Position numbers and translations under genes: made by a program. Under the pieces are notes generated by a model. That model had not been told where the DNA came from. It ran no database searches and was given only the letters and a program-made list of their open reading frames with translations. A DNA stretch of 64,000 bases from an uncultured virus (IMG/VR IMGVR_UViG_3300006737_000001). Taxonomy: Duplodnaviria; Heunggongvirae; Uroviricota; Caudoviricetes. The stretch lies in IMG/VR virus record IMGVR_UViG_3300006737_000001, positions 1-64,000 of that record; one strand, written 5' to 3'. Numbering within the stretch: position 1 is the first letter of the stretch; each line of letters begins with the position of its first letter. This document shows positions 1 through 64,000 of this stretch, in pieces.

Positions 1-1
1 C

Positions 2-400
2 TTGTCTTCCTTGTATACCTTGTTCTCCGTCAGTACCTTGTTCACCTGTAGTTCCTTGATTACCAGTTGTACCAACATCTCCTTGACGTCCTTGTACACC
101 TTGACGACCTTGTTCTCCTTGTCTTCCTTGTATACCTTGTTCTCCGTCAGTACCTTGTTCTCCGTCAGTACCTTGTTCACCATCCGTACCTTGACGCCCT
201 TGTACTCCTTGTCTACCTTGAGAACCTTGAGTACCAGTTGTTCCTTGTGTACCAGTAGAACCTTGTGCACCGGTTCCTCCAGTACCTTGTCTACCTTGTG
301 TACCTTGTGTTCCCTGAGTAATAGATTCTATTTCTTGAATCCTCTTTTTTCCCACTGCATTGTGGGGTAAACTGTTTAGTACTCTACGGTAAGACGGCAT
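2..400 (-). CDS. Collagen-like (Gly-X-Y repeat) virion protein, runs off window start
   Basis: Not in ORF track; minus strand reads ATG(400) MPSYRRVLNSLPHNAVGKKRIQEIESITQGTQGTQGRQG... then continuous G-X-Q/G-T-D triplets to the window edge; follows the capsid gene. Confidence 0.85.
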   Translation of the reverse strand, partial: MPSYRRVLNSLPHNAVGKKRIQEIESITQGTQGTQGRQGTGGTGAQGSTGTQGTTGTQGSQGRQGVQGRQGTDGEQGTDGEQGTDGEQGIQGRQGEQGRQGVQGRQGDVGTTGNQGTTGEQGTDGEQGIQGRQ

Positions 401-423
401 AAAAAATAATCCTAAATCTTAGT

Positions 424-444
424 GAGGGGATTAAGGTTCCCCTC
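424..444 (-). terminator. GC hairpin after major capsid gene
   Basis: GAGGGGA/TCCCCTC inverted repeat between MCP stop and the collagen-like gene. Confidence 0.5.
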
Positions 445-476
445 GGACCTTATCTATTAAAATTAAACAATTAACT

Positions 477-1619
477 TTAACTGATGACGATTTGACCGGC
501 TTCTGGTCTAACGACCTTCAATCCGTATCTCATGGACATGTAAGAACCAACAATTCCGAATCCCGGATTTGCTTCTTCTACAGTCAATGGTCTTCTCTCT
601 ACGTAAGCCATTGGCTTAACGGAAAGGTCAAAGACACCAAATCTTCCGCTTGGAACCCATGCGTTCACTACAACGTTTAGACCGTAGAGTTGTCCTACTA
701 GTCCTCCTGTTGATAACATTGAACCGAATGGATTACTTCCTGCGGCGGTAGGCATAACATTTCCACCATCTGCTACTGCAACTGATTGAGCTGTAGTAAA
801 GATACTTGCGAAATCTGCCATCTTCAACATATTCTCGTATTGAGCTGGATTAATGAACATGTGTGTTGCATTGTATCCGTGCTTAGACATACGTGAAATT
901 GAGGAGGCGACGTCACTTAGTGTAAATGAGTCAGTTCCTGTGGATGTAGCTGCGTTGTATGAAGCTGCTCCAGATAGGATGGTTACGCCTTGATTTGCGT
1001 AGTCGTCTAATCTGCTTGCAGTTCCTGTCAATGTAGCTTTTGCTCCAAGGAAACCACCGTTTTCTGCCTTACTGAAATCAGATATGTTTGATTCGTCGGA
1101 AGTAGCTGCTGCGTATGAACCACCAGATTGTGGGGTAATTGTGGAGTAAGCTCCTCCAGACAATACACCTGTTTGTAGAGTTGCGTCACCGATACCAAAT
1201 ATTACGTTAGTAACGTGTTGGGTCATGTGCCTGTCTACAGCTCTGCGGGCTTCATTCAAAGCCATTTCTACTTCGTTGAATCTTGAATCTTCAATCATTC
1301 TTCGGGTTACACCAATTGCTATACCCCACTCTTTAACTGCCACTCTCTCAGAGCGTAGTTTTGTGTGTTGGTATTGCGGAGTTGTACCTTCTTCTAGTTG
1401 TTCTAGCTTCATGCTAGGTTTGCCGAAAGTAATATCAATATTACCCCCTGTATCAGTAGACATTGGGTCTGCAAAGAATTGCATAACTGGAAGGTCTGCG
1501 ACCTTGTAGTCAATAATTGCGTCTTTGTAGTCAATGAGTACTCTTTCACCTGTTCCACCAGTGTTGGCGTAGGAACCTGTGTTCAGGGTTGTCAATAGAC
1601 CGGGAGTTGCGTCGACCAT
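477..1619 (-). CDS. Major capsid protein (HK97 fold)
   Basis: 380 aa; EG..P E-loop-like segment, G.LYGL.VVV and C-terminal RYGLKVVRPEA typical of HK97-like MCPs; downstream of protease/scaffold. Confidence 0.85.
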   Translation of the reverse strand: MVDATPGLLTTLNTGSYANTGGTGERVLIDYKDAIIDYKVADLPVMQFFADPMSTDTGGNIDITFGKPSMKLEQLEEGTTPQYQHTKLRSERVAVKEWGIAIGVTRRMIEDSRFNEVEMALNEARRAVDRHMTQHVTNVIFGIGDATLQTGVLSGGAYSTITPQSGGSYAAATSDESNISDFSKAENGGFLGAKATLTGTASRLDDYANQGVTILSGAASYNAATSTGTDSFTLSDVASSISRMSKHGYNATHMFINPAQYENMLKMADFASIFTTAQSVAVADGGNVMPTAAGSNPFGSMLSTGGLVGQLYGLNVVVNAWVPSGRFGVFDLSVKPMAYVERRPLTVEEANPGFGIVGSYMSMRYGLKVVRPEAGQIVIS

Positions 1620-1630
1620 AGTTTATCTCC

Positions 1631-2026
1631 TTAGAGAGTCTGACACTTGGTCAGTCCTGCTCCACTGTTGTTTTCTAATGTGACGGCTTGAGCTTTTGGT
1701 GCAGTTGCTGCGTTTGTAGCTGTGACCAATTCTCCGGGCGTTGCTGCCCCCATCATCATAATGATACCTGCATTGACGTTAGCACATGCAATGTTTAGAA
1801 TTACTCCAACACCTGTTACTAGAGACACTATTGCTCCAGCGTCGGCATCGACTAATGCTATTCCTGCGTATGCAAACTTAGCGGCGGCGTCACCTGTATC
1901 TGCTAGCTGCAATTTACCATTGGCATCAACGGTACATGCAGAGCCGGCGGTTATTGCTTCAGCTGCTTCGTATGGTAAAATACGAGCTGGAGCTCCACCA
2001 TCGTTAATTAAAATTTCTGTTGCCAT
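1631..2026 (-). CDS. Capsid decoration/cement protein
   Basis: 131 aa Ala/Gly-rich, AAEAITAG...GIAL pattern, between scaffold and MCP. Confidence 0.6.
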   Translation of the reverse strand: MATEILINDGGAPARILPYEAAEAITAGSACTVDANGKLQLADTGDAAAKFAYAGIALVDADAGAIVSLVTGVGVILNIACANVNAGIIMMMGAATPGELVTATNAATAPKAQAVTLENNSGAGLTKCQTL

Positions 2027-2028
2027 AT

Positions 2029-3285
2029 TTAATCACCTTTTAGATAGTAGTCTCTGTTCAATTTGATTTTTCCGTCAACTACTTTCATACCGAACTCTCT
2101 TTTGGTTTCTGGTACTTCACCTTCGTCAGATGATTTACCTTTTCCGAAAGAACGTTCGACGTCGTTGCTTGGCTCAGGCATTGCTGCTAGAGCGTCGCTA
2201 AATCCAGTCAATCTGGATTCATCCCAAGCGGAAAGTTCTTCGACACGAGCATCCTTTTTGTCTTCTTCGATTGAACCGAATAAGATTTCTTTGGATATAA
2301 TTGCTTCTACTGCTTCAACTTTTCTTGCTTCTGCTTCTTTGGTTAATCGGTCTTCTTCTGCTTTTTTGAAAGTTTCTAATTCTTTCATAGCTGCTTTGAA
2401 TTCAGATTCGATTTCCTTTTTAGATGCTTCCGCTTCTTCAAGTTGTGTGCGTAGAGAAGCGAACTCGCGTTCGACAATGCTTTCTGCGTCGGATTTTACA
2501 GTTGTTTCTTTTGTCTCTTCTGACATATTTACCTCTGTTTGTTCTGACTCGCATCCACAATTTCCTTCTTGGCCACCACAACCACAGTCGTGGTCGTCTT
2601 CAGGTTCTTGTGAATCACATTTCGTTTCTATAGTACATTCTTTACAGACTGGGTCCATCTTTTCATTGTCAATGAAACTTACCTCTGTAGGACGAATATT
2701 AGTGGCATAATTGTCACCCATAACGTCAATATCATTTGAAAACCAATCAATACTAACATGTGTCATGTCTCCTTCCTTAACTTTATTCATTACCTCTTGA
2801 CCGCGGCCATGTTTATTAGATACTGTTGCCAACATCTTGATTGCGGTCTTTCCATTGTCCATCTCGACCAACTCAGGTTTCGTTGCCATGCCGATTAGGT
2901 CCTCAGTTGTTCTCTGATGGTCTACATATATGGGGAGTTCTGAAAATTTAGTTAAACTATCTTTCAACATACCTCCTTCTATATAAACTTTATGTTCTTC
3001 TCCGTCAACCTCATATTCATGAGGTCCGGATGTAATAGCGATAACTGGGAATGATACAGAGTCGACTCCCTCATCGCTGGAAAATGTCATATCTTCACCG
3101 TCAGCCACTGCTAATGCGAATGACCTACGAACAGGTTCAGTGCTTTTGCCCTCTGCAAATTCCCGCTCTACGCCATTCTCATGAGCCCACATGCTACACA
3201 TGCCGGCTGCAATCTCTTCGGGGTTATCAAAACCCCTTTTCTTCAGGTTAGCTTTTGTGTCTAACATACATTTGTCGAATGTCAT
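2029..3285 (-). CDS. Prohead protease fused to coiled-coil scaffold
   Basis: PIYVDH, VSIDW, EVSF protease motifs; Cys-rich linker; acidic coiled-coil C-terminus; between portal and MCP. Confidence 0.75.
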   Translation of the reverse strand: MTFDKCMLDTKANLKKRGFDNPEEIAAGMCSMWAHENGVEREFAEGKSTEPVRRSFALAVADGEDMTFSSDEGVDSVSFPVIAITSGPHEYEVDGEEHKVYIEGGMLKDSLTKFSELPIYVDHQRTTEDLIGMATKPELVEMDNGKTAIKMLATVSNKHGRGQEVMNKVKEGDMTHVSIDWFSNDIDVMGDNYATNIRPTEVSFIDNEKMDPVCKECTIETKCDSQEPEDDHDCGCGGQEGNCGCESEQTEVNMSEETKETTVKSDAESIVEREFASLRTQLEEAEASKKEIESEFKAAMKELETFKKAEEDRLTKEAEARKVEAVEAIISKEILFGSIEEDKKDARVEELSAWDESRLTGFSDALAAMPEPSNDVERSFGKGKSSDEGEVPETKREFGMKVVDGKIKLNRDYYLKGD

Positions 3286-4589
3286 GCTCTATCTCCTGTT
3301 GCGTTTGCGGAGGGTTTATTTCCCCTATTTTGTGCTCTAGCGGATTCTTCTTTCTTATCTTCGTTTTTTCCGCCAGAAATATTAGCATTCTTATCACTTT
3401 GTTCTTGTTTGATTGGTGATGCCTTAATATCTTCAGAAGTTTCCATATCTAGTTCAGCTACTCCTTCAGGGTCAAGACCTCTTTCCTCTCTCACTTCACC
3501 GGGTGATAATACACCTTCTGACAAATAAATCATATCTGTCTTAGCTTTAGTGAATGCGTCATCTGTATTAATTTGCCTAAACTTAAATTTAGCATCGCCT
3601 GACTCTAATTGAGGCATCAGCTGGGAATTAAGTGCTCCCTCTATCATTGTTTGTAGGTATCTAACGTAAGGTTCGAATATTGGACGAGCCTTTTCAGGGT
3701 CTGTCCACATTGTTTTTGGTGTTTTTAATGCTAAATGAATTTTATCTAATATATCATCTGTATATTTACCATATTCAAAAGCACGTTGTGTACCTTGTAA
3801 CTCTTTGATAGTTATGTCGTTTCCATGGATTATATCTTCACCGGGCGCTAAAGTATTAAAAGCATCTACAATTTCATTAATTTTATCTGGACCATATGGC
3901 ATATCTGGTAAACCACATGATACATCAAATCGACTAGATGCATATTTATTAAGGGCTGCACCAATATCTCTTTCTGCATAATCTTTTAAATCCACTAAAT
4001 AGAGAATAGGATGTATATCTGATAAACCATAAGCAAAATCATCGAATTGATTATTTTTCAACTCTATAATCTCACTTTCTTCAAACCTAACGTTTTCTTC
4101 ATCATCACCTATTTTTTGATAATAATATTCTATTTGTCCGTGCTCATTCCTTTTAACAAACATATTTTGACTAGAACGTACAATTAAATTATCTCCTGTC
4201 CATTCTAAATACCCTGTACCAAAAATACGAGCATTTCTTATCCATCCATATAAAATATGTTCAATATTTATATCACGGAACATTTCTTCTAACTCTTCCC
4301 TTACATTGTCATCGGCTGTAACTATATCAAAATTATCTTTGACAGCATACAAGCAAGGTAAATCAATTAGACTTCTTACAATAGGGTCTGATAGGTAAAC
4401 ATTCATATAAGTTCTATTTTTACCAATGTGTGGCTCATAGTCCTTATTTTGTGCAAATCCACCGAATCCCTTATTTATTTTAAGTCTTTGAATTACTCCC
4501 GCACCGTAACTTCGTGGGTCGTCTTTTTTATACGCAGGATTGCCACCAACTCGGGCAAAAGTGCGTCTAACTCTATCTATAAACGACAT
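3282..4589 (-). CDS. Portal protein
   Basis: 435 aa after terminase; ARIFGTGY, YGLSDI, GVLSPGEVRE portal-like motifs. Confidence 0.85.
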   Translation of the reverse strand: MSFIDRVRRTFARVGGNPAYKKDDPRSYGAGVIQRLKINKGFGGFAQNKDYEPHIGKNRTYMNVYLSDPIVRSLIDLPCLYAVKDNFDIVTADDNVREELEEMFRDINIEHILYGWIRNARIFGTGYLEWTGDNLIVRSSQNMFVKRNEHGQIEYYYQKIGDDEENVRFEESEIIELKNNQFDDFAYGLSDIHPILYLVDLKDYAERDIGAALNKYASSRFDVSCGLPDMPYGPDKINEIVDAFNTLAPGEDIIHGNDITIKELQGTQRAFEYGKYTDDILDKIHLALKTPKTMWTDPEKARPIFEPYVRYLQTMIEGALNSQLMPQLESGDAKFKFRQINTDDAFTKAKTDMIYLSEGVLSPGEVREERGLDPEGVAELDMETSEDIKASPIKQEQSDKNANISGGKNEDKKEESARAQNRGNKPSANATGDRA

Positions 4590-4612
4590 GGCTATTTATA
4601 ATTAACTCTGAT

Positions 4613-4630
4613 GGGTATATAAAGTTTTTG
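4613..4630 (-). promoter_or_regulatory. BRE/TATA promoter of portal operon
   Basis: Minus strand CAAAAACTTTATATACCC about 30 nt upstream of portal ATG. Confidence 0.6.
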
Positions 4631-6301
4631 TTAGATTCCCCTTAAGGATTGCTTTAAAAGTCTAGGATTGCGTCTAGTTGTCGCAAAAAGTGGCCGTTTA
4701 CTATAGGTTCCTGCGTTATTAGCGTTATTTCTACTTATTGGTCTAGATACAACACCTGCACCATAGTTTCCTGTCATAGGTAGCATACTTAAAGTAGCAT
4801 GTAATCCCATTGCAGAACTATCACAATAATCATCGTGTTTACCACTTGGTGCTGAAATCTTTTCAGTTTTATCAGCAGCATCCATTGTATATTCTAAATC
4901 AATATGTTCTCTTGTCCACTTATGAATTAACTTAGCTTCATTAGCAGGTAAGTTTTCAGGATTAGGTACTCTTACTCTTCCTTGTTGAATATATGATTGG
5001 AAATCTCTGTACATCTGAGTTTTAGTCCCTTTGGGACCACCTGTAAAAACAAACGCCACAAAATGTATATTAGCATCTAAACACCCTATCCGTAAGTCTT
5101 GTTCAACCGCACCACCAATACCAGTACAGTCCACAATGAGACGAGTAGCCCCAAGACCAAGGGCAACATCCATAATACGTTTACGTTGGTATGGAATATC
5201 ATGTCCACCAGTTCTGGGGTTGATTTCTTCAACGTAAATAAGTCGTGCAATATTTTCTTTGTCAGATTTATCAAGGGACCATGCACTAATGACAGTAGAA
5301 TTAACAGATTTGCCAATGTCAACACTAACATTAATATTGCTTCCTCCCGACTGTCCATCCCCATCCAACCTAGTAAGTTTGTAATCATCATAACACCTTT
5401 TTATTTTTTCTGCATTAAACACATTCGATACCGACTCTACAAATTCACATTCATATTCAGTTCGCCAATGTATGGAGTCTTCTCCCCACTCCATCATTTT
5501 ATCTAACATTTCTTCGTCTGTGTAAGGTGCTGAATAAGCTTCACCTTTGTTCACTGCATCTCTCCATGTATAGTGTAATCTTTTAAAAGTATCTGCATAG
5601 CCGTCGTCATATAAATATTTATACATGTGGTTATCTTTAGACTTAGGTGTACCCAAATTAATAAAAGGAGCTTTATTAGCAACAATAGAAGGCTCTACAT
5701 TATCAATGAACAACTTATCGTCGATGAGTGGAGACTCATCAACAACTAAGAAAGTAGGGTGTTGCCCTCGTATAGCTTGACCTTGGTTACTAGGCGCTAA
5801 TGGAGCCCTACGCATTATTGTGCCCCCCTTAAGTGTTATATTGGGCTTGTTATGAAAACGATAATTCTTAACTAAGCCATTCAAAAAAGGGTTATCAGCA
5901 AAATGTCTATAACAATAATTAAATATTAAAGCTGCTTGGTCTTCTGTAGGAGCAAGTATAAATACTAAATCTCTAAATCTATTAAAAAACATATATATAG
6001 TTACCGCTACAGACAATGCGAACGATTTCCCACTGCCTCGTGGAGCTAAGATAGCTAATTTGGTTTGTTTACCATCATCTCTTTCCATTAAACATTCTAA
6101 TACTATATCTTCTTGTAGTGGTCTTAATTTTAAAGGCCGTTGTTTACCATCAATTAAATATGTTGTACAAAAAGCTCTAAGCAATTTGCGCATTTTTTCT
6201 TTATCTCGTCTACAACTTTTGAATATATTCTCTAAAGAGCGTGAATCTAATCCACCTTTACCTGTCAACAGGCTCTTCAGAGGGCTTTTGGGTTTCGTCA
6301 T
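4631..6301 (-). CDS. terL: Terminase large subunit
   Basis: Walker A APRGSGKS, Walker B LVVDES, GTP coupling motif, RNase H-like VDIG...HDDYCDS. Confidence 0.93.
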   Translation of the reverse strand: MTKPKSPLKSLLTGKGGLDSRSLENIFKSCRRDKEKMRKLLRAFCTTYLIDGKQRPLKLRPLQEDIVLECLMERDDGKQTKLAILAPRGSGKSFALSVAVTIYMFFNRFRDLVFILAPTEDQAALIFNYCYRHFADNPFLNGLVKNYRFHNKPNITLKGGTIMRRAPLAPSNQGQAIRGQHPTFLVVDESPLIDDKLFIDNVEPSIVANKAPFINLGTPKSKDNHMYKYLYDDGYADTFKRLHYTWRDAVNKGEAYSAPYTDEEMLDKMMEWGEDSIHWRTEYECEFVESVSNVFNAEKIKRCYDDYKLTRLDGDGQSGGSNINVSVDIGKSVNSTVISAWSLDKSDKENIARLIYVEEINPRTGGHDIPYQRKRIMDVALGLGATRLIVDCTGIGGAVEQDLRIGCLDANIHFVAFVFTGGPKGTKTQMYRDFQSYIQQGRVRVPNPENLPANEAKLIHKWTREHIDLEYTMDAADKTEKISAPSGKHDDYCDSSAMGLHATLSMLPMTGNYGAGVVSRPISRNNANNAGTYSKRPLFATTRRNPRLLKQSLRGI

Positions 6302-6593
6302 CGGATAATTCTCCTAAAAACGAAGCAAATGCTTCAGTATTTTTCTCTACAGTTGTTGGCACTTCAATATTTAATGCTCTGAATTCAGTATGTATGTCTT
6401 TAACGATTGTATTTCTTTGACGCAAGAGCTCTGTTCTCGCGTTAACATCCCGAATACATACAAGAATTTCTTCCCACAATATATCTTCAAGAGCAAGATT
6501 GCGCGCCAGAAGACGGACAAGCTCTTTATGACGTTCATATTCAGCTTCTCCTACCCTCTGACGTAATCTTTGCTCGTATTCCTCTACGTTCAA
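6258..6593 (-). CDS. Putative terminase small subunit
   Basis: 111 aa helical protein overlapping TerL start; positional inference. Confidence 0.5.
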   Translation of the reverse strand: MNVEEYEQRLRQRVGEAEYERHKELVRLLARNLALEDILWEEILVCIRDVNARTELLRQRNTIVKDIHTEFRALNIEVPTTVEKNTEAFASFLGELSDDETQKPSEEPVDR

Positions 6594-7018
6594 AGCGCTT
6601 TGCCTTCATCAAGACTAGCCTTGACTTTGGACTTTACTAAGGCAGCAAGTTCATCGTCTTTTTCATCCCAAGCAGTAATTAAAACATTACGAACTAAAGA
6701 ATCTTTAACGTGTTTTTGTGCTGTCTCGTCTAGCTTTTCAAAAGCTTTTATCTGGGCTTTTGTTAGATTTTTATCAAGTAAATCCATCAATTCAGCTTCA
6801 TTGTTCTTTAAGTATTTAAAGACTAACTCTTTAACTGCTGGTACGGTATAGGCTACATAAGCTCCTAGACCTAATACTAAAGCAGCTAAGGCTGCTAATA
6901 ATGGTTCATCCATTAATGCATCTAACATTCCAGATTCTTCTACAGTCTCGAGAATTGCAGTTATGTTTCCATCATCTGCTGTCTCATTTGCGGCTGTGTT
7001 ATTATTTGTTTCATTCAT
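6590..7018 (-). CDS. Membrane protein with N-terminal NxT/acidic segment
   Basis: ATG at 7018 (MNETNNNTAANET) preferred to GTG 7048; one hydrophobic helix LLAALAALVLGLGAYVAY. Confidence 0.65.
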   Translation of the reverse strand: MNETNNNTAANETADDGNITAILETVEESGMLDALMDEPLLAALAALVLGLGAYVAYTVPAVKELVFKYLKNNEAELMDLLDKNLTKAQIKAFEKLDETAQKHVKDSLVRNVLITAWDEKDDELAALVKSKVKASLDEGKAL

Positions 7019-7117
7019 ATATTGATATTTCCATATTGGGACTCTCACGTGGCACTTGCGATAAGAACCTGTGAGGCAATGGCCCTAAGGCGAGAGCCCA
7101 TACATAATTAGAAGCTC

Positions 7118-7133
7118 TACCTATATAAAGCTT
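7118..7133 (-). promoter_or_regulatory. BRE/TATA promoter of packaging operon
   Basis: Minus strand AAGCTTTATATAGG. Confidence 0.6.
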
Positions 7134-7419
7134 ACCATTTAACTTTATTAGCCCAGTATGCAGCAGACATTTTTCCCCTTTTAATATTCTTAGCGTGACG
7201 CGCTTTAAAACTCTTTCTTCGGGCTTTAGACTTTGGGTCCATCTTCTTACCTGCTGTACTTACTCCTTGTTGACCAAATCTAATTAATTTAGTTTGACTT
7301 CCTACTTTAGCCACTACTACATGTGACTTTTTGGGATGATTAGGTGTTCTTTTAGGTTTATTGTAACCTGACACACCTGCTCGTGTTAGTTTGGCATCCT
7401 TTTTCTTTTTAGGTGCCAT
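7132..7419 (-). CDS. Basic hypothetical protein of a conserved viral family
   Basis: KLIRFGQQG...RRKSFKARH...AAYWANKVKW; very Lys/Arg-rich. Confidence 0.75.
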   Translation of the reverse strand: MAPKKKKDAKLTRAGVSGYNKPKRTPNHPKKSHVVVAKVGSQTKLIRFGQQGVSTAGKKMDPKSKARRKSFKARHAKNIKRGKMSAAYWANKVKW

Positions 7420-7496
7420 TATTTCTTCCTCTTTTTAGTTTTCTTCTTTTTTGGGCGTCCTACTTTTTTTCCGTATGTTCCTTTACCGTATGGCAT
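7419..7496 (-). CDS. 25-aa Lys-rich microprotein
   Basis: MPYGKGTYGKKVGRPKKKKTKKRKK; TAATG overlaps on both sides. Confidence 0.7.
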   Translation of the reverse strand: MPYGKGTYGKKVGRPKKKKTKKRKK

Positions 7497-7744
7497 TATT
7501 TACTCCTCCTTACTGCTTTTTTTATCTTTTTAGAATATTTAGCTCTACTACCTACACCACCTGCTTTACGTTTCTTTCGATTAGTAGCAGCCTTCTGGGA
7601 AGGTGTTAGTTTACTACGTACATTCTTAGGTAAATAGCGACCTCTTTTAGATTTTGGCTTTTTAGCATCACCTTTGGTTACATAGCCCCATTTTTGTTTA
7701 CCCCATTTCTTTAGGGACTTCTGGGACTTTTTTAATGGGGCCAT
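7496..7744 (-). CDS. Basic protein (DUF5872-like C-terminal part)
   Basis: QKSLKKWGKQKW...GRYLPK...ATNRKKR; family name from recall. Confidence 0.7.
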   Translation of the reverse strand: MAPLKKSQKSLKKWGKQKWGYVTKGDAKKPKSKRGRYLPKNVRSKLTPSQKAATNRKKRKAGGVGSRAKYSKKIKKAVRRSK

Positions 7745-7920
7745 TAACGATACCCCCCTCCAGCTTTTTTATATGCTACAGCTAACAACTGTGCTTTCCT
7801 TGCGGACCATTGTCCGGGTGAACCACCTTTACTACCGGCTTTAATCCTTTGGAATAAACGCTTTCTCATAGTGGGTTTGGTATAATTACCTGCTTCGTTT
7901 ACTCTAGACTTCTTAGCCAT
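7744..7920 (-). CDS. 58-aa basic protein (DUF5872-like N-terminal part)
   Basis: Below track cut-off: MAKKSRVNEAGNYTKPTMRKRLFQRIKAGSKGGSPGQWSARKAQLLAVAYKKAGGGYR; TAATG overlap. Confidence 0.75.
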   Translation of the reverse strand: MAKKSRVNEAGNYTKPTMRKRLFQRIKAGSKGGSPGQWSARKAQLLAVAYKKAGGGYR

Positions 7921-7922
7921 GT

Positions 7923-8165
7923 TTACTTGTATTTGTTTTTCGAGTGTTGTTTCTTACCTATGTGGTGTCCGTGTCTTTCTCTTATCTCTATTTCGGTTAC
8001 ATCTCTAATTTGTTTTAGAGCTTCTTTCTTGGATATAGCTTTCTTTTCTAAAGCATGGGTTTTACCCCCTTCATGACTAAAAACTTTTTCTCCAGAACCA
8101 CTCTTACGCATTGTAAGAGTTTTATCGATGTTCTCTTTTTTATTAGTTTTATATACGCTGGCCAT
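7923..8165 (-). CDS. Basic hypothetical protein
   Basis: 80 aa ORF with GGAG SD, in operon. Confidence 0.65.
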   Translation of the reverse strand: MASVYKTNKKENIDKTLTMRKSGSGEKVFSHEGGKTHALEKKAISKKEALKQIRDVTEIEIRERHGHHIGKKQHSKNKYK

Positions 8166-8174
8166 GTTTTCTCC

Positions 8175-8453
8175 TTAATCGCTTTGTGAGTTAAATTCTG
8201 AATTCTTAACTCGTGGTGCGTCATCTGCAAAGTTGACGTTAGGTGTTTGGTTTTCATAACCACCCATGTATGAATCTTCTGTACTGAGTTTACCTGCTGT
8301 ATCTATTTCTTTATAAGATGTAATTGGTTTATGATAAGCCATCTCATCTATTTCAGCTTTATCTGGTTTAGCAAACTCTAGTTTCATATCAGGGTTATTA
8401 CCATGAAAATGTTCACCTGCTTCTATTGATTTGTATTGTTTTTCTGTAGGCAT
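8175..8453 (-). CDS. Hypothetical protein
   Basis: 92 aa ORF in operon. Confidence 0.65.
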   Translation of the reverse strand: MPTEKQYKSIEAGEHFHGNNPDMKLEFAKPDKAEIDEMAYHKPITSYKEIDTAGKLSTEDSYMGGYENQTPNVNFADDAPRVKNSEFNSQSD

Positions 8454-8455
8454 GT

Positions 8456-8533
8456 TTATTCCTCGTCTTTACAGCAGTCACAACTGCATTCGCAGTCACA
8501 ACAACTGCATCCTTCTATTTTTTCTTCTATCAT
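8456..8533 (-). CDS. Metallothionein-like 25-aa Cys-rich microprotein
   Basis: MIEEKIEGCSCCDCECSCDCCKDEE; ATGA overlap with upstream gene, fills the intergenic gap exactly. Confidence 0.6.
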   Translation of the reverse strand: MIEEKIEGCSCCDCECSCDCCKDEE

Positions 8534-9060
8534 TTTTTTGTCTCCATTTTATGTTCTTGTTCTTGTGCCTTAGTTTCTATCATTTGGTCTTGTTTCTGAG
8601 CAGCATCGTTATAATCGATAACAGCTTGTGCTTTTATCTTATAGAATGCAGTCTTCTCAGCTTGTTCTTGTTTCCAAACATCTAAAGCATCTTTGATAAT
8701 TAGAAGGGCTGGCCCACCTAATATAGCTATCAAAGTTGTATATGCTTCAATGTTTTCAAGGACGGCTGAATTGTTAAGTCCTGTGTGTATAACAAATCCA
8801 GCAAACCCAACCCAAAGTAAAACTAAAGGTACAGCAATCATAAACATAAAAATATCGTTGAAGGTTACTCCTTCTCCTTTTTCTTTACTCATTCTTGGTG
8901 TCTCCTTTTTTGTTTTTTCTTTTGGCACTTCTACTAGTTGAGGTTTTCTTTTTCTTAATGCGTGGCGCGCAAAATTCACAAGTACCCCGGAAGCAAGCGC
9001 AACGGCTAATAAAGCCATTATAACTGCCAATATTTCTAGTATTACAATCCATTCAATCAT
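8530..9060 (-). CDS. Multi-pass membrane protein (holin-like candidate)
   Basis: Three hydrophobic segments and charged C-terminal tail. Confidence 0.6.
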   Translation of the reverse strand: MIEWIVILEILAVIMALLAVALASGVLVNFARHALRKRKPQLVEVPKEKTKKETPRMSKEKGEGVTFNDIFMFMIAVPLVLLWVGFAGFVIHTGLNNSAVLENIEAYTTLIAILGGPALLIIKDALDVWKQEQAEKTAFYKIKAQAVIDYNDAAQKQDQMIETKAQEQEHKMETKK

Positions 9061-9240
9061 TCCTCCTCATCCACTCCATTGTAGTTGTCTAAAAAGGATT
9101 CGTTTACTGAATCTCTAATCATTGCTTTTAAGTCATCTACTTCTGATATAAGTTTAGCTAACATGTTGGTTAGAATGAGCATTTGTGATGCTTTCACTCT
9201 TCTTCCTCCCCGATAGCTTCTAAAAGTTTTTTATATCGTT

Positions 9241-10188
9241 TCATTCTTCCTCCAATATTATTTCTTCTATGAAAAAATAAGTTACATAATCATATGTACC
9301 ATTCCTATTCCAATCTGCATATAAATTAACATATACCATATACCAACCAGTATAAGGTTCAGTAAACCACTGTGGTCCAGAACTCATTGTGTATTCGTCA
9401 GCTTCCCATCCTGTAACATTTAAGAAGTAATCATTCCACATATATCCGTTCCACACTGTCTCATTATCTACTACTTTTATATGGCCTACATCAAACCCTA
9501 ACTTTACGGGTAATGCTTCTTGGTCACAGTCAGTGTCAATATCTACTGTTATATTTAAAGAGTTGTTTTCTCTAGAATAGTTTCCATATTGTAAACCATT
9601 ATAAAAATATGTTGCATTGGGTGTACAGTTATATTCTTCATACTCACAGCTACCATCATCTTCTTCTGCACGGTCATTATAATTTAAAGCATCTATATCC
9701 ATACAACCATATACTGTTTCGTTAGTCTGTGTCTGGTTGCCTGTTTCATTATTTACTGGTCCGCCAAGGAACTGACACCTACCATTATCATGAGTAGCTT
9801 GTGGGTTATAATTATCTGCATCGGGGTTAGTACATCCATACACAACAGGAGGAGGGAATACACAACTACCATTGTCAAAAGTTGCATCTTTTTTATAATT
9901 GACAGCTGAAACGTCCATACATCCACCCTTTGATATGGGCTCTTCCTCTCCTCCGAAAATGTCTTCAAACGCACTTAAATCTCCTCCGCCTCCAAAAAAG
10001 GCTATAATTAAAACTGTAAGAATTGAACCAAGCTTTTTACCTAGTTGTGTCTCACCTAGTTTATCTCCAGCCTTTCCAATAGTCTCAAAAAGACCTTCAT
10101 CATCATCAGGTTTTCTACCTCCTATCCCTAATGCTTCTCTTTCTTCATCAGAGATTACAGAGATAGCTCCATAATCATCGCGCGCCAT
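9241..10188 (-). CDS. Membrane-anchored surface protein with GCxD..A.NY...A..D(D/N)G.C repeats
   Basis: One TM helix, three Cys-flanked repeats, NxT sequons; own promoter CAATCTTTAAATAC near 10210-10223. Confidence 0.75.
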   Translation of the reverse strand: MARDDYGAISVISDEEREALGIGGRKPDDDEGLFETIGKAGDKLGETQLGKKLGSILTVLIIAFFGGGGDLSAFEDIFGGEEEPISKGGCMDVSAVNYKKDATFDNGSCVFPPPVVYGCTNPDADNYNPQATHDNGRCQFLGGPVNNETGNQTQTNETVYGCMDIDALNYNDRAEEDDGSCEYEEYNCTPNATYFYNGLQYGNYSRENNSLNITVDIDTDCDQEALPVKLGFDVGHIKVVDNETVWNGYMWNDYFLNVTGWEADEYTMSSGPQWFTEPYTGWYMVYVNLYADWNRNGTYDYVTYFFIEEIILEEE

Positions 10189-10226
10189 GTATTTATTTAC
10201 ATGACGCTGGTATTTAAAGATTGCCC

Positions 10227-11201
10227 TTAATCGAAGTCAGGAAACTGTGATTGTGATTCTACATCTAACTCTTTCTTCAAAGATGTATCTATGTCTGAAT
10301 AACTTTCTTTTTTACGTTTCTTAAACTTAGGTTCCCACTTAGGTACTTCAGCGTCACAAGGCCCACCGTTACTTTTATGAAAAGAACACCACTTACATAG
10401 ATTCTGAGGCTTTTGCTCATATCTATCTTCGTACTCTTCGCGTTCCTTTATACAGTCATGTACCATCTTAATTAAGTCTTTAGCTTCATCAAGCACTTCT
10501 TGATTAACCTTAACGAAAAAGGTATCATCAAAGCGGAGGTAATTAACGCCTACGAATGTCGGCATCTCGCCCATCTCTAATGTGTATAAGAAAGCATAGA
10601 TAATCAACTGGCGATAATATTCCTCTGGTAAGTATGCTCCGTAGCGCTTACTCGTTTTATAATCGAGCAATGTAGTACCACCATCAAAGTCACTACATAC
10701 AACATCAATGACTCCTACTATTGCATACTCTTTTGACTTAACCCATTTCTCAGCATACTTAGGTGCTACTGCGTTCCATGCTTGTTGTTTATTCTTATAT
10801 ATCTTCCACGAAACCATCTCAGTTAGTTTCTTGTCGACGGAGTCGACGAAGTTCTGTAGTAGAGCTTCAGTTTCTTTGTACATCGCATCCATCTCTTCGT
10901 TAGTGTGTACTTCCCATAACCATTTATGTTTAGCTATCTTTTCTTCCCATCCATCTTCAAACTGTCTTTGTACCCAAAGTTTAGGGACTCCTTTCTCCCA
11001 CTGAGGTAATGTCTTGAATTGTTTCTTAAACAAGTCTTCTAATACTTGGTGGACTAGTGTACCTCTAAATAAATGTATAGTTTTCTTTTGAGGTAACTTA
11101 GCTATATAATTATAATAGAACTCTCTAGGACATTTAAGGTATGTATTAATCTTAGAGGGACTTAACCTCATGTGACTGGCAGTCCATTTAGTGCTCGACA
11201 T
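10227..11201 (-). CDS. Cas4/RecB-like PD-(D/E)XK exonuclease
   Basis: LSPS..YLKCP, GTLVH, GVID...DYKT, QLIIY, C-terminal CKWC...C. Confidence 0.88.
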   Translation of the reverse strand: MSSTKWTASHMRLSPSKINTYLKCPREFYYNYIAKLPQKKTIHLFRGTLVHQVLEDLFKKQFKTLPQWEKGVPKLWVQRQFEDGWEEKIAKHKWLWEVHTNEEMDAMYKETEALLQNFVDSVDKKLTEMVSWKIYKNKQQAWNAVAPKYAEKWVKSKEYAIVGVIDVVCSDFDGGTTLLDYKTSKRYGAYLPEEYYRQLIIYAFLYTLEMGEMPTFVGVNYLRFDDTFFVKVNQEVLDEAKDLIKMVHDCIKEREEYEDRYEQKPQNLCKWCSFHKSNGGPCDAEVPKWEPKFKKRKKESYSDIDTSLKKELDVESQSQFPDFD

Positions 11202-11934
11202 TGTCTTCCTCCCTTTCTAGGTTAAAGAAAAATAATTGAAATAGTCTACTATTATGAATATTATCTCCAAAGTAAGCAGATGCTGAGTGTACTTTTCTAG
11301 CATCCCAGATTACTAACCTATTGTATATGTTTGCTACTTCATCTGTTTTTTCCCACTCAGTACCATCTAAGAAGTTTGCTTCATTATCTTCGTATTTACC
11401 AAACATTAAATTATGTACTTCTTGCCAAGACCGTCCCATGTATTTTTGACACTCTTCATCTGTTTGTGGCATCCAGTCTAAACCTGTAGTTTTGTGTCTC
11501 CAAAAGCTAGTTCCTCCTTCTCTAGGTGCATCTGGAGTTAAAAATATAGCACCTGCATATTGTTGGCTATCTGCATGATATACAATAGGAGTCCCAGCTG
11601 GGCACCATTGGAAACAACCATTAGTACTGTAGTCCCAACCACCGTGTTGAGAACCAGAAACTATTTTACCATTCATAATCTTTTCTATACATTCTTTTGT
11701 GTTGTCGAATATTTTTCTTCCTTCTTCGCTCCTGTAACCCACAGCTCCGTGGTCTTCAGGATTTTTAAATTTACATTCCCCAATAGCCCAGTTTCTTACC
11801 TCGTCTGGGTCGTTAAAGAAATGGTCTACTACTACAATAGAGGGTGTTCTAACTGTAGCTGCTCTAATTTGTCCGGTATGTAATTTTTCCATACCATCTT
11901 CTGTGTATACTTTTTCATAGAATTCGTCTTTCAT
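11188..11934 (-). CDS. 2OG-Fe(II) oxygenase (DUF6445-like)
   Basis: Likely start MKDEFY (11934); VVVDHFF.DPD.VR, HAD, GGTSF, YNRLVIWD..HS, RLFQLFF. Confidence 0.75.
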   Translation of the reverse strand: MKDEFYEKVYTEDGMEKLHTGQIRAATVRTPSIVVVDHFFNDPDEVRNWAIGECKFKNPEDHGAVGYRSEEGRKIFDNTKECIEKIMNGKIVSGSQHGGWDYSTNGCFQWCPAGTPIVYHADSQQYAGAIFLTPDAPREGGTSFWRHKTTGLDWMPQTDEECQKYMGRSWQEVHNLMFGKYEDNEANFLDGTEWEKTDEVANIYNRLVIWDARKVHSASAYFGDNIHNSRLFQLFFFNLEREEDNVEH

Positions 11935-12581
11935 TGTTTCTCCTTGTGTGCTATATACATTTCTAATGAAGATGCACTGGATATAGTATATCCCATATCT
12001 TTTAAAAATGCCCATAGTCTTTCTTTTAGTTCTGGAATGTCCCAACACTCAAATATAATAGGTGGGTATTCGTTTTGTATTATAGTTCTTTTTGCTCCTT
12101 GTAGTACTTCGTACTCGTGTCCTTCGACATCTATTTTAATTAAACCTATATTTTCTATTACGTAACTATCAAGAGTTTGAGTTTCTAATTTATAAGAATC
12201 ATAACTCTCTGTTAAGTAGGGTGTGTTCAATCCGTTTGTACCACCATCGTCAGCTCTTTCATGAAATGAAACTTCTTTAGATTGATAAGATAAAGGAACA
12301 TTATAAGTAGTTACTTTATGTGATAGCTTTGATAATGCAATGTTACCACAGAGTATATTATAAATATGTTTAGTCGGTTCGAACGCAATTACTTCTTTAC
12401 AATAAGGGGCAACTGACCATGTGTATGTACCAACATGAGCACCTATGTCTATAAAACATTTTGAACTATCTATATTATTTTTACACCATTCTATAACAGT
12501 ACTTTCTGGAAGCTCATTGTTAGCTCCTAGGTATTGTTCCATATTGTCTGGTATATAAAATTTATTATCTATAAGTTTCAT
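11931..12581 (-). CDS. FkbM family SAM methyltransferase
   Basis: IDIGAHVG, AFEP, IKIDVEGHE..VLQGA. Confidence 0.9.
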   Translation of the reverse strand: MKLIDNKFYIPDNMEQYLGANNELPESTVIEWCKNNIDSSKCFIDIGAHVGTYTWSVAPYCKEVIAFEPTKHIYNILCGNIALSKLSHKVTTYNVPLSYQSKEVSFHERADDGGTNGLNTPYLTESYDSYKLETQTLDSYVIENIGLIKIDVEGHEYEVLQGAKRTIIQNEYPPIIFECWDIPELKERLWAFLKDMGYTISSASSLEMYIAHKEKQ

Positions 12582-13261
12582 CTACCCATGTTCCTCCCTT
12601 TATTCTTTATAAGATTAGATAGATTATTTTCAATCAACTTTTGTATACTTTTAGGATAATCGTTTCTCTTTAATATTTCCTCAAATAACTCACGAGATTC
12701 ATCACATCTACCAACCCACCATAATGTTACTGCTTGTTGAAACAAAAAGAAATGAGAACCATAGTAATCTATATCACTCTGGAGTGGTTGGTGTTTATTG
12801 TCTGCGACAGATTCCCCTATGCATGCATAAGTGTAGGAATCCCACCATCTCTGATTATCTTCACTGTGAGCTATTCTTTCATAAACTAATGATAAAAGAA
12901 AATAAGCTTCTGGTCTATCTGGTATCAAAGCAATAGCCATTAGTAAAGAATTCTTTTCGTGTGCTTTCCTATCTCCTTGCTCTCTATAACAAATAGACAT
13001 TCTTAGTAAACACTCATAACTTAAATTGTCATTACTAGTTCTTTCAGCACATTGGTGATAGAAACCTATAGCTGAGGCTGTCTGACCAAAAGCTTCGTAC
13101 TCTTGGGCCACATAAAACATATTCTCTGGTGTTGGGTCGTCTATATAGTTTCTTAGATTTCTTATGTGTGGTGTAGGGTGAAATTGTAGTTCAGGTCTAC
13201 TATTTAACTCTTTTTGGAGTTCTATCACTTGTTGTTTTAATTCGTCGTAAGTAGGTTTCAT
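12578..13261 (-). CDS. TPR-repeat protein
   Basis: Helical repeats, AIALIPDRPEAYFLLS. Confidence 0.65.
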   Translation of the reverse strand: MKPTYDELKQQVIELQKELNSRPELQFHPTPHIRNLRNYIDDPTPENMFYVAQEYEAFGQTASAIGFYHQCAERTSNDNLSYECLLRMSICYREQGDRKAHEKNSLLMAIALIPDRPEAYFLLSLVYERIAHSEDNQRWWDSYTYACIGESVADNKHQPLQSDIDYYGSHFFLFQQAVTLWWVGRCDESRELFEEILKRNDYPKSIQKLIENNLSNLIKNKGRNMGR

Positions 13262-14289
13262 AATTTCTCCTTAGGTAAGCTATCCATAAATTTGAATGGT
13301 ACTCTAAATAAATACGCTGAATTATCTTGGTAACCAAACGTTATATACATTATATCATCCTCTATGACTAACCCACATACAAATTCTATTTTACCATGCA
13401 TAAATTTCCACGGTTGTGTTATACTAACTAAATTCCAATCTTTATCCCATACTATCATTCTATGGTTGTAGTGACCATCTCTATCTCCTTTTTCACTTTG
13501 CCATGGGTCTACACTGTGTGTGATAGCTACTCTGTAGTCTCCATGTGTTACTACTTGAGAACCTCCTCTAGGGTCAATAGTTTTAAATGGTAATTCTTTA
13601 CCTAGGTGAACTTGTTCTGCTTTATCATTAACAAGGTCTACTTTAACTATTTCTAAAGGGTTCATCCACTTTACAAAGTGAAATGGCATATCTAGAATAG
13701 GCATCCAGTTCTTTTCACAGTATGAAGATTTATCGGGTACCTCAATTATATGCCTCTCTTGTTCTGTAACTGCATTATTTGTGAGTTGTAACCTAGACAT
13801 TTGCATTCTACCTTTACCGTCTGGTGCATGTCTTCTAACACCAGCAAACCACAATTGGTCATCCCATTTCATAAGTCTACCATCCTCATGCCCTATAAAT
13901 TCCCAATCAGGCATTTTAGGAAACTTATCAGTATTAATCTTATGATATCTTTCTATACCCCATCCAAGATTTAAATAACCTATATAGTTATCTGTTCTAA
14001 GGTATGGGTCGTTGTCAGGTCTCACATAGTTCAAAGGTCCCCATGGTGTTTGGAATTTACCATCTTGATTATCTCCTTCTATGTATTCAGGGTCACAATG
14101 ATGTAAAGTATAGGAAACATTACGAACATTGACAATCCAATCGTCGCCATCTTTTAAGATAGAAGGATTCATTAATCCTAACCCGCCCGTCAGGGCGGCG
14201 TCTATTATCAAAGGCGTCACAACACCTTCTTCACCAGCATCTCTAATCACTGAAGTCGTACATAATTTCTCAAACATATTAAGCTCCAC
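13258..14289 (-). CDS. Beta-propeller glycosidase/glycosylase-like protein (GH130-like)
   Basis: NPSI, GHEDGRL, CEKNWMP, RGGSQ, IEFVCGL...FGYQD motifs. Confidence 0.65.
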   Translation of the reverse strand: MELNMFEKLCTTSVIRDAGEEGVVTPLIIDAALTGGLGLMNPSILKDGDDWIVNVRNVSYTLHHCDPEYIEGDNQDGKFQTPWGPLNYVRPDNDPYLRTDNYIGYLNLGWGIERYHKINTDKFPKMPDWEFIGHEDGRLMKWDDQLWFAGVRRHAPDGKGRMQMSRLQLTNNAVTEQERHIIEVPDKSSYCEKNWMPILDMPFHFVKWMNPLEIVKVDLVNDKAEQVHLGKELPFKTIDPRGGSQVVTHGDYRVAITHSVDPWQSEKGDRDGHYNHRMIVWDKDWNLVSITQPWKFMHGKIEFVCGLVIEDDIMYITFGYQDNSAYLFRVPFKFMDSLPKEKL

Positions 14290-14696
14290 TAATCACTGCT
14301 TTTTTCGAACACCGTAACCTTTGCATCCTTTGGTAGCTCTAAGCTCCATGGAGGTACGTACCCTGTATCGCATTCACAATTATGCCACCCATGTGCACAA
14401 GTACAGCTAGTCCATATAGTGGTCTTGCTGCCGTCTTGCTCCCGCGCAATTTTGAGTAGAATTAAATATCCTATGAGGTCATCAAGTGTGTCCTCTGTTT
14501 TGTCGTCAAGCCCTACATTCTTTATCCTGCTGAGCTTGTCATCGATTCGTGCACAGATAGCCTGTGCATTGTCGAGCTTACTAAAAATATTGTCAGGTTC
14601 TAAAGCACTATCACCGTAGGCTTTGTTCTTGCGTATTAGCAAATCCCTGATTTCATTACATGTCCATTTGATGGAGTTTTGCGTTTTAGTTGTCAT
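14289..14696 (-). CDS. DUF1599/nucleotide-modification-associated domain protein
   Basis: KNKAYGDS...RIDDKLSRI...DTLDDLIGYLIL; ATG 14696 lies about 32 nt from TATA AAAGCCTTATATAG. Confidence 0.7.
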   Translation of the reverse strand: MTTKTQNSIKWTCNEIRDLLIRKNKAYGDSALEPDNIFSKLDNAQAICARIDDKLSRIKNVGLDDKTEDTLDDLIGYLILLKIAREQDGSKTTIWTSCTCAHGWHNCECDTGYVPPWSLELPKDAKVTVFEKSSD

Positions 14697-15000
14697 ACGT
14701 ATAATTTTAACCTTTGACACTATATAAGGCTTTCTGTCTCCAAACTGAGGAGTGCTATATAGAGCTTAGTATTGTTATTAATAGTAGCTTACCTATTATA
14801 TCTATATATAGCTATATAATGACTTTCAAAATTTCACTCGATTTGTTTAAAGGGGTAGTCAAAGAAAATAGACGATGTGCCTTATAATTTTAGACGGGGG
14901 GCTGAGATACTGAGAGACTACGCGAGAAGCTGAGAATATGAGCCTTAACCGGTGTTCTTTTTGGAGCTATAGAATAAAGAGCTAAGCACGGATTGACCTA

Positions 15001-15014
15001 AAATCTTTATAAGT
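15001..15014 (+). promoter_or_regulatory. First rightward BRE/TATA promoter
   Basis: AAATCTTTATAAG, 28 nt before leaderless ATG 15034. Confidence 0.65.
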
Positions 15015-15033
15015 AGGTTGCTATTCTCACATT

Positions 15034-15219
15034 ATGGTAAAAAACCATTTGTCCGATAGCGAGTTAATCCAAATAGGATTTGAGGAATCACTGCCTAATA
15101 GTGAAATAGAGATATTTTGTGAGCCATGTTTTGAGACTTTTCAAGAAAAAGTTGAAGCATCACATGAGAGCCATAACGTTGAAATGTGTTATGATTGTTG
15201 GAGTGAGTTTAATGAATAA
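15034..15219 (+). CDS. Acidic CxxC..CxxC microprotein
   Basis: CEPC and CYDC; leaderless. Confidence 0.65.
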   Translation: MVKNHLSDSELIQIGFEESLPNSEIEIFCEPCFETFQEKVEASHESHNVEMCYDCWSEFNE

Positions 15220-15547
15220 TCAAAAGTATTTTGTGTATCGATTAGCCCAACAGCAAGAAAAGACATCGTATCATTTCTTAGATGCTGATTTCGGTAGCGA
15301 GGCCACTAAGGAAGCCGTGTATTACGGTATCACCTCAGACCCTCAAAGCCGTCTATCTAAGCACCGACCTAAAAAGGGTCAAGATATCAGCCTAATTGTT
15401 ATGGCTGAGTTTGATAACGTATTCGAGGGTTTAGCTCATGAAGCTAACTTAGTTTGGGACCATGTCAAGAAATACGGTAAAGAACCAAAATTTCAAGGTA
15501 TGGCCGGTATAGGAAACAAAGGTTATACTTACGGGGGGAATAAGTAA
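15212..15547 (+). CDS. GIY-YIG nuclease-like protein
   Basis: YFVYRL...VYYGITSDPQSRLSKH...E; ATG 15212 preferred. Confidence 0.7.
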   Translation: MNNQKYFVYRLAQQQEKTSYHFLDADFGSEATKEAVYYGITSDPQSRLSKHRPKKGQDISLIVMAEFDNVFEGLAHEANLVWDHVKKYGKEPKFQGMAGIGNKGYTYGGNK

Positions 15548-15615
15548 AACGATAGGTGACTCTAAGACTCCGGTCTTAGGGCACTAAATATCAAATACTG
15601 ATATAGGAAAAAAAC

Positions 15616-15873
15616 ATGGACATAAAAACATACATGAAAAGAGCTTACGCAACAAAGGACATGAATAGGTCAAACTATCATGAATCTAACGCATTACATC
15701 ATTTAGTAGGTCAATTAACTTATTTGGCCGATACTACCACATTATCCGGTAGAGAGCTAAACGGTAATGAATTAAGGACATATGGAGTTCACGTAATCAA
15801 AAGAATTAAAGAAATAGTAAAAGATTATGAAACAGGCAAAAACGAAGGAATCAATACAAAGGGAGGTGAATAA
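15616..15873 (+). CDS. Hypothetical protein
   Basis: 85 aa ORF with AGGA SD. Confidence 0.65.
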   Translation: MDIKTYMKRAYATKDMNRSNYHESNALHHLVGQLTYLADTTTLSGRELNGNELRTYGVHVIKRIKEIVKDYETGKNEGINTKGGE

Positions 15874-16014
15874 GTGAAATTCGAAATAGAATTAAATAAG
15901 TATGATATCGACCAAATGAATAAAAATCGATATGGACATGATGATGTGATAACTTATGGCTATATGTTAGACATACTACATAACATCGTCGACCAAATAC
16001 ACGACCAACAATAA
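15874..16014 (+). CDS. 46-aa hypothetical protein
   Basis: GGAGGTGA SD then GTG MKFEIELNKYDIDQ... Confidence 0.55.
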   Translation: MKFEIELNKYDIDQMNKNRYGHDDVITYGYMLDILHNIVDQIHDQQ

Positions 16015-16083
16015 AGGCCGTGTGGGGGGTATGGGAGGGCTCCGGCCCTCTCAACCTATACCCAATACATGGAGGTAACTAAA

Positions 16084-16215
16084 ATGGATAACAAAACATC
16101 AATAGCTGTAATTAGTGCATTGAAATATAAACTTCAAAACGAAGATTGTAAAATCAATTTACCAAAAGCAACTTATGCAAAAGCATTAAGAAATAGTCTT
16201 ATCAGACTAAGATAA
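16084..16215 (+). CDS. 43-aa basic protein
   Basis: GGAGGT SD; MDNKTSIAVISALKYKL... Confidence 0.55.
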   Translation: MDNKTSIAVISALKYKLQNEDCKINLPKATYAKALRNSLIRLR

Positions 16216-16302
16216 ATATATAAGGCCCTTGAATACGAGGGATTTTACCTGCGTGGGTGAGAACCTGCGCGGGTGAGAAACAGCCCAGATGAGAAAGTGA
16301 GA

Positions 16303-16354
16303 TTTTCCACTCGTGTGAAAAAACCTTTATATAGGGTAGTGTTCTTGGTATATT
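16303..16354 (+). promoter_or_regulatory. Palindromic box + BRE/TATA cassette promoter 1
   Basis: TTTTCCACTCGTGTGAAAAAACCTTTATATAG...TTGGTA, then ATG. Confidence 0.8.
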
Positions 16355-16477
16355 ATGAGCAGAGGAGAACCATTTGGCAGTTGCGAGGACTGCGGGCTTG
16401 ATGAGGTCGAACTATTCGGCGGACTGTGTGAAGATTGTGAAACAGAAATGTTTGCGACTTTCTGGACAGGAGACTGA
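16355..16477 (+). CDS. 40-aa zinc-finger microprotein
   Basis: MSRGEPFGSCEDCGLDEVELFGGLCEDCETEMFATFWTGD; leaderless. Confidence 0.7.
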   Translation: MSRGEPFGSCEDCGLDEVELFGGLCEDCETEMFATFWTGD

Positions 16478-16513
16478 GAGAAACCTTTATATAGGGTGAC
16501 TCAATGGGATACT

Positions 16514-16597
16514 ATGAGAAAATTAAGCATACGAGAAATTAAACTTCAAACAATCGCATTAAGAAGAATACGCAAAGAAATGGAAAAGAATCTTTAG
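16514..16597 (+). CDS. 27-aa basic microprotein
   Basis: MRKLSIREIKLQTIALRRIRKEMEKNL, 28 nt after its own AAACCTTTATATAG. Confidence 0.6.
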   Translation: MRKLSIREIKLQTIALRRIRKEMEKNL

Positions 16598-16599
16598 AT

Positions 16600-16825
16600 T
16601 CCATGAGTCCCCAACACTGTAAGATGTGGCCGTAGGAGTAGGTGCACCTTTTGGAAGAGGCAAGTGTATGAGTAAGTTTAATAAACTTTCCAGCATGGGG
16701 ACAAGAGGAGACGCCTGACAAGTGATGGCGAAGGGCCAGTGGCATAAGTCCGCCCGAGCGTTAAACGTAGCGACGCATCTCCAGCCCAGTGAGCCGGCCT
16801 ACTACGGTGGGACAGCTGGGCGCCC
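16600..16825 (+). ncRNA. Candidate structured RNA with K-loop and pseudoknot
   Basis: GC-rich, no plausible sense ORF; GTCCCCA/TGGGGAC, GCCCAG/CTGGGC, cgc-CTGA-caa-GTGATG-gcg. Confidence 0.55.
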
Positions 16826-16876
16826 TTTTCCACTCATGTGAAAAAACCTTTATATAGACACACCCGTTGGTAATAT
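16826..16876 (+). promoter_or_regulatory. Palindromic box + BRE/TATA cassette promoter 2
   Basis: TTTTCCACTCATGTGAAAAAACCTTTATATAG...TTGGTA, then ATG. Confidence 0.8.
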
Positions 16877-17026
16877 ATGACTAGAAAACATTTTGTAGCA
16901 ATAGCTCAGTTATTAGCCAAGCATGACGCAGACCTTAATATGGTCCGAGACTTTGCCGGTATGTGTGCCGAACACAACCCACGCTTCGACAGAGAAACCT
17001 TTATAAAGGCCTGCTCAATGGAGTAA
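16877..17026 (+). CDS. 49-aa helical viral protein
   Basis: MTRKHFVAIAQLL...NPRFDRETFIKAC; leaderless. Confidence 0.7.
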   Translation: MTRKHFVAIAQLLAKHDADLNMVRDFAGMCAEHNPRFDRETFIKACSME

Positions 17027-17027
17027 T

Positions 17028-17171
17028 ATGAGTAAAATACAAGACATGAGAAACGCCCACCGTTTCCGCAGAGTAGCACGCAGAACCATAACCAAAAACA
17101 AGATTGACTTAGGAGTCCATGAGCAACTTATGGCTATCCGTTTGGGTCTTGCTGAGGATGTGAGAAATTGA
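17028..17171 (+). CDS. 47-aa basic protein
   Basis: MSKIQDMRNAHRFRRVARR...; promoter embedded in preceding ORF. Confidence 0.65.
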   Translation: MSKIQDMRNAHRFRRVARRTITKNKIDLGVHEQLMAIRLGLAEDVRN

Positions 17172-17284
17172 AAAGCATCTTAGATATTTTAGATGACATG
17201 GTCATCTCTGGCATAGATGAGGCAGGGGACTATATTGTCCTCTGCGGGTGTGAAGATGCACCTTGCTGTGGGTGCAACCTGTGA
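17168..17284 (+). CDS. 38-aa Cys-rich microprotein
   Basis: TTG start overlapping TGA; ends CGCEDAPCCGCNL. Confidence 0.55.
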   Translation: MKSILDILDDMVISGIDEAGDYIVLCGCEDAPCCGCNL

Positions 17285-17402
17285 GCTACGACAAACCACT
17301 CAAACGCAGTTGGAAGAAAGAAACAAATAAGATTATCAAAAAGGCCAGCCAATAGCTCGTTTGTTTTTCGGACACCTCCGGGGGGTAGGGCCTCCCCCCA
17401 CC

Positions 17403-17453
17403 TTTTCCACTTGCGTGAAAAAACCTTTATATAGACATACTCATTAGTATATT
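17403..17453 (+). promoter_or_regulatory. Palindromic box + BRE/TATA cassette promoter 3
   Basis: TTTTCCACTTGCGTGAAAAAACCTTTATATAG; preceded by G-run/C-run hairpin 17379-17399. Confidence 0.8.
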
Positions 17454-17690
17454 ATGAGCAAAAACTTATGTGGTAAGACACGCAAGACTGATGACCCTTA
17501 TGAGGTCTGGACTGGCCCACGTGGCTTTGAATGGAGAGTATTAAAAAAATACCAGAACGCTGAGAACGAAGCAAAGAATCCTCACGCCCGATGGTTCTGT
17601 GCTGTTAAGTCAGACTTTACCTATGGTTCTTTTGAACTTGGTGATGTGTATGTCAGTGAGATTAAGAGCATGGGGGAAAAGCTTATATAG
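17454..17690 (+). CDS. Hypothetical viral protein
   Basis: 78 aa, WRVLKKYQ...RWFCAVKS...ELGDVYVSEI; leaderless. Confidence 0.75.
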   Translation: MSKNLCGKTRKTDDPYEVWTGPRGFEWRVLKKYQNAENEAKNPHARWFCAVKSDFTYGSFELGDVYVSEIKSMGEKLI

Positions 17691-17709
17691 GGACACCCTA
17701 TTGGTTATT

Positions 17710-18125
17710 ATCGAGTGGGGAGCCCAAATTACCCCCACTCCTTACAGTTATCAGCTGTAACACCGTGACCTGAGAACTGAGACCAGAATAGACCATACGC
17801 AACAACGAGACACTAACATAACAAATACTAGCTGACAGTGCTGACCAATCCCTTTCCGGTCGATGCGCATCTAAGTTTTAGAACGACGTGTAGCTAACAT
17901 TTTGTATCACCTTTGAATCACTTTATCCCTGTTATAGAGTCAATCCGTTAAGCTATGATGTAATTCTCTGCATCTCTTTTCATCCATCTTTCGTGAAGGA
18001 TATCCTTTTGACTGATGGCAGGTCACACCTTGTGTGGCGCTACCTATGAAGATTGTCGCGCCCTCGGCAACCGCTCCCTAAGGTGTTTCTTAAATCAGGC
18101 CGAGCCTTAGGTGAAGTTGCATTTT
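17710..18125 (+). ncRNA. Candidate ~415-nt promoter-driven structured RNA
   Basis: Promoter AAAAGCTTATATAG...TTGGT with ATC (not ATG) at the start position; nested helices; ends in hairpin plus T-run. Confidence 0.65.
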
Positions 18126-18127
18126 AT

Positions 18128-18179
18128 TTTTCCACTTGTGTGAAAAAAGCTTTATATAGGGGTTCCCCCTTGGTAATAC
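18128..18179 (+). promoter_or_regulatory. Palindromic box + BRE/TATA cassette promoter 4
   Basis: TTTTCCACTTGTGTGAAAAAAGCTTTATATAG...TTGGTA, then ATG. Confidence 0.8.
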
Positions 18180-18416
18180 ATGAGCCAAGCAACTCAGACT
18201 AAGACCAATCTTCCTTGGAAGAATGGAAGCAAGGAGGTCGACTACTTCGTAGAAATCGGCACGACTCCGTATGGTAAATACGGTTTATACAAAGAAATGA
18301 TTCCTGTAGGAACAGGTAGCAGAGGAAGACACATGGAACTCGCTCGTGAGATTCGTCTGTCAAATCCAGAAGTCTTTGAGAACTTAGAACTAAGACAAAT
18401 AGTCAGCAGGGGTTAA
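18180..18416 (+). CDS. Hypothetical protein
   Basis: 78 aa, leaderless. Confidence 0.7.
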   Translation: MSQATQTKTNLPWKNGSKEVDYFVEIGTTPYGKYGLYKEMIPVGTGSRGRHMELAREIRLSNPEVFENLELRQIVSRG

Positions 18417-18445
18417 CCTTAAATAGGCACACTCATTGGTATAGT

Positions 18446-18778
18446 ATGACTAAAGCAAAGATGGATTACCTTTGGGCTCCAAAGGATGAAAGACTCGTGA
18501 GTTCTTTATTGGACTCGCTGGGATTTGCTCGTGTTGGTGTATCTCAACGATACCCAACCGGAGTAAAGTATGACTGCCTCGTAGCAATATGTGATGTCAT
18601 CGGTTCAAACGATAAGACAGCATCTATGGTTGCATCTCGCACTCATGAACTGCAATCCAAACGGAAAGCAACAGGTAAAGCACCATCGGTTGATTCAGTC
18701 GTTTCTGCTCTTGCATCTGGTAAGATGTCAGAAGCTGATTTGAAGAAAGCGATGAAGAAAGCAGGACTATTGAAATAG
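18446..18778 (+). CDS. Hypothetical protein
   Basis: 110 aa, leaderless from AACCTTAAATAG...TTGGTA. Confidence 0.7.
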   Translation: MTKAKMDYLWAPKDERLVSSLLDSLGFARVGVSQRYPTGVKYDCLVAICDVIGSNDKTASMVASRTHELQSKRKATGKAPSVDSVVSALASGKMSEADLKKAMKKAGLLK

Positions 18779-18789
18779 ATAGATAATAA

Positions 18790-19010
18790 GCACCTGAGCA
18801 AGTCAGAAAACTGCTCACCTTATATTTATGGAAGTAGCTCTTCCGTAATCGGGTATGGCCGAACAAGTCCGCCACGGACTAAGGCACAGGACTGCGCAAA
18901 CCGAGAAGCGACTGCTGGAGGGATGCAAAACTGGTATGGGTTCTACTATGTAGTGGCATAAACCCATTGGAGGTATACATTAAATCCTCCTACCCATCCT
19001 TATTTTTTTT
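18790..19010 (+). ncRNA. Candidate multibranch structured RNA
   Basis: TGAGCA/TGCTCA, TTATGGAAG/CTTCCGTAA, AGTCC/GGACT, ATGGGTT/AACCCAT, GGAGG/CCTCC, GGGTA/TACCC; ends in T8. Confidence 0.5.
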
Positions 19011-19021
19011 ATAATTTTTAT

Positions 19022-19039
19022 TTTTCCACTCGAGTGAAA
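19022..19039. promoter_or_regulatory. Fifth palindromic box without downstream TATA
   Basis: TTTTCCACTCGAGTGAAA. Confidence 0.6.
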
Positions 19040-19485
19040 CTTTTTCAAGATGCCTCAGCTCAACAAACCCCTCCTCCTCAGTTCGCTTTACAGAGCTCGT
19101 GAGAAACCGTTATCGGGCAGTGAGAAACTGCGCTCTCAGTTCAGGTTCAAACCAGAACCAGAGGTCAGTAGGGCCAGATGAGAAAATAGTCTCAGTTGAG
19201 CACAAGCTCTACTAAGATTTTCGGTAGGCTACAATGAGAAAATGCTTAATGGAGCTTAGTTCGACACGTAATGTGTTCGTGCTCGAACTGTAGTAGTAAT
19301 AGTTATCAGCCTATATTATCTCAGTTAAGCTTTATTATAATGCTCTATTACGCAAAGCTCTACTGAGTAATTAAGCTTTACTTAGTTAAGCTTTACTAAG
19401 CTCTTTACTTACAGCAATAATTAGCATAACTAAGCTATATCTTAATATAGTTAATATAGGGAACACGAACTATATAAAGTTTTGC
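19040..19485. repeat. Non-coding short-repeat region (candidate origin or terminal-repeat boundary)
   Basis: TGAGAAA x4, TTAAGCTTTA x3, AAGCTCTACT x2, AT-rich; leftward TATA at 19470-19483. Confidence 0.55.
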
Positions 19486-19586
19486 ACGAAAAAGCACCCC
19501 GTTTTTTATACTCAGTTTATTTTTTGTGCTGGGTTCTCAGTCCACAAGGGGAAACGCTTATATAGGGGTATATTGATGTAGATACG

Positions 19587-19805
19587 ATGACTATGACCGA
19601 CATCGACACATTAGCAATACAACTAAAAAGCATGACTGCCAAACAGTTACAACAACTGTTAAGTGCAACCCCGAACCGAGACGGTTCCGCAATCAAAGCC
19701 CGTAAGATACGTGCAACTGAGACATACTTCAGGAATGTAAAGAACAATGGATTATATCCACATAACTTTGAGTCCTTCCCTCAGTTCAGAGAGGTCTTAC
19801 CTTGA
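19587..19805 (+). CDS. Hypothetical protein
   Basis: 72 aa, 30 nt after GAAACGCTTATATAG. Confidence 0.65.
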   Translation: MTMTDIDTLAIQLKSMTAKQLQQLLSATPNRDGSAIKARKIRATETYFRNVKNNGLYPHNFESFPQFREVLP

Positions 19806-20149
19806 GTGACGTAATCGTTAAGTTCAATAACTACATGACTCAGCACACAGACAAAGTCCCTTTGTTAAGTGTTCAGTCAACTGATGATAAACGTTTCACA
19901 GTGCTGAGGGAATTATTAAATTCCGTCTTCGATGATGTAGAAGACAATGCTTGGTCAGTATCAGTGAACTTAGGAAAGTTCGTAGATGCCCTCAGCACAA
20001 TGGAACAAAAAGATATAGATACTATATCACGAACAGTGAAGAAGTATCAAGTCAAAGGCACTTCGAGTGGTATCTCAGGTGAGAGAACCTATGGATATGA
20101 CCGAAGCCGTGTTGACCGTAAGATGATTAGAAGAAGGAGGGCCAACTGA
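19802..20149 (+). CDS. Hypothetical protein
   Basis: 115 aa, TTGA overlap. Confidence 0.6.
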   Translation: MSDVIVKFNNYMTQHTDKVPLLSVQSTDDKRFTVLRELLNSVFDDVEDNAWSVSVNLGKFVDALSTMEQKDIDTISRTVKKYQVKGTSSGISGERTYGYDRSRVDRKMIRRRRAN

Positions 20150-20262
20150 TGAACTGCGTAGATTGTGGACAGTATTCAACATATGATACAGGTGGACACG
20201 AAGTGAATAAGTATTCATGCGAACACTGTTTAGTAGAAGATTACATTACAGGTGAACTATGA
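20149..20262 (+). CDS. 37-aa zinc-finger microprotein
   Basis: MNCVDCG...CEHC; overlaps both neighbours. Confidence 0.6.
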   Translation: MNCVDCGQYSTYDTGGHEVNKYSCEHCLVEDYITGEL

Positions 20263-21437
20263 GTAGAAGAGAAGGAAGACCATCACCAACTGAGTCAGCT
20301 ACTGACTTCCCTCTACACTATGAACGTGTAGGCGGAGACGGTAGATATTGGCACGTGAGTGAAGACAAGCGTGGAGTGAGAAGATGGAAGAAGGGATTAT
20401 ATCATGGTTCAGATGAGGATAAACTTCTCAGTTCAACAACCGAAACGCTTATAAAGGATGATATATCTGGAGATACAATGGAAGACAAAACCGACCACAG
20501 AGGACTCGACAGTCTATTCGACCGAGACAGTCCCACGTTAGAAGAGGAACCTACCCCCGAAGAAGTGGTAGAAGTAGAGAAAGACACAGTGATGTCTAAA
20601 CTAAGAGGGTCAGTCAATGTGCCCGAAGAGTTTAAATTCGCTGATGACATGACATTCTATACTATGTTGAGAAACATATTTAGAGGTAAAAACATTCTTA
20701 TCACAGGTCCCTCAGGATGTGGTAAGTCGAGTCTCGGTAAGATATTAGCTGATATCACTGCAAAAGACTTTTATAGTTTTAACTTCGGTGACACTATGAA
20801 TCCCTCAGCTAAGTTATTGGGTGACACTAAGTATGACAAAGAAGCCGGAACATGGTTCAAACCATCTCGGTTCGTCAATGCAATACAAAGTGATTCATTC
20901 ATTATGTTAGATGAGGTAACACGTGACCGAACAGGTGACTTAGCTAACATTCTCATGCCGGTATTAGATGGTCAAAAGTATTTAGCTCTCGATGAGAGTG
21001 AAGATAGCGATACTGTCTCAGTTAGTAAAGGTGCGTTCTTTTACGCTACTGCTAACATAGGTAGAGAGTATCTCGGTGCATCTCATGATTTAGACCGAGC
21101 ATGGAAAGATAGATTCACAGGTGGTATATATGAATTAGAATACTTACCACCACAGAAAGAGAAAGAACTGATACAGAACAGAAACCCTCAGCTTACAGAC
21201 TACGATGGTGATAAGATTGTAGACTTTGCTAAGAGAGTGCGTGACTTACATTCTTCAGACGAACTCAATACTGCTGTTTCAACACGTATGTGTTTAGCAT
21301 CGGCTGAGTTAGTTGTTGATGGGATGCCTTTAGTCGATGCACTGAAACACACCTGTTTACCGTTCTACCCTGTTCAGGGTGGTGACGATACTGAGAGAGT
21401 TCGTATTATACAAGTTATTCAATCAATGGGTGAATAG
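20259..21437 (+). CDS. MoxR/CbbQ-family AAA+ ATPase
   Basis: GPSGCGKS, IMLDE, ATAN, LDRAWKDRF, STR sensor 2; alternative start 20478. Confidence 0.88.
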   Translation: MSRREGRPSPTESATDFPLHYERVGGDGRYWHVSEDKRGVRRWKKGLYHGSDEDKLLSSTTETLIKDDISGDTMEDKTDHRGLDSLFDRDSPTLEEEPTPEEVVEVEKDTVMSKLRGSVNVPEEFKFADDMTFYTMLRNIFRGKNILITGPSGCGKSSLGKILADITAKDFYSFNFGDTMNPSAKLLGDTKYDKEAGTWFKPSRFVNAIQSDSFIMLDEVTRDRTGDLANILMPVLDGQKYLALDESEDSDTVSVSKGAFFYATANIGREYLGASHDLDRAWKDRFTGGIYELEYLPPQKEKELIQNRNPQLTDYDGDKIVDFAKRVRDLHSSDELNTAVSTRMCLASAELVVDGMPLVDALKHTCLPFYPVQGGDDTERVRIIQVIQSMGE

Positions 21438-21824
21438 ATGGTTAAGAAGAAAGTATTACGTAGAAAGCACACATATTGGCATCAGTTGGCTAAGTTCCTT
21501 ATACTGAATGGTTACAAACCAACAATGATAGGAAAGATAATCAAGGATGTATTCCCCGATACTGAGGTCAATGGTAGACACGTAGGTGCATACAAACGTA
21601 GATTGATACAAGATGAGGATATTCTCATCCCAAACAAACCAACTATGAATATCAATGAAGTAAGAGAAATAGCTGAAGGCTTAGTTAGTAACGAAGATAT
21701 GTTTATATATAAATGTGTTATCGGTTCAGCTAAGAGAAGCCTTAAGTGCTTCGAGTATAAGTTCCGTAGTGAGGATAAAGATTTAGTAAGTGAGGTAGAT
21801 AAATGGATTATGGCGATTCAATAG
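21438..21824 (+). CDS. Hypothetical (possible HTH) protein
   Basis: 128 aa between AAA+ and vWA genes. Confidence 0.55.
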   Translation: MVKKKVLRRKHTYWHQLAKFLILNGYKPTMIGKIIKDVFPDTEVNGRHVGAYKRRLIQDEDILIPNKPTMNINEVREIAEGLVSNEDMFIYKCVIGSAKRSLKCFEYKFRSEDKDLVSEVDKWIMAIQ

Positions 21825-23917
21825 ATGAATGGACTGAGGACAGTGAAGATGATTTCTGTTATGCGTGTGACGATTGGACTGATGCCGACGGTCATGGCAA
21901 CTGTAAAGATTGTGGCAACAGTTACACTACAGTAGACCCATTCGTCAGTCCGACTATAGCAAAGACATACAGTTCACCCGCACCTACTGTCTCAGCACAT
22001 GGTGACCTTTGGAATAGAGGTTCGGGTTTCACATGGGGTGGTAGTTCATATTGGTCCGGTGGTGGAACTACTTCATGGGGTAATTGGTCTCGGTCTACAA
22101 ACGACAGTGCTCGTATGCTTAAACACAAAAGACATTTAGATTCTCTTTGTAAAGTAGTAGACCCAACTGTGAAACATTCATTACACTTCGCAACTGATTC
22201 GAAGAACTATTCGAACATGGCTAATGGAACTATATATGTAGATGGGACTCTCATTGAGAATGATGATGACAAGCTCGATGTATTAGCTGGTCTCTCAATT
22301 CATGAGAAGTTACACTTAGTTCATACTAAACCATTAACTAAATGGGAACGTGAGTATAGTCACCAAAACCACCTCAGTCCGGCACAGGAAAGATTACTAC
22401 ATAACATATGTAATATTATAGAAGATGAATATATAGAATCTCAGTTAGCTAAGACTCATGCCGGATACACTATGTATATTGAGAAGGTTAAACAACACTT
22501 CTTTGGTAAGCATGGCCACAAGATAGATGAGTTCAACGGTAATCCTATCGCTGACATAATGAATACATTGTTAGCTATGGTAAGATACCCACAATCTATC
22601 TCAGCTGACCGTAGAAAGAAACACTCTAAACATATTCAGTTCTTTGCCCGTGCTCTAAAAGATGCACTAACTGATAGACATTCAACCTTTATGGCTATGG
22701 ATAGTATATATTGTTATATGAATCAACTCGCTAAAGAAGAAGCTAAGAAACACAAAGGCACCGACGAAGAAGAAATACTACGACGTGCTGATGAAAGACT
22801 CAAAGACCTTTTAGGTGAGTGGGGTGAATCTGTTGGTGAAGAGATGTCAGCTGAAGACATGGAACGTATCAAAGATAGACTTATAGAAAAAGAACGTGAC
22901 GAAGCTGAACGTGGTGATAGATATGACCGTAAAGAGAAGTTATCACGAGCTTTGGATAAGTTCGCAAAAGAACTCGCTGATTATAGTTTAGATAGGGATA
23001 CCATCTCAGACGAACTCGCTAATGAAATAGATGAGTTAGCTGACAGTGACTACTCTGAAGAGAAGTGGGATGTGTCCCGTGCTCTCGGTTTGAGACAAGG
23101 TGGTAAAGTTACATGGCGTAATCAAAGAGCCTCTTCAGACTATGATAAGAGTAAATACACTGAGGCTGAAAGAAATATGAAATCAGCAATTGGTCAACTA
23201 AAGAGAAAGATACAACTATATGGTGACACACGTATTAACACCATTCGTAACCAACGAAGAGGTAAGTTAGATAAACGTATGCTACATAAGATACCTCTCG
23301 GTCGACCCGACTTATTCAAGAATGTGATTATTGACGAAGACAAACCACTCGATGTATGTCTCTTAGTCGATGAGTCGGGTAGTATGGGTTCATGGAAGAT
23401 GGCTAAAGCACGTGAGACTGCGATTGCTTTACGTGAATCACTCAAAGACAATCAAGCTCTCAACTTATGGGTGTTTGGTCACACAGCTGACGGTTATGAA
23501 TGGGATGGTAAAGGTGACACTAATATGTCAGTGTATTGGTCACCTACATATAAATCAGATATAAAAGCTATGGGTGCTATGAGAGCACGTAGTGAAAACA
23601 GAGATGGTATGGCTATCCTCGCATCAGCCGAGAGAGTCAAAGCTGAGTCACCCTCATTAGGTGGTAACAAACTTATGATTGTTATCTCAGACGGTGAACC
23701 ATCAGCAGACAAATACAGATTCCCAATCAGTGTGCCACATACTAAGAAGTGTGTCAGACACATAGAGGGACAGGGATGGAATGTAATTCAAATAGGCATC
23801 TCAGGTGCACGTGAACATATTATGAAAGATATGTTTACTAATTACATCCTGTGTGATGATACAGGTGAGTTACCAACTAAGGTAAGTAAAGTAATTAGAA
23901 GGGTGATAAAAATATGA
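21803..23917 (+). CDS. vWA (MIDAS) domain protein, CobT-like partner of the AAA+ ATPase
   Basis: LLVDESGSM, VISDGEP; N-terminal CxxC..CxxC and HEKLH motif. Confidence 0.85.
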   Translation: MDYGDSIDEWTEDSEDDFCYACDDWTDADGHGNCKDCGNSYTTVDPFVSPTIAKTYSSPAPTVSAHGDLWNRGSGFTWGGSSYWSGGGTTSWGNWSRSTNDSARMLKHKRHLDSLCKVVDPTVKHSLHFATDSKNYSNMANGTIYVDGTLIENDDDKLDVLAGLSIHEKLHLVHTKPLTKWEREYSHQNHLSPAQERLLHNICNIIEDEYIESQLAKTHAGYTMYIEKVKQHFFGKHGHKIDEFNGNPIADIMNTLLAMVRYPQSISADRRKKHSKHIQFFARALKDALTDRHSTFMAMDSIYCYMNQLAKEEAKKHKGTDEEEILRRADERLKDLLGEWGESVGEEMSAEDMERIKDRLIEKERDEAERGDRYDRKEKLSRALDKFAKELADYSLDRDTISDELANEIDELADSDYSEEKWDVSRALGLRQGGKVTWRNQRASSDYDKSKYTEAERNMKSAIGQLKRKIQLYGDTRINTIRNQRRGKLDKRMLHKIPLGRPDLFKNVIIDEDKPLDVCLLVDESGSMGSWKMAKARETAIALRESLKDNQALNLWVFGHTADGYEWDGKGDTNMSVYWSPTYKSDIKAMGAMRARSENRDGMAILASAERVKAESPSLGGNKLMIVISDGEPSADKYRFPISVPHTKKCVRHIEGQGWNVIQIGISGAREHIMKDMFTNYILCDDTGELPTKVSKVIRRVIKI

Positions 23918-24009
23918 ATGATGATAATAATATGAAAGAAGCTCAGTGGTTTATATTAATCGCTGGGTTCATGATGTTATGGATGGTCATGATTATGATG
24001 CTGGGTTAA
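23914..24009 (+). CDS. 31-aa membrane microprotein
   Basis: ATGA overlap; WFILIAGFMMLWMVMIMMLG. Confidence 0.5.
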   Translation: MNDDNNMKEAQWFILIAGFMMLWMVMIMMLG

Positions 24010-24010
24010 G

Positions 24011-24424
24011 GGTGACAGGTAATAAGTTGAGACTTATTTTACTTAGTCGGTTTTGCTCATAGCTCAGCTTATTACCCACCAAACGCACGAAGACCTTGAA
24101 CTTTGAAGCTCAGTTTGTTTATCAGGCCACGCTGAAAGTTTTTTCAGAGACATCAGTAGTAGGACAGTATAAACAGAGAGGTAGCTATCGGTATGGTGAT
24201 AGCTGGATACAAAAGAACCAAATATATCGTTTAGCCTAATCATAATGGCGACGAGTATATGTCAAGCATACCTCAGTATACCCCTGTAAATCTATCGTGA
24301 CAGTTATGTCAGATGAGTGTGGAATGCTACATTGTAGCGTGGTATACGAAAAGAAAGAGCACGATGGTTTCAATTGCGAAGCCACACGACTCTTACTGAG
24401 AAGCCGTTCTCTCTTCGTGCACCA
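24011..24424 (+). ncRNA. Candidate structured RNA(s): 14-bp hairpin, then ~340-nt domain closed by 9-bp stem + ACCA
   Basis: GCACGAAGA(24085-93)/TCTTCGTGC(24412-20)+ACCA; at least six internal hairpins; no plausible sense ORF. Confidence 0.6.
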
Positions 24425-24481
24425 CAACCTTTATATAGGATAATCAAATATATTGAAATATAATCAAAAGGAATTGAAAAT

Positions 24482-24919
24482 ATGCAAACATTTTTACCAA
24501 CAAAAAACTTTAGAACATCAGCCAAACTATTAGACTATCGTCGTCTCGGTAAGCAAAGAGTAGAAGGACTTCAGCTCATCAACTCACTCAGTCCGGACTA
24601 CGATAAGAAAGGTTGGCTCAACCACCCCGCACGTTTAATGTGGGTTGGTTACGAAAACGCTTTGAAACATTACACTAACGTAATGATAGAAGAGTGGGTT
24701 GCACGTGGATATAACAACACGATGCAATTATATGAAATAGAAGGGCCGATAGTATACCCTCAATGGTTAGGCTATCCGGAACTGCATAAGTCACATCGAA
24801 TGAACCTACTTCGTAAGGATTACGACTTTTATAAACAGCACTTCGATGACGATGCACAAACGGACCTCACAATCATAAACGAGTATGAATACTATTGGCC
24901 ACCGGAGAAAGAAAGATGA
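24482..24919 (+). CDS. Pyrimidine-dimer DNA glycosylase (T4 endonuclease V-like)
   Basis: MQTFLP...LD.RRLGKQRVE..Q, NHPA..MW.G, SHR.NLLRKD; promoter AACCTTTATATAG 24426-38. Confidence 0.85.
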   Translation: MQTFLPTKNFRTSAKLLDYRRLGKQRVEGLQLINSLSPDYDKKGWLNHPARLMWVGYENALKHYTNVMIEEWVARGYNNTMQLYEIEGPIVYPQWLGYPELHKSHRMNLLRKDYDFYKQHFDDDAQTDLTIINEYEYYWPPEKER

Positions 24920-25013
24920 TAAGAGAATTATTAGTGTGGATAGATAAGAAGTTTGGTTTGAACCGAACTAAGAAACTTATGATAAGACCACGTAAATACG
25001 GAGCAAAGAAAAA

Positions 25014-25202
25014 ATGAACTTAGAACAAGAGAACATGGAACTCAAAGAGATGTTAGCTGGTGCACAGTTGACTGAGGAAAACTTAAAGGATTACCTTTTC
25101 GAGATTTGTGAATATATTCACTACGAGATGCCACTCAAAGAACAGGACCAATGGCTTGAGAGGATGATTGAACTCGGACTATACACACCGGAGTTTGACT
25201 AA
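25014..25202 (+). CDS. Hypothetical acidic protein
   Basis: 62 aa in operon. Confidence 0.55.
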   Translation: MNLEQENMELKEMLAGAQLTEENLKDYLFEICEYIHYEMPLKEQDQWLERMIELGLYTPEFD

Positions 25203-25471
25203 TGGTCACAACTACAGGCGACGCAGTTCACTTTATGAAGATTGTTTTAGATTGGTGTTCACCGAAGGTAGCCCGAATGATGATGGATGATTTAGATTTC
25301 TACATCGCTGAGACTACTGATAACGAATCAGTTCGTGATTCTATTAAGATGGTTAGAGAGTTAATCTATGCGAGAGCAGAAGAGAACTTAGAGTTAGAAG
25401 CTGAAGAATCAGAATGGAAAACAGCTCAAGAAATTATAGACGAACAGAGAAAGTTAGGCAAACCAGAATGA
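25202..25471 (+). CDS. Hypothetical protein
   Basis: 89 aa, TAATG overlap. Confidence 0.6.
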   Translation: MVTTTGDAVHFMKIVLDWCSPKVARMMMDDLDFYIAETTDNESVRDSIKMVRELIYARAEENLELEAEESEWKTAQEIIDEQRKLGKPE

Positions 25472-25578
25472 AGTGTCTCAATAAAAAGTGTAGAGAGAAT
25501 CTTTATGATATGCCCCCACTTAAACAAGTAACGTGTCCCTACTGTGGACTAACACAGGTGCACCCTCCAGAATATTAA
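25468..25578 (+). CDS. 36-aa CPxCG zinc-finger microprotein
   Basis: MKCLNKKC...CPYCG. Confidence 0.6.
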   Translation: MKCLNKKCRENLYDMPPLKQVTCPYCGLTQVHPPEY

Positions 25579-25685
25579 TGTCATTAGCATGGACTGAGTG
25601 TAGGAAATGTGGCAAACGTATCTCAATAGGTGAAGATGGTTTGTTAGACGGAAGATGTTTCCTATGCTCTATAAAGACATTATAA
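25578..25685 (+). CDS. 35-aa zinc-finger microprotein
   Basis: CRKCG...CFLC; TAATG overlap. Confidence 0.6.
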   Translation: MSLAWTECRKCGKRISIGEDGLLDGRCFLCSIKTL

Positions 25686-25813
25686 GCTCCACTTAGCAAA
25701 GCTTTATATATCTCTAAAGGGGAGATATAATAGAGCATGGTTTATAGAGCATGATTAATTAAGCAATTAAGTAGCTCTATACTTACCTCAATATTTGCTC
25801 AGTGAGGCCCATT

Positions 25814-26317
25814 ATGGGAAGAAAGGATACAGGAAAGAATTTCGAAAACGAAATAAGAAGAAGCTTGAAAAGCAGTCGCCACATATGGTGGTTTAGAATA
25901 CAGGATACCAATGACATTAACAGATTCGTCAAAGTCGCAGTCGCTGAGAAGCAACCCGCTGATTTCTTTACAGTCTACCGAAGTAGACCAATTATGCTTG
26001 AGGCTAAAACTTCTCGGAATCTTACTTCTTTTCCTTTACATTATGGTAATACCCCTGCTATCGCTAAGCATCAGATAAGAGAGGGAGCTAAGTTGGAAAG
26101 GGCTGGTGGACTAAGTTTTATCTTGATAAGAAGAGAAGAATACAGAAACAAAAAGACATATGCAATTACACCATCACAGGCTAAATATTTATACAGTAAG
26201 GCTTTCAAAAGAAAGTCAGTTAAATGGAGCTGGTTTGATGAACACGCATACATTGTCGAAAGATTAAAATCACCCTTGAGGTGGAATTTACAAAAATTAT
26301 ACGAAGAAGCAATATGA
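25814..26317 (+). CDS. Holliday junction resolvase (RecU/Hjc-like PD-(D/E)XK)
   Basis: GKNFENEI, PADF, LEAK, HQI motifs. Confidence 0.8.
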   Translation: MGRKDTGKNFENEIRRSLKSSRHIWWFRIQDTNDINRFVKVAVAEKQPADFFTVYRSRPIMLEAKTSRNLTSFPLHYGNTPAIAKHQIREGAKLERAGGLSFILIRREEYRNKKTYAITPSQAKYLYSKAFKRKSVKWSWFDEHAYIVERLKSPLRWNLQKLYEEAI

Positions 26318-26447
26318 AAAAAAGAGCAACTAAAATACCCTACGAAGGATATACCTTACCACCCTCAGCAGAGAAAGGTGGTATGTTTGTAGACTTCAAT
26401 AAGATTATACAGAGAAAACCTGTTAAGAAAGTAAGGATAAAAAAGAA

Positions 26448-27053
26448 ATGAAAGAGATAATGGAAGAATATAGCACCACGTTCTTTGAATGTATGAGTGC
26501 GTGGCCAGATGATATCAAAGAAGATATATACAAACTATACGCATACCTCAGGGTATGTGATGAGATGGTTGAAGGTGAGAAGACTTTACATGACTTCAAA
26601 CATTGGAGGGAAGTCATAGAACAATTCTACGAAGTGAGTGATAAGTATCAGTTCGAAGGCGAGTGGCTCTCAGACTTTCACATAAGTATGTATCAAGACA
26701 TGGTGAAGAAAGAACATACTATAGTGTCTATGTTAGAATACTGTAAGGGTTCAGCTGAATCAGTTGGTATGATGATGTCAAAGATATTAGGATGTCACCC
26801 ACGCTGTGAGATACACGCCAGAGCATTAGGTAGAGCATTTCAAGTTATTAACTTCATACGAGATTATGATGAAGATGTAGATAATGGTTATCATTACATC
26901 ACAGATAACTTTAGTGCATATTTAGAAATATTTTATCAGGATTTAGATAACGGCATGGATGGAATAGATTATATACCTAAAGAGCTACAACCACCCATTC
27001 TTATGGCTGTAGAAAAATACATGGCTGTAGCTAAGAAAGTAAGTGAAGCCTAA
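26448..27053 (+). CDS. Squalene/phytoene synthase family protein
   Basis: LYAYLRVCDEMVE, YCKGSAESVG, ALGRAFQVINFIRDYDED. Confidence 0.82.
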   Translation: MKEIMEEYSTTFFECMSAWPDDIKEDIYKLYAYLRVCDEMVEGEKTLHDFKHWREVIEQFYEVSDKYQFEGEWLSDFHISMYQDMVKKEHTIVSMLEYCKGSAESVGMMMSKILGCHPRCEIHARALGRAFQVINFIRDYDEDVDNGYHYITDNFSAYLEIFYQDLDNGMDGIDYIPKELQPPILMAVEKYMAVAKKVSEA

Positions 27054-27294
27054 TTATTATAAAGTGTTGTGGCATAACTGTAATAGATGTCGCACCCATT
27101 ATACAAGTGAGGAACCACACATCAAAGCATACTTATGCGACGAGTGTTGGAAAGCAATACCTCATTACACAGTAAAAACAACTAAGAACATACCAAAAAA
27201 GAAAGGTGATATAAATATGAAGACAATAATATTATATACTATAGGTAATCTATTATGTTTAGGGGTAATCGCATATTATTTGTGGTTTAATTAA
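27043..27294 (+). CDS. Zinc-finger protein with C-terminal TM helix
   Basis: CNRC...CDEC; hydrophobic tail. Confidence 0.5.
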   Translation: MKPNYYKVLWHNCNRCRTHYTSEEPHIKAYLCDECWKAIPHYTVKTTKNIPKKKGDINMKTIILYTIGNLLCLGVIAYYLWFN

Positions 27295-27296
27295 TT

Positions 27297-27389
27297 ATGA
27301 GTGAATGTAATAGATGTTTTAAGAGAGCGTTCTTCGTCGGTATAGATGGAAGAAAGAGGTGTGTTCACTGCACACCATACAAAGAATAG
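27297..27389 (+). CDS. 30-aa zinc-finger microprotein
   Basis: MSECNRC...CVHC. Confidence 0.5.
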   Translation: MSECNRCFKRAFFVGIDGRKRCVHCTPYKE

Positions 27390-27506
27390 ATGGATATAAT
27401 ACCGTTAGAAATATCAATACGAGACCAACTGAGAGTGTATGCTATACAAGTCTCAGTTTACATTACCATAACCTTTATATAGGGAGGTGGTTTTGAATGA
27501 ATCAGA

Positions 27507-27821
27507 GTGATTAAAATGGATAGAACAAAACAAATCAACGCATTGATGGATGCTGTAAAGCATTATCAAAAGACAGGAAAGCACAAACAGGTTAGTATTC
27601 AATACAACCCTGTAAACAGAACACAGTTTGACTTCGCTTCATGGAAGCACAGTTCAGACAGTGACTCTGTAAGGAAAATCCTACCCGAAGACATTAGAAT
27701 GTCCTCAGAAGGTAACTTCTATGTAGTAGGTAAAGATAACAGATATAATCTAAAACAATATGCGTCTCAGTTCGCACAGAGACCACGTGCATATAGATTA
27801 GATAGGCTGGTAGTAAAATGA
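27507..27821 (+). CDS. Stand-alone WYL-domain-like protein
   Basis: VSIQY...R.ILP...FYVVGKD...RAYRLDRL; promoter at 27470-82. Confidence 0.65.
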   Translation: MIKMDRTKQINALMDAVKHYQKTGKHKQVSIQYNPVNRTQFDFASWKHSSDSDSVRKILPEDIRMSSEGNFYVVGKDNRYNLKQYASQFAQRPRAYRLDRLVVK

Positions 27822-27985
27822 AACAAGTAAGTAGTATAAAAAGAATAAGTGAATATAAGTCAGTATATATTCCAGATGTAATTTTGGAAGATATGAACAT
27901 GGGCAGTGGCGATAATGTCGTTTGGTTCCAGAATGATGATGGTCATTACCTCATCAAAAAAGTTCAAGTGGATATATTGGATTAA
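27818..27985 (+). CDS. AbrB/MazE/SpoVT-family DNA-binding protein
   Basis: Below track cut-off: SVYIPDVILEDMNMGSGDNVVWFQNDDGHYLIKK. Confidence 0.7.
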   Translation: MKQVSSIKRISEYKSVYIPDVILEDMNMGSGDNVVWFQNDDGHYLIKKVQVDILD

Positions 27986-27987
27986 AC

Positions 27988-28320
27988 ATGAATGAAATGT
28001 TAGAAGGCTTTCTAAGTAAAGCTAAAGATAATGAGTCAGCATTAGATTTGAAAGAACTTATGACAGCTGACGAATCTCTTCAGTGGGAAATATTAGTAAA
28101 AGCTATGGACTCTATCGATATTATGAATATAGGTAGAGACCTTGAAAAGATTACTAAAACATATCAGTTAGAGAAATGGCAAGAAATGTCTATCTTAGCT
28201 TATGTTAAAGTATTAGAGATGATGGTTAGACAGGCAAAAGAGAATACACCAGAAGCTTTCTCACCCGAAGCCCCACAACCACCTCAACACGATTCATACA
28301 CAGGAAGTATGTTCGGATGA
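27988..28320 (+). CDS. Hypothetical protein
   Basis: 110 aa in operon. Confidence 0.6.
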   Translation: MNEMLEGFLSKAKDNESALDLKELMTADESLQWEILVKAMDSIDIMNIGRDLEKITKTYQLEKWQEMSILAYVKVLEMMVRQAKENTPEAFSPEAPQPPQHDSYTGSMFG

Positions 28321-28430
28321 ACTGTGGCCTTTGTAAGTGGGAGTTGGCTCCAGAATATATTAAATATAGAGACGTCAATGGTAATCCATACTGTCAACAA
28401 TGTTATCAAATCATTGGAGGTCAGATATGA
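28317..28430 (+). CDS. 37-aa zinc-finger microprotein
   Basis: MNCGLC...CQQC; ATGA overlaps. Confidence 0.6.
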   Translation: MNCGLCKWELAPEYIKYRDVNGNPYCQQCYQIIGGQI

Positions 28431-28750
28431 ATGAAAGATGGGGAGCCTTTGACCGTATATGGGCTAAGGGTAAAACAGGTAAGATGGTTCAACGTCTCAA
28501 AGAGAAATGCATAATGAGGGGTTTAGAACCAACTGAGGAAAACTGTCGTGACTATTGGATGGGATATATTCGATATTATGTTGATGGTTGGACAGGACAG
28601 GGTCATCATGTGAACCCACGTAAAAACAAAATACTCATGAAACAACTAAAAAGGAATCAAAACAGTGACAATAGAAGAAGACAGAAAGGCGGAAGAAAAC
28701 CACCACACAAGATGGGCGGAAGAAATTCGCAAAAGAAACGCAACGTATAG
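28427..28750 (+). CDS. Hypothetical basic protein
   Basis: ATG 28427 with GGAGG SD. Confidence 0.55.
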   Translation: MNERWGAFDRIWAKGKTGKMVQRLKEKCIMRGLEPTEENCRDYWMGYIRYYVDGWTGQGHHVNPRKNKILMKQLKRNQNSDNRRRQKGGRKPPHKMGGRNSQKKRNV

Positions 28751-28931
28751 TGAAGAAAGTAATTGGTTTCCATTTGTTCAAAATATAGAAGATGTCTTAT
28801 CTAGAATAGATAAGATGTCAGAACGCTTTGATGATTTGGAAAACAAAATAGGAGAGACACAAGGTATGGTAAAGAACCTAAGAAAAATATTAATTAAGTT
28901 GGAGGTTATCGATGACAGATTCATCTTCTGA
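28665..28931 (+). CDS. Coiled-coil hypothetical protein
   Basis: 88 aa, heptad pattern. Confidence 0.5.
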   Translation: MTIEEDRKAEENHHTRWAEEIRKRNATYSEESNWFPFVQNIEDVLSRIDKMSERFDDLENKIGETQGMVKNLRKILIKLEVIDDRFIF

Positions 28932-29163
28932 ACCCGACATGGGTGAGATGGCTGGTCAGTTAATGATGGCTAAAATGGATGCAAGTAAGATGACACATCT
29001 TTTACGCATCGGGACATTTCAATTAGAGATAAATCCTACATCAGAAGTTGATGTAGAAAAATTCTTTAGTGAAACATTAGATAAATTAATCTCAGCATAT
29101 GGTGAAAAACTATTAGAGATTGATATCAAAACCGCTTCTGTGCACGGCACAATGCATGGATAA
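28912..29163 (+). CDS. Hypothetical protein
   Basis: 83 aa, GGAGG SD. Confidence 0.6.
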   Translation: MTDSSSEPDMGEMAGQLMMAKMDASKMTHLLRIGTFQLEINPTSEVDVEKFFSETLDKLISAYGEKLLEIDIKTASVHGTMHG

Positions 29164-29181
29164 TGAAAGGAGGAAATAAAT

Positions 29182-29388
29182 ATGGCAGAAAAAAATAGCT
29201 TAGAACTAACAGCCGGATTGTTCCGGAACACTGATAAGAACGGAAACATCTACTACTCAGGTAAGTCCGAAGGTGGAGATGAATATGTTATGTTCAGGAA
29301 TACCTATTGGAAAGAAGGAAGTAACAAACCATACTTCAGACTAATGAAAAGAACTGATGGAGCATCTACTCCAACAGTGGAGGACTAA
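29182..29388 (+). CDS. Small beta-rich protein (possible ssDNA-binding)
   Basis: GLFRNTDKNGNIYYSG...KPYFRL; strong SD. Confidence 0.55.
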   Translation: MAEKNSLELTAGLFRNTDKNGNIYYSGKSEGGDEYVMFRNTYWKEGSNKPYFRLMKRTDGASTPTVED

Positions 29389-29389
29389 A

Positions 29390-29761
29390 ATGTATGGAAG
29401 AGATGCAGACCGTATGATGGATATGTGGTTGGACTTACTATCACAGATAGAACAAGTTCCCTCAGGCCGTCATGCCCTATCTACACTAAGTAGAAAGGAT
29501 GTCTCAGTAAATGTAGAGAATGGCACCATAACAATCACAGCTGAATTAGCTGGTTTGGATAAAGAACAGGTTGATGTGGAAGTCAGTAGTAGAACAGTCA
29601 CTATCGTAGCCAACTCAGAGAGAAAGAACTTCAAATGGGAAGAGACTTTTCTATTTGAGTTAGACCCAGAGTCTACAAAAGCTACTATGGTGAATGGTAT
29701 ACTAGACTTAGTCATAGAAAAGAAAGTGAAGACATCAGCTAAGAAAGTAGAGATAGAATGA
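29390..29761 (+). CDS. Small heat-shock protein (Hsp20)
   Basis: AELAGLDKEQVDV...ATMVNGILDLVIEK alpha-crystallin motifs. Confidence 0.85.
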   Translation: MYGRDADRMMDMWLDLLSQIEQVPSGRHALSTLSRKDVSVNVENGTITITAELAGLDKEQVDVEVSSRTVTIVANSERKNFKWEETFLFELDPESTKATMVNGILDLVIEKKVKTSAKKVEIE

Positions 29762-30429
29762 GTAGAGACACAGATTGGTGCCAATCTACTAAAAGCGAGA
29801 GAGTTTGGTTATTAGACTCAATGACTGCTTTAGGACAATTTGCATTCATAGCCCCTATACACAGGGTAAAACATTGGAACCCCACTACCAAGAAAAGAAA
29901 TAAATGCTGGGCAAAAGAAGGTGAGTGTGTGTTTTGTAAGAATAGCACACCTAAGATAAATGAATTCACCTATGGGTTATACATATCGTCAGATAAGACT
30001 ATTAAATATCTCACGCTTACAGTAGCATCTCATACACAAGCACAACGTATTTTTTCTTCTTTGATAGAGAAAGGCATCAATCCTACTGATGTAGTCTTTG
30101 AATTTTCTTTTGGAAAAGTTAAGACTTCTTTCGGTAAGAGTGTCAATGGTTATCAGATAGAACAAACTGAGAACGAAGTATTCGTAGCTGAGAAGTTCAG
30201 ACCAAGTCTAACTAACAGCGAAGAACAATCATATACATGGACTGTACCAGAAGAGATAGTAGAGTATCTGAAAGATAAAGATGGAGAACCAATAACAATG
30301 ATAGATTTATTTTTATTGATGAAAGAACAATTCCCAGCAATAGAAGAGAAAGAACTTAAAAAGTATGCAGTAAAGTTATGTGAACATAATGTTCTCAACT
30401 TATTAAATGCGAGGCAGAAATGGATTTGA
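29758..30429 (+). CDS. Putative Zn-binding ssDNA-binding protein
   Basis: HW...C......CVFC; upstream of replication ATPase. Confidence 0.45.
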   Translation: MSRDTDWCQSTKSERVWLLDSMTALGQFAFIAPIHRVKHWNPTTKKRNKCWAKEGECVFCKNSTPKINEFTYGLYISSDKTIKYLTLTVASHTQAQRIFSSLIEKGINPTDVVFEFSFGKVKTSFGKSVNGYQIEQTENEVFVAEKFRPSLTNSEEQSYTWTVPEEIVEYLKDKDGEPITMIDLFLLMKEQFPAIEEKELKKYAVKLCEHNVLNLLNARQKWI

Positions 30430-30508
30430 TAGAGTATATAACAATAATAATGGTTGTAGATGGCCCTATACTAGGTGCCTTTTACTTTTTATATAGGAAA
30501 ATAACAAA

Positions 30509-31981
30509 ATGAAAAAATATGAAATATACGATTTGCTAAGATATTTTCACAATGCAAAGAAAAAAGACGGAACACTTTTCCCTATACTAGGAGAGGATTC
30601 GTTAGCTCTAACTACAAGTCTATCTTACTTGTTAGAAGATACTAACTTCTGTATCAAAGCATACAGTGGAACAGGTAAGACTGTATTGATGGAAGCTGTG
30701 GCAAACCTACTTCCAGAGGAGTATGTCTACTCAGTAGAACATATGTCAGAGACAGCAATATGGTATGACGAGGATAAAATCAACAAAGCTAGATTTGTTT
30801 TTATTCCAGAAGCACAAAAGATACCAGAGGGTGTCATGGAAATCATTAAAACATGGGCAGACGGGCGAACAGCCCAACGTAAAAAGACAGATGTTACTAT
30901 CAAGATGGCAGTAACACAGTGGTTAAAACCTAAATATGTTTTAATGGCAGTAGCAGTAGAGAATGATAAAGGTTCAGCTATGTTTGATGCTGAGTTAGAA
31001 CGTAGATGTATGATTATGCATACAAACCCTACAGTCAAACAGACAGAAAGAGTTATCAAACATAAACTTTTACATTCAGCTTCACCAAAAGCCTCTATGT
31101 CTTCAATGTCAGATAAAGAAATAAAAGATTTAAAGAAACACATACTAACTACATTGAGAGAAAGAGACGAAGATGATGCGACTGTATTAAAGAATCCATG
31201 CGCCCCATTTCTATTTGACGCAATACCATCAGCATTCCCTGTATCACGGTCGAAGGTTCAGTATCTATTGAAGTTGATTAATGCTATAGCAAGGTTTTAT
31301 CCAGATGAGATAGTTAAAGTCAAACAAGATGGTATACAATATGGACTAGTATCACCTAAACATAACTGGCTCGGACTGAGAATATATCTTAACTCATTTG
31401 TAGAAGAATGCTTACACATGCCAAGTCATGGAACAGACATACTTAAACTATTTCCCGAAACTAGATTAGATAGGTTTGGTTTTGCAGATAGTGAGACAGT
31501 TAAGATGTCAGAGAATGAATTGAAAAAGGCTGCTAAATCAGCTGGTCTACCATTTACCAAATTAAGACCAGTTATAGCAGGTTTAATGATGACAGGGTTC
31601 TTAGAGTGTGATGAAGAAGGAAGTAAAAAACTTTACTATAAGAGCCCACTCATTACAGAACCAGTATCAAAAATAAATTGGAGTGATTTAATTGAAGAAA
31701 CGAAAGAGTTTATACGAAAAGAGTGGCCTAAAGTATCTGATGAATACATTGGGCGCAGTTGTAGCAGTATCAGGATTGTTGACCCGTTTAGTGGGGACAA
31801 CATTGAACTGGGTGCGAGAGCAGAGACAGCGGTAGAAGTTGACACTGGTGATTATCCGTCAGTGTTCAAGTCTTCTAGTGACGCTAAGATTAAAGACTAC
31901 GAGTCTTTTCTACTAAATGCAGAGGGAGATTACAATGACGAAGAAGACAAAGCAGTCAGAGAATACTTTCAGAAGAAGTAG
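30509..31981 (+). CDS. AAA+ ATPase, putative replicative helicase
   Basis: Walker A AYSGTGKT, degenerate Walker B FIPE, ELERR arginine finger, C-terminal winged-helix-like region. Confidence 0.6.
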   Translation: MKKYEIYDLLRYFHNAKKKDGTLFPILGEDSLALTTSLSYLLEDTNFCIKAYSGTGKTVLMEAVANLLPEEYVYSVEHMSETAIWYDEDKINKARFVFIPEAQKIPEGVMEIIKTWADGRTAQRKKTDVTIKMAVTQWLKPKYVLMAVAVENDKGSAMFDAELERRCMIMHTNPTVKQTERVIKHKLLHSASPKASMSSMSDKEIKDLKKHILTTLRERDEDDATVLKNPCAPFLFDAIPSAFPVSRSKVQYLLKLINAIARFYPDEIVKVKQDGIQYGLVSPKHNWLGLRIYLNSFVEECLHMPSHGTDILKLFPETRLDRFGFADSETVKMSENELKKAAKSAGLPFTKLRPVIAGLMMTGFLECDEEGSKKLYYKSPLITEPVSKINWSDLIEETKEFIRKEWPKVSDEYIGRSCSSIRIVDPFSGDNIELGARAETAVEVDTGDYPSVFKSSSDAKIKDYESFLLNAEGDYNDEEDKAVREYFQKK

Positions 31982-32249
31982 ACTTCCTAAGCGAGATGAG
32001 ATGTTTGCAGTAGTCATAGAGATGTCAGGGGGTTCTAGAATGAGAGCCCTCTGTGCAGACAGTAAAACCCGCATGATTAGAATCGGTGGTAAACTGAAGA
32101 AAAGAATGTGGTGTAGAGAGAATGATTTAATTATAGTTAAGCCTTGGGTTATACAGAGTGACCAAAAGGCAGACTTAGTTTATAGGTATCTCCCTACTGA
32201 GAGAAAGAATATAAGTAAAAAAATACCAGAGGAGTTAAACATATGGTGA
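31935..32249 (+). CDS. eif1a: Translation initiation factor aIF-1A
   Basis: RLP...EMFAVV.EMSGGSR...IRIGGKLKKRMW.RENDLIIVKPW..Q..KADLVYRY. Confidence 0.9.
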   Translation: MTKKTKQSENTFRRSRLPKRDEMFAVVIEMSGGSRMRALCADSKTRMIRIGGKLKKRMWCRENDLIIVKPWVIQSDQKADLVYRYLPTERKNISKKIPEELNIW

Positions 32250-32563
32250 AAGGAATAGAAGCTACCTATTTGGATTTTACTCGCAAGACAGCGAAATATC
32301 CAAAGCGTAGAGAGAAAGAATACCTAATGATAGGTTTGATGAATGAGGCCGGAGAAGTCGGTGGTGCATTCAAAAAAGAAATACGAGATAGAGTAGACAA
32401 CACAGAACTCATTATAGATGAGATGGGTGATGTTTTATGGTATCTCCAGAGATTGTGTGATGTTTATGATATAAAGTTATCAGAACTCATGGTCAACAAT
32501 ATGGACAAACTATTTAATAGAATGTCACCGGAAGAAGCTGAAGCATTCAGAGAAGGCCAATGA
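32243..32563 (+). CDS. MazG-like NTP pyrophosphohydrolase
   Basis: GLMNEAGEV...KK..RD...DEMGDVLWY...NMDKL..R. Confidence 0.85.
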   Translation: MVKGIEATYLDFTRKTAKYPKRREKEYLMIGLMNEAGEVGGAFKKEIRDRVDNTELIIDEMGDVLWYLQRLCDVYDIKLSELMVNNMDKLFNRMSPEEAEAFREGQ

Positions 32564-32826
32564 CCAAAATACAAACAGCTGCATCTTCAAACCCCTCACT
32601 AACAGTGAGCACAGAAGATGAGAAAGAACAATGGATTCAAATACTTACAGCAGCTGCTAACTACCATTGGGATATGTCAGGTCAATTTGAACCTGATATT
32701 AAAACCTCAGACCAGAGTAGTGAGATGGAACAGGTAGCTAAGGTTCACAGAGGGTGGGCCAGAGCTATCCAAGAATCAGTTCAATTGATAAGATTTTGGA
32801 AAGCTGAGAAGGAAGAAGAAGAATGA
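32560..32826 (+). CDS. Hypothetical protein
   Basis: 88 aa, ATGA overlaps. Confidence 0.6.
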   Translation: MTKIQTAASSNPSLTVSTEDEKEQWIQILTAAANYHWDMSGQFEPDIKTSDQSSEMEQVAKVHRGWARAIQESVQLIRFWKAEKEEEE

Positions 32827-35057
32827 AAGTTCCCCTCATAGCTAGTATTAACAAACGCACAATCAACTTAACAGATAAATCTTTGATGGTCAAGATGTAT
32901 AGGAATGGTGAAGTCGACGCAGTTAAGTCACCTTACACACCATACTTCTATACTGAGGACGAAACGGGAGAAACGAAGAAACTCGTTGGTTCAGACAAAA
33001 CAGTGAACCTAAAGAAACACACCTACACACCGGGTAGAGACCACGTTCCTACCCACGCACTCTTTGATGGTGGAAGGGAAGCATTACTCGAAAGGTTATG
33101 CATAGAACATCCTAAGTTCTTTGCAGACTACCCTAACGACAAAGATGTAAAATGCCTAGTGTTCGATATAGAAACACACTCCCCAGATGGGACATTTCCT
33201 TTTGGAGAAAAGTATCCCATTGTTGCCATTGGCATTGTAACTTCTACTGGAGAGCGCAAAGTGTTCTTATGGGATAATGAGAAAGAAGATGATAAACAAC
33301 TATTATGGGACTTCGCTAATTATATACAAGATTATGACCCTGACATTATTACGGGGTGGAATCTTGTGGGTTATGATATTCCACAGATTCTCCACAGGGT
33401 TCGTTACAATCATATAAACGAGTCTCAGTATAAGAAACACCTGAACCGAGATGGTTCGGACTGGGGGTATGAACCACCCAAAGACAACAGAGAACTTAAG
33501 ATGAACGCTGGTGGTAGAGTCATACTAGACCTACTACGATGGGCTAGATTAGATTATAGTCTATCAGGATTACCACGTGGTCTCAAGCAAGTATCACAAG
33601 CATTCGGACTAGACCCTATCGAGCTCGACTTCGCACACAAAACTCTGATGGACTACTCACTACAAGAAATCGAAGACTACGTTCTGTCTGATGTGGACTG
33701 CACAATGTTTATGTATAACCACTACTTTCCACAAATACAATACGTAGCAGAGGTTCTCTGTGTCCCCTTAGCAACCTATATAAACGCCCCCAGTAGCTAC
33801 ATTACGAAAATTCTACAGGGCAGGTCTCTCTATGAGCAGGGCATAGTAGCGCTTGATAGAAATAGAGAGCGACATCCAGATATATTTAGATTTGATAAAG
33901 GTAATTATCAAGCTGCACACATTCAATTGTATAAGCCGGGCTTCGAAGCTAAGAACTTCAAGATTGATTTCAGTTCGTATTATCCCTCTATAGCGATGGC
34001 TCTCAACTTAGGGCCTGATACGACTAGAATCGTAGGCTATGACGACTATACACCAGACATAGAGTTTAAGGATGGAATCCTCTATGTTCCCGATAATAAA
34101 GTAGATAAAAGATTGATGGTCAAGATTGATAGAAGTAAGAACAGTTGTTTGTATGATATGTGTTCTACATTTAAAGAGATGCGTAAACCTTATAAACTTG
34201 GAAAGACTAAAGAGGACAAGAGTAAATCCGATGCTCTTAAAATAATGGTGAATACATTCTATGGTGCAAATGCTAATCCTTATATTTCTTACGGCGACAT
34301 GGCTGTGGGTATTACTATCACCGCGATGGCAAGGTTCCTCATTCTTTCAGCGGTCGATATCATCCGTGGCAGATATGGAAAAGATGCTGTGGTATATGTT
34401 CATACAGATGGGATTAATACTAATGTGGATGTGGACGAAAGATGGTTAACTAATAGGCTACGTAAACTTTTAGATTATAAATTAAATAGTCAGTGTGAAT
34501 CAGTTCATATAGATATGGATAAAGATGAATACCTCGAAGGAGTATGGATTCAGGTTGGTAATTATATATTGCGTAACTTGGATGGTAGTGTTACGAAGCA
34601 TGGAAGCACGTTTAAATCTAAGAGCCGCTCTATATTCTATAATAAGGTGTTAGATAGGTTATCCGACGCTCGGTTAAATAACACCGTTACAAATTCATTT
34701 GTAGATAAATTATATAACTTAGATGGATATGTATTAGAAGATTTTATTATGCGTAGGTCAACCAATAGAGGGTATGATGATTATAAATCAGATACCGATT
34801 TAACAGTTCAACTAATGAATCTAGGTATACAAATAGGAATGGAACCAGCAGAAGGAACTACTTACTTCTATGCTAAGACAAAGGAAGGTTATCGTCTTAA
34901 AGAACAAATCAAATCAGTTGATGAAATAGATATTACATACTATTGGGACACAATATCTAACCTATTAATTAAATTTAATTTAAAAGATTATGTAAAGAAG
35001 AAGCCACCTTTAACATTATTAGATAAAAAACAACAATCACTAGCGGAGTGGATATAA
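32823..35057 (+). CDS. polB: Family B DNA polymerase
   Basis: Exo DIET, WN..GYDI, Y...D; Pol DFSSYYPS, KIMVNTFYG, YVHTDG. Confidence 0.93.
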   Translation: MKVPLIASINKRTINLTDKSLMVKMYRNGEVDAVKSPYTPYFYTEDETGETKKLVGSDKTVNLKKHTYTPGRDHVPTHALFDGGREALLERLCIEHPKFFADYPNDKDVKCLVFDIETHSPDGTFPFGEKYPIVAIGIVTSTGERKVFLWDNEKEDDKQLLWDFANYIQDYDPDIITGWNLVGYDIPQILHRVRYNHINESQYKKHLNRDGSDWGYEPPKDNRELKMNAGGRVILDLLRWARLDYSLSGLPRGLKQVSQAFGLDPIELDFAHKTLMDYSLQEIEDYVLSDVDCTMFMYNHYFPQIQYVAEVLCVPLATYINAPSSYITKILQGRSLYEQGIVALDRNRERHPDIFRFDKGNYQAAHIQLYKPGFEAKNFKIDFSSYYPSIAMALNLGPDTTRIVGYDDYTPDIEFKDGILYVPDNKVDKRLMVKIDRSKNSCLYDMCSTFKEMRKPYKLGKTKEDKSKSDALKIMVNTFYGANANPYISYGDMAVGITITAMARFLILSAVDIIRGRYGKDAVVYVHTDGINTNVDVDERWLTNRLRKLLDYKLNSQCESVHIDMDKDEYLEGVWIQVGNYILRNLDGSVTKHGSTFKSKSRSIFYNKVLDRLSDARLNNTVTNSFVDKLYNLDGYVLEDFIMRRSTNRGYDDYKSDTDLTVQLMNLGIQIGMEPAEGTTYFYAKTKEGYRLKEQIKSVDEIDITYYWDTISNLLIKFNLKDYVKKKPPLTLLDKKQQSLAEWI

Positions 35058-35446
35058 TGCCAGCAAGAAAATATAAAGACCCGTTTGGTAGATTATGGTA
35101 TAATGTAAAGAAGAGTGCAGACTATGGACCTAAGGGTTATGCAGGTCAAAAGAAATTAAAACCTAACTATAAACCAAAGAAGATAGATTTCGATGCAGAT
35201 GATTTAAAAGATATATTTTTTAATAAACAGAATGGTAAGTGTTATTGGTTGAACATACCGTTAGACCCAGAATGGACTAATGTGTCATGGCACCCACTTG
35301 CATTAAGTGTAGATAGAATCCGTTGCGGAGAAGATTACACCAAAGACAATATTGTGATATGTTCTCGTATGTCCAATGTTGGTAGAAGCAAATATGACGA
35401 GGAAAAATTTAAGGAAGTAATATCTTATATCAAGGCAAATCTTTAA
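35057..35446 (+). CDS. HNH-like endonuclease
   Basis: Q.GKCYW...SVDRI....YTKDNIVIC....N. Confidence 0.65.
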   Translation: MPARKYKDPFGRLWYNVKKSADYGPKGYAGQKKLKPNYKPKKIDFDADDLKDIFFNKQNGKCYWLNIPLDPEWTNVSWHPLALSVDRIRCGEDYTKDNIVICSRMSNVGRSKYDEEKFKEVISYIKANL

Positions 35447-35517
35447 ATACTTCTGTAGGTAATAATTATATTAAGGACAGCTCGTTGCTGCTCCTTACCC
35501 CCGTGGGAAGTGATATA

Positions 35518-35712
35518 ATGGATGAAAAAGAAAGTAAACCGTTGTCAGCCTTTTTGTCTGACGCAGAAGTCAAAGTGGTTTGGCGTGAAGAAGAAAGAAC
35601 TAAAGTAGGAAGAGGAATGATAACGAATGATGATGAAAATTTTGTATACCTTACTGGAGAAAAGGGAACCGTTATTGTTAATAAAAGAGATATTATTGCT
35701 ATAAAACAATAG
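35518..35712 (+). CDS. Sm/Hfq-like (LSm fold) protein
   Basis: 64 aa from ATG 35518; AFL..AEVKVVW...GRGMITNDDENFVYL...TVIVNKRDIIAIK resembles the Sm1/Sm2 pattern. Confidence 0.55.
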   Translation: MDEKESKPLSAFLSDAEVKVVWREEERTKVGRGMITNDDENFVYLTGEKGTVIVNKRDIIAIKQ

Positions 35713-35717
35713 AGGAA

Positions 35718-37208
35718 TTGATGAATACAGAGACAACAGTAGGTCGTAGAGACATTGAATTAAAGTGGGAACACCCTAAAAAAGGTAAGTTAAGAATAAT
35801 GCCAATATCAGATAGCCCTTGGGCTCCAACTGGTTTTGGAACTAACACAAAAAATCTAAGTTGTGTATTGCATAACGAGGGTCATCACATAGGTTTTGCA
35901 GGATGTCAGAACCCTGCACACGCTAAGTGGTGGACACCATGGCCTTTAGGTCAAACTGAGAAAGAATCTTACTTTGAATTATTACCATTAATGCATCCGG
36001 GCCAAGAGAAGTTTGGAGAAAAATCTTTTCCAACATGGGTTAAAAACTTTAAACCAGATTTAATATTAGGACATTTAGATTTTCAGATGTTTAAACATAT
36101 CACAGATTCTAAAGCTCCTACTCATGTTCAGTTTCCTTTAGTCAATGAAAAAGGAGATTTGTTATCAAGAACAGAGAGAGTAAAACTTTTAAATAAAGCA
36201 TATAAAGATTATGCTAAAGGTACTCCATGGAAATTAGGTGTAATAATACCTTATGATGGTGAACCTTCTATGCCTAGTTGGAAGCTACAATTGAATCAGA
36301 TTGATTATCCTATAGCTATGTCTCGTTATGGTCAACAAGGACTACTTAAAGACTTCGACGTAGAGGCTACATATATACCTCATGGTGTAGATACTAATCT
36401 CTTTAAACCTATTCTCAATCCTACTTATGAATTTAATGGTAAAACAATTACTAGACCTAAATCGTTTGTAGTAGGTTGTGTAGCTAGAAACCAACATAGA
36501 AAGAACATACCTAGGTTAATCAAAGGATTTGCTCAGTTTGTAAAGGAGCATAATCTCAGTCCAGATGATGCTAAGTTATTATTGCATATGGATTGGAGTG
36601 ATTATATGGGTTGGAAGTTCCCTGAGTTTGCTGCCCAATATGGTGTAGCCGAATATCTTATGGAACCAACTATGGGAACTCTAGATACAGGACAAGCACT
36701 TACTGAAGAAGGAATGGCAAATCTCTACAATATGATGGATGTGTTTGTATTACCTACAGCTGGTGAAGGTTTTGGTATACCTACTCTGGAGGCGATGTCG
36801 TGTGGTGTCCCTATTTGTGTAACAAACTATACTACAGGGTGGGAATTAGTAAAGAGTGACGACCCTGAGAAAGAAGACATACCTATGTATCCTTTGGGTG
36901 GTCATCACAATGACGCATCACCAAATGGTAGAGACCATCTAGAAGAAGAAGATATTTGTGAAAGAGGTATATTATTACCTTATAAAGATATGTGGTGGGA
37001 TACACCACAGAGAGCAGCTCCACAAAGAGCTATATGTAGTGAAAATGCCATAAGTCAAGCATTAACACACTACTACAAAGATATATCTGCTAAACTAAAT
37101 GCAGGTAAAGCAGCCAGAAAACATGCAGTAAAACACTATAGTTGGGAAGTTATAGGGAAGAGATGGATAGATTGGGCTGAAAAAGTAACAGAGGAAATAA
37201 AGAAATGA
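35718..37208 (+). CDS. GT4 family glycosyltransferase
   Basis: DSP...TGFG, IPHGVD, VARNQHRK, DVFVLPTAGEGFGIPTLEAMSCG. Confidence 0.9.
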   Translation: MMNTETTVGRRDIELKWEHPKKGKLRIMPISDSPWAPTGFGTNTKNLSCVLHNEGHHIGFAGCQNPAHAKWWTPWPLGQTEKESYFELLPLMHPGQEKFGEKSFPTWVKNFKPDLILGHLDFQMFKHITDSKAPTHVQFPLVNEKGDLLSRTERVKLLNKAYKDYAKGTPWKLGVIIPYDGEPSMPSWKLQLNQIDYPIAMSRYGQQGLLKDFDVEATYIPHGVDTNLFKPILNPTYEFNGKTITRPKSFVVGCVARNQHRKNIPRLIKGFAQFVKEHNLSPDDAKLLLHMDWSDYMGWKFPEFAAQYGVAEYLMEPTMGTLDTGQALTEEGMANLYNMMDVFVLPTAGEGFGIPTLEAMSCGVPICVTNYTTGWELVKSDDPEKEDIPMYPLGGHHNDASPNGRDHLEEEDICERGILLPYKDMWWDTPQRAAPQRAICSENAISQALTHYYKDISAKLNAGKAARKHAVKHYSWEVIGKRWIDWAEKVTEEIKK

Positions 37209-37570
37209 ATTTAGTATTTGGAATGGATGGAGTCATATGTACTCCATGTAAAGACTACAGTGATGTAGAAAGAGCTAAACCATTAGCTAACGTAAAAGAT
37301 TTTATGACATGGTTAATGAAGAATGAACACCACATAACTATATGGTGTAAAAGACCTAACTCTTTAGATTGGGTTATGGCAACAAAAGAATGGCTAGCTG
37401 ACAATGCTATACCTTACAGTCGTTTGTTATTTGACAGACCTTACAATCCTGTAATGGTAAGTGAAACCCCAAGTAATGCTAAATATTATAAGCATGAAGG
37501 TGATTTAGGTATTGTTTCTCAATTGTTCGAGGAGTGGAAAGATGACTACGTTGCACAACAAAAAAGTTAA
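37205..37570 (+). CDS. HAD-fold phosphatase-like protein (degenerate motif I)
   Basis: LVFGMDGVI...TKEWL...IPYSRLLFDRP. Confidence 0.6.
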   Translation: MNLVFGMDGVICTPCKDYSDVERAKPLANVKDFMTWLMKNEHHITIWCKRPNSLDWVMATKEWLADNAIPYSRLLFDRPYNPVMVSETPSNAKYYKHEGDLGIVSQLFEEWKDDYVAQQKS

Positions 37571-37943
37571 TACTAGAAACGGACAGATGTTAGATAACAC
37601 TAAGAGAAAGGGTGAAACCTTAGGTAGTGTTGGTCCGTTTGTAAAGGTAACTTGGAACGATGCAGCTAGCACTTTTAAAACATATGTAATAAATGGAGAC
37701 AATCCATCAGAACACCTTACAATATGTGAAACAGTAGGTGAATTAGTTGCTAAAGATGATAAAGCAATAGTTGTGATAATGCACGGTTCACAGTGTGATG
37801 GGTGTGATATCATGGCGATACCAACAGATTGGTGTCAAAAGATAGAAGTATTAGAAAAGGTAGGAGAATGTATTTCAGAGAATTTGGAATCCCAGCAAGA
37901 ATTGGAAGATGCTACAACATCGACCAACTTGAAGAAAGAGTAA
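37542..37943 (+). CDS. Hypothetical viral protein
   Basis: VKVTWNDA...CETVGEL...AIP; start uncertain. Confidence 0.55.
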   Translation: MTTLHNKKVNTRNGQMLDNTKRKGETLGSVGPFVKVTWNDAASTFKTYVINGDNPSEHLTICETVGELVAKDDKAIVVIMHGSQCDGCDIMAIPTDWCQKIEVLEKVGECISENLESQQELEDATTSTNLKKE

Positions 37944-38941
37944 AAGAATTTAACGGTCAAAAGAATTGCTATACTAGTGTATATGTTTTTGATGATACTA
38001 AAGACAGAGTAGAAGGTAAAACTAATTACGACTCTGCTGTATTAAACACTATATGGTTTGATTTTGATGATGAAAAGAATGTGAAAAAATGTTTAATGGA
38101 CGTAAGAAGATTTATAAGAGTGTTCTGCAAACCTCGAGAAATTACCCCAAGGATATATCTTACAGGGGGGAAGGGCTTTCAAATGAATATAGACCTATAC
38201 TCCCACGTGGACTTATCGGATGGTATCAAGAGAGACATGTTAAGAAATTACTTAACATCTATAAAGAAAGATTATAAACTTAAAACACTAGACCAAGCAT
38301 GTATCAACAACAGCGTAGCTTGTCTACGAAGAATACCAAACACAAAGTATATATCTAAATTAACTCAAGAACCTACAGGAGTGTGGTGTATACAACTTAC
38401 GGTAGAGGAAGTAATGAAGATGTCTATCGAAGAAATATATGGTATGGCTGCGGAGCCACGAACTGATAAGTTTGAATCAACCAAAAGTAAAAAAGCATAT
38501 AGACACTTTGTTGAGTTTATGTGTGACGAATTAGATATAGAGCATAATGTATCATTAAGCGTTAATTATCTTTTAGATAAGATTAATAATGCAACAATAA
38601 GCTCTACTAAGCATAAAGGCTCTATAGAGAGTGATTATATAATGCCCTTAAGGGGGTGTATAATAGAGCTCATAGAGCGTAATATAGAGCGTGGACATAG
38701 CAGTCACGAAGAAAATAAAATAATAGGTATGGAGTTAATCAATGCTGGTTACTCCAACGCTGACATTCACTTTGTATTCGCTAGTATATACAACGAGCCC
38801 GGCCGAGACTGGGGTTGGTATACTGAGAATCCTAACACAGCTGGACACATAATACACAACATGAGAGAGAAAGCTTTAAATAGGTATTCAAAGGATAAAT
38901 TAATACAAATGAAAATATGCAGGGACGATTGTCCTTGCTAG
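37868..38941 (+). CDS. Archaeo-eukaryotic primase (PriS with PriL-like C-terminus)
   Basis: ATG 37868 MYFREFG; WFDFD, TGGKGFQ, LRRIPNT; C-terminal CI...H...CRDDCPC. Confidence 0.82.
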   Translation: MYFREFGIPARIGRCYNIDQLEERVKEFNGQKNCYTSVYVFDDTKDRVEGKTNYDSAVLNTIWFDFDDEKNVKKCLMDVRRFIRVFCKPREITPRIYLTGGKGFQMNIDLYSHVDLSDGIKRDMLRNYLTSIKKDYKLKTLDQACINNSVACLRRIPNTKYISKLTQEPTGVWCIQLTVEEVMKMSIEEIYGMAAEPRTDKFESTKSKKAYRHFVEFMCDELDIEHNVSLSVNYLLDKINNATISSTKHKGSIESDYIMPLRGCIIELIERNIERGHSSHEENKIIGMELINAGYSNADIHFVFASIYNEPGRDWGWYTENPNTAGHIIHNMREKALNRYSKDKLIQMKICRDDCPC

Positions 38942-38953
38942 GAAAGGTCAAAT

Positions 38954-39322
38954 ATGGCAACATTGAAAAGAATAGAGAAACGTATGAACGATGTAGAAGC
39001 ATGGGTAAAAGAATTTGAGAAAGGCACTGGTCCTGCTCAAGTTATGGATAATATAAGTTGGTTATTAACACAGCTACGTATGACTGGAGAAAGGCTGCAA
39101 AGCACTGAACAGAACCTAATGCAACTACAACAAGGTATGCAAAGTAATACTGAAATAGTTCAAGGCTTTGTTGAGAAGAATGATTTAGTTCATGATTGGC
39201 AAGCACACCTTGCAGAAATACAAAAGGAGAACGAAGATGCCCTTCAAGAGCAAGAAACAGAGAGCTTGGATGCACAAGAACAAGCCGGCGATGGCGAAGA
39301 GATGGGAGAAGGAGACGCCTAA
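38954..39322 (+). CDS. Coiled-coil hypothetical protein
   Basis: 122 aa. Confidence 0.65.
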   Translation: MATLKRIEKRMNDVEAWVKEFEKGTGPAQVMDNISWLLTQLRMTGERLQSTEQNLMQLQQGMQSNTEIVQGFVEKNDLVHDWQAHLAEIQKENEDALQEQETESLDAQEQAGDGEEMGEGDA

Positions 39323-39398
39323 AGGCGCTAAACTTCCAACTAAAGTCAAACGTAAGGCAAAAAGGAAAACTACGGGACGCCGTAAAAAGAAAAAGTGA
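39237..39398 (+). CDS. Small basic viral protein
   Basis: MPFKSKKQRAWMHKNKPAMAKRWEKETP...; AGGAG SD. Confidence 0.65.
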   Translation: MPFKSKKQRAWMHKNKPAMAKRWEKETPKGAKLPTKVKRKAKRKTTGRRKKKK

Positions 39399-39512
39399 TA
39401 TCATGGTAGATAAAAAAGCTAGCAAAAAAGACGTTGACGTCAAAGAAGAAGTAAAACCTAAGACCGTCATGAAGATGATTGGTGGTAGGATGAGAGAGAT
39501 AGAGGTAGAATA

Positions 39513-39695
39513 ATGGCCAAAAAAGAAGTAAAGAAAGAAACTAAAAAGGCTGCGCCTAAAAAGAAAGAAGTAGTAGCTAATCCATGGGATGGGTTAGAAG
39601 GACCTACTAAACATCCTGACCACAGAGGAAAGGATATATATCTTAAAGATGGTGTTCACGGATATTTCGTGGATGGTGTCTTTAAAAAAGTGTGA
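39513..39695 (+). CDS. Lys-rich hypothetical protein
   Basis: 60 aa, TAATG overlap. Confidence 0.55.
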   Translation: MAKKEVKKETKKAAPKKKEVVANPWDGLEGPTKHPDHRGKDIYLKDGVHGYFVDGVFKKV

Positions 39696-39854
39696 GTTTA
39701 TTAACTTCACAAAGTCGATGTAAGTGTGATTCACCAAAGAATTGCACTTGCGCTCGGCGTGTCTTAACAGACTTTAAATAGTATTTTTTAAAATTAGAAA
39801 AAAGCTTATATAGTAGCTCAAACTATAAAATGAAACCGCAATTGGAGTGGTAAA

Positions 39855-41720
39855 ATGTTTAAGAACGAAGTAGCAGAATTTATATATAAAAGAACGTATT
39901 CACGTTGGTTAGAAGAAGAGAACAGGCGAGAAGATTGGCCTGAGACGATAGAAAGATTTATTGGTTTTATAATTTCAGAAAGACCAGATATACCAGATAA
40001 GACTATTAACAAGATTAGAAAGTATATGTTAGAGTTTGCGGTAATGCCATCGATGCGTTTTTTATGGGCAGCAGGTCCAGCAGCTAAAGCAGATAATACT
40101 TGCATATACAACTGCTCCTTTGCGAAAATTAATTCTGTTGAAGCATTTGCAGAATGTTTATATGTATTAATGTGTGGTACTGGTTTTGGTTTCTCAGTTG
40201 AGAAAGAAGAAGTATCTAAATTACCAGAAGTACCAGAAATTAAATCAGCACAAGGTAATGCTAAGTTTGTTATTGAAGATTCAAAAGCAGGTTGGGCAGA
40301 CTCAGTTAAAGATTTAATGGGAAGTTTATACAAAGGACAAAATATTTATTTTGATTATTCTAAAATAAGAGGTGAAGGAGCTAGACTTATGACTATGGGT
40401 GGTCGTGCATCTGGTCCTGCACCATTAGTTAAACTACACGATTTTATTCGTGAAACTATGCACAACGCTCAAGGTAGAAAAATGACTACACTAGAAGCTC
40501 ACGACATCTGTAACCAGATAGCTGAGATAGTTGTAGTAGGTGGAGTAAGACGTAGCTCCCAGATATCCTTGAGTGATTTAACTGATAAAGAAATGAGGCA
40601 CGCAAAGGAATGGCCCTTTCCTATTAAGAGAGCAATGGCAAACAACAGTGCTATCTACAGAGAAAAACCATCCGCAGCAGATTTTTTAATTGAATGGGGT
40701 GCGTTAGCTAAATCAGGAACAGGTGAGAGAGGTATATTTAATCTCTCCTCAGCTCAAGCTAAAGCCCCTGCACGTCGTTACGCTCCACTCATACAGGGTA
40801 CAAATCCTTGTGGAGAAATAATGTTACGAGATATGCAATTTTGTAACCTTTCGGAAGTAGTAGTAAGAGAAGACGATGACCTTGATACGTTGTTAGACAA
40901 GGTTGAGACAGCAACATGGCTTGGTGTTATACAAAGTTCTTTCACAAATTTTCCATATCTCAGAAAAGAGTGGAAAAAGAATTGTGACGTAGAAGCGCTT
41001 CTAGGTGTCAGTTTGACAGGTCAGATGGATAACCCTTCGATATTAACATCAGAGGCATTAGCGGCCCTTAAAAGCCGTGTTTTACGTATATCTCGTAAAT
41101 CATCTGGTATACTAGGAACTAAAATGCCAGCAGCGACCACTTGTGTAAAGCCATCAGGAACTGTTTCACAGCTTGTAGACTCAGCGTCTGGAGTTCACCC
41201 AAGATATTCTCAGTATTATATCCGTCGTTACAGAATTGCGGCTCGTGACCCACTGTTTAATTTAATGAAAGATAGTGGTATAAAATGTAACCCAGAGAAT
41301 GGACAGAATAAAAAAGACGCTAGTACATGGGTACTAGAATTCCCAGTCAAATCACCAGACGGTTGTGTTACTAGAAAGGATGTGTCTGCTTTAGACCAAT
41401 TAAAACATTATAAAAACTTACAACACAATTGGTGTGAACACAATGCTAGTATGACTGTATATGTTAGAGATGATGAATGGTTCGAAGTTGGTAATTGGGT
41501 GTATCAAAATTGGGAAATTATAAACGGAGTATCTTTCTTACCTTACTCAGGTGGTAAGTATAAATTAGCTCCATATGAAGAAATTGACCACAGAACCTAC
41601 GAAAGGCTTATAAAGGCTCAACCCGTAATTGATTATAAGCAATTGTCACAATATGAGACTCAAGACAATACCCAAGGTAAGTCTGAGTTTGCTTGTGTTG
41701 GAGATAAGTGTGAAATCTAA
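39855..41720 (+). CDS. nrdJ: Class II (B12-dependent) ribonucleotide reductase
   Basis: RTYSR, PSMR, YNCS, GGVRRS, TNPCGEI, CNLSE, VKPSGTVS, C-terminal CVGDKC. Confidence 0.92.
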   Translation: MFKNEVAEFIYKRTYSRWLEEENRREDWPETIERFIGFIISERPDIPDKTINKIRKYMLEFAVMPSMRFLWAAGPAAKADNTCIYNCSFAKINSVEAFAECLYVLMCGTGFGFSVEKEEVSKLPEVPEIKSAQGNAKFVIEDSKAGWADSVKDLMGSLYKGQNIYFDYSKIRGEGARLMTMGGRASGPAPLVKLHDFIRETMHNAQGRKMTTLEAHDICNQIAEIVVVGGVRRSSQISLSDLTDKEMRHAKEWPFPIKRAMANNSAIYREKPSAADFLIEWGALAKSGTGERGIFNLSSAQAKAPARRYAPLIQGTNPCGEIMLRDMQFCNLSEVVVREDDDLDTLLDKVETATWLGVIQSSFTNFPYLRKEWKKNCDVEALLGVSLTGQMDNPSILTSEALAALKSRVLRISRKSSGILGTKMPAATTCVKPSGTVSQLVDSASGVHPRYSQYYIRRYRIAARDPLFNLMKDSGIKCNPENGQNKKDASTWVLEFPVKSPDGCVTRKDVSALDQLKHYKNLQHNWCEHNASMTVYVRDDEWFEVGNWVYQNWEIINGVSFLPYSGGKYKLAPYEEIDHRTYERLIKAQPVIDYKQLSQYETQDNTQGKSEFACVGDKCEI

Positions 41721-41722
41721 AC

Positions 41723-41977
41723 ATGGAATTCGAAACAGATATTACTGGATACGGCCGCAAGATGGGTCGAGACGCAGGACTTACTTCTGAAGGTAGAATA
41801 GATTCCGTCGTTAAAGTAGGTGGTGGAGAATTTGAAGGTATGCAACCAGCAGGAACCATATCTGCTAGAACTATGAACCCCGGTGGTTCTGAAGTATCTG
41901 GTGGTGGAGCAAACGCTGGAGACTACGCACCTACCAAAGCTAGAAACGATGGAATTATTGGTAATCCAAGAGACTAA
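41723..41977 (+). CDS. Gly-rich hypothetical protein
   Basis: 84 aa, last rightward gene, converges with tail module. Confidence 0.55.
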   Translation: MEFETDITGYGRKMGRDAGLTSEGRIDSVVKVGGGEFEGMQPAGTISARTMNPGGSEVSGGGANAGDYAPTKARNDGIIGNPRD

Positions 41978-43026
41978 TTATCTTGTTGTGCTATAAACTC
42001 TGCTAACGTTGGTGGTTTTCTATTTATATTTAATCCTATAGCAAAACCCCCGGGTGTAAATGCAATCTTTTTACCCCTTACCCTATAGTTACCAGAGAAC
42101 TCAGGGTCATCTGTTTTAATAGTTATAACATCATTTTCTTCTAAGTATACTCCTTCGAAAGAATCTATACCATATTCATATTGAGTTTCTAAATTAGCTC
42201 TAAATACTTTTTGTGCAAAATCTTTACAAGCAGCAGGGGATTGTAATTTATCATTATTTACTTCTAGATATGTTTTATCAAATGCATCTACGGCTGTTTG
42301 ATGGGAATACTGACCCTTTACTCCATTAGCTCCATTAACTATTATAATAGTCGGTACCTTTTTATTAATTATCTTTAGGCTTGTTATATTATCATACTCA
42401 GTAAACACCATAGTAGGAGCAGTAGTTTTTAAATCACTTTCTAATTCTATTACGAACTGAGACTTACCCCCATCATCTATTAACTTAGCAATATTAGGCC
42501 TTGGTAAATCACCACTATCATCAACAGCTCTACCTAACAAATCTTTTATTATATCTTCTAAGCTCATCGTACCTCTCAAGGGGGGTCTAGAAGAGCTAAT
42601 CAAAGGCGTAGTATCGCCTATACAATCAGTTCCTATTTTATCACTCAGTTCAGCTATACTGATTGCTTTACGAATAGCATTACCTATAGTTAAACCATCT
42701 ATATTATTTCTATCATCTAGTGGTACCATTGCTTTAGATACATCACCAGCTAATTTTAAGTAGCCCAAAGCATCTTGTGCAAAAACTTCTATATAATCAA
42801 ATGTCTCTTTCAACCTTCTTATGTAACCTCTAAACAAAGGTGAGCCTTCAAAATCATTAAAATACATAAGAACCTCTTGATTCCATAGAGCCATATTACC
42901 GGCTTCTGTTAATGGTAATTTAAACTGTAAACTTGCAGCAGTTAGTCCACCGGTAGAAGTTAGAGCACCATCTAAAAAATCTACATCTCTTCCATTAATA
43001 GATATTCTAGGTGTAAGCTTTCTCAT
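41974..43026 (-). CDS. Putative baseplate hub/tail-tip protein
   Basis: LFRGYI...AQDALGYL...GNYRV pattern; end of tail operon. Confidence 0.55.
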   Translation of the reverse strand: MRKLTPRISINGRDVDFLDGALTSTGGLTAASLQFKLPLTEAGNMALWNQEVLMYFNDFEGSPLFRGYIRRLKETFDYIEVFAQDALGYLKLAGDVSKAMVPLDDRNNIDGLTIGNAIRKAISIAELSDKIGTDCIGDTTPLISSSRPPLRGTMSLEDIIKDLLGRAVDDSGDLPRPNIAKLIDDGGKSQFVIELESDLKTTAPTMVFTEYDNITSLKIINKKVPTIIIVNGANGVKGQYSHQTAVDAFDKTYLEVNNDKLQSPAACKDFAQKVFRANLETQYEYGIDSFEGVYLEENDVITIKTDDPEFSGNYRVRGKKIAFTPGGFAIGLNINRKPPTLAEFIAQQDN

Positions 43027-46000
43027 GCTGTAAGCCTCCTAGAGGATAAATGTCTGTCATTAAGTTACCAGAGGAATCTATCAAAGCTATATTTTCTACT
43101 CCTAAAGTAAATGTAAAGTCTACTACTCTACGAGGTCCTTGGGGTCTAGCGACTTCACTTACGTTTTGAACTACACCAAACAACCGTACAAATGTACCAT
43201 CCTTCTGTGGTTCATCCCAATAAACTCTACAATCCTCTGCTTGTATTTTACGTAGAGTGTGTAAATGTCCATATAATGTGTCTGGACCGTGGTCATCAAA
43301 AGCAGTAGATGAATTCTCATCACCTAAAGCTACACTACTAAACCCAACTTCTTCCATAGCAATACCAGTTTTAGTTATAAATACCTTTCCTTTGCGGGTT
43401 ATTGCTTTAAAGTATTGCCCTGTTCTTCCTATACTAATACTACTTGTAATAGCCAAAGAGTTAAGATTGTAAGCAGAGTTATCTACGACATCAATAATAT
43501 TATGATATCCCTTACTTGCATCATATATGTTCCACAATTCAGGATATAGATTAATAGGTGTACCACCAGAAGTATTATCTGCGGTTCCTGAAATAGAAAT
43601 TTTCACAGCATATTTTTCCTGTCCTTGCCATAATCCTTTAAGAGCATCTGCTGCATCGGCACCTCCTATATTAAAATCATTATCCCAACCTGTAACTGGG
43701 AAATAATTATCTACTGAAGGTAATTTATTATTAGTACCTCCACTTGGTAAATAAACTTTACTAAACCCATCTATGGCATCATAACCATTAATACGCTGTA
43801 TGGTAAACTTTAAATCACCACCAAACCTTTCTGCTCCTCCTCTCATAATGCTACCAGTATCTCCTATGTGGAAATATAAAACATCATCAGCTTCTTTATA
43901 ACCATCTCCACCATCTTTACTAATCCAGAAAGCGTTACCACTGGCTGTATTGTATATAGTATAAACTTTAACTGCACTAGTAGTGTCTATTACAGCATTA
44001 GCTGCATTAAATAAATATAAACGTTCATCCATAGAGAAAGGTCCACCAGTTGTAAACGTACCCCATACAGTTTCTCCATTTGTCCCAGACACCGAATCTA
44101 CTCTCATTATTTTTGAAGCCGAACCATAAGTAGCATTATTTGTTAATTGGTTTGTAGCTACTGGGTTAGAACTAAATGTTGCATCATAGGTTAACATATT
44201 GTATTGACTACCTGAGAAAGGTAATGCTATATATTTAAATGAACCTATGTCTTCATCGTTAGTACCAGACAAAGGAGTAGTTATATCTCCTGAAGTTTTT
44301 CCCTTGATGGTAAAGTAATCGCCATACAAACTACCTGCGGTTGCATTAGAACCTATTGTTCCCGATACACTACCTGTAATAACACCAAAACCATAATCTC
44401 CAGCAGTTTCTGGTATAGTAGTTGTGTTTATTCTACCTCCATATAGATTTTCTAATTTTATAGACTCCCACCCAGCAGGTGGATTGAAAGATACAACACC
44501 ACTTTTAGATAGACTATACTCATAACTATCATAAGTATCGTTGGTTGTGTTCCTACGTTCCCGTACAACAGAAGTACCATCTTCAAACTCTACAGGTTCC
44601 CAATGTACACTTTGAACATTAGTTCCTGAATTTTCTATCATTAACACTGAAACATCATTTATACCATATGGGGGTGCAGTCGTTGTAGCAGACTGAATAC
44701 CCTTAGCATAGTTAGTCATGTTAAAAAACAATTTGTCAGGTTTTTCATCAAATAATAATAATAAATACTCATTAAGGTTAGTGGCTCTAGTGTTACCACC
44801 CATGTCCTTTTGAGTTCCAACATTAACATCTTCTAAACTAATAGCACTTCCACTACTGTTACTCATGTTTTTAGTAGAGTAGTCAGTAGAGTGTGTGGTA
44901 TTACTTCCACTGCTTAATATTTTAGTAGGAAAATCTCTAGCGTTAGCTTCACTAGCTGTTCCTCCAGCTGCGTTTTGATTCCAAGATTTAGCTGGTGTTA
45001 TTCTAAAAACACATGGAACATCTAAATCACTTCTATAACTATTAGCAGAGCTTGGTTCTGTCTGTAATCTAACGATGTGTGATTGAGGTACTAGACGTCC
45101 GAAGTCATCCATCAAGAATTGGTCCATAACTATACTACCTGATGTATATGTATTAGATAAAGCATTAGTTGTAGTCCAAGGAGAATCATAAGTAGTGCCT
45201 GTTTTGAATGGCATTGCTTTATGAGATAACGATTTACCATAAGGATTTACTAAATATGTATAAGATACAGAACGTTGTTTGTTTGTTTGATATGCTCTGT
45301 CTTTTCCTATACCTTTGAGTTGCCAATACTCACGTTGTTGAGTTGCGTTAAAAAAGAAACCTACATTGACATTACTTCCATCTGCATGAGTACTAGCTGT
45401 TGAACTAGCAAATCCTCTAGTACAATTTAAAAAAGATGTAGCAGTTATATTAGTATAATGAATCATCTCCGAACCTACATGCATAGTACCACTTGCTGGA
45501 AATTGTGCAGTAGAAACCACTGGTATAGTTGTGGCAGCAGCAGATAATGTACCACCATTATTTACAGTAGTAGGGTTTGCTCCTCCATCACCAGCATTCC
45601 ACGGAAAGGCAGGTGAAAAATACATTTTACCATTGTCATAGTAATATTTACTCATACTCACATTCGATGCAGCTGCACGACTCTGAGAGAAATCCATAAT
45701 CAATTGTCTTTCTATATCATCAGCTTTTTTGATTGGTTCTCCCGGTGTAATATAACATATTGGATAACCAGTAGCACTGAGTTGACCGGGTATACCAGCC
45801 ACAAAGAAACCTATTTTGAGTCTATTGTAAACTTCATTAGCAGTGTAGTCAGTAGCACCAGAAGCCCCTACATATTTAGGATTTTTATATTTGACTTCTA
45901 ATACTTTCCTAACAGTAGCTCCTGATAATAAAGCAGTTCTATTACTAGCACCATCTTGAAGTACATTTACTAAAAAATTCAGAGATGGAGTTGTAACATA

Positions 46001-46618
46001 ACTCTCAGAGAGTACTACTTCTACCTTCTCTATACTACTACCACCACCCCCACTAGCATCGATAGAATCGACACTATCACTAGCCCCAGATAATAATACA
46101 TTATCAACTAAAAGGGTAAGGTCTATTTTAATAGGTAAAGCATATTCTATTTCGGTGTTGGTAAGTGTAGGGAATATTGAAACATATAGTTCCTGAGAAC
46201 CATACACGTCAAACAGAGAATTGTCTATACCGGATTTTAATGTTTTGTTCTGAGTTCTCATTACAGAGGTAGATGTAAAATCTGTAACAGGAAGAGAAGC
46301 TATATTAGTATCTTGGCTAAAAGGTCTTACATCTGACTCAGTAGCGTTTGCACTATAATAACGAGAAGCTATTCCTTCTGAATTAATTGTTTGTATAATA
46401 GGTTTGAAGGTACCAGTTGCGTTGTATGTGTGAGTAGCCGTAGCACCACTTACTGGTTCTGTAAATTGTAACCATTGATAATTAGATTCTTCTTTTTTAT
46501 TAGATGAACCATCATCCCAGTCAATGTAAACTGCTCTTACATTATTATCTTGGAAACTTAAAGTCCCTGTAACTTCAGTGTTAGCTGTTCCTGTTGTTGT
46601 ATTCCACGTTAAACTCAT
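43007..46618 (-). CDS. Large tail protein with N-terminal PKD-like domain
   Basis: IDWDDG...THTYNATGTF; 1203 aa S/T/G-rich. Confidence 0.65.
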   Translation of the reverse strand: MSLTWNTTTGTANTEVTGTLSFQDNNVRAVYIDWDDGSSNKKEESNYQWLQFTEPVSGATATHTYNATGTFKPIIQTINSEGIASRYYSANATESDVRPFSQDTNIASLPVTDFTSTSVMRTQNKTLKSGIDNSLFDVYGSQELYVSIFPTLTNTEIEYALPIKIDLTLLVDNVLLSGASDSVDSIDASGGGGSSIEKVEVVLSESYVTTPSLNFLVNVLQDGASNRTALLSGATVRKVLEVKYKNPKYVGASGATDYTANEVYNRLKIGFFVAGIPGQLSATGYPICYITPGEPIKKADDIERQLIMDFSQSRAAASNVSMSKYYYDNGKMYFSPAFPWNAGDGGANPTTVNNGGTLSAAATTIPVVSTAQFPASGTMHVGSEMIHYTNITATSFLNCTRGFASSTASTHADGSNVNVGFFFNATQQREYWQLKGIGKDRAYQTNKQRSVSYTYLVNPYGKSLSHKAMPFKTGTTYDSPWTTTNALSNTYTSGSIVMDQFLMDDFGRLVPQSHIVRLQTEPSSANSYRSDLDVPCVFRITPAKSWNQNAAGGTASEANARDFPTKILSSGSNTTHSTDYSTKNMSNSSGSAISLEDVNVGTQKDMGGNTRATNLNEYLLLLFDEKPDKLFFNMTNYAKGIQSATTTAPPYGINDVSVLMIENSGTNVQSVHWEPVEFEDGTSVVRERRNTTNDTYDSYEYSLSKSGVVSFNPPAGWESIKLENLYGGRINTTTIPETAGDYGFGVITGSVSGTIGSNATAGSLYGDYFTIKGKTSGDITTPLSGTNDEDIGSFKYIALPFSGSQYNMLTYDATFSSNPVATNQLTNNATYGSASKIMRVDSVSGTNGETVWGTFTTGGPFSMDERLYLFNAANAVIDTTSAVKVYTIYNTASGNAFWISKDGGDGYKEADDVLYFHIGDTGSIMRGGAERFGGDLKFTIQRINGYDAIDGFSKVYLPSGGTNNKLPSVDNYFPVTGWDNDFNIGGADAADALKGLWQGQEKYAVKISISGTADNTSGGTPINLYPELWNIYDASKGYHNIIDVVDNSAYNLNSLAITSSISIGRTGQYFKAITRKGKVFITKTGIAMEEVGFSSVALGDENSSTAFDDHGPDTLYGHLHTLRKIQAEDCRVYWDEPQKDGTFVRLFGVVQNVSEVARPQGPRRVVDFTFTLGVENIALIDSSGNLMTDIYPLGGLQHEKAYT

Positions 46619-46776
46619 TCTTCATCCTCTTCTATACTGTCTTCATAATACACATAATCATCTTCTGACCTTTTATAAACATGAGGGCATACACCCGTTC
46701 TAATTATATAGTTTGCATATTTATTATCAGCTTTGCACCTTGGGCAGATGTTTTCAGTAATGTTTTTAACTAACAT
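46615..46776 (-). CDS. 53-aa CPxC/CPH microprotein
   Basis: MLVKNITENICPRCK...CPH; overlaps both neighbours. Confidence 0.55.
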   Translation of the reverse strand: MLVKNITENICPRCKADNKYANYIIRTGVCPHVYKRSEDDYVYYEDSIEEDEE

Positions 46777-49700
46777 TAAATTGTAGCCCTCCATGCTACT
46801 TGGTTACTAGCAGTAACTTCTTTAGCAGATTTACCTCTAATGTTATGGTAATCAAATAAAAACAATCGTGTATTATGTGTAATTAATTTATTGCTTGATA
46901 TATCTAATAAATCTGAAGTATTGTAAATATATTCTTGGCTTTTCTGTGGTACTATTATTTCCGTGTTGTAAAGTATAATTTCTTCTATACTTCCTTTAAA
47001 CTGAGTAGTTGTATTTACTACAGTAGCACTACTACCAGACAAAGCCCCACCTATAATAAGGTTTCTATCTGTAGTGCCTAAACCAACTGCTGATTCTTCA
47101 TACGCTTCTAAAACACCATTAATATATAGGTTTGAATCCGGACCAGATGAATTATTCTTTTTATAAGTATATATAATACTAAAAGCACTACCATCTAAAT
47201 CTATAGGAGTTCTAGATACAAGTTCTGTTGTTGCATGATTGAATACAATGTAAGGAGCATTAGCGTTTGCACCAGATATCCACATAGCAAAACCATCTTG
47301 ATAAGTAGTCGAACCCTTAGTGCTATAAGATTTACTTAGTATATAATTATATTGAGAACTTGCTCCTCCTAACAATGATGTGTCTGGTGTACAATGTACT
47401 ACAACACTAAACTCTTCAGTCTCAGCGGTACTAGCCATAGGGAAGTCAAAATTACCACCACTTGGTAATGTTAAGTAGCTATACTCAGTTTGGTCAAACT
47501 CAGGTGCCCAGTTAGATATACCAATTAAATCAGAGGTTACAGAAGTAGTAACAGTGCCTATAGTAGAATCTGTACCACCCCCTCCTGTCCTACCTAAAGT
47601 TAAATCAGCAGCACCACCATTGCCTAATTTAGAATCAGGTATAGTAATCTGAGGTGGGTTTGATAAATTAGTACTACCCACTTTTGCGAAGTATCCTTCA
47701 CCACCATTATTAGTTATAGTTGCAGTAGCTGCACCTGCACCATTTACAACAACTTGTAAATTAGCTCCTGAAGTATATAAAGCAGGAAACTGTTCTACAT
47801 CAGTATTATAATCCGCAGGTGTTAAATTATAAGTACCAGCAGCTCTTGCACCGACTGCGGCACCTGTAGTACCTAAAGTACTCAAAGAATAATATGAACC
47901 ACCACCATTAGTCAATGTAGTAGATGTTCCACTAACAACATCATAAACATAATATTTATTTTCAAGAGGGTTCCATAAATTAGTATCAGCTGGTTGTTCG
48001 TTTAATGGTATCCATAAACGAGCATGAGCATATTTGTTTTGTACAGCTCCAGAACTTACTATAAAATATCTATACCATATATCATCATCTTGTTCGTTCC
48101 ATGTAAATTTAACGGCGTTTAAATTTTCAGAAGTTAAGTCATATAAGTTCAAATCAGGTGAAAGTATATCTACGGTTGGTTCTATACCTAAATCCGGTAT
48201 AAGAGGAAGCGAGTCTTTATATTCTAAATAAAATCGAGGTATGTAGTCTGTAGCTTGTTGCTGAGCTGAATTATATAATACTACTTCTTGTTCTTTAGTA
48301 GGACCTTCTAAAACCATATATAATAAGAAAGTTTGATTATTATCAAAAACTCTTTGTTCAATTGCGTTAGACATATCTAAATCCATATATTGGTAAGAGG
48401 TAGGAGTGCTTTGTGCGATGTTACCACCCTTTTTAAGTTCTTCATCCCAAGGACCATAACCAAAATCTTTGTCTAATATTAAATCACTAGAAACACTACT
48501 TACTGCTAAATCCCATTTATTAGTATAAATTCCAGTGTTACCTCCGGTTTTGTTTGCTGAATTTTTATTATAACTATAAATATACTCATTGAAAGTAGTT
48601 CCTTGAGAACCAGTACCTTGAGAAGAAGGTGTGTTTTTTACTTCCATTACATTACCATAAGAACGGGGTATTAACGCTTCATCATTTGAATCACCAAATT
48701 TAGCATCGCTGTTATATATCATGGATACCCAATATTTATAAGGAGATATATATAATTCTGGAAGTGTCTCAAAAGTACATAATAAACTACCTGAAGCTGA
48801 GGTATTAACATTTTCACTAAACGTTATAGTTTTTCCTACTATAGCACCCTTTTGTGCTAACTCTAAAATTCTATATTCATTCGTCTGGAACGTACCATAT
48901 GCACGATATAATATGTATTTGTCGTTTTGATACTCGTTAAAAATGTCAGGATTCTCTACTGCTAATTGATTTCCATTTAAACCACTGTAATATTGAGGGT
49001 AGCGGAGAACCTTAGTAGAAACAGCGGCGTGTTCTCGTTTACTCCACCCACCATAATCTATAGCAGCTCCACCTGCTGCACCACTTACACTTAAGTATGC
49101 ATATCCTTTTTGTTGTAAAGCATCTACTGATAAAAAATCATTACTACCAGAGGCTATAGATAAAGCATTTTGTGTCTCTGTAGAATCTGTTACATTAAAA
49201 GATGCACCTGATAAAGCACTACCTGTAGGTAACCAATTGGCTTGAGAAGTACCACTAATAAAAACAGAACCCATAAATTGTGCGCCCATTTTGTTTAGTT
49301 CGTTTGTACTTTGTTCCATACTTAATAAACCATCAGGAATATATGTATACATAGGGTAGTTAAATTTATTTAAGTTGTTAAAGTTTAAAGTAGAAAATTG
49401 ATTAAAAAGAATATAAGAACCTTTCATATTAGTATCACTCAAGGATAAATCTGTTTTATTGTTCCATCCGAATAGTATAGAATTTGAGGGTGTTCTTTCT
49501 ATAAATCCTGCGGTGTTATTAGAAGCAGGGTCAGTTGCACTATCAAAACCAGTTATTGCTCTACTCAATGAAGAACCAGTAGGATAAAATACAGGAGAAT
49601 TAACTTTACCACTTGCTCTTAATGAAAGAGGAGGATTAACTGGTTGTGTTGAAGTTATATTTTTAACGTCAGGAGTAAAGTTTGTTAATGTAATGTTGTC

Positions 49701-52367
49701 TATCCACACTTCTGTTTCCGTAGTAGCACCTTCTCCATCAATATCACCATAATAAAAGTCAGTGTTACTTGGCATTAAATCTCTTCTAGTGTTATCAGAA
49801 CCTTGAACCCATCTATAACCGTTTACCCATATAGTCATATGTCTAGGATAATAAGTTTTAGCAGTAGAACCATTTTGGTCAGTACTGATTGCGGCACCGT
49901 TCTCTCCTTGACATCTATCAATAAATCTGTAATTATTCATACCATCCTGACTTGAAATAACTTTAGCAGGGAAAGGTATATCTATAAATCCTTGTAGTTT
50001 CTGTGAGGAAGAACCACCAATACTACCGGTGTTGCCTGTTGGAGTTGTTTCTAGTGAAGTAAAAATAGCTCTCATAGCTACACCTGAATTTCTCAATTGC
50101 CGGTCATCACTGGTAGATGCTACATCTAAATTTTTGTAAGGCGTTAGACTTGAAGAAGTAGTAGTATTAAAAGCAAGCGGGTCAATGAAAAACTCTACAT
50201 TGAAATCTTTACCCATAGGTAAAGTTTGGAAAAATGGACGTTGTGCCCAATCTGCTCGTGCATTATAAGCTGATACCCATGGGGCTGTAGCCAACCTCAG
50301 TAAGTATTTATCTTCATTATAATCATCAGCACTTATACCTGCTCTAAATTGATTAGTTGTATAAACGTAAGTGTCGTCCCCATCATGTAAACGCGCAAAA
50401 CCACTATCTTTCCATAATTTACCAGAACTAGCACCTACTTCAAATGTTAAAGTATTAGTTGCAGATGCATTGGCATTAACATAAGTTGTGCTACCTGTAG
50501 CGTAAGCATCAGCTCTACCTAATTTAAATTTAGTAACAGCTCCAACACTACCAGCAGTAATTTCTGCAACTACACATGCAGTGCCAGCAGGTACACCAGT
50601 ACCAGTTACGTACTGCCCAACACGAATTAAACTACTACTAGCACAAGTTACTTCAGGGTCAGCAGAAACTGTAGTGCAACTTTTTGTATGTCTTCCTTGA
50701 CTATTTGTGCTCCCACTAAGGTCTGCTAATGGTTGTACAGGTAATGCTTGGACTACTACTGGGCTTGAACTAATGCTAGGCCATGTTTCTTGGTCCTCTT
50801 GATTTGAACCAGTGTCATTAAAAGCCATACCATATGTTTTAAACATCAACCCACCTACTATACCCTCTTGTGTATTAGAATGTCCATAAAAATTAGTTAG
50901 ACCGAAATTTAAAAATTCATCCAACGTCTCACAATTATCAGGAGGTGCGTAATTGGAAAAAACAATAGCTACAGTTCTTAAAAGACTTTCAGCTTGTAAA
51001 TTAGTTTCACCAAACCAAGGCCCATCAGGAGCATTAATAGTGTTTACAATCTGACCATTCCTACCACTAGAAGCGCTATCAGTTACTAGACCATATACTC
51101 CAAGTTCACTATTAGTTCCACCATATCTAGTAGTCTGTGATACATTATAATAAGGATTAGGTAGAAGTTTATCTATTCTCATCCTCATGCCAATAGAAGG
51201 AAAATAACTTCGTTGGTCTCCTTGGCGGTCATGACCACAATCTGTAGTTAATGGCATTGGCATATTTAAAATACTAGCCATAGCTATTTGTCCTCCAAAA
51301 TTATTTTGTCTACCAAACTTCTCTTCTATCTGTCTATTACCTGATACAGCATCCCACGAGTGATAAAAATGTGCAGCTTTACCAGTACCACCATTAGGAC
51401 CGGGTTCTAAGTTAACACGTGAATAAATTAAAGGGTTGCTAGTATCAGCACTCCATGGGTTTTGTGACTGTTTGGTTGTTCTTACTGTTGAAAAAATGGT
51501 ATTGTTACTAGAAATACGTTCTTCTTGTTCGATATCACCCATATCATCAAAGTTAGCATATTTAAAATTTGGAGATGACCCATAGCTATTCCCATCTGGA
51601 CCAACATATGGCATAGGAACCTTAAATTTTACTTCTAAGCCACTGGTTCCATTAGTTCTTCGCCATATTGGTGCCCAATATACACCGGGGTCTGTTCCAC
51701 CAAAATCTTCTGAAGTTACCTCTCTGAAAAAAATTCTACCACTGCGTGGATTGTCTGTAACACTGGTTGTTCTACCGTCTGTCCACTCCATTGTAATACA
51801 TCCAACACTGACAAGACTTTGTAATATCTCATCTTCTGTCTTACTAGTATAATTTTGGTAATAATCTAAAAAATCCTGTACATCCAAATAAGGTTTAGAA
51901 TTAAAACCACCCATTACATATCTAGCTGATGTATCTAATTTAGTAACTGCTCCATCGAAATTTTCTTGTTGATATAACAGGCTATTCTCTCCAAATGTTT
52001 GATGGTATGCAGCTAGAGTTGGGCGTGTATTAGAATTGTCTGGGAGAGTTATATCACCCTCTCTAATAGGATAATCGTCTTGTAAACCATATAATTTTAT
52101 AGTGGGAGATACTCCTGTTTCTCCTACACTTGTGCCCGACACAAATGTACGCAAATAACCTCCAACCAAATCATATTGACCAGCTTTCACGTTTATATCA
52201 GTATTACCAGAGATAATTGAAAATACATTTCTATCTCCAGTAGATAATACTAAATTATTACCAGTAGCGGCTAAAGACAAATCAGGTAATTCTGCTACAA
52301 CTGGAAGTGCTGCACCTGATGCAACGAGCTTTCTTTTATAGAAATGTTCTGGTTGAGTTCTTATCAT
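46776..52367 (-). CDS. Very large tail protein with C-terminal LamG/ConA-like domain
   Basis: 1863 aa after tape measure; LYINGV...IIGG...FKGSIEEIILYN. Confidence 0.7.
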   Translation of the reverse strand: MIRTQPEHFYKRKLVASGAALPVVAELPDLSLAATGNNLVLSTGDRNVFSIISGNTDINVKAGQYDLVGGYLRTFVSGTSVGETGVSPTIKLYGLQDDYPIREGDITLPDNSNTRPTLAAYHQTFGENSLLYQQENFDGAVTKLDTSARYVMGGFNSKPYLDVQDFLDYYQNYTSKTEDEILQSLVSVGCITMEWTDGRTTSVTDNPRSGRIFFREVTSEDFGGTDPGVYWAPIWRRTNGTSGLEVKFKVPMPYVGPDGNSYGSSPNFKYANFDDMGDIEQEERISSNNTIFSTVRTTKQSQNPWSADTSNPLIYSRVNLEPGPNGGTGKAAHFYHSWDAVSGNRQIEEKFGRQNNFGGQIAMASILNMPMPLTTDCGHDRQGDQRSYFPSIGMRMRIDKLLPNPYYNVSQTTRYGGTNSELGVYGLVTDSASSGRNGQIVNTINAPDGPWFGETNLQAESLLRTVAIVFSNYAPPDNCETLDEFLNFGLTNFYGHSNTQEGIVGGLMFKTYGMAFNDTGSNQEDQETWPSISSSPVVVQALPVQPLADLSGSTNSQGRHTKSCTTVSADPEVTCASSSLIRVGQYVTGTGVPAGTACVVAEITAGSVGAVTKFKLGRADAYATGSTTYVNANASATNTLTFEVGASSGKLWKDSGFARLHDGDDTYVYTTNQFRAGISADDYNEDKYLLRLATAPWVSAYNARADWAQRPFFQTLPMGKDFNVEFFIDPLAFNTTTSSSLTPYKNLDVASTSDDRQLRNSGVAMRAIFTSLETTPTGNTGSIGGSSSQKLQGFIDIPFPAKVISSQDGMNNYRFIDRCQGENGAAISTDQNGSTAKTYYPRHMTIWVNGYRWVQGSDNTRRDLMPSNTDFYYGDIDGEGATTETEVWIDNITLTNFTPDVKNITSTQPVNPPLSLRASGKVNSPVFYPTGSSLSRAITGFDSATDPASNNTAGFIERTPSNSILFGWNNKTDLSLSDTNMKGSYILFNQFSTLNFNNLNKFNYPMYTYIPDGLLSMEQSTNELNKMGAQFMGSVFISGTSQANWLPTGSALSGASFNVTDSTETQNALSIASGSNDFLSVDALQQKGYAYLSVSGAAGGAAIDYGGWSKREHAAVSTKVLRYPQYYSGLNGNQLAVENPDIFNEYQNDKYILYRAYGTFQTNEYRILELAQKGAIVGKTITFSENVNTSASGSLLCTFETLPELYISPYKYWVSMIYNSDAKFGDSNDEALIPRSYGNVMEVKNTPSSQGTGSQGTTFNEYIYSYNKNSANKTGGNTGIYTNKWDLAVSSVSSDLILDKDFGYGPWDEELKKGGNIAQSTPTSYQYMDLDMSNAIEQRVFDNNQTFLLYMVLEGPTKEQEVVLYNSAQQQATDYIPRFYLEYKDSLPLIPDLGIEPTVDILSPDLNLYDLTSENLNAVKFTWNEQDDDIWYRYFIVSSGAVQNKYAHARLWIPLNEQPADTNLWNPLENKYYVYDVVSGTSTTLTNGGGSYYSLSTLGTTGAAVGARAAGTYNLTPADYNTDVEQFPALYTSGANLQVVVNGAGAATATITNNGGEGYFAKVGSTNLSNPPQITIPDSKLGNGGAADLTLGRTGGGGTDSTIGTVTTSVTSDLIGISNWAPEFDQTEYSYLTLPSGGNFDFPMASTAETEEFSVVVHCTPDTSLLGGASSQYNYILSKSYSTKGSTTYQDGFAMWISGANANAPYIVFNHATTELVSRTPIDLDGSAFSIIYTYKKNNSSGPDSNLYINGVLEAYEESAVGLGTTDRNLIIGGALSGSSATVVNTTTQFKGSIEEIILYNTEIIVPQKSQEYIYNTSDLLDISSNKLITHNTRLFLFDYHNIRGKSAKEVTASNQVAWRATI

Positions 52368-54964
52368 GCCAATCCTCCAAAGGAATCCACTCCAATAGTA
52401 ACATCTTTAAATACCACTTTACCACTTAACATATTTTCGGTTTGTGAATTATTTAAAACTTTGCCCGACTGAGTAGGCATAAAGAGTTCTGGTCCCATTT
52501 CTCCTACGAGATGAGGGCGTCCACCACCCATACCACCACCAGCAGCCATACCGGGTATATATCCACCTGATTGTAAAACACCAGTGGTTTTAGCTATATC
52601 ATAAGCTAACAAACCTCCCATAGCAACAGCACCTAAACCAGTTCCACCAAGTATTGCACCGGCTAATAATCTTTTACCAGTCATTTTCCCAGTTAATTTC
52701 ATTAATTGCTTACCACCCGTTGCTGTACCACCACGTTTTACAGCTTCTCTACCTGCTTTATTAAGTCCTCCACCAGCTAAAGTTACATTTTTAAGAGCTT
52801 TACCTCTAACACCTATAACACCCGTAGCTGTAGAAAGTTGCATACTTTGTGCTACCGATGCTGTTGTAGCTGCTGCGGCTAATCCCGCATAAGCACGAGA
52901 TAATCCCATAACGGCGAGTGTTTGTACAGGTAAAATAACGTTTAAAGCTTTGAATATTAAAACCCATTTCATCAAATTAGGCCATTCACTAAATAACATC
53001 GCTACTACTTTGAGAGGTGCTGCTATAATCTCTAGAAGGTTTGCGAAATCAATACCTGTTTTTTGTAATTCTACTAATCCTTCTATAAAATCTTGAATTA
53101 AATCTATAATTAATACTACTGAATCAGTAGCAAATGCTTGTAACGATGCTCCAAACTCTGTTAATTGTTGTACTCCGTTCTTTTCCTCTACAATTAAGTC
53201 CTTAAAACCTTGAATCTGAGTAACAATTGCTTCGTGGAAAGCGTTCATAAATTCAGTTCCTTCATATGAAGCATCTCTAAGTGCAAAAATAGAAAATATA
53301 TTAGTTTTTAATATTTGTATTTGAGCTTGTAACGACTGATTCTGTATACGAACCATCTCATCTAACTGACCACCTGCGTTCGTGGTATCTTCAACAGCTT
53401 GAGTAAACTCATCCGAAGCTTGAACTAAGTGGATAAACGCAGTAGCACCACGCACATTCAAGTCTTCAATTAAAGTTGTTAAAAGTTCAGTATTAGATAT
53501 AGTTTCTGGCCCAACTGCGGCAGCGAACTGAGCAGCTATCTCAGTTAATTGCATCATTTCACCCTCAGCGTTTAATATCTCAACACCCATTTTGCGGAAT
53601 CCAGCTTCAGCATCCATAGCGCCTTCAGCAAATTCTGCTAATGCTTGTCTAAGACCCCTACCAGCTATACCAGCCTCTAAAGCTCTATTAGTCAAGACCT
53701 GTAAAGCCCCTAACAATTGGTCAATAGATTGCCCTGTAGAGGTAAAGAAAGGTAGAGCAAACTTAACAGCGCTTGATAAATCTTGATATTCAATAAGAGA
53801 TTTCTGTATAGCAAAGGCAAATTTATCGGTTAATAGAGCTGCTTGGTCCATTTCCATACCAAAACCAAACAATGTCTGAGCAGTCAGTTTAGAAATAGTA
53901 TTATGGTCTCCCTGAACAGCCATAGATAACTTTAATGTCTCAGGTAAAATAGACATTGCTTCATTGGCTTCAAGACCTGCCGATGCAAGTTGGTATAAAC
54001 CTTCTGCACCATTGTGAACCGCTATACCAAATTTGTTACCAAACTCTGTAACAGTGTTTCCTACCCTAAATAACTCGTCATTAGTCAGATTAAACACAGA
54101 ATTGGCGTTTAATAGCTCTCTTTCGAATTCTATGAGCTCCTGTGTGTTTTGGTTAAGCTTGTACCCTACAACCGTTAAAAGCGACACAGACGTCCTTAAA
54201 GCCTCATTGAACTTATTTCGCATTGCATCTGCTGTTCCTAGTACTTTATCTCTAAAATCAGCAGCTTTAGTGTTCAAATCTCCATAGTCGCTTGTTATAC
54301 CTGTTATTTCATTGTCAATATCTTCAAAATTTTGTTTGATATCTTTTTGTATCTGTAATTCTTCTTGTAATCTACCAAGTTTTTCTCGTTGTTTTTTAGC
54401 TTCGCTGGCTTTCTTTTCGCCTTGTTTTTCTAATTCGATAAATTTTTCTTTTTCTATTGTTAATTCTCTTTCACTTTGTGCTATAACTTTTCCTTGATTT
54501 CTGATAACTTCGGCTCTACCAGCTGCGTCCATTCTTTGCATATTTGCTGCAATTTGGAGCTGACCTTCCATACCACCCTTACCACCTACTCCACCAAAAA
54601 GAGAATCTCTCATTGGTTTAGACAATACGTCTTTTAATTTACCGTAGTGTCCTTTTATTTTATTAAAATTTGTAGCTACACTGTTTGAAGTAGTTTTATT
54701 TAATGCTTCTAGATTCCTTTCTAAACGAATACGAACTTCGTTATTCATTTTATCCATAGCAGTAGTAGATTTATTGTTTAACGCTTGTAGACGGGCTGCG
54801 TAATCTGTGCTAAGACCACCTCTGTTTTTAGCTAATTGTGCTTGTTTATAAATATCTTCTATACCTTTAGCTAATGCACCACCAGCTTTAGACATAGCCT
54901 GTGGACTCGGAACGGCTAAACCTATAGCGACACGCGCTGCAAACAGTTGTCCTGCAAAACCCAT
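52364..54964 (-). CDS. Tail tape measure protein
   Basis: AEGLYQLASAGL...AGRGLR TP901-like core, coiled coils, LVGEMGPELFMP. Confidence 0.9.
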   Translation of the reverse strand: MGFAGQLFAARVAIGLAVPSPQAMSKAGGALAKGIEDIYKQAQLAKNRGGLSTDYAARLQALNNKSTTAMDKMNNEVRIRLERNLEALNKTTSNSVATNFNKIKGHYGKLKDVLSKPMRDSLFGGVGGKGGMEGQLQIAANMQRMDAAGRAEVIRNQGKVIAQSERELTIEKEKFIELEKQGEKKASEAKKQREKLGRLQEELQIQKDIKQNFEDIDNEITGITSDYGDLNTKAADFRDKVLGTADAMRNKFNEALRTSVSLLTVVGYKLNQNTQELIEFERELLNANSVFNLTNDELFRVGNTVTEFGNKFGIAVHNGAEGLYQLASAGLEANEAMSILPETLKLSMAVQGDHNTISKLTAQTLFGFGMEMDQAALLTDKFAFAIQKSLIEYQDLSSAVKFALPFFTSTGQSIDQLLGALQVLTNRALEAGIAGRGLRQALAEFAEGAMDAEAGFRKMGVEILNAEGEMMQLTEIAAQFAAAVGPETISNTELLTTLIEDLNVRGATAFIHLVQASDEFTQAVEDTTNAGGQLDEMVRIQNQSLQAQIQILKTNIFSIFALRDASYEGTEFMNAFHEAIVTQIQGFKDLIVEEKNGVQQLTEFGASLQAFATDSVVLIIDLIQDFIEGLVELQKTGIDFANLLEIIAAPLKVVAMLFSEWPNLMKWVLIFKALNVILPVQTLAVMGLSRAYAGLAAAATTASVAQSMQLSTATGVIGVRGKALKNVTLAGGGLNKAGREAVKRGGTATGGKQLMKLTGKMTGKRLLAGAILGGTGLGAVAMGGLLAYDIAKTTGVLQSGGYIPGMAAGGGMGGGRPHLVGEMGPELFMPTQSGKVLNNSQTENMLSGKVVFKDVTIGVDSFGGLA

Positions 54965-54965
54965 T

Positions 54966-55256
54966 TTATATATCCTTAAACGTTAGTTTTTTACTCTTTC
55001 CAATCATATCATGATATCTTCTTTGCGTTTCTAAATACCTCGTGTAATTAGTTCTTACTTGAGGGTTCTCCTTTGCCATTTCACTGACTTGTTTGTCCGT
55101 ATAACCATCCATTGAATGGTATACTCTGTATTCATTGTACGCACTAAGTAAACCTCTCAGTTCGTGTTTGGGCGTATTCTTGATTTCACTCCAACTCATC
55201 CCTAAATGTTCCATTAGGGGCATATATATCAATACCGCATCAGGCGTGTCCAGCAT
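54966..55256 (-). CDS. Tail assembly chaperone, gpT-like -1 frame part
   Basis: LGMSWSEI...P..E; directly before tape measure. Confidence 0.7.
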   Translation of the reverse strand: MLDTPDAVLIYMPLMEHLGMSWSEIKNTPKHELRGLLSAYNEYRVYHSMDGYTDKQVSEMAKENPQVRTNYTRYLETQRRYHDMIGKSKKLTFKDI

Positions 55257-55618
55257 CAGTCGCGAAAATTTTCTGCGGCTTCTTCCTCGACACCTAATAT
55301 TTTATTAGATATTGCATACCGAAGTGTTGTTGGGAGTAGTCCCCACTGTTCTTCAGTTATTATTGGACCTTCTGGGTCTTTTTCATTTGCTTTTAATATC
55401 ATTTTTAAAACTCGCTGATTACCAAGTTCTTGATACTTTAACATTTTCTCTTCTTCTGGTAAACTATCTGATATACCAGTGAACTTAGGTTCTTCTTTTT
55501 CTGCCAATTCACAAAAATGAAAGTGAACCATTCCATCTCTATACTCTACTTCTTCGTTTTGCACTTCATCAGTGAGTGCTACTAATTCATCCATCGACCA
55601 AATTTTCTTTTCTGTCAT
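55256..55618 (-). CDS. Tail assembly chaperone (gpG-like)
   Basis: Acidic 120 aa ending ENFRD with slippery A AAT TTT. Confidence 0.7.
   Translation of the reverse strand: MTEKKIWSMDELVALTDEVQNEEVEYRDGMVHFHFCELAEKEEPKFTGISDSLPEEEKMLKYQELGNQRVLKMILKANEKDPEGPIITEEQWGLLPTTLRYAISNKILGVEEEAAENFRD
55265..55271 (-). other. -1 ribosomal frameshift heptamer A-AAU-UUU
   Basis: X XXY YYZ in correct phase; -1 frame open into the next ORF. Confidence 0.7.
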
Positions 55619-55634
55619 TTTTTTATCTCCTGAA

Positions 55635-55650
55635 GGGGGCTCATGCCCCC
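55635..55650 (-). terminator. GC hairpin after tail tube genes
   Basis: GGGGGC-4nt-GCCCCC. Confidence 0.45.
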
Positions 55651-55669
55651 CTCAAATTAATTATTATAT

Positions 55670-56266
55670 CTATAAGTCGCCAATATCTGTTTCGGTGGTA
55701 TATCTAGCACCGCTAATAACAGGTGTGACCATAGACATTAGTTCTAAAGTTTCTTCGGAAGTGCCATCTGCGCTCATAGTAACGGTATGACCAGCTACTA
55801 CACAATTAGGAATAGTCATTACTTCACTAGTTCCTGACAATTGCACAAAGACCCTATAACCATACTCTACAGTAGGCTCTGCGAGACCACTATTTATAGA
55901 AGTATCGTTTACACTTGTACCGGTTAAACCATATCTTAGCTTATCAAAGACTAAATCATACAAGTCATCGCTCTTTTTTCTAGTTAGAGTGATGCTAGTT
56001 TCTTTTTTGATTTCGGCTTTTAAAGCTGTCCTCATACCAAAGTAGGTTATGTCTTCATCCATAGCTCCTATACTTAAGTCTACAGCTGTTAAATCAGTCT
56101 GTTCGGTTTGGCAAGAGGCAGTTGCATTCAGTTTACCAGCAAAAGTTCCCGAGGCAGCATTAGTTACACTTCCAGCACCAGCCGTGGTTGTGACAGGGGA
56201 AACACCGAGAGTTGTATTTTCTGTTGAAAAATAAACAGATACATCTTTTCCTAAGTAAAATGCCAT
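55670..56266 (-). CDS. Tail tube protein paralogue 2
   Basis: Similar to the upstream gene (LG.DV.VY..TE, G.MDED, EIKKE....LTRKK). Confidence 0.7.
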   Translation of the reverse strand: MAFYLGKDVSVYFSTENTTLGVSPVTTTAGAGSVTNAASGTFAGKLNATASCQTEQTDLTAVDLSIGAMDEDITYFGMRTALKAEIKKETSITLTRKKSDDLYDLVFDKLRYGLTGTSVNDTSINSGLAEPTVEYGYRVFVQLSGTSEVMTIPNCVVAGHTVTMSADGTSEETLELMSMVTPVISGARYTTETDIGDL

Positions 56267-56268
56267 AT

Positions 56269-56958
56269 CTAGAAGTCTCCTGTTGCTGTTAGTGTTTTAT
56301 TTAATTCATCACCAGATAATCCGTAGACTACTGGTTGATAAGAAGTAAATTCTAATGTCTCTTCTTGAACGCCGTCAGCGTTAAGCGTAGTTGTGTAAGC
56401 AGTTAAACAACAGTTTTTGACACACATAACTTCTTCGTTACCTGTGTTTCCTGCTGTTCCAGTCTTAAATTGTAAACTTACTCTGTAACCATAACATGAA
56501 AAATCACCTGAACCATCTTTGATTTCCTTAGGGTTTACTAATCCAGTACCAAGACCAGTATTATTATTACCCATACCAAATCTTGCTTTATTACCTGTAC
56601 TATCTCCGTTATAAATTAAATCCCAAAGATTGTTGTTTTTCTTTCTTGTTAAGGATACTGTGTATTCCTTTTTGATTTCAACCTTACCCGGTTGAGTCTG
56701 TCCCATAAAAGAAGTGTCTTCATCCATGGTTCCTAGTGCTACATCTACTCCAACAATATCTGCATATGGAGTATAGTTAGTTAAAGCTACTGCTGCGTTC
56801 ATGTCATCTGCAAACAAATTTGTTATGTCACTAGAAGGGTCTCCTAGTTTGATAATTGGAGCTACAGCGGCACTTCCTGAAGTACCAATTGCTTTATTAG
56901 TTACAGCAGTTTCAGTTGTAATGTAAACATTAACATCTCTGCCTAGAAAGTAAGCCAT
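56269..56958 (-). CDS. Major tail tube protein paralogue 1
   Basis: GGAGGTGA SD, promoter AAAGCTTTATATAG at 57081-94, position before chaperones. Confidence 0.7.
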   Translation of the reverse strand: MAYFLGRDVNVYITTETAVTNKAIGTSGSAAVAPIIKLGDPSSDITNLFADDMNAAVALTNYTPYADIVGVDVALGTMDEDTSFMGQTQPGKVEIKKEYTVSLTRKKNNNLWDLIYNGDSTGNKARFGMGNNNTGLGTGLVNPKEIKDGSGDFSCYGYRVSLQFKTGTAGNTGNEEVMCVKNCCLTAYTTTLNADGVQEETLEFTSYQPVVYGLSGDELNKTLTATGDF

Positions 56959-57097
56959 TAGAATTCACCTCCTTTCGTTATTTTATTGTGGGTATATACC
57001 ATTTTTTCACCTTTTGTTTTTTTTGTGTCGACTTTCAGTACGTTACACTTCACTCGTTACCTTTAAATTAACTCGTCTTACTATATAAAGCTTTTGC

Positions 57098-58780
57098 TTA
57101 ATACTGATTAGCTCCTCCCTGTCTGAAAGCAGCAACACCAGCTCTACGCGAAGTTACTAAAGGAGATATAGAAAAGTTATAACCAGTCTCTGTCATACCC
57201 GTTCCTCTCCATGTATCGTCCATTACATCACTCCACACACCCAATAGATGTTTGCGTGGATTTCCTTTGTCATCTCCAAATATCCATTCGCTAGAAATAG
57301 TAGTTCCTTGTCTATTACCAACTGGACCGGGACCAACTGCACGATACCAATCTTTTGTTAAATCATTACTTTGTTGTAATAATGCTTGATACCAATTAGC
57401 AAATGCCTGAGTAGATTGAGGGTTATTATAATAGTCATTGATTTGTTGCCTTAGGTTTTCGGCTATTTGTGTAGTAGTTAAATGTATTTTTCCTCCAGTT
57501 CCTGCTATATTGAGTTGTATATTATTAAAAAAATCTAAAGCCAGACCAGCTGTAGAAAATTCTCCTGTTCTTTCTACCCTATCTAATGTAGAAACTGATA
57601 CAGCATTAGCTTCGTTGTGAGCTAAAAAAGCGATTTCTGAAATTAACGTTGCACCTACTGAGTTTTGGCTTAACATCCAATCAGTAAAAGCATTTATAAC
57701 ATTTCCATCTAAAGCAGCTACAACTGCTACATTATCGCTATCAAAACCAATCTGAGGCATACCATTTTCATACAGTGGATAAAATGTAGCAAAACCAATA
57801 GTACTTGGTGTTAAGGTAACTTGATAAACATGCCTGATAGGCTCTAATGCTCTACCTGCACTGTCCATCATACTTTGACTTCTACCCACTCTATTTAAAA
57901 ACTGTCTCATATCATAAGCGGGAGTGCCTCTAGTTGCAGAAGAAAACATACCTTTAGCCATTTCAAAGTCTCTGCCTGACATCGTAGCATTGTAACCAAA
58001 AGAAGTCCATTCATTAGCTATACGTGCGTTCCATTCATTTATATTTTGTTGAATATGTGTAGTCCATGTAGACACAGCACTTGCTAAATTTGTTTCTGAA
58101 GTATCTACTTGTGCTAAAATCTTATGGCTAGCACTACCACCTGCATCTCTAGCAACTTCAGCACTTTGTATATTTAGATTTTGTGGTAATTCTGATTGAA
58201 TAAACCTTCTAAAGGAATCATGCTCTTCTAAAAATATATCGAAATCCTGAGACCGACCAAAGTCACCTGACCTATCAAATGCTTGACCTGATTGGTCATC
58301 ATTACCTTCAAGTGCTGAATATAAATTACTTAGCATACCTATTTCAATTTCATCTCTTATACGACTATTTAGAGCAACAGAACCGGGACGAGCACTTGCA
58401 CTATCTAATAACTCTTGAAGTTGTTGTCCCATTATGTTTGAAGAAGCTTGACCAGCAATACCTCTAGCAGAAGCAAGCGCAACATCTTCTCTCGGCATCA
58501 TAGCACTCATTATACGTGTACGACCTGCTCCTTTACCTTGATAAATCTGTCTTCTTAAAACATAAGGATATCCATCACGTTCATTATCACCCAAAGAAGA
58601 ATCATCTTGAGGAGATAAATCGAAATAACCCTCACTTGAAGCTCCAGCTACTGTAGGTGTAGTACCTCTCAGTTGCATTGCATAAGCTTGTGTAAAGGGT
58701 AAGTAGGGTTGAAAACCAACTGAGATGCTTCTGAATACATTTTGTTCACCAAACTGCTCAATCATTCTGACATTAGGCAT
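57098..58780 (-). CDS. Hypothetical virion protein
   Basis: 560 aa between neck and tail tube genes. Confidence 0.6.
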   Translation of the reverse strand: MPNVRMIEQFGEQNVFRSISVGFQPYLPFTQAYAMQLRGTTPTVAGASSEGYFDLSPQDDSSLGDNERDGYPYVLRRQIYQGKGAGRTRIMSAMMPREDVALASARGIAGQASSNIMGQQLQELLDSASARPGSVALNSRIRDEIEIGMLSNLYSALEGNDDQSGQAFDRSGDFGRSQDFDIFLEEHDSFRRFIQSELPQNLNIQSAEVARDAGGSASHKILAQVDTSETNLASAVSTWTTHIQQNINEWNARIANEWTSFGYNATMSGRDFEMAKGMFSSATRGTPAYDMRQFLNRVGRSQSMMDSAGRALEPIRHVYQVTLTPSTIGFATFYPLYENGMPQIGFDSDNVAVVAALDGNVINAFTDWMLSQNSVGATLISEIAFLAHNEANAVSVSTLDRVERTGEFSTAGLALDFFNNIQLNIAGTGGKIHLTTTQIAENLRQQINDYYNNPQSTQAFANWYQALLQQSNDLTKDWYRAVGPGPVGNRQGTTISSEWIFGDDKGNPRKHLLGVWSDVMDDTWRGTGMTETGYNFSISPLVTSRRAGVAAFRQGGANQY

Positions 58781-58783
58781 TTA

Positions 58784-59332
58784 TCACGACCGTGTGTTTT
58801 TGAATACTATAACCATTGAAGCAACTGCTACCCAATGTTCTAATTTAGGGTCATATCCTATATCTTTAAAACCACTAAAATGTCTCTCATCTACTTCAGT
58901 ATCAGTAGTACTAAAATCAGTATCCATAAGTATATTAGCGCTATTAAGCATGAGATAATTAATCAAACGTCTCTGTTTATACTTAGTAGAGCCCCCTGTA
59001 GGAGTTAAAGAGCAATCTCTATCTACGATAAGATATATATTAAAGCCTACTCCATAGAGCTCCCCTATCTGCTCAGTAGGGCTTGTTCCATATGTTAACC
59101 TTTGTCCCATAAATTGAGTTTCTATTCCATTAGCTACCATTTCTGTAATTATTGCTGGATACTTAGTTTGGTCTGTGGTTGGAAATTGCCCAAATACTGT
59201 TACATCAGTACCGTCAGCAGCCCATGCATTAGCGGTGCCTTTAGTACCACCAGTTATTTTGTTATATTGTCCTGCTCTCAGTTGGTCTATAAGTTTTCTC
59301 TCTACGTTATTAAGGTGGTCTGGAGGTGCCAT
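58784..59332 (-). CDS. Putative tail terminator
   Basis: P....YPAI pattern, size and position. Confidence 0.5.
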   Translation of the reverse strand: MAPPDHLNNVERKLIDQLRAGQYNKITGGTKGTANAWAADGTDVTVFGQFPTTDQTKYPAIITEMVANGIETQFMGQRLTYGTSPTEQIGELYGVGFNIYLIVDRDCSLTPTGGSTKYKQRRLINYLMLNSANILMDTDFSTTDTEVDERHFSGFKDIGYDPKLEHWVAVASMVIVFKNTRS

Positions 59333-60297
59333 TATTCAGCTCGCCTCCTTGCGTCATCGCGTCCTGCGGTTCTAACGCAATTAAAAATAATATATCCATC
59401 AGTCATGTCTTTTAAAGAATGGACGTGCCATGATACTGATTTGTAATACTCTATATCTTTTATTTGTAACGTATCTGTGTTGTCTGCGTTGTATTCTATC
59501 CTGAAAATTCTTAGGTCGTTTTCATAATCAAACGAAATCCCTGTAGTAACTGGTACATTATAACGTGTCCCTGTTTGATAAATACTTGTTGCAGAAGTAC
59601 CTGACACAAATGGTACATCTACTGTAAGCCAATTGTTATCCAGTAACACAAAATTATCATTATCCCAGTTAACTCTAAATGCTGAATTAGTACCACCATG
59701 ATAAGACCTGATAGCTTTTAATTCTACACTACCGCTACCTCTTATCTTAAATCTTAATCTATCTGCTTCTAAAGTATTTTTAGCAGTAGTTTGGTAAAGT
59801 AAATTGCCATCACCAGTGGCAGTTAAAGTTAAACTCTCTCCGTCACTAGCAACTGAGCCAGTACCTGTCCAATTTGTGGTACCAGTGGTAGGGACTGAAA
59901 ATATTGTTCTATAATTCGTAATTAGTCTATCCCATCCTTCTATTTCATTAAATTGTGCTGTACCAGTAAAATTACCTTGGTCAAAATTAGGATAGTTTTT
60001 TATAGTATTTATATTAGGAGTATAAATTCTTGCTGCTCCAACTATATTGTTACCAGCTCTCTCTTGTTGATAATCTGCTGTAACGGCAGGTCTAATAATT
60101 GCAGGTAAATCTGGAAGTAATAGTTCTGGTGCAGCTTCATCACCATCAGGTACTCCATAAGCATCTGTTTCGTAAATAGGTAAACGATGATATGTTACAT
60201 ATTGAGCTTGTTCGCTCCTGTATCTCAATGCGCGAAAGATGCGGTTCATATTCAAAGCACCCGGACGGATACCTTGTGAACCAATCAACCCCGGCAT
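59332..60297 (-). CDS. Putative head-closure protein with inserted beta-rich domain
   Basis: Position after adaptor; YG.P, ARIYT patterns. Confidence 0.45.
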   Translation of the reverse strand: MPGLIGSQGIRPGALNMNRIFRALRYRSEQAQYVTYHRLPIYETDAYGVPDGDEAAPELLLPDLPAIIRPAVTADYQQERAGNNIVGAARIYTPNINTIKNYPNFDQGNFTGTAQFNEIEGWDRLITNYRTIFSVPTTGTTNWTGTGSVASDGESLTLTATGDGNLLYQTTAKNTLEADRLRFKIRGSGSVELKAIRSYHGGTNSAFRVNWDNDNFVLLDNNWLTVDVPFVSGTSATSIYQTGTRYNVPVTTGISFDYENDLRIFRIEYNADNTDTLQIKDIEYYKSVSWHVHSLKDMTDGYIIFNCVRTAGRDDARRRAE

Positions 60298-60299
60298 TA

Positions 60300-60767
60300 T
60301 TATTCTCCCGTACCTCTTGGCCTTGGATACATATCTTTAGTAGAGTCGACACCAGTAACGTTTTTATCCCAATTAACTTTTCCAAGATATGGGTCTGCAT
60401 TGTAGGTTGTAGTCTTAATGCTAAGACTTTGTTTCATTACTAGTTGTTGTTCTGCTAGTTCTTTAAAATGAATGAATTGGTCTCCTTCATAGTATACAGC
60501 TAAATCTCCGACTTGTATTCTTTCTATACCCATACCATTTTGAGCAATAGATGCTAAATAACAAGTGTAGTAAGCTACTGCATTATCATAAGCAGCGGCA
60601 GCTGTGGCTACATCATATGCTGTACCAATTTGTTCTTCAAACCATTCTGTTGAAATGCTAATTAAAATATCTAGCGTATCATTATCTAATTCTTCTTGCT
60701 CTATTCCAGCTAAGAGTCTAATTCTATCTCTCAGTCCAGCGAGCGTTGTTATACTTGTTATTGCCAT
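60300..60767 (-). CDS. Head-tail adaptor
   Basis: AVAYYTCYL...IQVGDLAVYY gp15-like pattern. Confidence 0.6.
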   Translation of the reverse strand: MAITSITTLAGLRDRIRLLAGIEQEELDNDTLDILISISTEWFEEQIGTAYDVATAAAAYDNAVAYYTCYLASIAQNGMGIERIQVGDLAVYYEGDQFIHFKELAEQQLVMKQSLSIKTTTYNADPYLGKVNWDKNVTGVDSTKDMYPRPRGTGE

Positions 60768-60768
60768 T

Positions 60769-60975
60769 TTACATCATCCCCATTGCACCTGCTCCACCAG
60801 CAGCAGTGACAGCTATACCTACCCACCATCTCATTTGGCGGCGTAAATCGTTCTCCCACATTTCGTGATGAGCTAAGTGATTCGTAAAGAGAGTTTCGAA
60901 TTTATCCATTTTAGTAAAAACGGTCTTGACGCGTTCGTCTATGCGAATCAATAGTTCTTTATCTGTTGTATCCAT
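60769..60975 (-). CDS. Small coiled-coil + TM protein
   Basis: LIRIDERV...WWVGIAVTAAG. Confidence 0.6.
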   Translation of the reverse strand: MDTTDKELLIRIDERVKTVFTKMDKFETLFTNHLAHHEMWENDLRRQMRWWVGIAVTAAGGAGAMGMM

Positions 60976-60989
60976 ATATAAACCTTTCC

Positions 60990-63900
60990 TTATGAGTTAA
61001 TCAACTCCGTGTTTTTATCTAAATCTCTAGTAAGAGTTACATCTCTATCATCAGCAGTGTCTGCATCCAATTGTTGAGCGTGGTCAATAGTAGGGAAATA
61101 TTGATGTATATCTCCCGTACAATTTATAACTTGGCCTGTAACCTTTAATTCTTCGTTTGTAACGTCTAGGTTTTCTATTTTACCTACAACTGCGAAGTTG
61201 TTTTGAGATTTGAAAGTAGATTTACCAGCTACACCAGTTACAGTAGCACCCGGTCCTGCTGTAAATACAGACAAAGAAGTAGTGTCACTTAATCCTTGAG
61301 TATGAGTGAATATCAAACTACCTGCTCCCATATTTAATCCCCCGGTGTTATGGAAAAGAGCATTGTAAGTTGTAATTGTATAATCTCCAGAATTCACTAC
61401 ACTCTGATGTGGTCTAAAGTAACCTGTACAAGTCATATCACCTGCTAATGTCGAATTAGTAGTAGCAATCCAATATTTCCAAGTTGCAGATGGTACTGCT
61501 GTACTACTCTCCCAATAACAAAGATACCAATTACTCCAATCACTACCAGCACTTACAGTTGAAGAGCCTCTCATTGTCCACGTAGGGTTACCACTTGAAC
61601 TAGCAGTACCTCCTCCGTGTGTCAAAGTTCCGAAAAATCTTATATCACTAGACCCAGCTAAAATTGAAAGGTTTGTTGTTTTACCAGATGCTGCTACCTT
61701 TAAATTATTGAATGATGTTACACCACCAGCTAAACCAATAGTACCATCACCAGTCATGTCAATAGTAGAAGTGCCATAGGTAAATGTTCCTGCTCCTACC
61801 CAATTTGGTGCAGCTCCAGCATTAGCTAGTACACCATCTCTCGATGTAGTTCCTTCTTTATTAGCGACTTTGTCTCCAGCACCACCTGTACCTTCATCGA
61901 ATTGATACATAACTTGTAACCCAGTTGTGCTAGCCATATTCCCGTGCGTGTTAAACATATCAGCTCTAAGTTGTGCAGGTGTTCTTGCAGTGTTAAATAT
62001 ACGATACATATAGAACTGACCTTTAAATCCCATATAGTTTGACCTAATAGTATCTTTAGCAGTAGTTTGCCAACTGATTCCTAAATCGGGGTCTGCCCCT
62101 ACAGTTCCTAAATCAATTCCAGTTCCTAATGTGTTTTGACCAACTAATTTACCATCGTGATAAATTTGTAACAAGTTTTCACTGTCATCAAATACTAAAG
62201 CAATATGATTCATTTTACCAATATTAACTGAAAAGTTAATTGATTGATTATTTTCGTGTGAATTAAAATTAAAGGTATCATTAAGCATATGGTCAAGCTG
62301 CCATCGGTTTGTCTGACCGCCTACATAACCGTTAATGACTCCTGCTATTTTAGCATCTCCAGATTTACTTTCAGGATTAATCCACATTTCAAAAGTTGCA
62401 TCTGAATTTTGTAAATTTGACAAATCATACGGAACATCTAAAAATGTAAAGGGTGATGTAGTTGCTGTGCTGCCATCAAAATCAAGGCCACTCTTACCAA
62501 TAAGACCACCACTGGTAGTAAAATCTCCTGACATTGTAATTGTATGTGTATTACCATCTAACTCTGCACCTGTAGCAGTAGTTACATTCACTAAAGGAGT
62601 TCCTGATGCTAGGTTATTTCCTACGTCTAATTTACCTGCACCTACTATAATATTATCAGCAGCGTGACCGTGCGCACTGTTAGAGATAGTTCCACCATTT
62701 AACATCCAATTTGTAATAGTTGAACTTGTTAATGTATGTGTATGACCGTCTCCAGTCTCTATAAGATTCATATTGCCTGAAGTGGTTGACGAGGTGTTTA
62801 CCGAATCTGCTACAACTAGAGCATTAGTTCCACAAGCAAGAGTTCCTGTACTAGTTAACAATCCAGTGAACTCAACTGTCTGTCCATTCAAATCTAATTC
62901 ATCTCCAGTATTAACATTAAAAGCACCAAACTTCATATCTCCATCTATAGTGATGTTGTGTTGTGTGTTGAAAGTCTCTGATGTGTAATCTCCCCACTTA
63001 TAATGTACCTCAGTACAAGCGTGATTTGGTCCACCTGTTGTTATTACAAATGGTTTTGATTGGTCAGCACCGTAAATGTTAACCGGTCCTGCTCCTGAAA
63101 GGGTAGCTAAGCACCTGTTACCTTCTGTTACGGTACAGGCTACTGTTGAACTACCAAGAGTAACTGTAAGGCTGCCTTGGTCTCCTTTAAATTGAAAGTA
63201 TCTACCTCCACTTTGGCTTAAGGTGTGAATTACTGTAATACTTTTCCACACAACTACCGATGCACCACCCACGGCTGGTTGGGCATTATCTAATTTATAA
63301 AAAGTAGGTTCTGCTGTACCTGCACTCTGCATATTTTGAGTATTAGTGGCGTGTGTAAATTTAACCATACCATCATTGTGTGTAAATGTACCAGTGTTAT
63401 TAAAGTTACCTGATGTGATGCTCATTGTTTGGTTTGACGATTTAAGTGTACCATTAGCCGCGATATCCACGGCTCCAAACTTTTGGTCGTGAAATCCATT
63501 AGAGTCATCAGTGTAACCCAATAATGCTACATCAGTGCCATTTCCTACTGTCAGATTACCGGTAATAGTTATACCTGTAGAACCTCCGTAAGAATTTAAA
63601 TTACCATCTTGAATATCTAAAGAAGCTGCTTCAAAAAATCCTGCCCAAGGTATATCATAATTAGTATCTACAATTACGTTATTAAGTACGTGAACACCTT
63701 CAGCTCCCATCTGCAAATATCTAGTACCAGAATCTACTTTAGCAAACTTAATTGTTCCGCCACTCATATTAACAGTAGCAGCAGAACCTAAACCAAAACC
63801 CCACGTTGGGTGTGTTGAATTTGGATTTAAGGTAATCGTTGTTGTAGCACTTGAAAAACTCAAAGTTGCACTTGCACTGTTTGTTACACTTAGTGTACCT

Positions 63901-63998
63901 AGTGAAACGGTAGCACTACCTAAATTAAGATTTCCTGCGTTACCAACACTACAAGATTTTTCTACAGTAAGTGTGTAAGATGAAGAATAATGTGTAAA
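60990..63998 (-). CDS. Large LamG-domain virion/adhesin protein, starts outside window
   Basis: Frame stays open from TTG 63863 to window end; TFEMWINP...HIALVFD...YHDG...YQFDEGTG. Confidence 0.75.
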   Translation of the reverse strand, partial: FTHYSSSYTLTVEKSCSVGNAGNLNLGSATVSLGTLSVTNSASATLSFSSATTTITLNPNSTHPTWGFGLGSAATVNMSGGTIKFAKVDSGTRYLQMGAEGVHVLNNVIVDTNYDIPWAGFFEAASLDIQDGNLNSYGGSTGITITGNLTVGNGTDVALLGYTDDSNGFHDQKFGAVDIAANGTLKSSNQTMSITSGNFNNTGTFTHNDGMVKFTHATNTQNMQSAGTAEPTFYKLDNAQPAVGGASVVVWKSITVIHTLSQSGGRYFQFKGDQGSLTVTLGSSTVACTVTEGNRCLATLSGAGPVNIYGADQSKPFVITTGGPNHACTEVHYKWGDYTSETFNTQHNITIDGDMKFGAFNVNTGDELDLNGQTVEFTGLLTSTGTLACGTNALVVADSVNTSSTTSGNMNLIETGDGHTHTLTSSTITNWMLNGGTISNSAHGHAADNIIVGAGKLDVGNNLASGTPLVNVTTATGAELDGNTHTITMSGDFTTSGGLIGKSGLDFDGSTATTSPFTFLDVPYDLSNLQNSDATFEMWINPESKSGDAKIAGVINGYVGGQTNRWQLDHMLNDTFNFNSHENNQSINFSVNIGKMNHIALVFDDSENLLQIYHDGKLVGQNTLGTGIDLGTVGADPDLGISWQTTAKDTIRSNYMGFKGQFYMYRIFNTARTPAQLRADMFNTHGNMASTTGLQVMYQFDEGTGGAGDKVANKEGTTSRDGVLANAGAAPNWVGAGTFTYGTSTIDMTGDGTIGLAGGVTSFNNLKVAASGKTTNLSILAGSSDIRFFGTLTHGGGTASSSGNPTWTMRGSSTVSAGSDWSNWYLCYWESSTAVPSATWKYWIATTNSTLAGDMTCTGYFRPHQSVVNSGDYTITTYNALFHNTGGLNMGAGSLIFTHTQGLSDTTSLSVFTAGPGATVTGVAGKSTFKSQNNFAVVGKIENLDVTNEELKVTGQVINCTGDIHQYFPTIDHAQQLDADTADDRDVTLTRDLDKNTELINS

Positions 63999-64000
63999 TG

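Follow-up and report, generated by a model that had tools for sequence, protein, structure and literature searches.

Antisense RNAs processed from the ends of operons are represented by OppZ and CarZ of Vibrio cholerae, 3'-UTR sRNAs which pair with the translation starts of their own transcripts and repress the operons they come from in a negative feedback (as described in PMC7398697). Among phages, the antisense RNAs c4 (P1/P7, acting in trans), sar (P22) and OOP (lambda) pair with viral mRNAs and thereby control the viral cycle; as presented in PMC12197685 they belong to temperate phages and have one main target each, and none is archaeal or acts on an early block as a whole. According to PMC5867862, targets are known for few trans-acting sRNAs of archaea, and in HFTV1 antisense control has been proposed only, as a cis-acting mechanism (bioRxiv 10.64898/2026.09.13.751334). 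Early-gene shut-off in lytic archaeal viruses is largely an open question.

Other structured RNAs associated with viruses include ROOL, GOLLD and OLE, which are long, multibranched and self-associating and whose role is reported as unclear (bioRxiv 10.1101/2024.12.08.627333), and manA, which Weinberg et al. (2010; PMC2864571) reported from cyanophages, gammaproteobacteria and marine metagenomes and took for a probable 5'-UTR element. In vitro, manA variants assemble into cages built on pentamers, and variants have been solved by cryo-EM (bioRxiv 10.64898/2026.07.01.735769). In the cyanophage S-CREM1 the ncRNAs wcaG, manA and abiF form a cluster (PMC9964418). Archaeal box C/D guide RNAs are defined by two pairs of C/D motifs, with one single-stranded guide preceding D and another preceding D' (as outlined in PMC8413462).

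The locus described here lies in a window of 64,000 nt from an uncultured virus of the Caudoviricetes (IMG/VR record IMGVR_UViG_3300006737_000001), a tailed marine virus of archaeal type. Its early block of small genes (16303..20478, + strand) is delimited by the repeat families D1, D2 and D5 and by an automatic list of promoters followed by an ATG: each gene has a repeated BRE/TATA promoter with the ATG about 23 nt further on (leaderless), and the early status of the block is inferred from this layout. Four gaps in the coding sequence, which an initial annotation had proposed to hold structured ncRNAs, are present at 16600-16825, 17710-18125, 18790-19010 and 24011-24424. The early region is best explained as an island in which four structured RNAs (RNAs 1 to 4, one for each gap), unrelated to one another, have different jobs; the loop of one of them, the hairpin RNA 4a in gap 4, is probably, judging from its sequence, a built-in off-switch for the virus's own early genes. 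The S-CREM1 cluster is comparable in that a stretch of about 1 kb in the genome of a marine virus contains several ncRNAs including manA, and differs in the virus, the host domain and its remaining members, which are unrelated to those found here (PMC9964418, as far as it describes them). The island provides two well-supported RNA families missing from Rfam 15.

All four gaps hold structured RNAs that are under selection. Homologues were found for all of them (30, 34, 44 and 34 sequences for gaps 1 to 4, the window sequence counted in), and every gap contains Watson-Crick covarying pairs according to a test based on a tree-based null written for this analysis (R-scape-like, not R-scape; E<=0.05), against 0 significant pairs in a coding control. 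The several helices read in each gap are those of conserved RNAs with compensatory base changes. Single-sequence folding z-scores were -0.24, -2.63, -2.63 and -4.46 for gaps 1 to 4, so that gap 1 is unremarkable by energy alone. The higher GC content ascribed to the gaps holds for gaps 1 to 3 (0.553, 0.452, and 0.466, compared to 0.38 in the genome and 0.401 in the coding block nearby) but barely for gap 4 (0.418), and of the T-runs said to end three of them those after gaps 2 and 3 are clear, whereas that of gap 1 belongs to a palindrome upstream of a promoter. No conserved small ORF accounts for gaps 1 to 3, because ORF lengths scatter across all three frames, and the length of gap 4 varies among homologues from 146 to 693 nt. 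RNAs 1, 2, and 4 had no match at gathering score in Rfam 15, and positions 15500-25000 gave only fragments with E>=0.42 for them; gap 3, which had also been taken for an unrecognized family, corresponds to manA. No description of RNAs 1, 2, or 4 was found in the literature on archaeal-virus ncRNA, phage sRNA and large structured RNAs, and they may be among the 10,000 unnamed candidates of PMC10690425, whose supplements were searched in part. The sole RNA run (share 0.05, shallow) yielded contigs that map to coding genes, to the end of manA and to some of RNA 4; it left gap 1 and most of gap 2 without cover, which at this depth is uninformative either way. A fifth and larger gap (19016-19586) had been overlooked; it showed 0 significant covarying pairs in a test that mixed both strands, so that the zero is suggestive at best.

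It is hardly credible that the gaps represent DNA-level elements (cruciforms, recombination cassettes or protein sites) instead of RNAs. Palindromes suit dimeric DNA-binding proteins as well, and the fifth gap is DNA-like in that test, but G-U substitutions are frequent, one pseudoknot pair covaries four ways, manA has its Rfam match and RNA 4b shows a strand asymmetry, the + strand being more stable in 25/31 cases.

RNA 4a (24011..24080, + strand) is a long hairpin in which 3/3 significant pairs are Watson-Crick among 32 sequences. It lies directly 3' of the AAA-vWA operon and of the small membrane-protein ORF of this operon (23914-24009), and its U-rich apical loop (24031..24063, + strand) is the proposed antisense guide on the basis of its complementarity to early starts. 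The longest perfect runs comprise 8 nt at the start at 16355, 7 nt at 16514, 5 nt at 16877, 9 nt at 17028, 11 nt at 17454, 7 nt at 18180, 6 nt at 18446, 6 nt at 19587 and 10 nt at 20478 (the probable true start of the AAA gene), that is, at least 6 nt in eight of the nine promoter-led early starts. The antisense idea arose after inspection; the nine targets nonetheless come from the automatic promoter rule. Out of 26,690 windows of 40 nt on both strands the loop ranked first (9.5 vs. 5.53 ± 0.63), and its pairing energy was -15.6 to -20.9 kcal/mol with six early-block starts, compared to -14.4 kcal/mol at best with any of the 17 listed starts at 24482 and beyond. RNA 4a has an exposed seed complementary to starts elsewhere in the genome, as expected of a trans-acting base-pairing sRNA of the OppZ, CarZ or c4 kind.

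The relation between loop and starts extends to other genomes. Across 28 of 49 distinct loci, those with at least three promoter-led starts, the top-3 run was 7.17, against 5.94 ± 0.11 in shuffles keeping TCAT, and all 28 loci exceeded their own shuffle mean. Control offsets (internal and upstream) gave 5.3-5.7 in a separate comparison. Early starts were better matched than downstream starts in 19/21 loci (p = 0.0002) and own-genome targets better than foreign ones (7.17 vs. 6.64, p = 0.00015), these permutation p-values ignoring relatedness. At the AAA start alone the own-genome advantage was absent (7.72 vs. 7.72, p = 0.55), and the own genome ranked first for 1/11 guides by run length and 2/11 by energy. 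Many seeds are 6-7 nt long, and in some relatives (L012, L062, L067, and L068) the loop is shortened to 8-10 nt.

Guides and targets also vary together. Guides with CTTGGTC match the changed targets of two genes in 6/6 and 10/10 instances, compared to 1/16 and 1/24 for other guides; this contingency table represents one event, because the CTTGGTC guides form one clade, and L097 is an exception which combines changed targets with the old guide. The guide and several targets are altered together in L003, the AAA seed is altered on both sides in L004 and L008/L122, and a distant clade carries different seeds which fit its own starts. The guide appears to co-change with its targets, though few of the changes are independent. 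These data also bear on the idea that the loop mainly silences leaderless mRNAs of the host and matches viral starts only through a shared Met-Ser/Thr-Lys start bias. Such a role would agree with the most constant seed, which spans the start codon and the bases that follow it, and with the mutual likeness of the viral early starts; it is very improbable given that shuffles keeping TCAT scored lower in 28/28 loci, that downstream viral starts were also lower and that guide changes follow changes in the viral targets.

Conserved structure, complementarity above controls and the joint change of guide and targets support, with moderate confidence, as the best explanation of RNA 4a an antisense brake on early translation that derives from a 3' end and acts on several targets; no other RNA of the island has a supported mechanism. 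RNA 4a would be expressed as the tail at the 3' end of the AAA-vWA transcript, would therefore appear only after about 3.5-4.5 kb have been transcribed, and would presumably be processed from the operon. Its stem would present the U-rich loop carrying several short seeds, which in the cell would pair across the first ~30 nt of leaderless early mRNAs (among them the two at the head of its own operon) and repress rather than activate them, either by blocking initiation or by triggering decay. In effect the early phase would be brought to an end by a delayed switch based on negative feedback. OppZ and CarZ (PMC7398697, in the part that describes their action) are a precedent for such a brake: RNA 4a resembles them as a 3'-end operon RNA that would pair with the translation starts of its own transcript, and differs from them in its viral and archaeal setting, the leaderless 5' ends of its targets, the several seeds in one loop and the many separate genes addressed. 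With c4, sar and OOP it would share the pairing of a viral RNA with viral mRNA. The guide and nine candidate targets can be named along with compensatory variants found in nature, so that the brake is testable by means of synthetic RNA oligonucleotides and a leaderless reporter even while the host is uncultured.

RNAs 1, 3, and 4 occur at the 3' ends of coding transcripts, and the most constant seed fits the AAA start (24/32 with at least 7 nt). Both features would be expected if the RNAs acted in cis only, as 3' stabilizers or terminators, the loop pairing solely with the 5' end of the operon mRNA that carries it. The probability of this reading is low: the 11-nt longest match and several co-changes concern separately promoted genes upstream of the T-runs of RNA 2 and manA, RNA 2 has its own promoter and 3/44 manA copies have a TATA at -26.

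The rest of gap 4 is occupied by RNA 4b (24085..24420, + strand), a multibranched body recognized by the covariation of its closing stem and by homologous segments. The RNA 4 set consists of the 34 of 60 syntenic segments that were delimitable, and its length range (146-693 nt) includes RNA 4a. The closing stem is fixed (2/2 significant pairs Watson-Crick at E<=0.05) and the interior is variable, with recurring short modules of which 19/68 co-occurring pairs were found in both orders. RNA 4b might, as a tentative reading, be a tolerant scaffold of interaction modules. As a long, multibranched viral RNA it resembles ROOL, GOLLD and OLE as described in bioRxiv 10.1101/2024.12.08.627333; unlike them it has no Rfam match, a nearly five-fold length range, reordered modules and no fixed core. 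RNA 4b shares 110 nine-mers with E. coli 23S rRNA (86.7 ± 11.1 expected from shuffles), a weak excess that vanished once only recurring cores were compared, and an rRNA-mosaic decoy was rejected. In comparisons of 16S, 23S and 5S rRNA with shuffles most of 108 values fell within 2 SD, and the others were scattered, some high and some low, without adding up to a consistent excess; RNAs 1, 2, and 4 had no k-mer likeness to the rRNA sets compared (E. coli, three of the class Nitrososphaeria and one Haladaptatus), which may not be those of the host.

RNA 2 (17710..18125, + strand) is a stand-alone gene, as indicated by its 34 homologues, covariation and folding z-score. A BRE/TATA promoter (17678..17693, + strand; repeat family D6 and promoter scan) is located directly 5' of it with no ORF behind, and the order promoter, RNA and T-run recurs in the distant locus L015. 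The RNA comprises small 5' hairpins, a branched rod core (17765-18026), a conserved 3' hairpin (18067-18120) and the T-run. In the core 9/23 significant pairs (E<=0.05) are Watson-Crick, the remainder being haplotype-block noise, and the 3' hairpin has 1 Watson-Crick covarying pair. The apex bears a self-complementary palindrome (17862..17871, + strand), a candidate dimerization site, which is at least 8 nt long in 33/33 copies and occurs in 11 spellings (background, 0.8% of positions); a second palindromic loop and candidate dimerization site (17752-17757, + strand) is found in the upstream hairpin, with at least 6 nt in 30/33 copies.

The RNA of gap 3 (18826..19000, + strand) is already known, because it matches manA (RF01745) above the gathering score (62.8 vs. 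55.2 bits) and over its full length (model positions 1-192); 6/6 significant pairs in 44 copies are Watson-Crick (E<=0.05). It is a full-length member with covarying helices, as in the family described in PMC2864571, and differs from the members described there in that the virus is archaeal-type and its genes are leaderless, that most copies lack a close ORF and that some have a promoter of their own. Here manA lies last in a transcript of small genes, with a T-run after it. The 5'-UTR position, typical of manA but not defining, is not seen at this locus, and an ORF of at least 40 codons within 60 nt downstream accompanies 8/44 copies, the window copy being counted among these through a 46-nt match past the T-run where no gene is annotated. 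This context argues against a plain 5'-UTR role and bears on the natural function of manA cages. That manA and RNA 2 are self-associating RNAs is possible, if short of probable.

A related alternative holds that the main products of the island are assemblies made of RNA alone (cages of manA, dimers or chains of RNA 2 and multimers of RNA 4b) serving as sponges or scaffolds, antisense pairing being secondary. It draws on the pentamer-based cages that manA variants form in vitro (bioRxiv 10.64898/2026.07.01.735769) and on the palindromes of RNA 2, which are kept in spite of 11 spellings, and is nevertheless unlikely, as the cages were obtained only in vitro with other manA sequences and the complementarity between loop and starts would be left unexplained. 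For RNAs 2 and 3 such assemblies are compatible with the antisense brake.

The core of RNA 1 (16599..16782, + strand; 30 homologues, covariation) adjoins a 27-codon ORF upstream (16514-16597) and lacks a separate promoter in this genome. It is composed of domain A, with a 5-bp pseudoknot (16599-16603 with 16652-16656), and domain B, a multiway junction; a variable hairpin extends 3' of the core to about 16825. All significant pairs (4/4, E<=0.05) are Watson-Crick, 97.5% of alignment cells are paired and 24/40 pairs are changed on both sides, which was equaled by 0/500 shuffles; the pseudoknot pair 16603-16652 occurs as AU (15), GC (8), CG (1), and UA (1) in 25 sequences. A covariance model (R1) with one helix one column off served only to find distant copies. 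Four pattern matches (L139, L146, L149, and L161) were discarded as copies, their likeness being limited to the 17-nt query.

RNA 1 contains a K-loop-like hairpin (16713..16729, + strand) made up of a box D'-like CUGA, a 5-nt loop and a box C'-like GAUG. By the definition taken from PMC8413462 (CUGA, short loop, GA-N-G and closing stem) the pattern occurs in 29/30 RNA 1 homologues, with G instead of A as the last C' base, vs. 8/34, 4/44, and 4/34 in the other three RNAs; its 16 matches genome-wide are at chance level. The motif is of the kind bound by archaeal L7Ae, the protein invoked in the initial annotation, and marks a putative site; that RNA 1 is an L7Ae-bound RNP is conceivable at somewhat less than an even chance. 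The D'-loop-C' hairpin recalls archaeal box C/D guide RNAs as outlined in PMC8413462, but RNA 1 lacks their architecture, because it has one motif only and the bases upstream are engaged in covarying helices.

Among the proteins of the window, a 64-aa Sm/Hfq-fold protein (35518..35712, + strand) is a candidate RNA chaperone. The fold suggested earlier was borne out by a predicted structure (pLDDT 80; an N-terminal helix and a five-stranded Sm barrel) which matches Synechocystis Hfq (Z 8.9, rmsd 2.0 over 59 residues), Hfq or SmAP occupying 8 of the 10 best rows of the fold search. The protein has 473 homologues (81-94% identity among 42 aligned) and no match in Pfam or PHROG; in the ESM Atlas DUF6897 appeared at rank 8. 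The prediction of a homo-oligomer of four copies scored 0.30, below the mark of 0.42, and no literature on virus-encoded Hfq was found. The stand-alone WYL protein (27516..27821, + strand) held up less well: 27/50 homologues match PF13280 at E<=0.1 (best 4e-05), the window protein itself having no such match, and the best fold matches (PafBC, CapW, BrxR, and DriD; Z 3.4-4.6) were obtained with a model of pLDDT 59. Sequence searches of PDB and the ESM Atlas gave nothing usable for it, and no link to the RNAs was found.

These proteins had been tentatively combined with the four RNAs into a single RNP system for host takeover, decoy or anti-defence. Typical Hfq substrates are U-rich single-stranded loops, the Sm/Hfq fold is confirmed and highly conserved, and a WYL-like family and a K-loop-like motif in RNA 1 are present; the structured RNAs, the Sm/Hfq protein, the weaker WYL assignment and the K-loop motif thus stand. 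The system and its host-directed role find no support and are quite unlikely: the Sm and WYL genes lie 3-11 kb past gap 4, among replication genes, with no tie to the RNAs, RNAs 1, 2, and 4 have no k-mer likeness to rRNA, the rRNA-decoy test was negative, and the only functional signal is directed at early mRNAs of the virus itself. That the Hfq-fold protein of the virus assists RNA 4a, the preferred antisense brake, is doubtful. A still more complete viral small-RNA circuit, in which an antisense RNA with several seeds would be released from the 3' end of an early operon, be chaperoned by a virus-encoded Hfq-fold ring and shut off the entire leaderless early block, with RNA 4b, manA, the palindromic and the K-loop RNAs as exchangeable scaffolds, is unlikely as a whole; if true, it would constitute a virus-encoded Hfq-sRNA timer in archaea.

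With regard to affiliation, no relatives of this virus were found among the GenBank phages searched. It carries PolB and primase, beside which magroviruses A-C encode PCNA, clamp loader, MCM and RadA (as described in PMC5434244); these four were not found among the ORFs scanned, which cover all but the last 3.3 kb of the genome and some small ORFs. The aIF-1A homologue (31917..32249, + strand) reported earlier was verified by Pfam (eIF-1a, E 1.8e-15) and has 349 homologues. In GTDB it has a 42% match in a Nitrosopumilales bin and an 82% match in a bacterial bin, the latter probably a stray viral contig.

Four gaps between genes (gap 1, 16600-16825; gap 2, 17710-18125; gap 3, 18790-19010; gap 4, 24011-24424) are real and conserved, as the initial annotation had held, and homologues were found for all of them. 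Covariation was assessed with a purpose-written G-test against a tree-based null (R-scape-like, not R-scape itself; threshold E<=0.05), and of the pairs significant in it, those of Watson-Crick type numbered 4/4 in gap 1, 9/23 in the core of gap 2 (where recombining blocks add noise), 6/6 in gap 3 and 3/3 plus 2/2 in the fixed parts of gap 4. A coding control in the same test gave 0 pairs and no conserved reading frame accounting for the gaps was found. One of these RNAs is known (manA); two are well supported as families that Rfam 15 lacks. The fourth, in gap 4, bears a candidate antisense guide that is statistically strong.

The virus record is rated complete (67,299 nt, direct terminal repeats), and the window covers its first 64 kb. 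Its genes in the window include major capsid protein, portal, terminase, tape measure, PolB, primase, ribonucleotide reductase, a RecU-like resolvase and aIF-1A, and repeated BRE/TATA promoters occur; by these signs the host would be archaeal. Because the ATG lies ~23 nt 3' of these promoters, the small genes read as leaderless. The replication set of magroviruses A-C (PMC5434244) was not found among the ORFs scanned. Marine contigs often hold relatives: the AAA gene matched 27 viral loci and had 423 metagenome matches, the best 80 of which were used. A GTDB bin labelled Maricaulis (L163) contains an aIF-1A of 82% identity, probably on a contig of the same virus family that was binned wrongly.

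The guide is the apical loop (24031-24063) of the 5' hairpin of gap 4 (24011..24080), which complements the promoter-led early genes (16303..20478, called early from their layout) over their first 30 nt, with perfect runs of 11, 10, 9, 8, 7, 7, 6, 6, and 5 nt against nine starts. When a 40-nt window was slid along both strands, excluding the antisense of the starts themselves, this loop ranked 1 of 26,690 genome windows (score 9.5 vs 5.53+-0.63; 2/9 start windows were 1 nt off, the runs being unaffected). Across 28 of 49 distinct loci, those with at least three promoter-led starts, the guide-target score was 7.17 vs 5.94+-0.11 for shuffles keeping the anti-start TCAT, with 28/28 above, and early starts scored above downstream starts in 19/21 loci. 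Guides fit the targets of their own genome better than foreign ones (p=0.00015, p-values ignoring relatedness); such an advantage was missing for the AAA start taken alone (p=0.55), only 1-2 of 11 guides had their own genome in first place, and some relatives have very short loops. Guides carrying CTTGGTC, which form one clade, co-occur with changed targets in two genes (6/6 and 10/10, against 1/16 and 1/24 for other guides); L097 is an exception, combining the changed targets with the old guide. Additional matched guide-target changes occur in L003, L004, L008, and a distant clade.

We hold it moderately probable, from these complementarities, that the gap 4 hairpin exerts delayed antisense feedback on the early block, its own operon included. 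The hairpin lies at the end of the transcript starting at 19587 or 20478 (the AAA-vWA operon), would appear with delay and would then cover the 5' ends of early mRNAs, that of its own operon among them. Pairing of sRNAs at starts is established to block initiation on leadered targets; a leaderless mRNA begins with its start codon, and pairing there should, we infer, block initiation as well. Similar feedback is exerted by OppZ/CarZ (PMC7398697), the viral case being one that would be widened to a gene block; the proposed guide also resembles the phage c4 RNA (PMC12197685). In the annotated AAA ORF an internal ATG at 20478 lies behind its own promoter and is probably the true start; the 73 codons before it (20259-20478) possibly form a separate segment or a variable one.

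The body of gap 4 (24085..24420) is closed by a fixed stem around a variable interior, and folds better on the + strand in 25/31 cases. Segments could be delimited in 34/60 syntenic cases and span 146-693 nt; among recurring modules, picked by hand, both orders were seen for 19/68 pairs. The module CCTAAT-CAT-WATGG (24235-24250), present in 11/31 copies, may resemble the 11-nt GNRA tetraloop receptor. Mimicry of rRNA by these modules was tested and rejected.

RNA 1 (gap 1) has an ordinary folding energy (z -0.24) and the cleanest covariation of the four: 97.5% of cells are paired and both sides change in 24/40 pairs, against at most 44% and 10 such pairs in slid controls. Its 5' end forms a pseudoknot with a hairpin loop, the variable pair of which shows four pair types and is paired in 25/25 sequences. 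A CUGA-loop-GA.G hairpin in domain B (29/30 copies) agrees with the K-loop description in PMC8413462. The suggested involvement of L7Ae thus gains a candidate K-loop-like motif in RNA 1 and no support in the other RNAs; unlike C/D guide RNAs, RNA 1 lacks guide architecture.

RNA 2 (gap 2) is laid out as a stand-alone gene with promoter, no ORF and a T-run, an arrangement that recurs in one distant relative. Its apical palindrome measures at least 8 nt in 33/33 copies, in 11 spellings (background, 0.8% of positions), and an upstream hairpin carries one of at least 6 nt in 30/33. Since full self-pairing is impossible for a palindrome at the centre of a loop, RNA-RNA dimerisation is the simplest reading of these elements; a site for a dimeric protein is a possible alternative.

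Gap 3 had not been recognised as a known family, a view overturned by its match to manA (62.8 bits vs a gathering score of 55.2). In PMC2864571, manA is described as a probable 5'-UTR element; a free RNA fits better here, since a downstream ORF lies within 60 nt in only 8/44 copies, 13/44 have a T-run and 3/44 carry a TATA box of their own at -26. Assembly into pentamer-based cages has been seen in vitro for other manA variants (bioRxiv 10.64898/2026.07.01.735769). Weak distant copies of RNA 1 lie directly behind manA in L022, L024, and L026, which argues that these RNAs move together in an island whose order changes.

Small hairpins shift position within this island (18790-18848; L022:4420-4480; upstream of RNA 1 in L027, L021, and L005), in many cases with a CCTTAT linker between them (18818, 18998), and are possibly processing signals. 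In some relatives the island also includes a tRNA gene (L018:2891-2963; L026, about 5750-5800); none was found in the window. A palindromic element of repeat families D2 and D3 (16303-16320, 16826-16843, 17403-17420, 18128-18145, 19022-19039) precedes several early promoters and once lies 3' of manA; it is likely a regulator site. A fifth gap (19016-19586) is the largest, and the relatives that carry it outnumber those with any one of the four RNAs. Its left part repeats TGAGAA/CTCAG motifs; the right part is rich in AT, almost complementary to itself, and has a TATA-like site on the minus strand at 19482. An imperfect test found no RNA-type covariation in it, and it is a candidate replication origin or packaging site.

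That the RNAs act with Sm/Hfq-like and WYL proteins in a single RNP system serving host takeover was only partly supported, the four gaps themselves being upheld. The 64-aa Sm/Hfq-like protein has that fold (Z 8.9) and would be an obvious candidate chaperone for the RNAs; no link between them emerged among the results obtained. The WYL assignment is supported by homologues, with a weak fold match. Both proteins are encoded among replication genes. The virus also encodes a squalene/phytoene synthase homologue (26448-27053; Pfam E 2e-25). Gene orientation and GC skew switch strand at 14721-15033, with divergent promoters near 14733, and again at about 41800.

Follow-up and report, generated by a model that had tools for sequence, protein, structure and literature searches.

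The DNA analysed here, called the window below, is a stretch of 64,000 nucleotides (64 kb) in which a short GC-rich segment follows an ORF of only 27 aa. Does this segment encode a structured RNA, and if so, what could the RNA do for the virus? A sequence-only reading of the window had seen in it an RNA with an archaeal K-loop and a loop-loop pseudoknot. Here, we compare the segment with its relatives in viral and marine sequence collections and weigh the roles that the RNA may have.

The virus and its host

The window comprises the first 64 kb of a complete virus record of 67,299 bp with direct terminal repeats. Its gene content is that of a tailed virus. Capsid, portal, and large terminase genes lie on the - strand at 477-6301, and a tail tape-measure-like gene and a family B DNA polymerase are also encoded. 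Further genes encode a CobS-like ATPase and a VWA protein, a B12-dependent ribonucleotide reductase, HSP20, MazG, a pyrimidine-dimer glycosylase, RecU, and a squalene/phytoene-synthase-like protein.

The window holds 11 copies of the BRE/TATA-like promoter motif AACCTTTATATAG, where 0.26 would be expected. At six of the 11 sites, including the one upstream of the RNA, an ATG lies 19-20 nt past the motif. This is the geometry of a TATA box ahead of a leaderless mRNA, which argues for archaeal-type promoters. The ORF at 31917-32249 is aIF-1A (NF003084, 107.2 bits, cut-off 91). Its best solved relatives are archaeal aIF1A proteins (E 4e-23), followed by eukaryotic eIF1A, and bacterial IF-1 is absent among the solved relatives listed. 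From the promoter motifs and the aIF-1A gene, the host of the virus appears to be archaeal, and L7Ae would then be present in the host. The host lineage cannot be named from TerL and PolB, since their isolate relatives, among bacterial and haloarchaeal viruses, are only remote (<30% identity). The cobST genes are known from both bacterial and archaeal tailed viruses, according to the available part of PMC8651126.

The locus

The small gene, the RNA element with its helices, and the surrounding signals are listed in Table 1. The sequence-only reading had assigned the RNA to the 3' part of a transcript whose only ORF encodes 27 aa. The ORF is indeed present behind a promoter motif, and the proposed 3' position of the RNA, in a transcript that is short and early, is supported, in a virus that has archaeal-type expression signals. 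Judging from two relatives whose sequences were read directly (L026 and L029), the 27-aa ORF is a real small gene: its frame is retained despite many third-position (synonymous) changes. The description of the segment as GC-rich also holds, with a G+C content of 0.60-0.62 at 16700-16849 versus 0.32-0.46 in the 1-kb bins of the window (about 0.37).

Table 1. Features of the RNA locus, in coordinates of the window.
Feature	Position	Strand	Remarks
Promoter motif AACCTTTATATAG, BRE/TATA-like	16482-16494	+	Serves the transcript with the 27-aa ORF and the RNA
27-aa ORF MRKLSIREIKLQTIALRRIRKEMEKNL	16514-16597	+	Small gene just 5' of the RNA
RNA element, core	16599-16782	+	Clade-specific 3' hairpin to 16821; to ~16829 in the window's clade
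Leader UUCC	16599-16602	+	5' arm of the newly proposed pseudoknot; homology with relatives begins here
Linker AUGA	16603-16606	+	UGA conserved, divergent members included
P1 GUCCCCA/UGGGGAC	16607-13 / 16696-702	+	Closes the 5' domain 16607-16702; 6/6 modelled pairs change on both sides
P2	16615-28	+	Weak; no compensatory change
P2b GCC/GGU, loop GUAGGAGUA	16629-43	+	3/3 pairs change on both sides
P3, loop UUGGAA	16647-60	+	2/3 pairs change on both sides
P4, loop UAAUA	16674-88	+	3/3 pairs change on both sides
Interdomain junction AAGA	16703-16706	+	AA-N-A conserved (A3, A5; divergent members)
P5 GGAGA/UCUCC	16707-11 / 16778-82	+	Closes the 76-nt four-way junction 16707-16782; 5/5 pairs change on both sides
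P6 CGCC/GGCG, 11-nt loop UGACAAGUGAU	16712-16730	+	K-loop candidate; first junction arm
P7, variable arm	16733-16755	+	Outer GGG/CCC pairs kept, 2/3 change on both sides
P8 GCGU/ACGC, invariant 11-nt loop UAAACGUAGCG	16758-16776	+	G16758-C16776 becomes A-U in 11/58 distinct rows
P9 GCCCAG/CUGGGC, clade-specific 3' hairpin	16784-16821	+	Apical part variable; outside the conserved core
T-run (16826-29) inside palindrome TTTTCCAC-N4-GTGAAAAA	16826-16847	+	Abuts the next promoter, 16845-57

The palindrome downstream of the element recurs at five sites in the window, against 0.05 expected, and four of these lie directly before promoter motifs. Its arms covary in relatives (CCAC/GUGG). Together with the T-run, the hairpin P9 likely forms the end of the transcription unit. 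A pairing of the 5' sequence CAUGAGU with ACUCAUG of the downstream palindrome was also considered; it is present in the window, is lost in L018, L025, and L028, and was rejected.

In many relatives, the element is preceded instead by a hairpin whose stem covaries and whose 28-nt loop is conserved. This hairpin motif is not found in the window. No gene for an RNA-binding or partner protein is consistently adjacent to the element among the relatives' loci. To look for possible antisense targets, six conserved loops were taken as reverse complements and sought elsewhere in the window, where they do not occur beyond chance.

Family and distribution

Relatives were collected by exact-word scans with the two most conserved blocks of the RNA, P6 and P8. 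The scans of IMG/VR returned 5, 11, and 17 contigs, the 11 being found via the P8 block alone and the 17 via the P6 block alone. A pattern combining the two blocks found 75 marine metagenome loci. In total, 109 loci were obtained, which represent 68 distinct sequences. Cellular copies were sought with a 21-base exact scan for the P6 block (one two-base ambiguity) in one genome each of 185,579 species, which gave a single match. This match falls within a gene of an alphaproteobacterial MAG, its flanks are unrelated, and it was set aside as a chance 21-mer. At the sensitivity of the exact 21-base scan, these searches show a family restricted to viral or unassigned marine contigs. A blastn search of phage records with 16200-17200 gave no match.

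The RNA can also be followed through the neighbourhood of cobS. Seven of 27 cobS-related loci carry the RNA, all of them previously collected, and three more give weak matches. When the 20 cobS-related viral loci with 8 kb of upstream sequence are considered, the RNA is found in seven, 3.7-5.3 kb upstream of cobS, and 13 of the 20 have no strong copy near cobS. Thus, the RNA is not universal across the wider virus group. One locus, L124, gives a weak covariance-model match (14.7 bits, E 0.017) and resembles a distant variant. No second copy of this type was found in two further scans.

Fold and covariation

The helices were drawn by hand from MAFFT alignments A1-A5. The covariance model R1 has 187 positions and covers the core without P9. 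R1 matches all 68 of the source sequences given (E ≤ 3.6e-21), and its single match in the 64-kb window is at 16599-16785 with 226 bits. In the R1 alignment (58 distinct rows, 35 pairs), which is fitted to the model's own structure and thereby favours that structure, 96.9% of 1943 cells are standard pairs, versus 82.6% in shuffles and 35-63% with slid partners. Among the 58 distinct rows, 23 of the 35 pairs have changed on both sides, and the covariation score is 0.394, versus at most 0.088 for slid partners. Compensation can also be seen in the MAFFT alignments themselves, where P1 changes from GUCCCCA/UGGGGAC to GUUAUCUCA/UGAGAUAAC, P5 from GGAGA/UCUCC to GGGGU/ACCCC, and P8 from G-C to A-U, for example.

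The helix cells hold 90 G.U and 14 A.C combinations, and this excess of G.U identifies the + strand as the RNA strand. None of 63 sequences has an open + strand frame across the core, and in these 63 the element lengths, 181-212 nt, fall in all three modulo-3 classes. The minimum-energy fold of 16596-16840 is ordinary (z = -0.68 on the + strand, 48 of 200 shuffles being as stable; z = +0.60 on the - strand), and thermodynamics is uninformative for this element. The element is counted as real because it is conserved with covariation in relatives, not because of a pattern in the window or of its energy. On this ground, the relatives show a real structured non-coding RNA encoded on the + strand, and the structured GC-rich RNA of the sequence-only reading is borne out.

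The covarying helices show a fold that consists of a 5' domain closed by P1, followed by the 76-nt four-way junction P5-P8, with about ten helices in all. Two stems had been named from the window, GTCCCCA (16607-13)/TGGGGAC (16696-702) and GCCCAG (16784-89)/CTGGGC (16816-21); both are present, as P1 and P9. The inner part of P7 differs among clades, and divergent members have UUCG-capped stems in its place. P9 stands apart from the other helices. Its stem covaries (for example, GACCAC/GUGGUC and GCCCGG/CCGGGC), and no homologous hairpin follows P5 in L012, L036, L039, L042, L044, L045, L055, L058, and L061. In several members without P9, a TATA-like motif lies a few bases downstream of P5. From this distribution, P9 probably lies close to the terminator and outside the conserved core.

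Pseudoknots

The loop-loop pseudoknot had been proposed between CCGTAGGAGTAGG (16630-16642) and CCTACTACGG (16798-16807), and both arms are present at these positions. In the fold described above, it joins the P2b loop (5' arm) to the apical loop of P9 (3' arm). The duplex in the window has an energy of -15.8 kcal/mol versus -10.7 for shuffled loops, and 5% of the shuffles are as good. Across the family, the proposal does not hold. On alignment A4, 76% of 100 cells pair, which is equalled by 207 of 500 shuffles, and the 3' arm is missing in five of 15 sequences. The duplex energy beats 95% of the loop shuffles in nine of 37 parsed sequences, each with a P9 loop of the GCCUAC type; the remaining 26 of the 63 sequences were unscored, the 5'-arm pattern having missed AGCC variants or no P9 having been found. 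The loop-loop pseudoknot is not family-wide, since its 3' arm lies in the variable P9, which is absent from divergent members. It may be a clade-specific contact.

A 4-bp pseudoknot between the leader and the P3 loop is likely, and the alignments support it better than the loop-loop one. The leader UUCC (16599-602) and the P3-loop sequence GGAA (16653-56) pair in 100% of 208 cells. Both sides have changed in a single aligned sequence, L012, which has CUAC/GUAG at the same four positions and an 8-nt loop. A complement of the leader is also located in a hairpin loop in L036 and L039 (AACC/GGUU) and in L044 (UACC/GGUA), where the start of P1 is an equally possible partner.

The K-loop-type tip of P6

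The tip of P6 reads CUGA-CAAG-UGAUG on a CGCC/GGCG stem, and P5 runs into P6 without a break. At the sequence level, this tip could form the pairs G16717.A16725, A16718.G16724, and U16716.U16726 and leave U16723 protruding. The C'/D' K-loop consensus, as given in the available part of PMC6009581, consists of the D box CUGA and the C box RUGAUGA, with G:A at 1b1n and A:G at 2b2n. The P6 tip carries this signature at the sequence level, namely tandem G:A/A:G pairs, a Watson-Crick stem, and a protruding base. The sequence-only reading had recognized an archaeal D'/C' K-loop in CGC-CTGA-CAA-GTGATG-GCG at 16712-30. The match to the signature in that source stands, but the pattern by itself is not beyond chance. 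CTGA-N3-9-TGATG with at least three flanking pairs occurs once in the window, versus a mean of 0.26 in 300 dinucleotide shuffles, 22% of which hold at least one; at these rates the pattern alone is not significant. The bare K-loop pattern is found eight times in the window versus 4.2 expected.

Among the collected sequences, the K-loop-like hairpin P6 is the most conserved part of the RNA. It is constant in the 68 distinct sequences save for U16726, which is A in about a third and then gives U-A in place of U.U, and C16712, which changes to U with U.G kept; this invariance of the P6 loop, like that of the P8 loop, is in part imposed by collecting patterns that require those loops. In the 11 contigs found via the P8 block alone, the K-loop is unchanged apart from U16726 to A, and the P8 loop is unchanged in the 17 contigs collected via the P6 block alone. 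Loss of the motif in related viruses had been named as evidence against the K-loop. The GA bases are kept in all 68 distinct sequences, a constancy that is partly pattern-selected.

Variants of the loop are rare. In L124, which is one sequence with a weak match, the loop CGACAACUGAA keeps both G.A pairs and the U, and three other loop bases differ. The P5 of L124 is GUCGGU/ACCGAC. A scan of IMG/VR with N at the four GA bases returned 15 previously collected contigs and two unrelated sequences, and thus no true variant. Relaxing three loop positions outside the signature to N gave no further true variant except L124. Covariation is silent on P6, because P6 never varies on both sides. Furthermore, the spacer bases CAAG are as invariant as the GA bases. 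This constancy exceeds what L7Ae recognition needs, so the P6 loop may serve a contact other than L7Ae. On balance, the P6 tip looks like a candidate binding site of archaeal L7Ae, and we put the odds at about even.

Traces in RNA libraries

Nine RNA libraries from three studies share small portions of the words of the stretch, and four of them were examined by contig. A 363-nt contig from an rRNA-depleted metatranscriptome, which as a contig shows neither strand, ends, nor level and may stem from DNA carry-over, matches 16599-16823 and differs from the window beyond both ends of this match. The upstream part of this contig is the conserved hairpin that precedes the element in many relatives. 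A 151-nt contig from another study, for which DNA carry-over is also possible, covers 16646-16796. The similarity borders in the RNA-library contigs are the borders of the element. The 5' border, 16599, is bridged by contigs of two studies and the 3' border by one. A neighbouring gene is covered at a similar depth in the RNA libraries.

Possible roles of the RNA

The explanation that we favour, with a probability of about 0.5, is a trans-acting RNP in which the K-loop recruits host L7Ae and the particle acts in host take-over. Early in infection, a short leaderless transcript would be made from the promoter at 16482-94, with the 27-aa peptide encoded first. The RNA would be the independently folding 3' part of that early transcript. 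The K-loop of P6 would recruit host L7Ae, and the other invariant loops (P8 UAAACGUAGCG, P4 UAAUAAA, and P2b GGAGUAGG) would engage in tertiary contacts or interact with additional partners. The resulting particle would serve host take-over as a scaffold or decoy; we consider this last role less likely than not.

A bolder form of this proposal is speculative, and we give it a minor share of our belief. The element would be the first RNA class specific to archaeal viruses, a pseudoknotted particle of ~190 nt that captures L7Ae, the universal K-turn protein of archaea, by its invariant K-loop and disrupts or redirects host RNP biogenesis. L7Ae would perhaps also be captured by a second motif, the K-junction-like UGA/AA at the base of P1. 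The host targets would be C/D and H/ACA sRNPs, RNase P, and ribosomes. The RNA might be freed from the 3' end of the early mRNA, as its knotted 5' end would resist exonuclease.

The element could instead act in cis, as a module at the 3' end of an early mRNA. By its compact, pseudoknotted fold, it would protect the message from exonuclease or persist as a stable product of decay or processing, P9 and the U-run would end transcription, and no target in trans would be needed. The placement agrees with this, because the element always lies directly behind the stop codon of a small ORF or behind the conserved upstream hairpin, and before a promoter or palindrome. The manA RNA of the window has the same kind of placement, after ORFs and before a palindrome. 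The leader-P3 pseudoknot would tuck the 5' leader into a loop, and the RNA-library contigs cross the 5' border into the upstream hairpin. However, ten helices and several invariant loops of 8-11 nt exceed what stabilisation needs, and the core is kept in divergent members while P9 and the upstream gene change. We regard a cis-acting module as rather unlikely.

A ribozyme of a new class, self-cleaving or otherwise catalytic, is improbable. The element is conserved in the manner of ribozymes and aptamers, in that invariant junctions and loops are set among variable, covarying stems, with a likely pseudoknot and a multi-helix junction, and it has no evident protein partner. However, it matches no ribozyme family in Rfam, and no candidate cleavage site was identified in it. 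The RNA-library contigs, which could also be DNA, span both borders of the element, so that any cleavage there would be incomplete.

A still smaller chance falls to a ligand sensor, that is, a riboswitch-like aptamer that controls whether transcription reads through into the genes downstream. A four-way junction with a K-motif in its first arm, together with invariant junction bases, is reminiscent of riboswitch aptamers in general. In addition, manA, a riboswitch candidate according to the available part of PMC2864571, adjoins the element in L042 and L044. Against this, a separate promoter serves the downstream gene, both in the window and in most relatives, and the element lies outside any 5' UTR with no evident expression platform.

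Mimicry of tRNA, by which RNase P, the CCA-adding enzyme, or another tRNA enzyme would act on the junction of 76 nt, is very improbable. In the window, the length of P5-P8 is exactly 76 nt, and its topology is cloverleaf-like. However, ARAGORN finds no tRNA or tmRNA gene in the window, and there is no Rfam tRNA match. The stems of 5, 4, 3-4, and 4 pairs, the two conserved 11-nt loops, and the lack of a P5-P6 linker do not have tRNA proportions. The middle arm varies in length and has a UUCG cap in some members, and no CCA follows P5.

A protein-coding sequence on the - strand or a chance GC-rich stretch is next to negligible as an explanation: 29 of 63 sequences have at least one stop-free - strand frame across the core, and the window has - strand ORFs of 68 and 51 aa at this place, but 34 of the 63 have no open - strand frame, the lengths fall in every modulo-3 class, and the helices show compensatory substitutions and the 90 to 14 excess of G.U over A.C.

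Significance

The structured non-coding RNAs of bacteria and phages are well catalogued. The RNA described here is complex and combines about ten helices with a likely pseudoknot and a four-way junction. It is well supported by covariation and is widespread in ocean samples. If its K-loop binds L7Ae, this viral RNA would be aimed at the core of archaeal ribosome, sRNP, and RNase P biogenesis. It would then be a new form of host take-over, as well as a natural L7Ae ligand of interest to synthetic biology. Should the RNA turn out to be a ribozyme or a ligand sensor instead, a new class of these would be at hand. Furthermore, manA RNAs, which have so far been tied to cyanophages, also occur in viruses with archaeal expression signals. 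The interest of the element for RNA biology and archaeal virology is high.

Comparison with known RNAs

An Rfam scan had been suggested as a check, and no family matches the element: Rfam 15 (4227 models) gives no match at E ≤ 10 on 16200-17200. In the loci of ten relatives, Rfam gives three matches at E ≤ 5, none of which is on the element. No structured RNA family of archaeal viruses and no viral K-loop RNA was found in the parts of the literature available to us, and the supplements of PMC10690425, with thousands of IMG/VR candidates, could contain the motif. By Rfam and literature search, the element is a virus-specific RNA class not previously described.

The sole Rfam match of the window at gathering scores is a manA RNA (RF01745) at 18826-19000, with 62.8 bits. 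It is located in the early region with repeated promoters, as the element is, and in L042 and L044 a manA copy comes immediately after the element. In the available part of PMC2864571, manA is described from cyanophages and marine metagenomes as a candidate riboswitch of 5' UTRs. Both manA and the element are structured RNAs of marine viruses, but the element has no sequence or structure similarity to manA and no manA match.

The element shares with the C'/D' K-loop of box C/D sRNAs a CUGA, a 4-nt spacer, and a UGAUG closed by Watson-Crick pairs. In contrast to these sRNAs, the element carries its motif at the tip of a single arm of a four-way junction, is about 190 nt long, and has an invariant spacer. 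Terminal C (RUGAUGA) and D (CUGA) boxes are not found 10-13 nt outside the internal motif, and no C/D family of Rfam matches. There is also no free guide stretch, as P5 and P6 occupy the 9 nt upstream of CUGA with their 5' strands. A guide role, which the sequence-only reading had listed among its options, appears unlikely, because the bases flanking CUGA are paired in P5 and P6 (P5 covaries in 5/5 pairs) and terminal C/D boxes are lacking.

Archaeal H/ACA sRNA hairpins can carry apical K-turn or K-loop motifs. The continuous helix P5-P6, with nine pairs along its 5' strand and a K-loop-type cap, is similar to such a hairpin. Other H/ACA features were not found: P5-P6 has no internal loop in the 5' strand and hence no pseudouridylation pocket, and the bases after P5 are AGC, AAA, ACC, and others, not ACA. 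The likeness to tRNA is limited to the 76-nt four-way topology of P5-P8.

Exonuclease-resistant RNAs occur in the 3' UTRs of viruses. The element resembles them in forming the 3' part of a transcript and in having a 5' end that is likely pseudoknotted to a loop within a multi-helix junction. It differs from them in being much larger and in showing no sequence or Rfam match. Animal viruses make abundant small RNAs that bind host RNA-binding or ribosomal proteins. The element has no homology to these RNAs, and its host appears to be archaeal, but under the explanation that we favour it would be alike in kind, a structured viral RNA that captures a host protein.

Translation factor gene and host

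The virus encodes aIF-1A, an archaeal-type translation initiation factor. The predicted product matches NF003084 at 107.2 bits (cut-off 91), and its best relatives among solved structures are archaeal aIF1A proteins. Carriage of this gene suggests that the host is an archaeon and that the virus interferes with translation initiation. Coordinates of all features are collected in the table.

Positions of the features (window coordinates unless a contig or a relative position is named)
Feature	Position	Strand
aIF-1A gene	31917-32249	+
Palindrome sites	16305-16322, 16828-16845, 17405-17422, 18130-18147, 19022-19039
Direct repeats	16240-16300	+
Conserved P1-flanking bases	16603-16606 (UGA side), 16703-16704 (AA side)
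28-nt-loop hairpin	~20-70 nt 5' of the new RNA (L018, L023, L025, L027, L028, L030, L031, L034)
Possible variant junction domain	L124 1156-1270
Tiny ORFs and GC-rich hairpins	17027-17400
Replaced segment	17099-17168
manA RNA	18826-19000	+
manA RNA in relatives	L042 715-895, L044 719-897
CobS/VWA genes	20259-23917
Ribonucleotide reductase gene	39855-41720
Squalene/phytoene-synthase-like gene	26448-27053
HSP20 gene	29357-29761

Repeated elements near promoters

The palindrome TTTTCCAC-N4-GTGAAAAA occurs at five sites in the window, against 0.05 matches expected, and at four of them the archaeal-type promoter motif lies directly downstream. The arms covary among relatives (CCAC/GUGG). It could act as a terminator hairpin or as an operator, or serve in both roles. 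Just 5' of the palindrome-promoter pair at 16305-16334 lie direct repeats (CCTGCGTGGGTGAGAA, CCTGCGCGGGTGAGAA and CAGCCCAGATGAGAAA), which may serve as regulator binding sites.

Structural elements in and around the new RNA

P1, the stem closing the 5' domain, is flanked by UGA on its 5' side and AA on its 3' side, and conservation of these bases extends to the most divergent members. Where the pseudoknot, P1 and the junction-closing stem P5 meet, G.A and A.A pairs could form between them, making a second K-turn-like (junction) motif possible. Many relatives, and two RNA-library contigs, contain a hairpin whose stem covaries (e.g., GGAUGGGG/CCCCAUCC, GGGUCGG/CCGACCC and UCCGAG/CUCGGA) and whose 28-nt loop, AAGAUGAAAAUAGCAAAAUAGUAUUGCA, is conserved; in the relatives it precedes the new RNA. 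The window lacks this hairpin. L124, an IMG/VR contig related via cobS, may carry a distant variant of this RNA's junction domain. Its P5 is GUCGGU/ACCGAC, and the hairpin loop of its first arm, P6, is CGACAACUGAA, followed by GAAG. The arms beyond are unlike those of the new RNA, with a promoter-like motif immediately behind. This type of junction was seen in one contig only.

Variable segment, manA RNA and auxiliary genes

Contigs of one metatranscriptome (X6) cover the region of very small ORFs and GC-rich hairpins at word depths up to about 100. Two of them carry other sequence in place of 17099-17168, which indicates an insert that varies between relatives.

The window also contains a manA RNA (RF01745, 62.8 bits). 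In two divergent relatives, L042 and L044 (48.8 and 53.3 bits, respectively), manA lies immediately 3' of the new RNA and is preceded by a promoter-like motif. Sources of manA named in PMC2864571 include cyanophages, two gammaproteobacteria and marine metagenomes. Here, its carriers are viruses that have promoters of archaeal type and encode aIF-1A. Auxiliary genes of the window encode a CobS-like ATPase and a VWA (CobT-like) protein, a B12-dependent ribonucleotide reductase, a squalene/phytoene-synthase-like protein and HSP20, a set that is elsewhere typical of marine cyanophages.

Follow-up and report, generated by a model that had tools for sequence, protein, structure and literature searches.

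The early region of a tailed virus, probably one of archaea, carries a structured RNA, here termed the rod RNA, with a conserved core whose helices are kept among its homologues through compensatory change. Its best explanation, to which we assign a probability of about 0.5 from sequence and modelled folds, would be that the virus encodes a non-coding RNA whose action is in trans and falls early in infection. On the best reading, this RNA would be a self-associating viral scaffold or protein decoy that behaves like manA, OLE and GOLLD yet is a member of none of these families. An earlier note on this DNA had claimed that a cassette promoter here drives a non-coding RNA, and had named unconserved helices as the outcome that would speak against it; the compensatory changes and the lack of a shared ORF among homologues support that claim.

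The window, which is the whole stretch of DNA that was analysed, covers 64,000 nt of a virus record that totals 67,299 nt, bears terminal repeats and is complete. It codes for a major head protein, terminase, portal, primase, PolB, ribonucleotide reductase (RNR) and an AAA_5/VWA pair, as well as an Hsp20-like protein and an aIF-1A of archaeal type. In the early region, small cassettes follow one another; their promoters are of the BRE/TATA kind and their genes are leaderless. The gene content (aIF-1A, Hsp20, TATA promoters, PolB, RNR, primase and head genes) fits the group B magroviruses of Marine Group II (MGII) archaea as described in the accessible part of PMC5434244. The virus is thus probably a magrovirus, with the host assignment resting on gene content, and no named magrovirus record appears among the matches listed. 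A 16S search in one archaeal genome gave no match. Elsewhere in the window, a non-coding stretch at 19050-19480, in which GTGAGAAA repeats are followed by an AT-rich repeat tract, is a candidate replication origin; similar stretches occur in loci L107, L117, L193 and L098.

The promoter pattern of the early cassettes has 13 matches in the window versus 0.76 expected. At eight neighbouring cassette promoters (16328-19559) an ATG lies 19-21 nt past ATAG; after the promoter of the rod RNA, which overlaps the stop codon of an upstream 78-aa ORF, position 17710 reads ATC, which bears out the earlier observation of a neighbour-like promoter without an ATG. Inverted repeats with a variable 4-nt centre precede cassette promoters at 16303, 16826, 17403, 18128 and 19016, and their centres take 22 spellings across 62 copies. 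The promoter type, being that of protein-coding cassettes, might suggest that a protein gene has decayed here and left its promoter in place. This explanation is already refuted: homologues with an ATG and an intact ORF, which the earlier note had named as its hallmark, are absent, as 19 homologous records (17 distinct) have neither an ATG at the start position nor a shared ORF, and the region shows indels of any length together with covariation. One oligo-dT marine RNA run contained 7% of the words; its 15 placed contigs had a mean depth of <3 per bin and a longest record of 10.7 kb and covered genes and spacers alike, so that DNA carry-over is possible in that run. The features of the locus are collected in Table 1.

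Table 1. Features of the rod RNA locus and the nearby manA RNA, in window positions
Feature	Position	Strand	Remark
BRE/TATA promoter, early-cassette type	17677-17690	+	Matching promoter ≤130 nt away in 19/29 homologues
Predicted non-coding primary transcript	17710-18124	+	Start set from leaderless neighbours
Optional 5' GC-rich hairpin	17713-17740	+	Some close copies show compensatory changes; absent from 8/17
Leader: UUAYNNUU(A/C) motif and hairpin	17742-17761	+	Loop self-complementary in most homologues
Conserved core (262 nt) with closing helix P1 (17765-17772 with 18019-18026)	17765-18026	+	
Long irregular rod, 5' strand (the "A/C-rich stretch")	17774-17823	+	
UCCCU motif at rod tip, site II	17849-17853	+	
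Inner helix GUCG/CGAC around palindrome 17863-17870	17859-17887	+	3/4 pairs change on both sides
UCACU (17918-17922) and UCCCU site III (17926-17930)	17918-17930	+	
Rod, 3' strand	17930-17982	+	
Hairpin adjoining P1: 5-bp stem, C-S-UGA/UUUG internal motif (near-invariant), 4-bp apical stem	17984-18018	+	
Tail ACCUU	18027-18031	+	A(n)CC after P1 in 24/29 copies; manA copies end alike
Optional 3' hairpin, invariant internal loop	18067-18120	+	7/15 pairs change on both sides (16 copies)
U-tract and repeated inverted repeat before next promoter; probable 3' limit	18122-18146	+	
manA RNA (RF01745)	18826-19000	+	62.8 bits, above gathering score; same leader and tail

Homologues were sought through neighbouring proteins and sequence patterns, which yielded 30 distinct full-length cores of 235-296 nt, 17 of them close and 13 distant. 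Identity to the window core, scored for 28 cores, spans 51-84% overall (58-84% for close and 51-57% for distant copies). Loose pattern scans produced many false matches (18/34, 7/10 and 36/44); the largest false set was a topoisomerase-like ORF from another virus group, a label given by reading the translation. BLAST against 50,697 phage records returned only 6 chance matches of ≤33 nt.

Comparison of these copies shows that the core, of ~265 nt, has a predicted P1-closed three-way junction from which a long rod and, next to the 3' strand of P1, a hairpin of fixed length emerge. The minimum free energy (MFE) fold of the region was better than those of shuffled sequences (z = -2.55, 0/100 as good; z = -2.63, 1/100 as good), while the core alone folds less strikingly (z = -1.78, 10/200 shuffles as good). 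Several helices that the earlier note had read by eye are present in the MFE fold: the 5' GC hairpin (17713-17740), a TTACAG/CTGTAA hairpin (17742-17760), the closing helix P1 and an ATAACA/TGTTAT helix (17818-17823 with 17930-17935). The terminal hairpin (18067-18120) is in the MFE fold too, but it is optional, being missing in 2/17 close cores. Other elements fell away. The proposed AGTCAA/TTGACT helix has a pair probability of 0.0 versus 0.98-1.0 for a competing CCATC/GATGG helix, and AGTCAA is present in only 2/29 cores. A kink-turn formed by CTGA and TGATG is contradicted by the finding that TGATG occurs in 2/29 cores and lies within a covarying Watson-Crick helix; the conserved CUGA and UGAUG-type strand pairing that marks k-turn and box C/D RNAs is absent from the rod RNA. 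The A/C-rich stretch described as unpaired (17790-17828) is 59% paired in the MFE fold and 53% in the ensemble, and corresponds to the 5' strand of the rod.

P1 is found in 14 distinct 6-bp spellings, all of them self-complementary, and cross pairings between spellings succeed in 4/182 cases. Because the first core detector selected for a complementary P1, recovery of distant copies by a covariance model provides an independent check. The model, built from 11 close copies, gave 29 matches in 475,607 nt from 55 sources, all at this RNA element, and recovered the 12 distant copies supplied to it (one only partly), with ends that agree to 2 nt or better; E-values ranged from 1e-10 to 0.16, with the weakest distant matches at 0.06-0.16. 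In a plain MAFFT alignment of the 11 copies, 93.4% of cells pair and 20/52 pairs change on both sides, compared with an average of 8.0 in shuffles (0/500 reach 20) and 2-7 in slid controls, a count for which the structure was derived from the same alignment and which relatedness inflates. In a model-fitted alignment of 29 copies, which leans towards the model, 92% of cells pair and 44/52 pairs change on both sides; fitted alignments that include the distant group exceed 400 columns. RNAalifold applied to the distant group alone recovered only the 3' hairpin, because MAFFT misaligns P1 in that group. For the inner domain of ~100 nt the fold is established in part: the close copies covary at GUCG/CGAC, and the distant-group fold was read by eye.

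The fitted alignment contains 36 G-U pairs versus 31 C-A mismatches, and this lack of a G-U excess counts against a strand-specific reading. Together with the many near-palindromes and a GC skew that switches sign near 14 kb of the window, it is what a DNA-level element or a replication-primer RNA, acting through cruciforms or an origin R-loop, might produce. We regard such an element as very improbable, however, given that irregular long-range helices show compensatory change and that the RNA inverts along with the adjacent 110-aa gene and not with the AT-rich candidate origin. Moreover, the apical loop of the P1-adjoining hairpin (GAAA in 9, AUAU in 8 and UUCG in 7 of 30 cores) exchanges GAAA and UUCG, as expected for RNA on the + strand.

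The gene context of the copies bears on whether the RNA acts on its own transcript. The description of a "stand-alone" RNA stands for the 19/29 copies that have a dedicated promoter; the other 10 have none within 130 nt and sit behind a protein gene or a manA RNA. Ten distant copies lack a promoter and follow the 110-aa gene, and three of them lie behind manA. The product of the 110-aa gene could be placed in neither Pfam nor PHROG nor any named Atlas family. This placement of 10/29 copies in the 3' region of a gene is consistent with a cis-acting RNA element that protects or terminates its own transcript or controls read-through into the next cassette, as is the first description of manA itself as a probable cis element (accessible part of PMC2864571). 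Nonetheless, a cis element appears unlikely, since the unit formed by each of the 19 dedicated promoters contains no ORF, the next gene has its own promoter, and core size and motifs are kept through changes in gene order and strand. Among 27 loci reached via the AAA gene, 21 records contain the core and one stops within the 3' hairpin; another three are truncated ahead of the region, and two partial records (L111 and L117) have a dn110-MoxR region in which the RNA was not found. Given its absence from these two related partial records, the RNA may be dispensable. G004 and G006 also lack the RNA but are cut in the region and were not counted as absences.

tmRNA and tRNA-like RNAs combine a terminal helix and an adjoining stem with a long irregular helix that leaves the junction. 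The rod RNA shares elements of this layout: P1 (6-9 bp) has G as its first base and is directly next to another stem, the apical stem always lies 17-19 nt from the core end (30/30 cores), and an A follows P1 in most copies. With the virus also encoding aIF-1A, one could envisage a ribosome-directed RNA in which P1 and the adjoining stem mimic the acceptor and T arms while the rod spans the ribosome. We judge this improbable. ARAGORN finds nothing, and the rod RNA has no T-loop, D-loop, CCA in a fixed register, G3-U70 or other constant identity pair in P1. Nor is there a conserved tag frame; the internal ATG of close copies opens frames that, by eye, vary widely in length. In 11/12 comparisons with E. 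coli rRNA, the longest shared words are no longer than chance predicts; the remaining hit, one 12-mer over a GAAA hairpin, reached 1/60 shuffles and was not counted after 12 tests. A likeness to the 16S decoding site, examined in the same E. coli comparisons, was rejected, the decoding-site register costing 12.6 kcal/mol.

Two loops of the rod RNA bear on self-association. In every close core (17/17), the loop inside GUCG/CGAC contains a palindrome of 6-10 nt, which takes six spellings centred on GCGC, GGCC or AGCU; the 12 distant cores examined lack this variable inner palindrome and have a near-invariant UUAA instead. By hand count, the leader loop is palindromic in 10/11 clear spellings drawn from both groups, often as one base plus a 6-nt palindrome (three ambiguous spellings, including that of the window, were set aside; scored as misses, they give 10/14). 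Palindromes are found in 279/1600 nearby hairpins and in 3/22 centre spellings of the neighbouring DNA inverted repeat, and these low rates indicate that a general drift towards palindromes does not explain those of the leader loop. The window leader hairpin has two alternative folds, with either a loop AUC or a U plus CAGCUG, and in the window's subgroup the palindrome is hidden by a more stable leader fold with compensatory changes of its own. For OLE and GOLLD, symmetric kissing loops that switch between palindromes (GGCC, GAUC and AGCU in OLE) are taken as evidence of cross-chain pairing in the accessible part of 10.1101/2024.12.08.627333; the rod RNA shares this switch between palindromes in its close cores, and not in the inner loop of the distant ones. 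By analogy, two loops that vary in spelling yet stay palindromic would represent a signature of intermolecular kissing loops.

The leader and tail are shared with manA. The UUAYNNUU(A/C) motif, which was defined on these very sequences, is located 20-35 nt ahead of P1 in 29/29 rod RNAs and ahead of 17/25 manA copies, compared with 2.9% of random 50-mers. Leader hairpin and tail recur in the manA copies, where the loop is mostly U-AGCU. There are 25 distinct manA copies in related loci, and in L104, L105 and L113 manA is directly upstream of the rod RNA; the window manA sits behind a gene and has no gene directly downstream. Beyond the leader and the ACC(UU) tail, both RNAs have a G-started closing helix with an adjoining short stem. 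They differ in that the rod RNA has a core of 235-296 nt with a long rod whereas manA has a multi-hairpin core of ~175-190 nt, and neither is detected by the model of the other (no manA score on the rod RNA; no match of rod RNA model R1 to manA). Papers describe manA from cyanophages, Photobacterium and marine metagenomes, and according to the accessible part of 10.64898/2026.07.01.735769 it forms 8-, 10- and 60-mers. With a common leader and ACC tail, the rod RNA and manA look like modules of processed RNA arrays. This shared frame would argue that manA exists in these viruses as a free RNA and does not serve as a regulator within a 5'-UTR.

Other units near these RNAs vary. Most distant copies carry a different conserved 3' module, a GGAGGG/CCCUCC stem and two hairpins, in place of the window's 3' hairpin; it lies just 3' of the core in L104, L105, L107, L109, L110, L112, L114, L116, L142 and L193. 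Additional ATG-less promoter cassettes that run into G/C-closed stems occur in L083 (~3370-3620 and ~3890-4010) and L084 (~3230-3450). These have no Rfam match and are probably other RNA modules.

In the rod tip, of ~100 nt, the UC(A/C)CU motif occurs two or three times with constant spacing, site III being located 99-104 nt from the core 3' end in 20/30 cores. No 5-mer other than UCCCU was common to the 29 cores of a first count, and in the full set UCCCU occurs in 30/30. The UC(A/C)CU motif, likewise defined on the sequences in which it is counted, averages 3.07 per core versus 0.65 in shuffles, and its sites are predicted to be mostly open (0.62 unpaired versus 0.41 for the core). Open pyrimidine motifs could act as antisense RNA, pairing with ribosome-binding sites so that leadered mRNAs are silenced and the early viral mRNAs, being leaderless, are spared, and indeed the early genes are leaderless and other genes use AGGAG-type sites. 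The complement of UCCCU, however, differs from the AGGAG/GGAGG word of this genome, and a 5-nt seed whose central base alternates between A and C does not suit one fixed partner, which makes the antisense alternative highly unlikely. An A/C exchange within a short open motif fits a protein pocket better than base pairing, and KH domains may accept A or C at this position.

How an RNA acting in trans might work can be sketched in steps of unequal strength. There is about an even chance that the RNA is made from its own early promoter or within a longer transcript, the shared leader and tail marking the points at which modules would be trimmed. It is marginally favoured that copies would then pair via their self-complementary loops, as in OLE and GOLLD, to give dimers or closed oligomers. 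Far more tentatively, such an oligomer could serve as a scaffold or decoy by displaying its UC(A/C)CU motifs to a host protein that binds single-stranded RNA; among KH-domain proteins, archaeal NusA or aCPSF1 would be a first guess. The KH domains of Nova and PCBP favour C (accessible part of PMC2532734), and archaeal NusA and aCPSF1 bind RNA through KH domains (accessible parts of PMC8116511 and PMC12127562). Our literature search found no report that joins archaeal NusA with CU-rich RNA. In a broader and doubtful version, these viruses would carry arrays in which a single recurring linker connects RNA modules (the rod RNA, manA and smaller hairpin units) that a host nuclease then separates, with the rod RNA oligomerising into a multivalent decoy of a host KH-domain factor for transcription termination or translation. 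If true, this would be an archaeal viral takeover mechanism made of RNA alone.

We asked how the rod RNA relates to known RNA families. It has no entry in Rfam 15: scans with the gathering score as cut-off, or with E as high as 10, gave no match over 17710-18124, while manA, 700 nt away, was detected, and scans of four homologues at E up to 5 gave nothing. Archaeal SRP RNA is of comparable length and is a rod linking two functional ends. The rod RNA differs from it in having no Rfam match, a pyrimidine-rich tip and no GNRA helix 8. Rfam models for SRP RNA, RNase P RNA and 5S rRNA gave no match, and a 5S rRNA word test gave no membership. GOLLD, ROOL and OLE are likewise structured RNAs, of which GOLLD and ROOL are phage-encoded, but they are bacterial and larger (659 nt for a ROOL example and >800 nt for many GOLLD RNAs, per the accessible part of 10.1101/2024.12.08.627333), and their Rfam models do not match the rod RNA. 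We rate the rod RNA as one that would work like the ornate viral RNAs and shares the frame of manA, yet fails membership of each family. A literature search brought up no description of any large structured non-coding RNA from a virus that infects Marine Group II archaea, and the term "non-coding" is absent from the accessible parts of the magrovirus papers PMC11706807, PMC5434244 and PMC10160649. Fremin et al. 2023 report viral RNA candidates of ≤151 nt (accessible part of PMC10690425); motif terms are absent from the searched supplements of that paper, and its further files may list fragments of the RNA. The rod RNA is small enough for transcription and cryo-EM, with 30 natural variants available for swap experiments, and lies near manA; the leader and tail that the two share offer a testable handle on the maturation of such viral RNAs.

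Some observations concern other genes of the window. Two ORFs, a squalene/phytoene-synthase-like ORF and a small heat-shock protein (26448-27053 and 29357-29761, respectively), both score under curated cut-offs. The aIF-1A gene (31917-32249) has at least 289 relatives among the matches listed, and the term "initiation factor" did not occur in two magrovirus papers covered by a term look-up. A scan of genome contigs with aIF-1A gave three loci, with no named MGII genome among them. One contig in a bacterial MAG (L143) codes for a protein 82% identical to the viral aIF-1A and is probably a misbinned viral contig.

What the first reader, a model, noticed from the sequence alone, without database searches (positions are those of the whole stretch)
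24011..24424. Large RNA closed by an acceptor-like stem ending in ACCA
GCACGAAGA (24085-93) pairs perfectly with TCTTCGTGC (24412-20), followed by ACCA, with a 5-bp hairpin GAGAA/TTCTC directly upstream like a T-arm. About 320 nt of internal hairpins are enclosed (AGCTATC/GATAGCT, TGACA/TGTCA, GCTAC/GTAGC, TGGTTTC/GAAGCCA, GTATACC/GGTATAC). The preceding 14-bp hairpin (24018-76) also ends CACCA. This topology resembles tRNA-mimic or tmRNA-like ends, but there is no TTC T-loop or G3-U70, so it is not a canonical tRNA or tmRNA.
Basis: partly seen in the sequence, partly recalled or inferred. Interest (0 to 1): 0.72.

Follow-up and report, generated by a model that had tools for sequence, protein, structure and literature searches.

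The report
Modular folded RNA in sea phages
An uncultured marine phage carries a large folded RNA, built from a conserved hairpin and a long closing stem that encloses interchangeable folded modules; it is not a tRNA or tmRNA mimic and matches no described RNA family.

Summary
The 5' hairpin and the 9-bp closing stem are real and conserved. In 37 non-redundant relatives the hairpin is 98.8% paired, with changes on both sides in 10 of 18 pairs. The closing stem is paired in 296 of 296 cells, in 15 sequence versions.

The tRNA-like reading fails:
- ACCA follows the stem in only 18 of 37 relatives.
- CACC of the first "CACCA" is base-paired.
- The "T-arm" hairpin loses to a long-range pairing: 121 of 155 cells paired against 120 of 124.
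- ARAGORN and Rfam find nothing.

The element is one member of an undescribed family in uncultured marine tailed phages. It has a 5' hairpin, an interrupted closing rod (P1a/P1b/P1c) and a middle of 3 to about 650 nt. The middle is built of recurring modules in shuffled order, and one module is also circularly permuted.

The element is single-copy, lies on the + strand, starts right after a stop codon and ends just before a promoter-like box. Its function is unknown. My best guess is a processed, stable RNA scaffold or decoy.

This scan met the same family before on other DNA.

The parts
23914..24009 (+). small hydrophobic ORF (31 aa, ..EAQWFILIAGFMMLWMVMIMMLG), overlapping the stop of the vWA gene; its stop TAA 24007-09 abuts the RNA
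   Evidence: in 36 of 37 relatives an upstream reading frame stops within -6..+2 nt of the RNA start, mostly this peptide
24011..24080 (+). H1: 5' hairpin. Lower helix GGUG 24011-14 / CACC 24077-80, ACA bulge 24015-17, upper helix 24018-31 / 24063-76, apical region with conserved UUAGUCGGUUUUGCUCAU
   Evidence: I1; 98.8% of 658 cells paired, 10 of 18 pairs changed on both sides, slid controls 34-50%; conserved U.G in 35 of 37; model R1 hits
24085..24093 (+). P1a 5' strand (GCACGAAGA) of the closing rod
   Evidence: paired in 37 of 37, 296 of 296 cells, 15 versions
24098..24101 (+). P1b 5' strand (GAAC)
   Evidence: pairs with GUUC 24406-09; 120 of 124 cells paired in 31 relatives, 3-4 pair types per position
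24102..24108 (+). conserved internal-loop strand UUUGAAG (opposite AAGCC 24401-05)
   Evidence: UUUGA(A/C) conserved in the 31 relatives of this type
24109..24114 (+). P1c 5' strand (CUCAGU)
   Evidence: pairs with ACUGAG 24395-24400; variants CUUAG/CUAAG, CUCG/CGAG, CCUUA/UGAGG; mean helix 5.26 against 4.76 with shuffled partners (1 of 500 as high)
24115..24176 (+). module B: stem 24115-22 / 24169-76, GGCCACGC 24125-32, replaceable hairpin tip 24133-57, GUAGGAC 24159-65
   Evidence: the tip differs between close relatives and is replaced in one RNA-library contig (27 nt skipped, 79 others between)
24178..24274 (+). module A: three-way junction. Outer stem GAGGU 24178-82 / ACCUC 24270-74, hairpin a1 24183-24204, junction ..AAAAGAACCAA, arm a2 carrying hairpin GCC 24234-36 / loop UAAUCAUAAU 24237-46 / GGC 24247-49, junction GUCAAGCAU
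   Evidence: 10 contiguous and 6 circularly permuted instances; a1 stem in 10 sequence versions among 19
24276..24347 (+). module C: closing GUAUACC / GGUAUAC, CUGUAAAUCUAUCG, hairpin UGACA/UGUCA, GAUGAG, hairpin GCUAC/GUAGC
   Evidence: UGACA/UGUCA has changes on both sides in L004 and L005
24355..24394 (+). module F: AAGAG / CUCUU with inner hairpin UGGUUUC 24365-71 / GAAGCCA 24378-84
   Evidence: pairs kept, two with changes on both sides
24395..24420 (+). 3' side of the rod: ACUGAG (P1c), AAGCC (loop), GUUC (P1b), UC, UCUUCGUGC (P1a)
24421..24428 (+). tail ACCACAAC, a linker to the next box, not a conserved CCA end
   Evidence: tails are ACCAYAAC/ACCAAAAG in 18 of 37; AAAC, AC, ACCC, ACUU.. 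in the others
24429..24481 (+). promoter-like box CTTTATATAG 24429-38, AT-rich palindrome 24440-61, TATAAT 24460-65, then the start of the Pyr_excise gene (24482-24919)
   Evidence: box 10 times exact in the window, enriched over shuffles; I2

Best explanation
The region 24010-24428 (+) encodes one member of an undescribed family of modular structured RNAs. The family is found in a clade of uncultured marine tailed phages with genomes of about 63-70 kb.

Anatomy (shown):
- A 5' hairpin H1 with a 3-nt bulge.
- A closing rod of three long-range helices (P1a, P1b, P1c), separated by two internal loops with conserved sequence.
- A 'middle' enclosed by the rod. It is a 3-nt loop in the smallest members and about 650 nt in the largest. 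It is built from recurring structured modules whose number and order differ between phages.
- One module, a three-way junction, also occurs in circularly permuted form.

Inferred steps:
1. The RNA starts 0-6 nt after a stop codon, so it is transcribed as the tail of the upstream AAA / vWA / small-peptide unit.
2. The rod brings its two ends together. It works like a processing and closure stem, as in rRNA precursors or Y RNAs.
3. The hairpin and rod are the constant, required part.
4. The enclosed modules act as RNA, as binding sites or decoys for host or phage factors, and are gained, lost and shuffled.

It is not a tRNA or tmRNA mimic.
For: Family and structure:
- H1 is 98.8% paired in 37 sequences. 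10 of 18 pairs changed on both sides, and slid controls give 34-50%.
- P1a is paired in 296 of 296 cells, in 15 versions. P1b is paired in 120 of 124 cells. P1c has compensatory variants.
- RNAfold recovers H1 and P1 in 15 of 15 first members.

Strand:
- 87 of 658 H1 cells are G.U, including one U.G kept in 35 of 37 sequences. These would be A.C mismatches on the other strand.
- All 58 of 58 model hits lie on the gene strand.

Distribution:
- Model R1 hits 57 of 80 metagenome loci. 28 of those hits were not in its training set.
- There is one copy in each of 5 near-complete relatives' genomes and one in the window.

Modularity:
- Lengths run from 114 to 747 nt.
- Module order differs between members.
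- Module A has 10 standard and 6 permuted instances, and its a1 stem has 10 versions.

Non-coding: indels of 1, 2 and 6 nt separate the closest relatives.

RNA libraries: contigs of relatives cover the element in 3 of the 4 runs laid.

Position: a stop codon abuts the start in 36 of 37, and the conserved box follows the rod.
Against: - No transcript ends, processing sites or abundance could be measured. The runs are contigs only, and DNA carry-over in RNA libraries is possible.
- One RNA-library contig runs from the element into the downstream gene without a break (24087-24699). That fits read-through or DNA rather than a discrete RNA.
- Minimal members have no middle at all (114 nt, L011 and L047). 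So whatever the modules do is dispensable, and the constant part could be a purely cis-acting signal.
- The pseudoknot proposed in module A is only weakly supported: mean helix 3.79 against 3.36 in shuffles, 17 of 1000 as high.
- No partner protein or target was found.
- Relatedness of the sequences inflates shuffle-based statistics.
Confidence: 0.6

Rival explanations
1. A purely cis-acting intercistronic element. H1 and the roughly 20-bp interrupted rod would be double-strand RNase (RNase III-type) processing sites, or 3'-end protective structures. They would separate the upstream operon from the next transcription unit, as between early genes of T7. The middle would be tolerated expansion without a function of its own.
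For: The element starts right after a stop codon and ends 2-12 nt before a repeated promoter-like box. The constant part is two helical rods of about 18-20 bp with internal loops. The middle can shrink to 3 nt (L011, L047). The T7 analogy is recalled, not tested.
Against: The middle is not free-drifting filler. Its modules recur across distant members with conserved junction sequences, covarying stems (10 versions of a1), a permuted form, and hairpin units that cap different stems. The internal loops and the H1 apical region keep primary sequence, which is more than a nuclease needs. No cleavage data exist.
Confidence: 0.25
2. One reading: a tRNA- or tmRNA-like mimic. The closing stem would be an acceptor stem with an adjoining T-arm and a 3' ACCA, processed by RNase P/Z and possibly aminoacylated.
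For: In the window the 9-bp stem is followed by ACCA, and a GAGAA/TTCTC hairpin can be drawn directly 5' of it. ACCA is present in 18 of 37 relatives.
Against: ACCA is absent in 19 of 37 relatives. The hairpin is contradicted by covariation (121 of 155 against 120 of 124 cells for the alternative). Its loop is 4 nt with no T-loop sequence. The stem is 8-11 bp rather than 7. ARAGORN finds 0 in the window and 0 in 12 loci. Rfam gives no tRNA or tmRNA hit in the element at E up to 10.
Confidence: 0.02
3. A single-stranded DNA structure (replication origin, packaging or recombination site) rather than an RNA.
For: An AT-rich palindrome and a repeated box lie next to it. The element is single-copy per genome. 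Covariation alone does not tell RNA from ssDNA.
Against: 87 G.U(T) cells in H1, with one kept in 35 of 37. All wobble pairs are on the gene strand. Three-way junction modules have conserved junctions. Relatives' copies are present in RNA-library contigs.
Confidence: 0.05
4. A Y-RNA-like partner of the upstream vWA protein, by analogy with Ro60/Rsr. Ro60 has a C-terminal vWA domain and sits beside the genes of its Y RNAs, which have a 5'/3' closing stem plus a variable module.
For: The gene is adjacent to a 704-aa protein with a C-terminal vWA domain. It has the closing rod with conserved internal loops plus variable modules. The Ro60/Y RNA features are recalled.
Against: No TROVE match at E up to 5. 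The predicted structure (pLDDT 76.7) matches NorD vWA and Rea1/MDN1 MIDAS domains, and no Ro60 is among the top 50 chains. A conserved HExxH and a CxxC..CxxC point to a metallopeptidase-like N-terminal part. In L019 and L036 the RNA lies about 1 kb from the vWA gene. There is no Rfam Y RNA hit.
Confidence: 0.03

Closest known systems
ROOL and GOLLD (large 'ornate' RNAs of phages and prophages)
   Same: Large, elaborately folded, phage-borne RNAs of unknown function that contain a variable region. GOLLD has a conserved part and a less conserved part, and both have a variable linker (PMC12286853, passages read).
   Different: No match to either Rfam model at E up to 10 in the window, up to 5 in 8 loci, or up to 1 in 11 loci. 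No tRNA island nearby (0 tRNAs in the window). The architecture is different: hairpin plus closing rod around a middle of 3 to about 650 nt. Oligomer formation was not tested.
tRNA-like domain of tmRNA / tRNA acceptor-T minihelix
   Same: The 5' and 3' parts pair to close a large RNA. In the window the stem is followed by ACCA.
   Different: No conserved CCA, no T-loop, no G3:U70, a stem of 8-11 bp, and no ARAGORN or Rfam detection. The putative T-arm is not supported by covariation.
Y RNAs (including bacterial YrlA) with Ro60/Rsr
   Same: It works like this in outline: a closing stem with conserved irregularities plus a variable effector module, encoded beside a vWA-containing protein (features recalled).
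   Different: The neighbouring protein is NorD/MIDAS-like with an HExxH motif, not a TROVE ring. No Rfam match. The adjacency is not constant.
Processing stems of rRNA precursors and RNase III sites between phage T7 early genes
   Same: Long-range or local interrupted helices of about two turns that flank a cargo RNA or sit between cistrons (recalled). The position between two transcription units is shown here.
   Different: No cleavage evidence. The loop sequences are conserved. The cargo is a set of shuffled modules, not one fixed RNA.
manA RNA motif (RF01745)
   Same: A structured RNA of marine bacteria and phages. One copy lies in this same window at 18826-19000.
   Different: A different sequence and structure. 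The element gives no manA hit.
phi29 pRNA; retron msr-msd; group I/II introns
   Same: All have ends brought together by pairing, or junction-centred folds, and occur in phages.
   Different: No Rfam hit. No reverse transcriptase in the genome. The flanking Pyr_excise gene is complete from Met1 (profile positions 1-79 of 81), so no gene is interrupted.

Membership tests
tRNA / tmRNA tRNA-like domain | detected by ARAGORN or the Rfam tRNA/tmRNA models | tested here: not met
   0 genes in the window and 0 in 12 related loci; no Rfam hit in the element at E up to 10
tRNA / tmRNA tRNA-like domain | conserved single-stranded 3' (N)CCA after the acceptor stem | tested here: not met
   ACCA follows the stem core in 18 of 37 non-redundant relatives; the others have AAAC, AC, ACCC, ACUU..
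tRNA / tmRNA tRNA-like domain | T-arm (5-bp stem, 7-nt T-loop) stacked on a 7-bp acceptor stem | tested here: not met
   candidate hairpin has a 4-nt loop and is paired in 121 of 155 cells, against 120 of 124 for the competing long-range helix; the stem is 8-11 bp
tmRNA | G3:U70 pair and a tag reading frame | tested here: not met
   third pair of the stem is A-U in the window; ARAGORN reports no tmRNA
ROOL / GOLLD | match to the Rfam covariance models | tested here: not met
   0 matches in the element region of the window at E up to 10, in 8 relatives' loci at E up to 5 (only 2 chance hits outside the element), and in 11 further loci at E up to 1
ROOL / GOLLD | encoded in phages or prophages, often near tRNA islands (PMC12286853) | tested here: inconclusive
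   phage-borne: yes; no tRNA in the 64-kb window
ROOL / GOLLD | homo-oligomeric RNA-only cage | not testable with these tools
   needs native gels or cryo-EM
Y RNA with Ro60/Rsr | neighbouring Ro60 (TROVE ring + vWA) protein | tested here: not met
   no TROVE at E up to 5; Foldseek top matches are NorD vWA and Rea1/MDN1 MIDAS, with no Ro60 in the top 50
Y RNA with Ro60/Rsr | match to the Rfam Y RNA / YrlA models | tested here: not met
   no hit
retron msr-msd | reverse transcriptase gene in the element or genome | tested here: not met
   PF00078: 0 matches in the 67-kb genome, while controls ring in 3 of 14 genomes
group I / II intron | Rfam intron models; interrupted host gene | tested here: not met
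   no hit; the downstream gene is complete from Met1, and upstream ORFs end in stop codons
the new family itself (H1 + rod + middle) | H1 hairpin with GYGAYAGG..CCCAY base and 3-nt bulge; closing rod; position after a stop codon and before the CTTTAWATA box | tested here: met
   window scores 87.1 bits with R1 (it was in the training set); 28 hits outside the training set; rod and box

The most novel reading that the evidence does not exclude
The element is a 'frame-and-cargo' RNA. A constant hairpin and closing rod excise and present a set of exchangeable structured RNA modules. These include a three-way-junction unit that works in two circular permutations, and portable hairpin caps. The phage lineage gains, loses and shuffles the modules, in effect an RNA cassette platform. 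The modules would act as decoys or scaffolds for host factors such as defence or RNA-processing proteins during infection.
Probability: 0.18. Interest if true: 0.85.

Novelty: new variant of a known kind. Interest (0 to 1): 0.64.

Why it matters
Large, intricately folded non-coding RNAs are rare, and several of the known ones (ROOL, GOLLD) are phage-borne with unknown function. This family adds a class with an unusual design. A small constant frame (114 nt in the smallest members) encloses a middle of up to about 650 nt, made of recurring, shuffled and even permuted modules. That makes it a natural experiment in modular RNA evolution. It also offers a tractable target: minimal and maximal versions can be compared directly. 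The family is widespread in marine metagenomes: at least 364 relatives of the neighbouring gene exist, and 57 of the 80 loci examined carry the hairpin. Relatives of the element appear in metatranscriptome assemblies.

Tried and rejected
- **tRNA/tmRNA:** ARAGORN and Rfam were negative.
- **Cultured relatives:** blastn of the region against 50,697 phage records found no match. The best tblastn hit of the vWA protein is a Bacteroides phage at 26.6% identity. No host was inferred.
- **Bacterial genomes:** the closest relatives of the vWA gene are at most 29% identical over more than 150 residues, so no prophage or host was found.
- **Retron, intron or DGR:** there is no RT in the genome.
- **Antisense target of the conserved H1 apical sequence:** only the site itself was found in the window, at up to 3 mismatches.
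- **Ro60/Y RNA idea:** rejected by Pfam, conserved motifs and fold search. Sequence search of PDB gave only vWA domains.
- **Module A outside this clade:** the pattern found 25 places in viral contigs, of which only 3 are this family. The other 22 lack the AGGU hairpin and look coding or chance. Rfam run on 15 of them gave only nearby tRNAs.
- **H1 pattern in viral contigs:** it found only 5 contigs, all already known.
- **Pseudoknot in module A** (loop UGGU with ACCA): weak. Mean helix is 3.79 against 3.36 in shuffles, with 17 of 1000 as high. UGGGUU/AACCCA in L025 and L058 is the only covarying case.
- **Self-kissing of the UAAUCAUUAU loop:** the near-palindrome is broken in the window's own variant (my reading).
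- **8-nt complementarity of that loop to the small ORF** (I5/I10): not kept in L005, so taken as chance.
- **Sequencing runs:** the parts of the stretch without cover (vWA gene 23600-24083 in all four RNA runs) say nothing. Contigs give no ends, strand or level.
- **Literature:** two full-text searches found no description of this RNA. Only search listings were seen, except PMC12286853, where passages were read. Supplements were not opened.

Full report
**Setting.** The window is 64,000 of the 67,299 bases of a virus record with direct terminal repeats. Its genes are those of a tailed phage: terminase, portal, major head protein, tape measure, DNA polymerase and ribonucleotide reductase. Sequencing runs that hold the stretch are marine metagenomes. 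No cultured phage is close. blastn of the region gives nothing, and the best protein match of the neighbouring gene is 26.6% identical.

The finding lies in a gap of about 470 nt. Upstream is a 31-codon hydrophobic ORF (23914-24009). That ORF follows an AAA_5/CbbQ_C ATPase gene (20259-21437) and a 704-aa vWA protein gene (21803-23917). Downstream is a pyrimidine-dimer glycosylase gene (24482-24919).

**Observation.**
- A perfect 9-nt inverted repeat in 600 nt is expected about 0.7 times by chance (my arithmetic). One search lists 20 inverted pairs of 7 nt or more.
- The closing stem therefore becomes meaningful only through the fold statistics and through conservation. The + strand folds with z = -4.09, against -2.93 for the - strand.

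**Relatives.**
- Searches with the flanking proteins found the same element in 14 further viral contigs. Its length there runs from 114 to 694 nt.
- A metagenome scan with an alignment of the vWA protein found 364 relatives, of which 80 loci were kept.
- A covariance model of the 5' hairpin (R1) hits the window and 57 of these 80 loci. There is one hit per source, and all 58 are on the gene strand. 28 hits were not in the training set.
- The 23 loci without a hit have at most about 1.5 kb after the vWA gene (my reading of the table), so absence cannot be concluded.
- R1 also finds exactly one copy in each of 5 relatives' genomes that are 90-100% complete.
- After removing near-duplicates, 37 of 44 sequences were used for the counts.

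**Structure.**
- *H1 (24011-24080).* It has a 4-bp lower helix, a 3-nt AYA bulge and a 14-bp upper helix. 98.8% of 658 cells are paired, 10 of 18 pairs show changes on both sides, and slid controls give 34-50%. 87 cells are G.U, and one U.G is kept in 35 of 37 sequences. These would be A.C on the other strand, so the + strand is the folded one.
- *Closing stem P1a (24085-93 / 24412-20).* It is present in 37 of 37 sequences. Its 8 inner pairs are paired in 296 of 296 cells, in 15 sequence versions with 3-4 pair types at every position. With shuffled partners the mean is 213.5 and the maximum 244. Loci found only by R1 add further versions, such as UGGACUGAGA, UGAACUGAGA and UGUACUGAGA with matching 3' strands.
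- *Inside P1a.* The RNAalifold consensus of the five closest sequences (114 pairs, 24 with compensatory changes) pairs GAAC 24098-24101 with GUUC 24406-09 (P1b). It pairs CUCAGU 24109-14 with ACUGAG 24395-24400 (P1c). It does not form the local GAGAA/UUCUC hairpin.
- *Which model holds.* Across 31 relatives of this type, P1b is paired in 120 of 124 cells, with pair types GC/AU/UA, AU/GC, AU/GC/GU and CG/UG/UA. The hairpin is paired in 121 of 155 cells, with A.C and U.C exactly where sequences vary. P1c has compensatory variants: CUUAG/CUAAG, CUCG/CGAG, CCUUA/UGAGG and CUUGGA/UUCGAG. Its best helix averages 5.26 bp against 4.76 with shuffled partners (1 of 500 as high).
- *Internal loops.* The loop between P1b and P1c keeps its sequence (UUUGAAN opposite (A)AGYC).
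- *A second lineage.* Six sequences (L019, L036, L101, L108, L111, L113) have a different inner rod. In five of them it is CGCCCCAAA/UUUGGGG, which covaries with CGCCCAAAA/UUUUGGG.

**The middle.** In L011 and L047 the rod is capped by 3 nt, giving 114 nt in all. In the largest members the rod encloses about 650 nt.

The window's middle holds four modules (B, A, C, F; see parts). Modules recur in different combinations and orders between phages.

Module A is a three-way junction:
- an outer stem xGGU/ACCx;
- hairpin a1, in 10 sequence versions among 19 instances;
- junction strands RAAGAGAACCMA and AAGCGA.

It occurs 10 times in this order and 6 times circularly permuted. In the permuted form the outer stem is capped and arm a2 is open. 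A loop-junction pseudoknot is possible but weakly supported.

A small hairpin with the loop UAAUCAUWAU caps arm a2 of module A in the window. In L007 it caps module B instead. The tip of module B (24133-57) is replaced between close relatives and in one RNA-library contig.

Indels of 1, 2 and 6 nt between the closest relatives exclude a conserved reading frame.

**What it is not.**
- ARAGORN finds no tRNA or tmRNA in the window or in 12 loci.
- Rfam 15 gives no match in the element at E up to 10. It also gives none in 8 and then 11 relatives' loci, apart from two chance hits elsewhere.
- ACCA follows the stem core in 18 of 37 sequences. The others have AAAC or other letters and a spacer to the next box that is 4 nt shorter.
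- The CACC of the first 'CACCA' is the 3' strand of the lower H1 helix.
- There is no reverse transcriptase in the genome.
- The neighbouring vWA protein is not Ro60-like. Pfam gives only vWA families. A CxxC..CxxC and an HExxH are conserved. The predicted structure (mean pLDDT 76.7) matches NorD vWA in NorQ-NorD complexes and Rea1/MDN1 MIDAS domains. Together with the CbbQ/NorQ-type ATPase upstream, this is a MoxR-type AAA/vWA pair with no known tie to RNA.

**Context and likely working.**
- In 36 of 37 sequences an upstream reading frame stops within 6 nt of the RNA start. Most often it is the small hydrophobic peptide; in four cases it is the vWA gene itself.
- The rod is followed after 2-12 nt by the box CTTTAWATA. 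This box occurs 10 times exactly in the window. With up to one mismatch there are 28 matches, against 10.75 expected. Five copies precede small genes at 16.3-18.2 kb and are themselves preceded by a TTTTCCAC..GTGAAAAA inverted repeat.
- I take the box as a promoter element, which is an inference. The RNA is then the tail of the upstream transcription unit, also an inference.
- RNA-library contigs of relatives cover the element in 3 of the 4 runs laid. One contig continues into the downstream gene. They give no ends, and DNA carry-over cannot be excluded.
- The constant part, two rods of about two helical turns with conserved irregularities, looks like a recognition or processing platform. The middle, under clear structural selection yet dispensable and shuffled, looks like accessory RNA function.
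- I therefore rank 'processed stable modular RNA (scaffold or decoy)' above 'purely cis-acting processing or stability signal'. Only the anatomy is shown.

**Earlier work of this scan.** A look-up by sequence returned finding e1-5359188 on another genome. It describes the same design: a hairpin, then a paired stem joining the ends of a middle of 3 to about 600 letters. It names ROOL, GOLLD and manA as closest known. My independent analysis agrees and adds four things: the three-part rod, the rejection of the T-arm hairpin, the module permutation, and the test of the vWA protein.

**Literature.** Two full-text searches found no description of this RNA. The statements on ROOL and GOLLD come from passages of PMC12286853. 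The T7 RNase III sites, rRNA processing stems, Ro60/Y RNA and pRNA comparisons are recalled knowledge.

**Verdict.** The tRNA-like interpretation is not supported. The element is a real, conserved, single-copy structured RNA of a family that is not in Rfam 15 and that I could not find in print. It belongs to the general kind of large ornate phage RNAs but has its own frame-and-cargo design.

Noticed in passing
window 18826-19000 (+): A manA RNA motif (RF01745) at 62.8 bits, above the gathering score of 55.2. This is a second structured RNA in the same phage.
   Followed up: no
window 16325, 16485, 16848, 17425, 18150, 24429, 27473 (+); 7130, 19479, 57090 (-): The box (A)AC-CTTTATATAG is repeated 10 times exactly. 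Four of the + strand copies are preceded by the inverted repeat TTTTCCAC-N4-GTGAAAAA. This looks like a family of regulated phage promoters with an operator.
   Followed up: partly
window 20259-23917 (+): An AAA_5/CbbQ_C ATPase is followed by a 704-aa protein with conserved CxxC..CxxC, HExxH and a C-terminal vWA domain. The predicted fold of the vWA domain best matches NorD (NorQ-NorD complex) and Rea1/MDN1 MIDAS. So this is a MoxR-type remodelling pair with a metallopeptidase-like domain in a phage. 364 or more relatives occur in metagenomes.
   Followed up: partly
window 23914-24009 (+): A conserved tiny hydrophobic peptide (..EEAxWYxLLxxFxxxWMW..) is translationally coupled to the vWA gene and directly precedes the RNA in most relatives. 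It is absent where the RNA is smallest (L010, L011, L046, L047).
   Followed up: partly
window 24133-24157: The tip of the module B hairpin is a replacement hot spot. It has different sequence in L013, L006 and L004. In one metatranscriptome contig 27 nt are skipped, with 79 other letters in their place.
   Followed up: partly
window 24440-24465: An AT-rich palindrome (ATAATCAAATATAT/ATATATTGAAATAT) and a perfect TATAAT lie 16 nt before the start codon of the Pyr_excise gene. The motif AUAAUCA occurs twice here and resembles the conserved loop UAAUCAU of the RNA.
   Followed up: no
window 26448-27053 (+): A squalene/phytoene-synthase-family gene (SQS_PSY, E 2e-25) lies in the early/middle region of the phage. 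This is an unusual auxiliary gene.
   Followed up: no
L019 2713-3406; L036 5829-6293: In more distant relatives the RNA sits about 1 kb from the vWA gene, after other small genes. It keeps the hairpin, a closing stem of entirely different sequence and the following box.
   Followed up: yes
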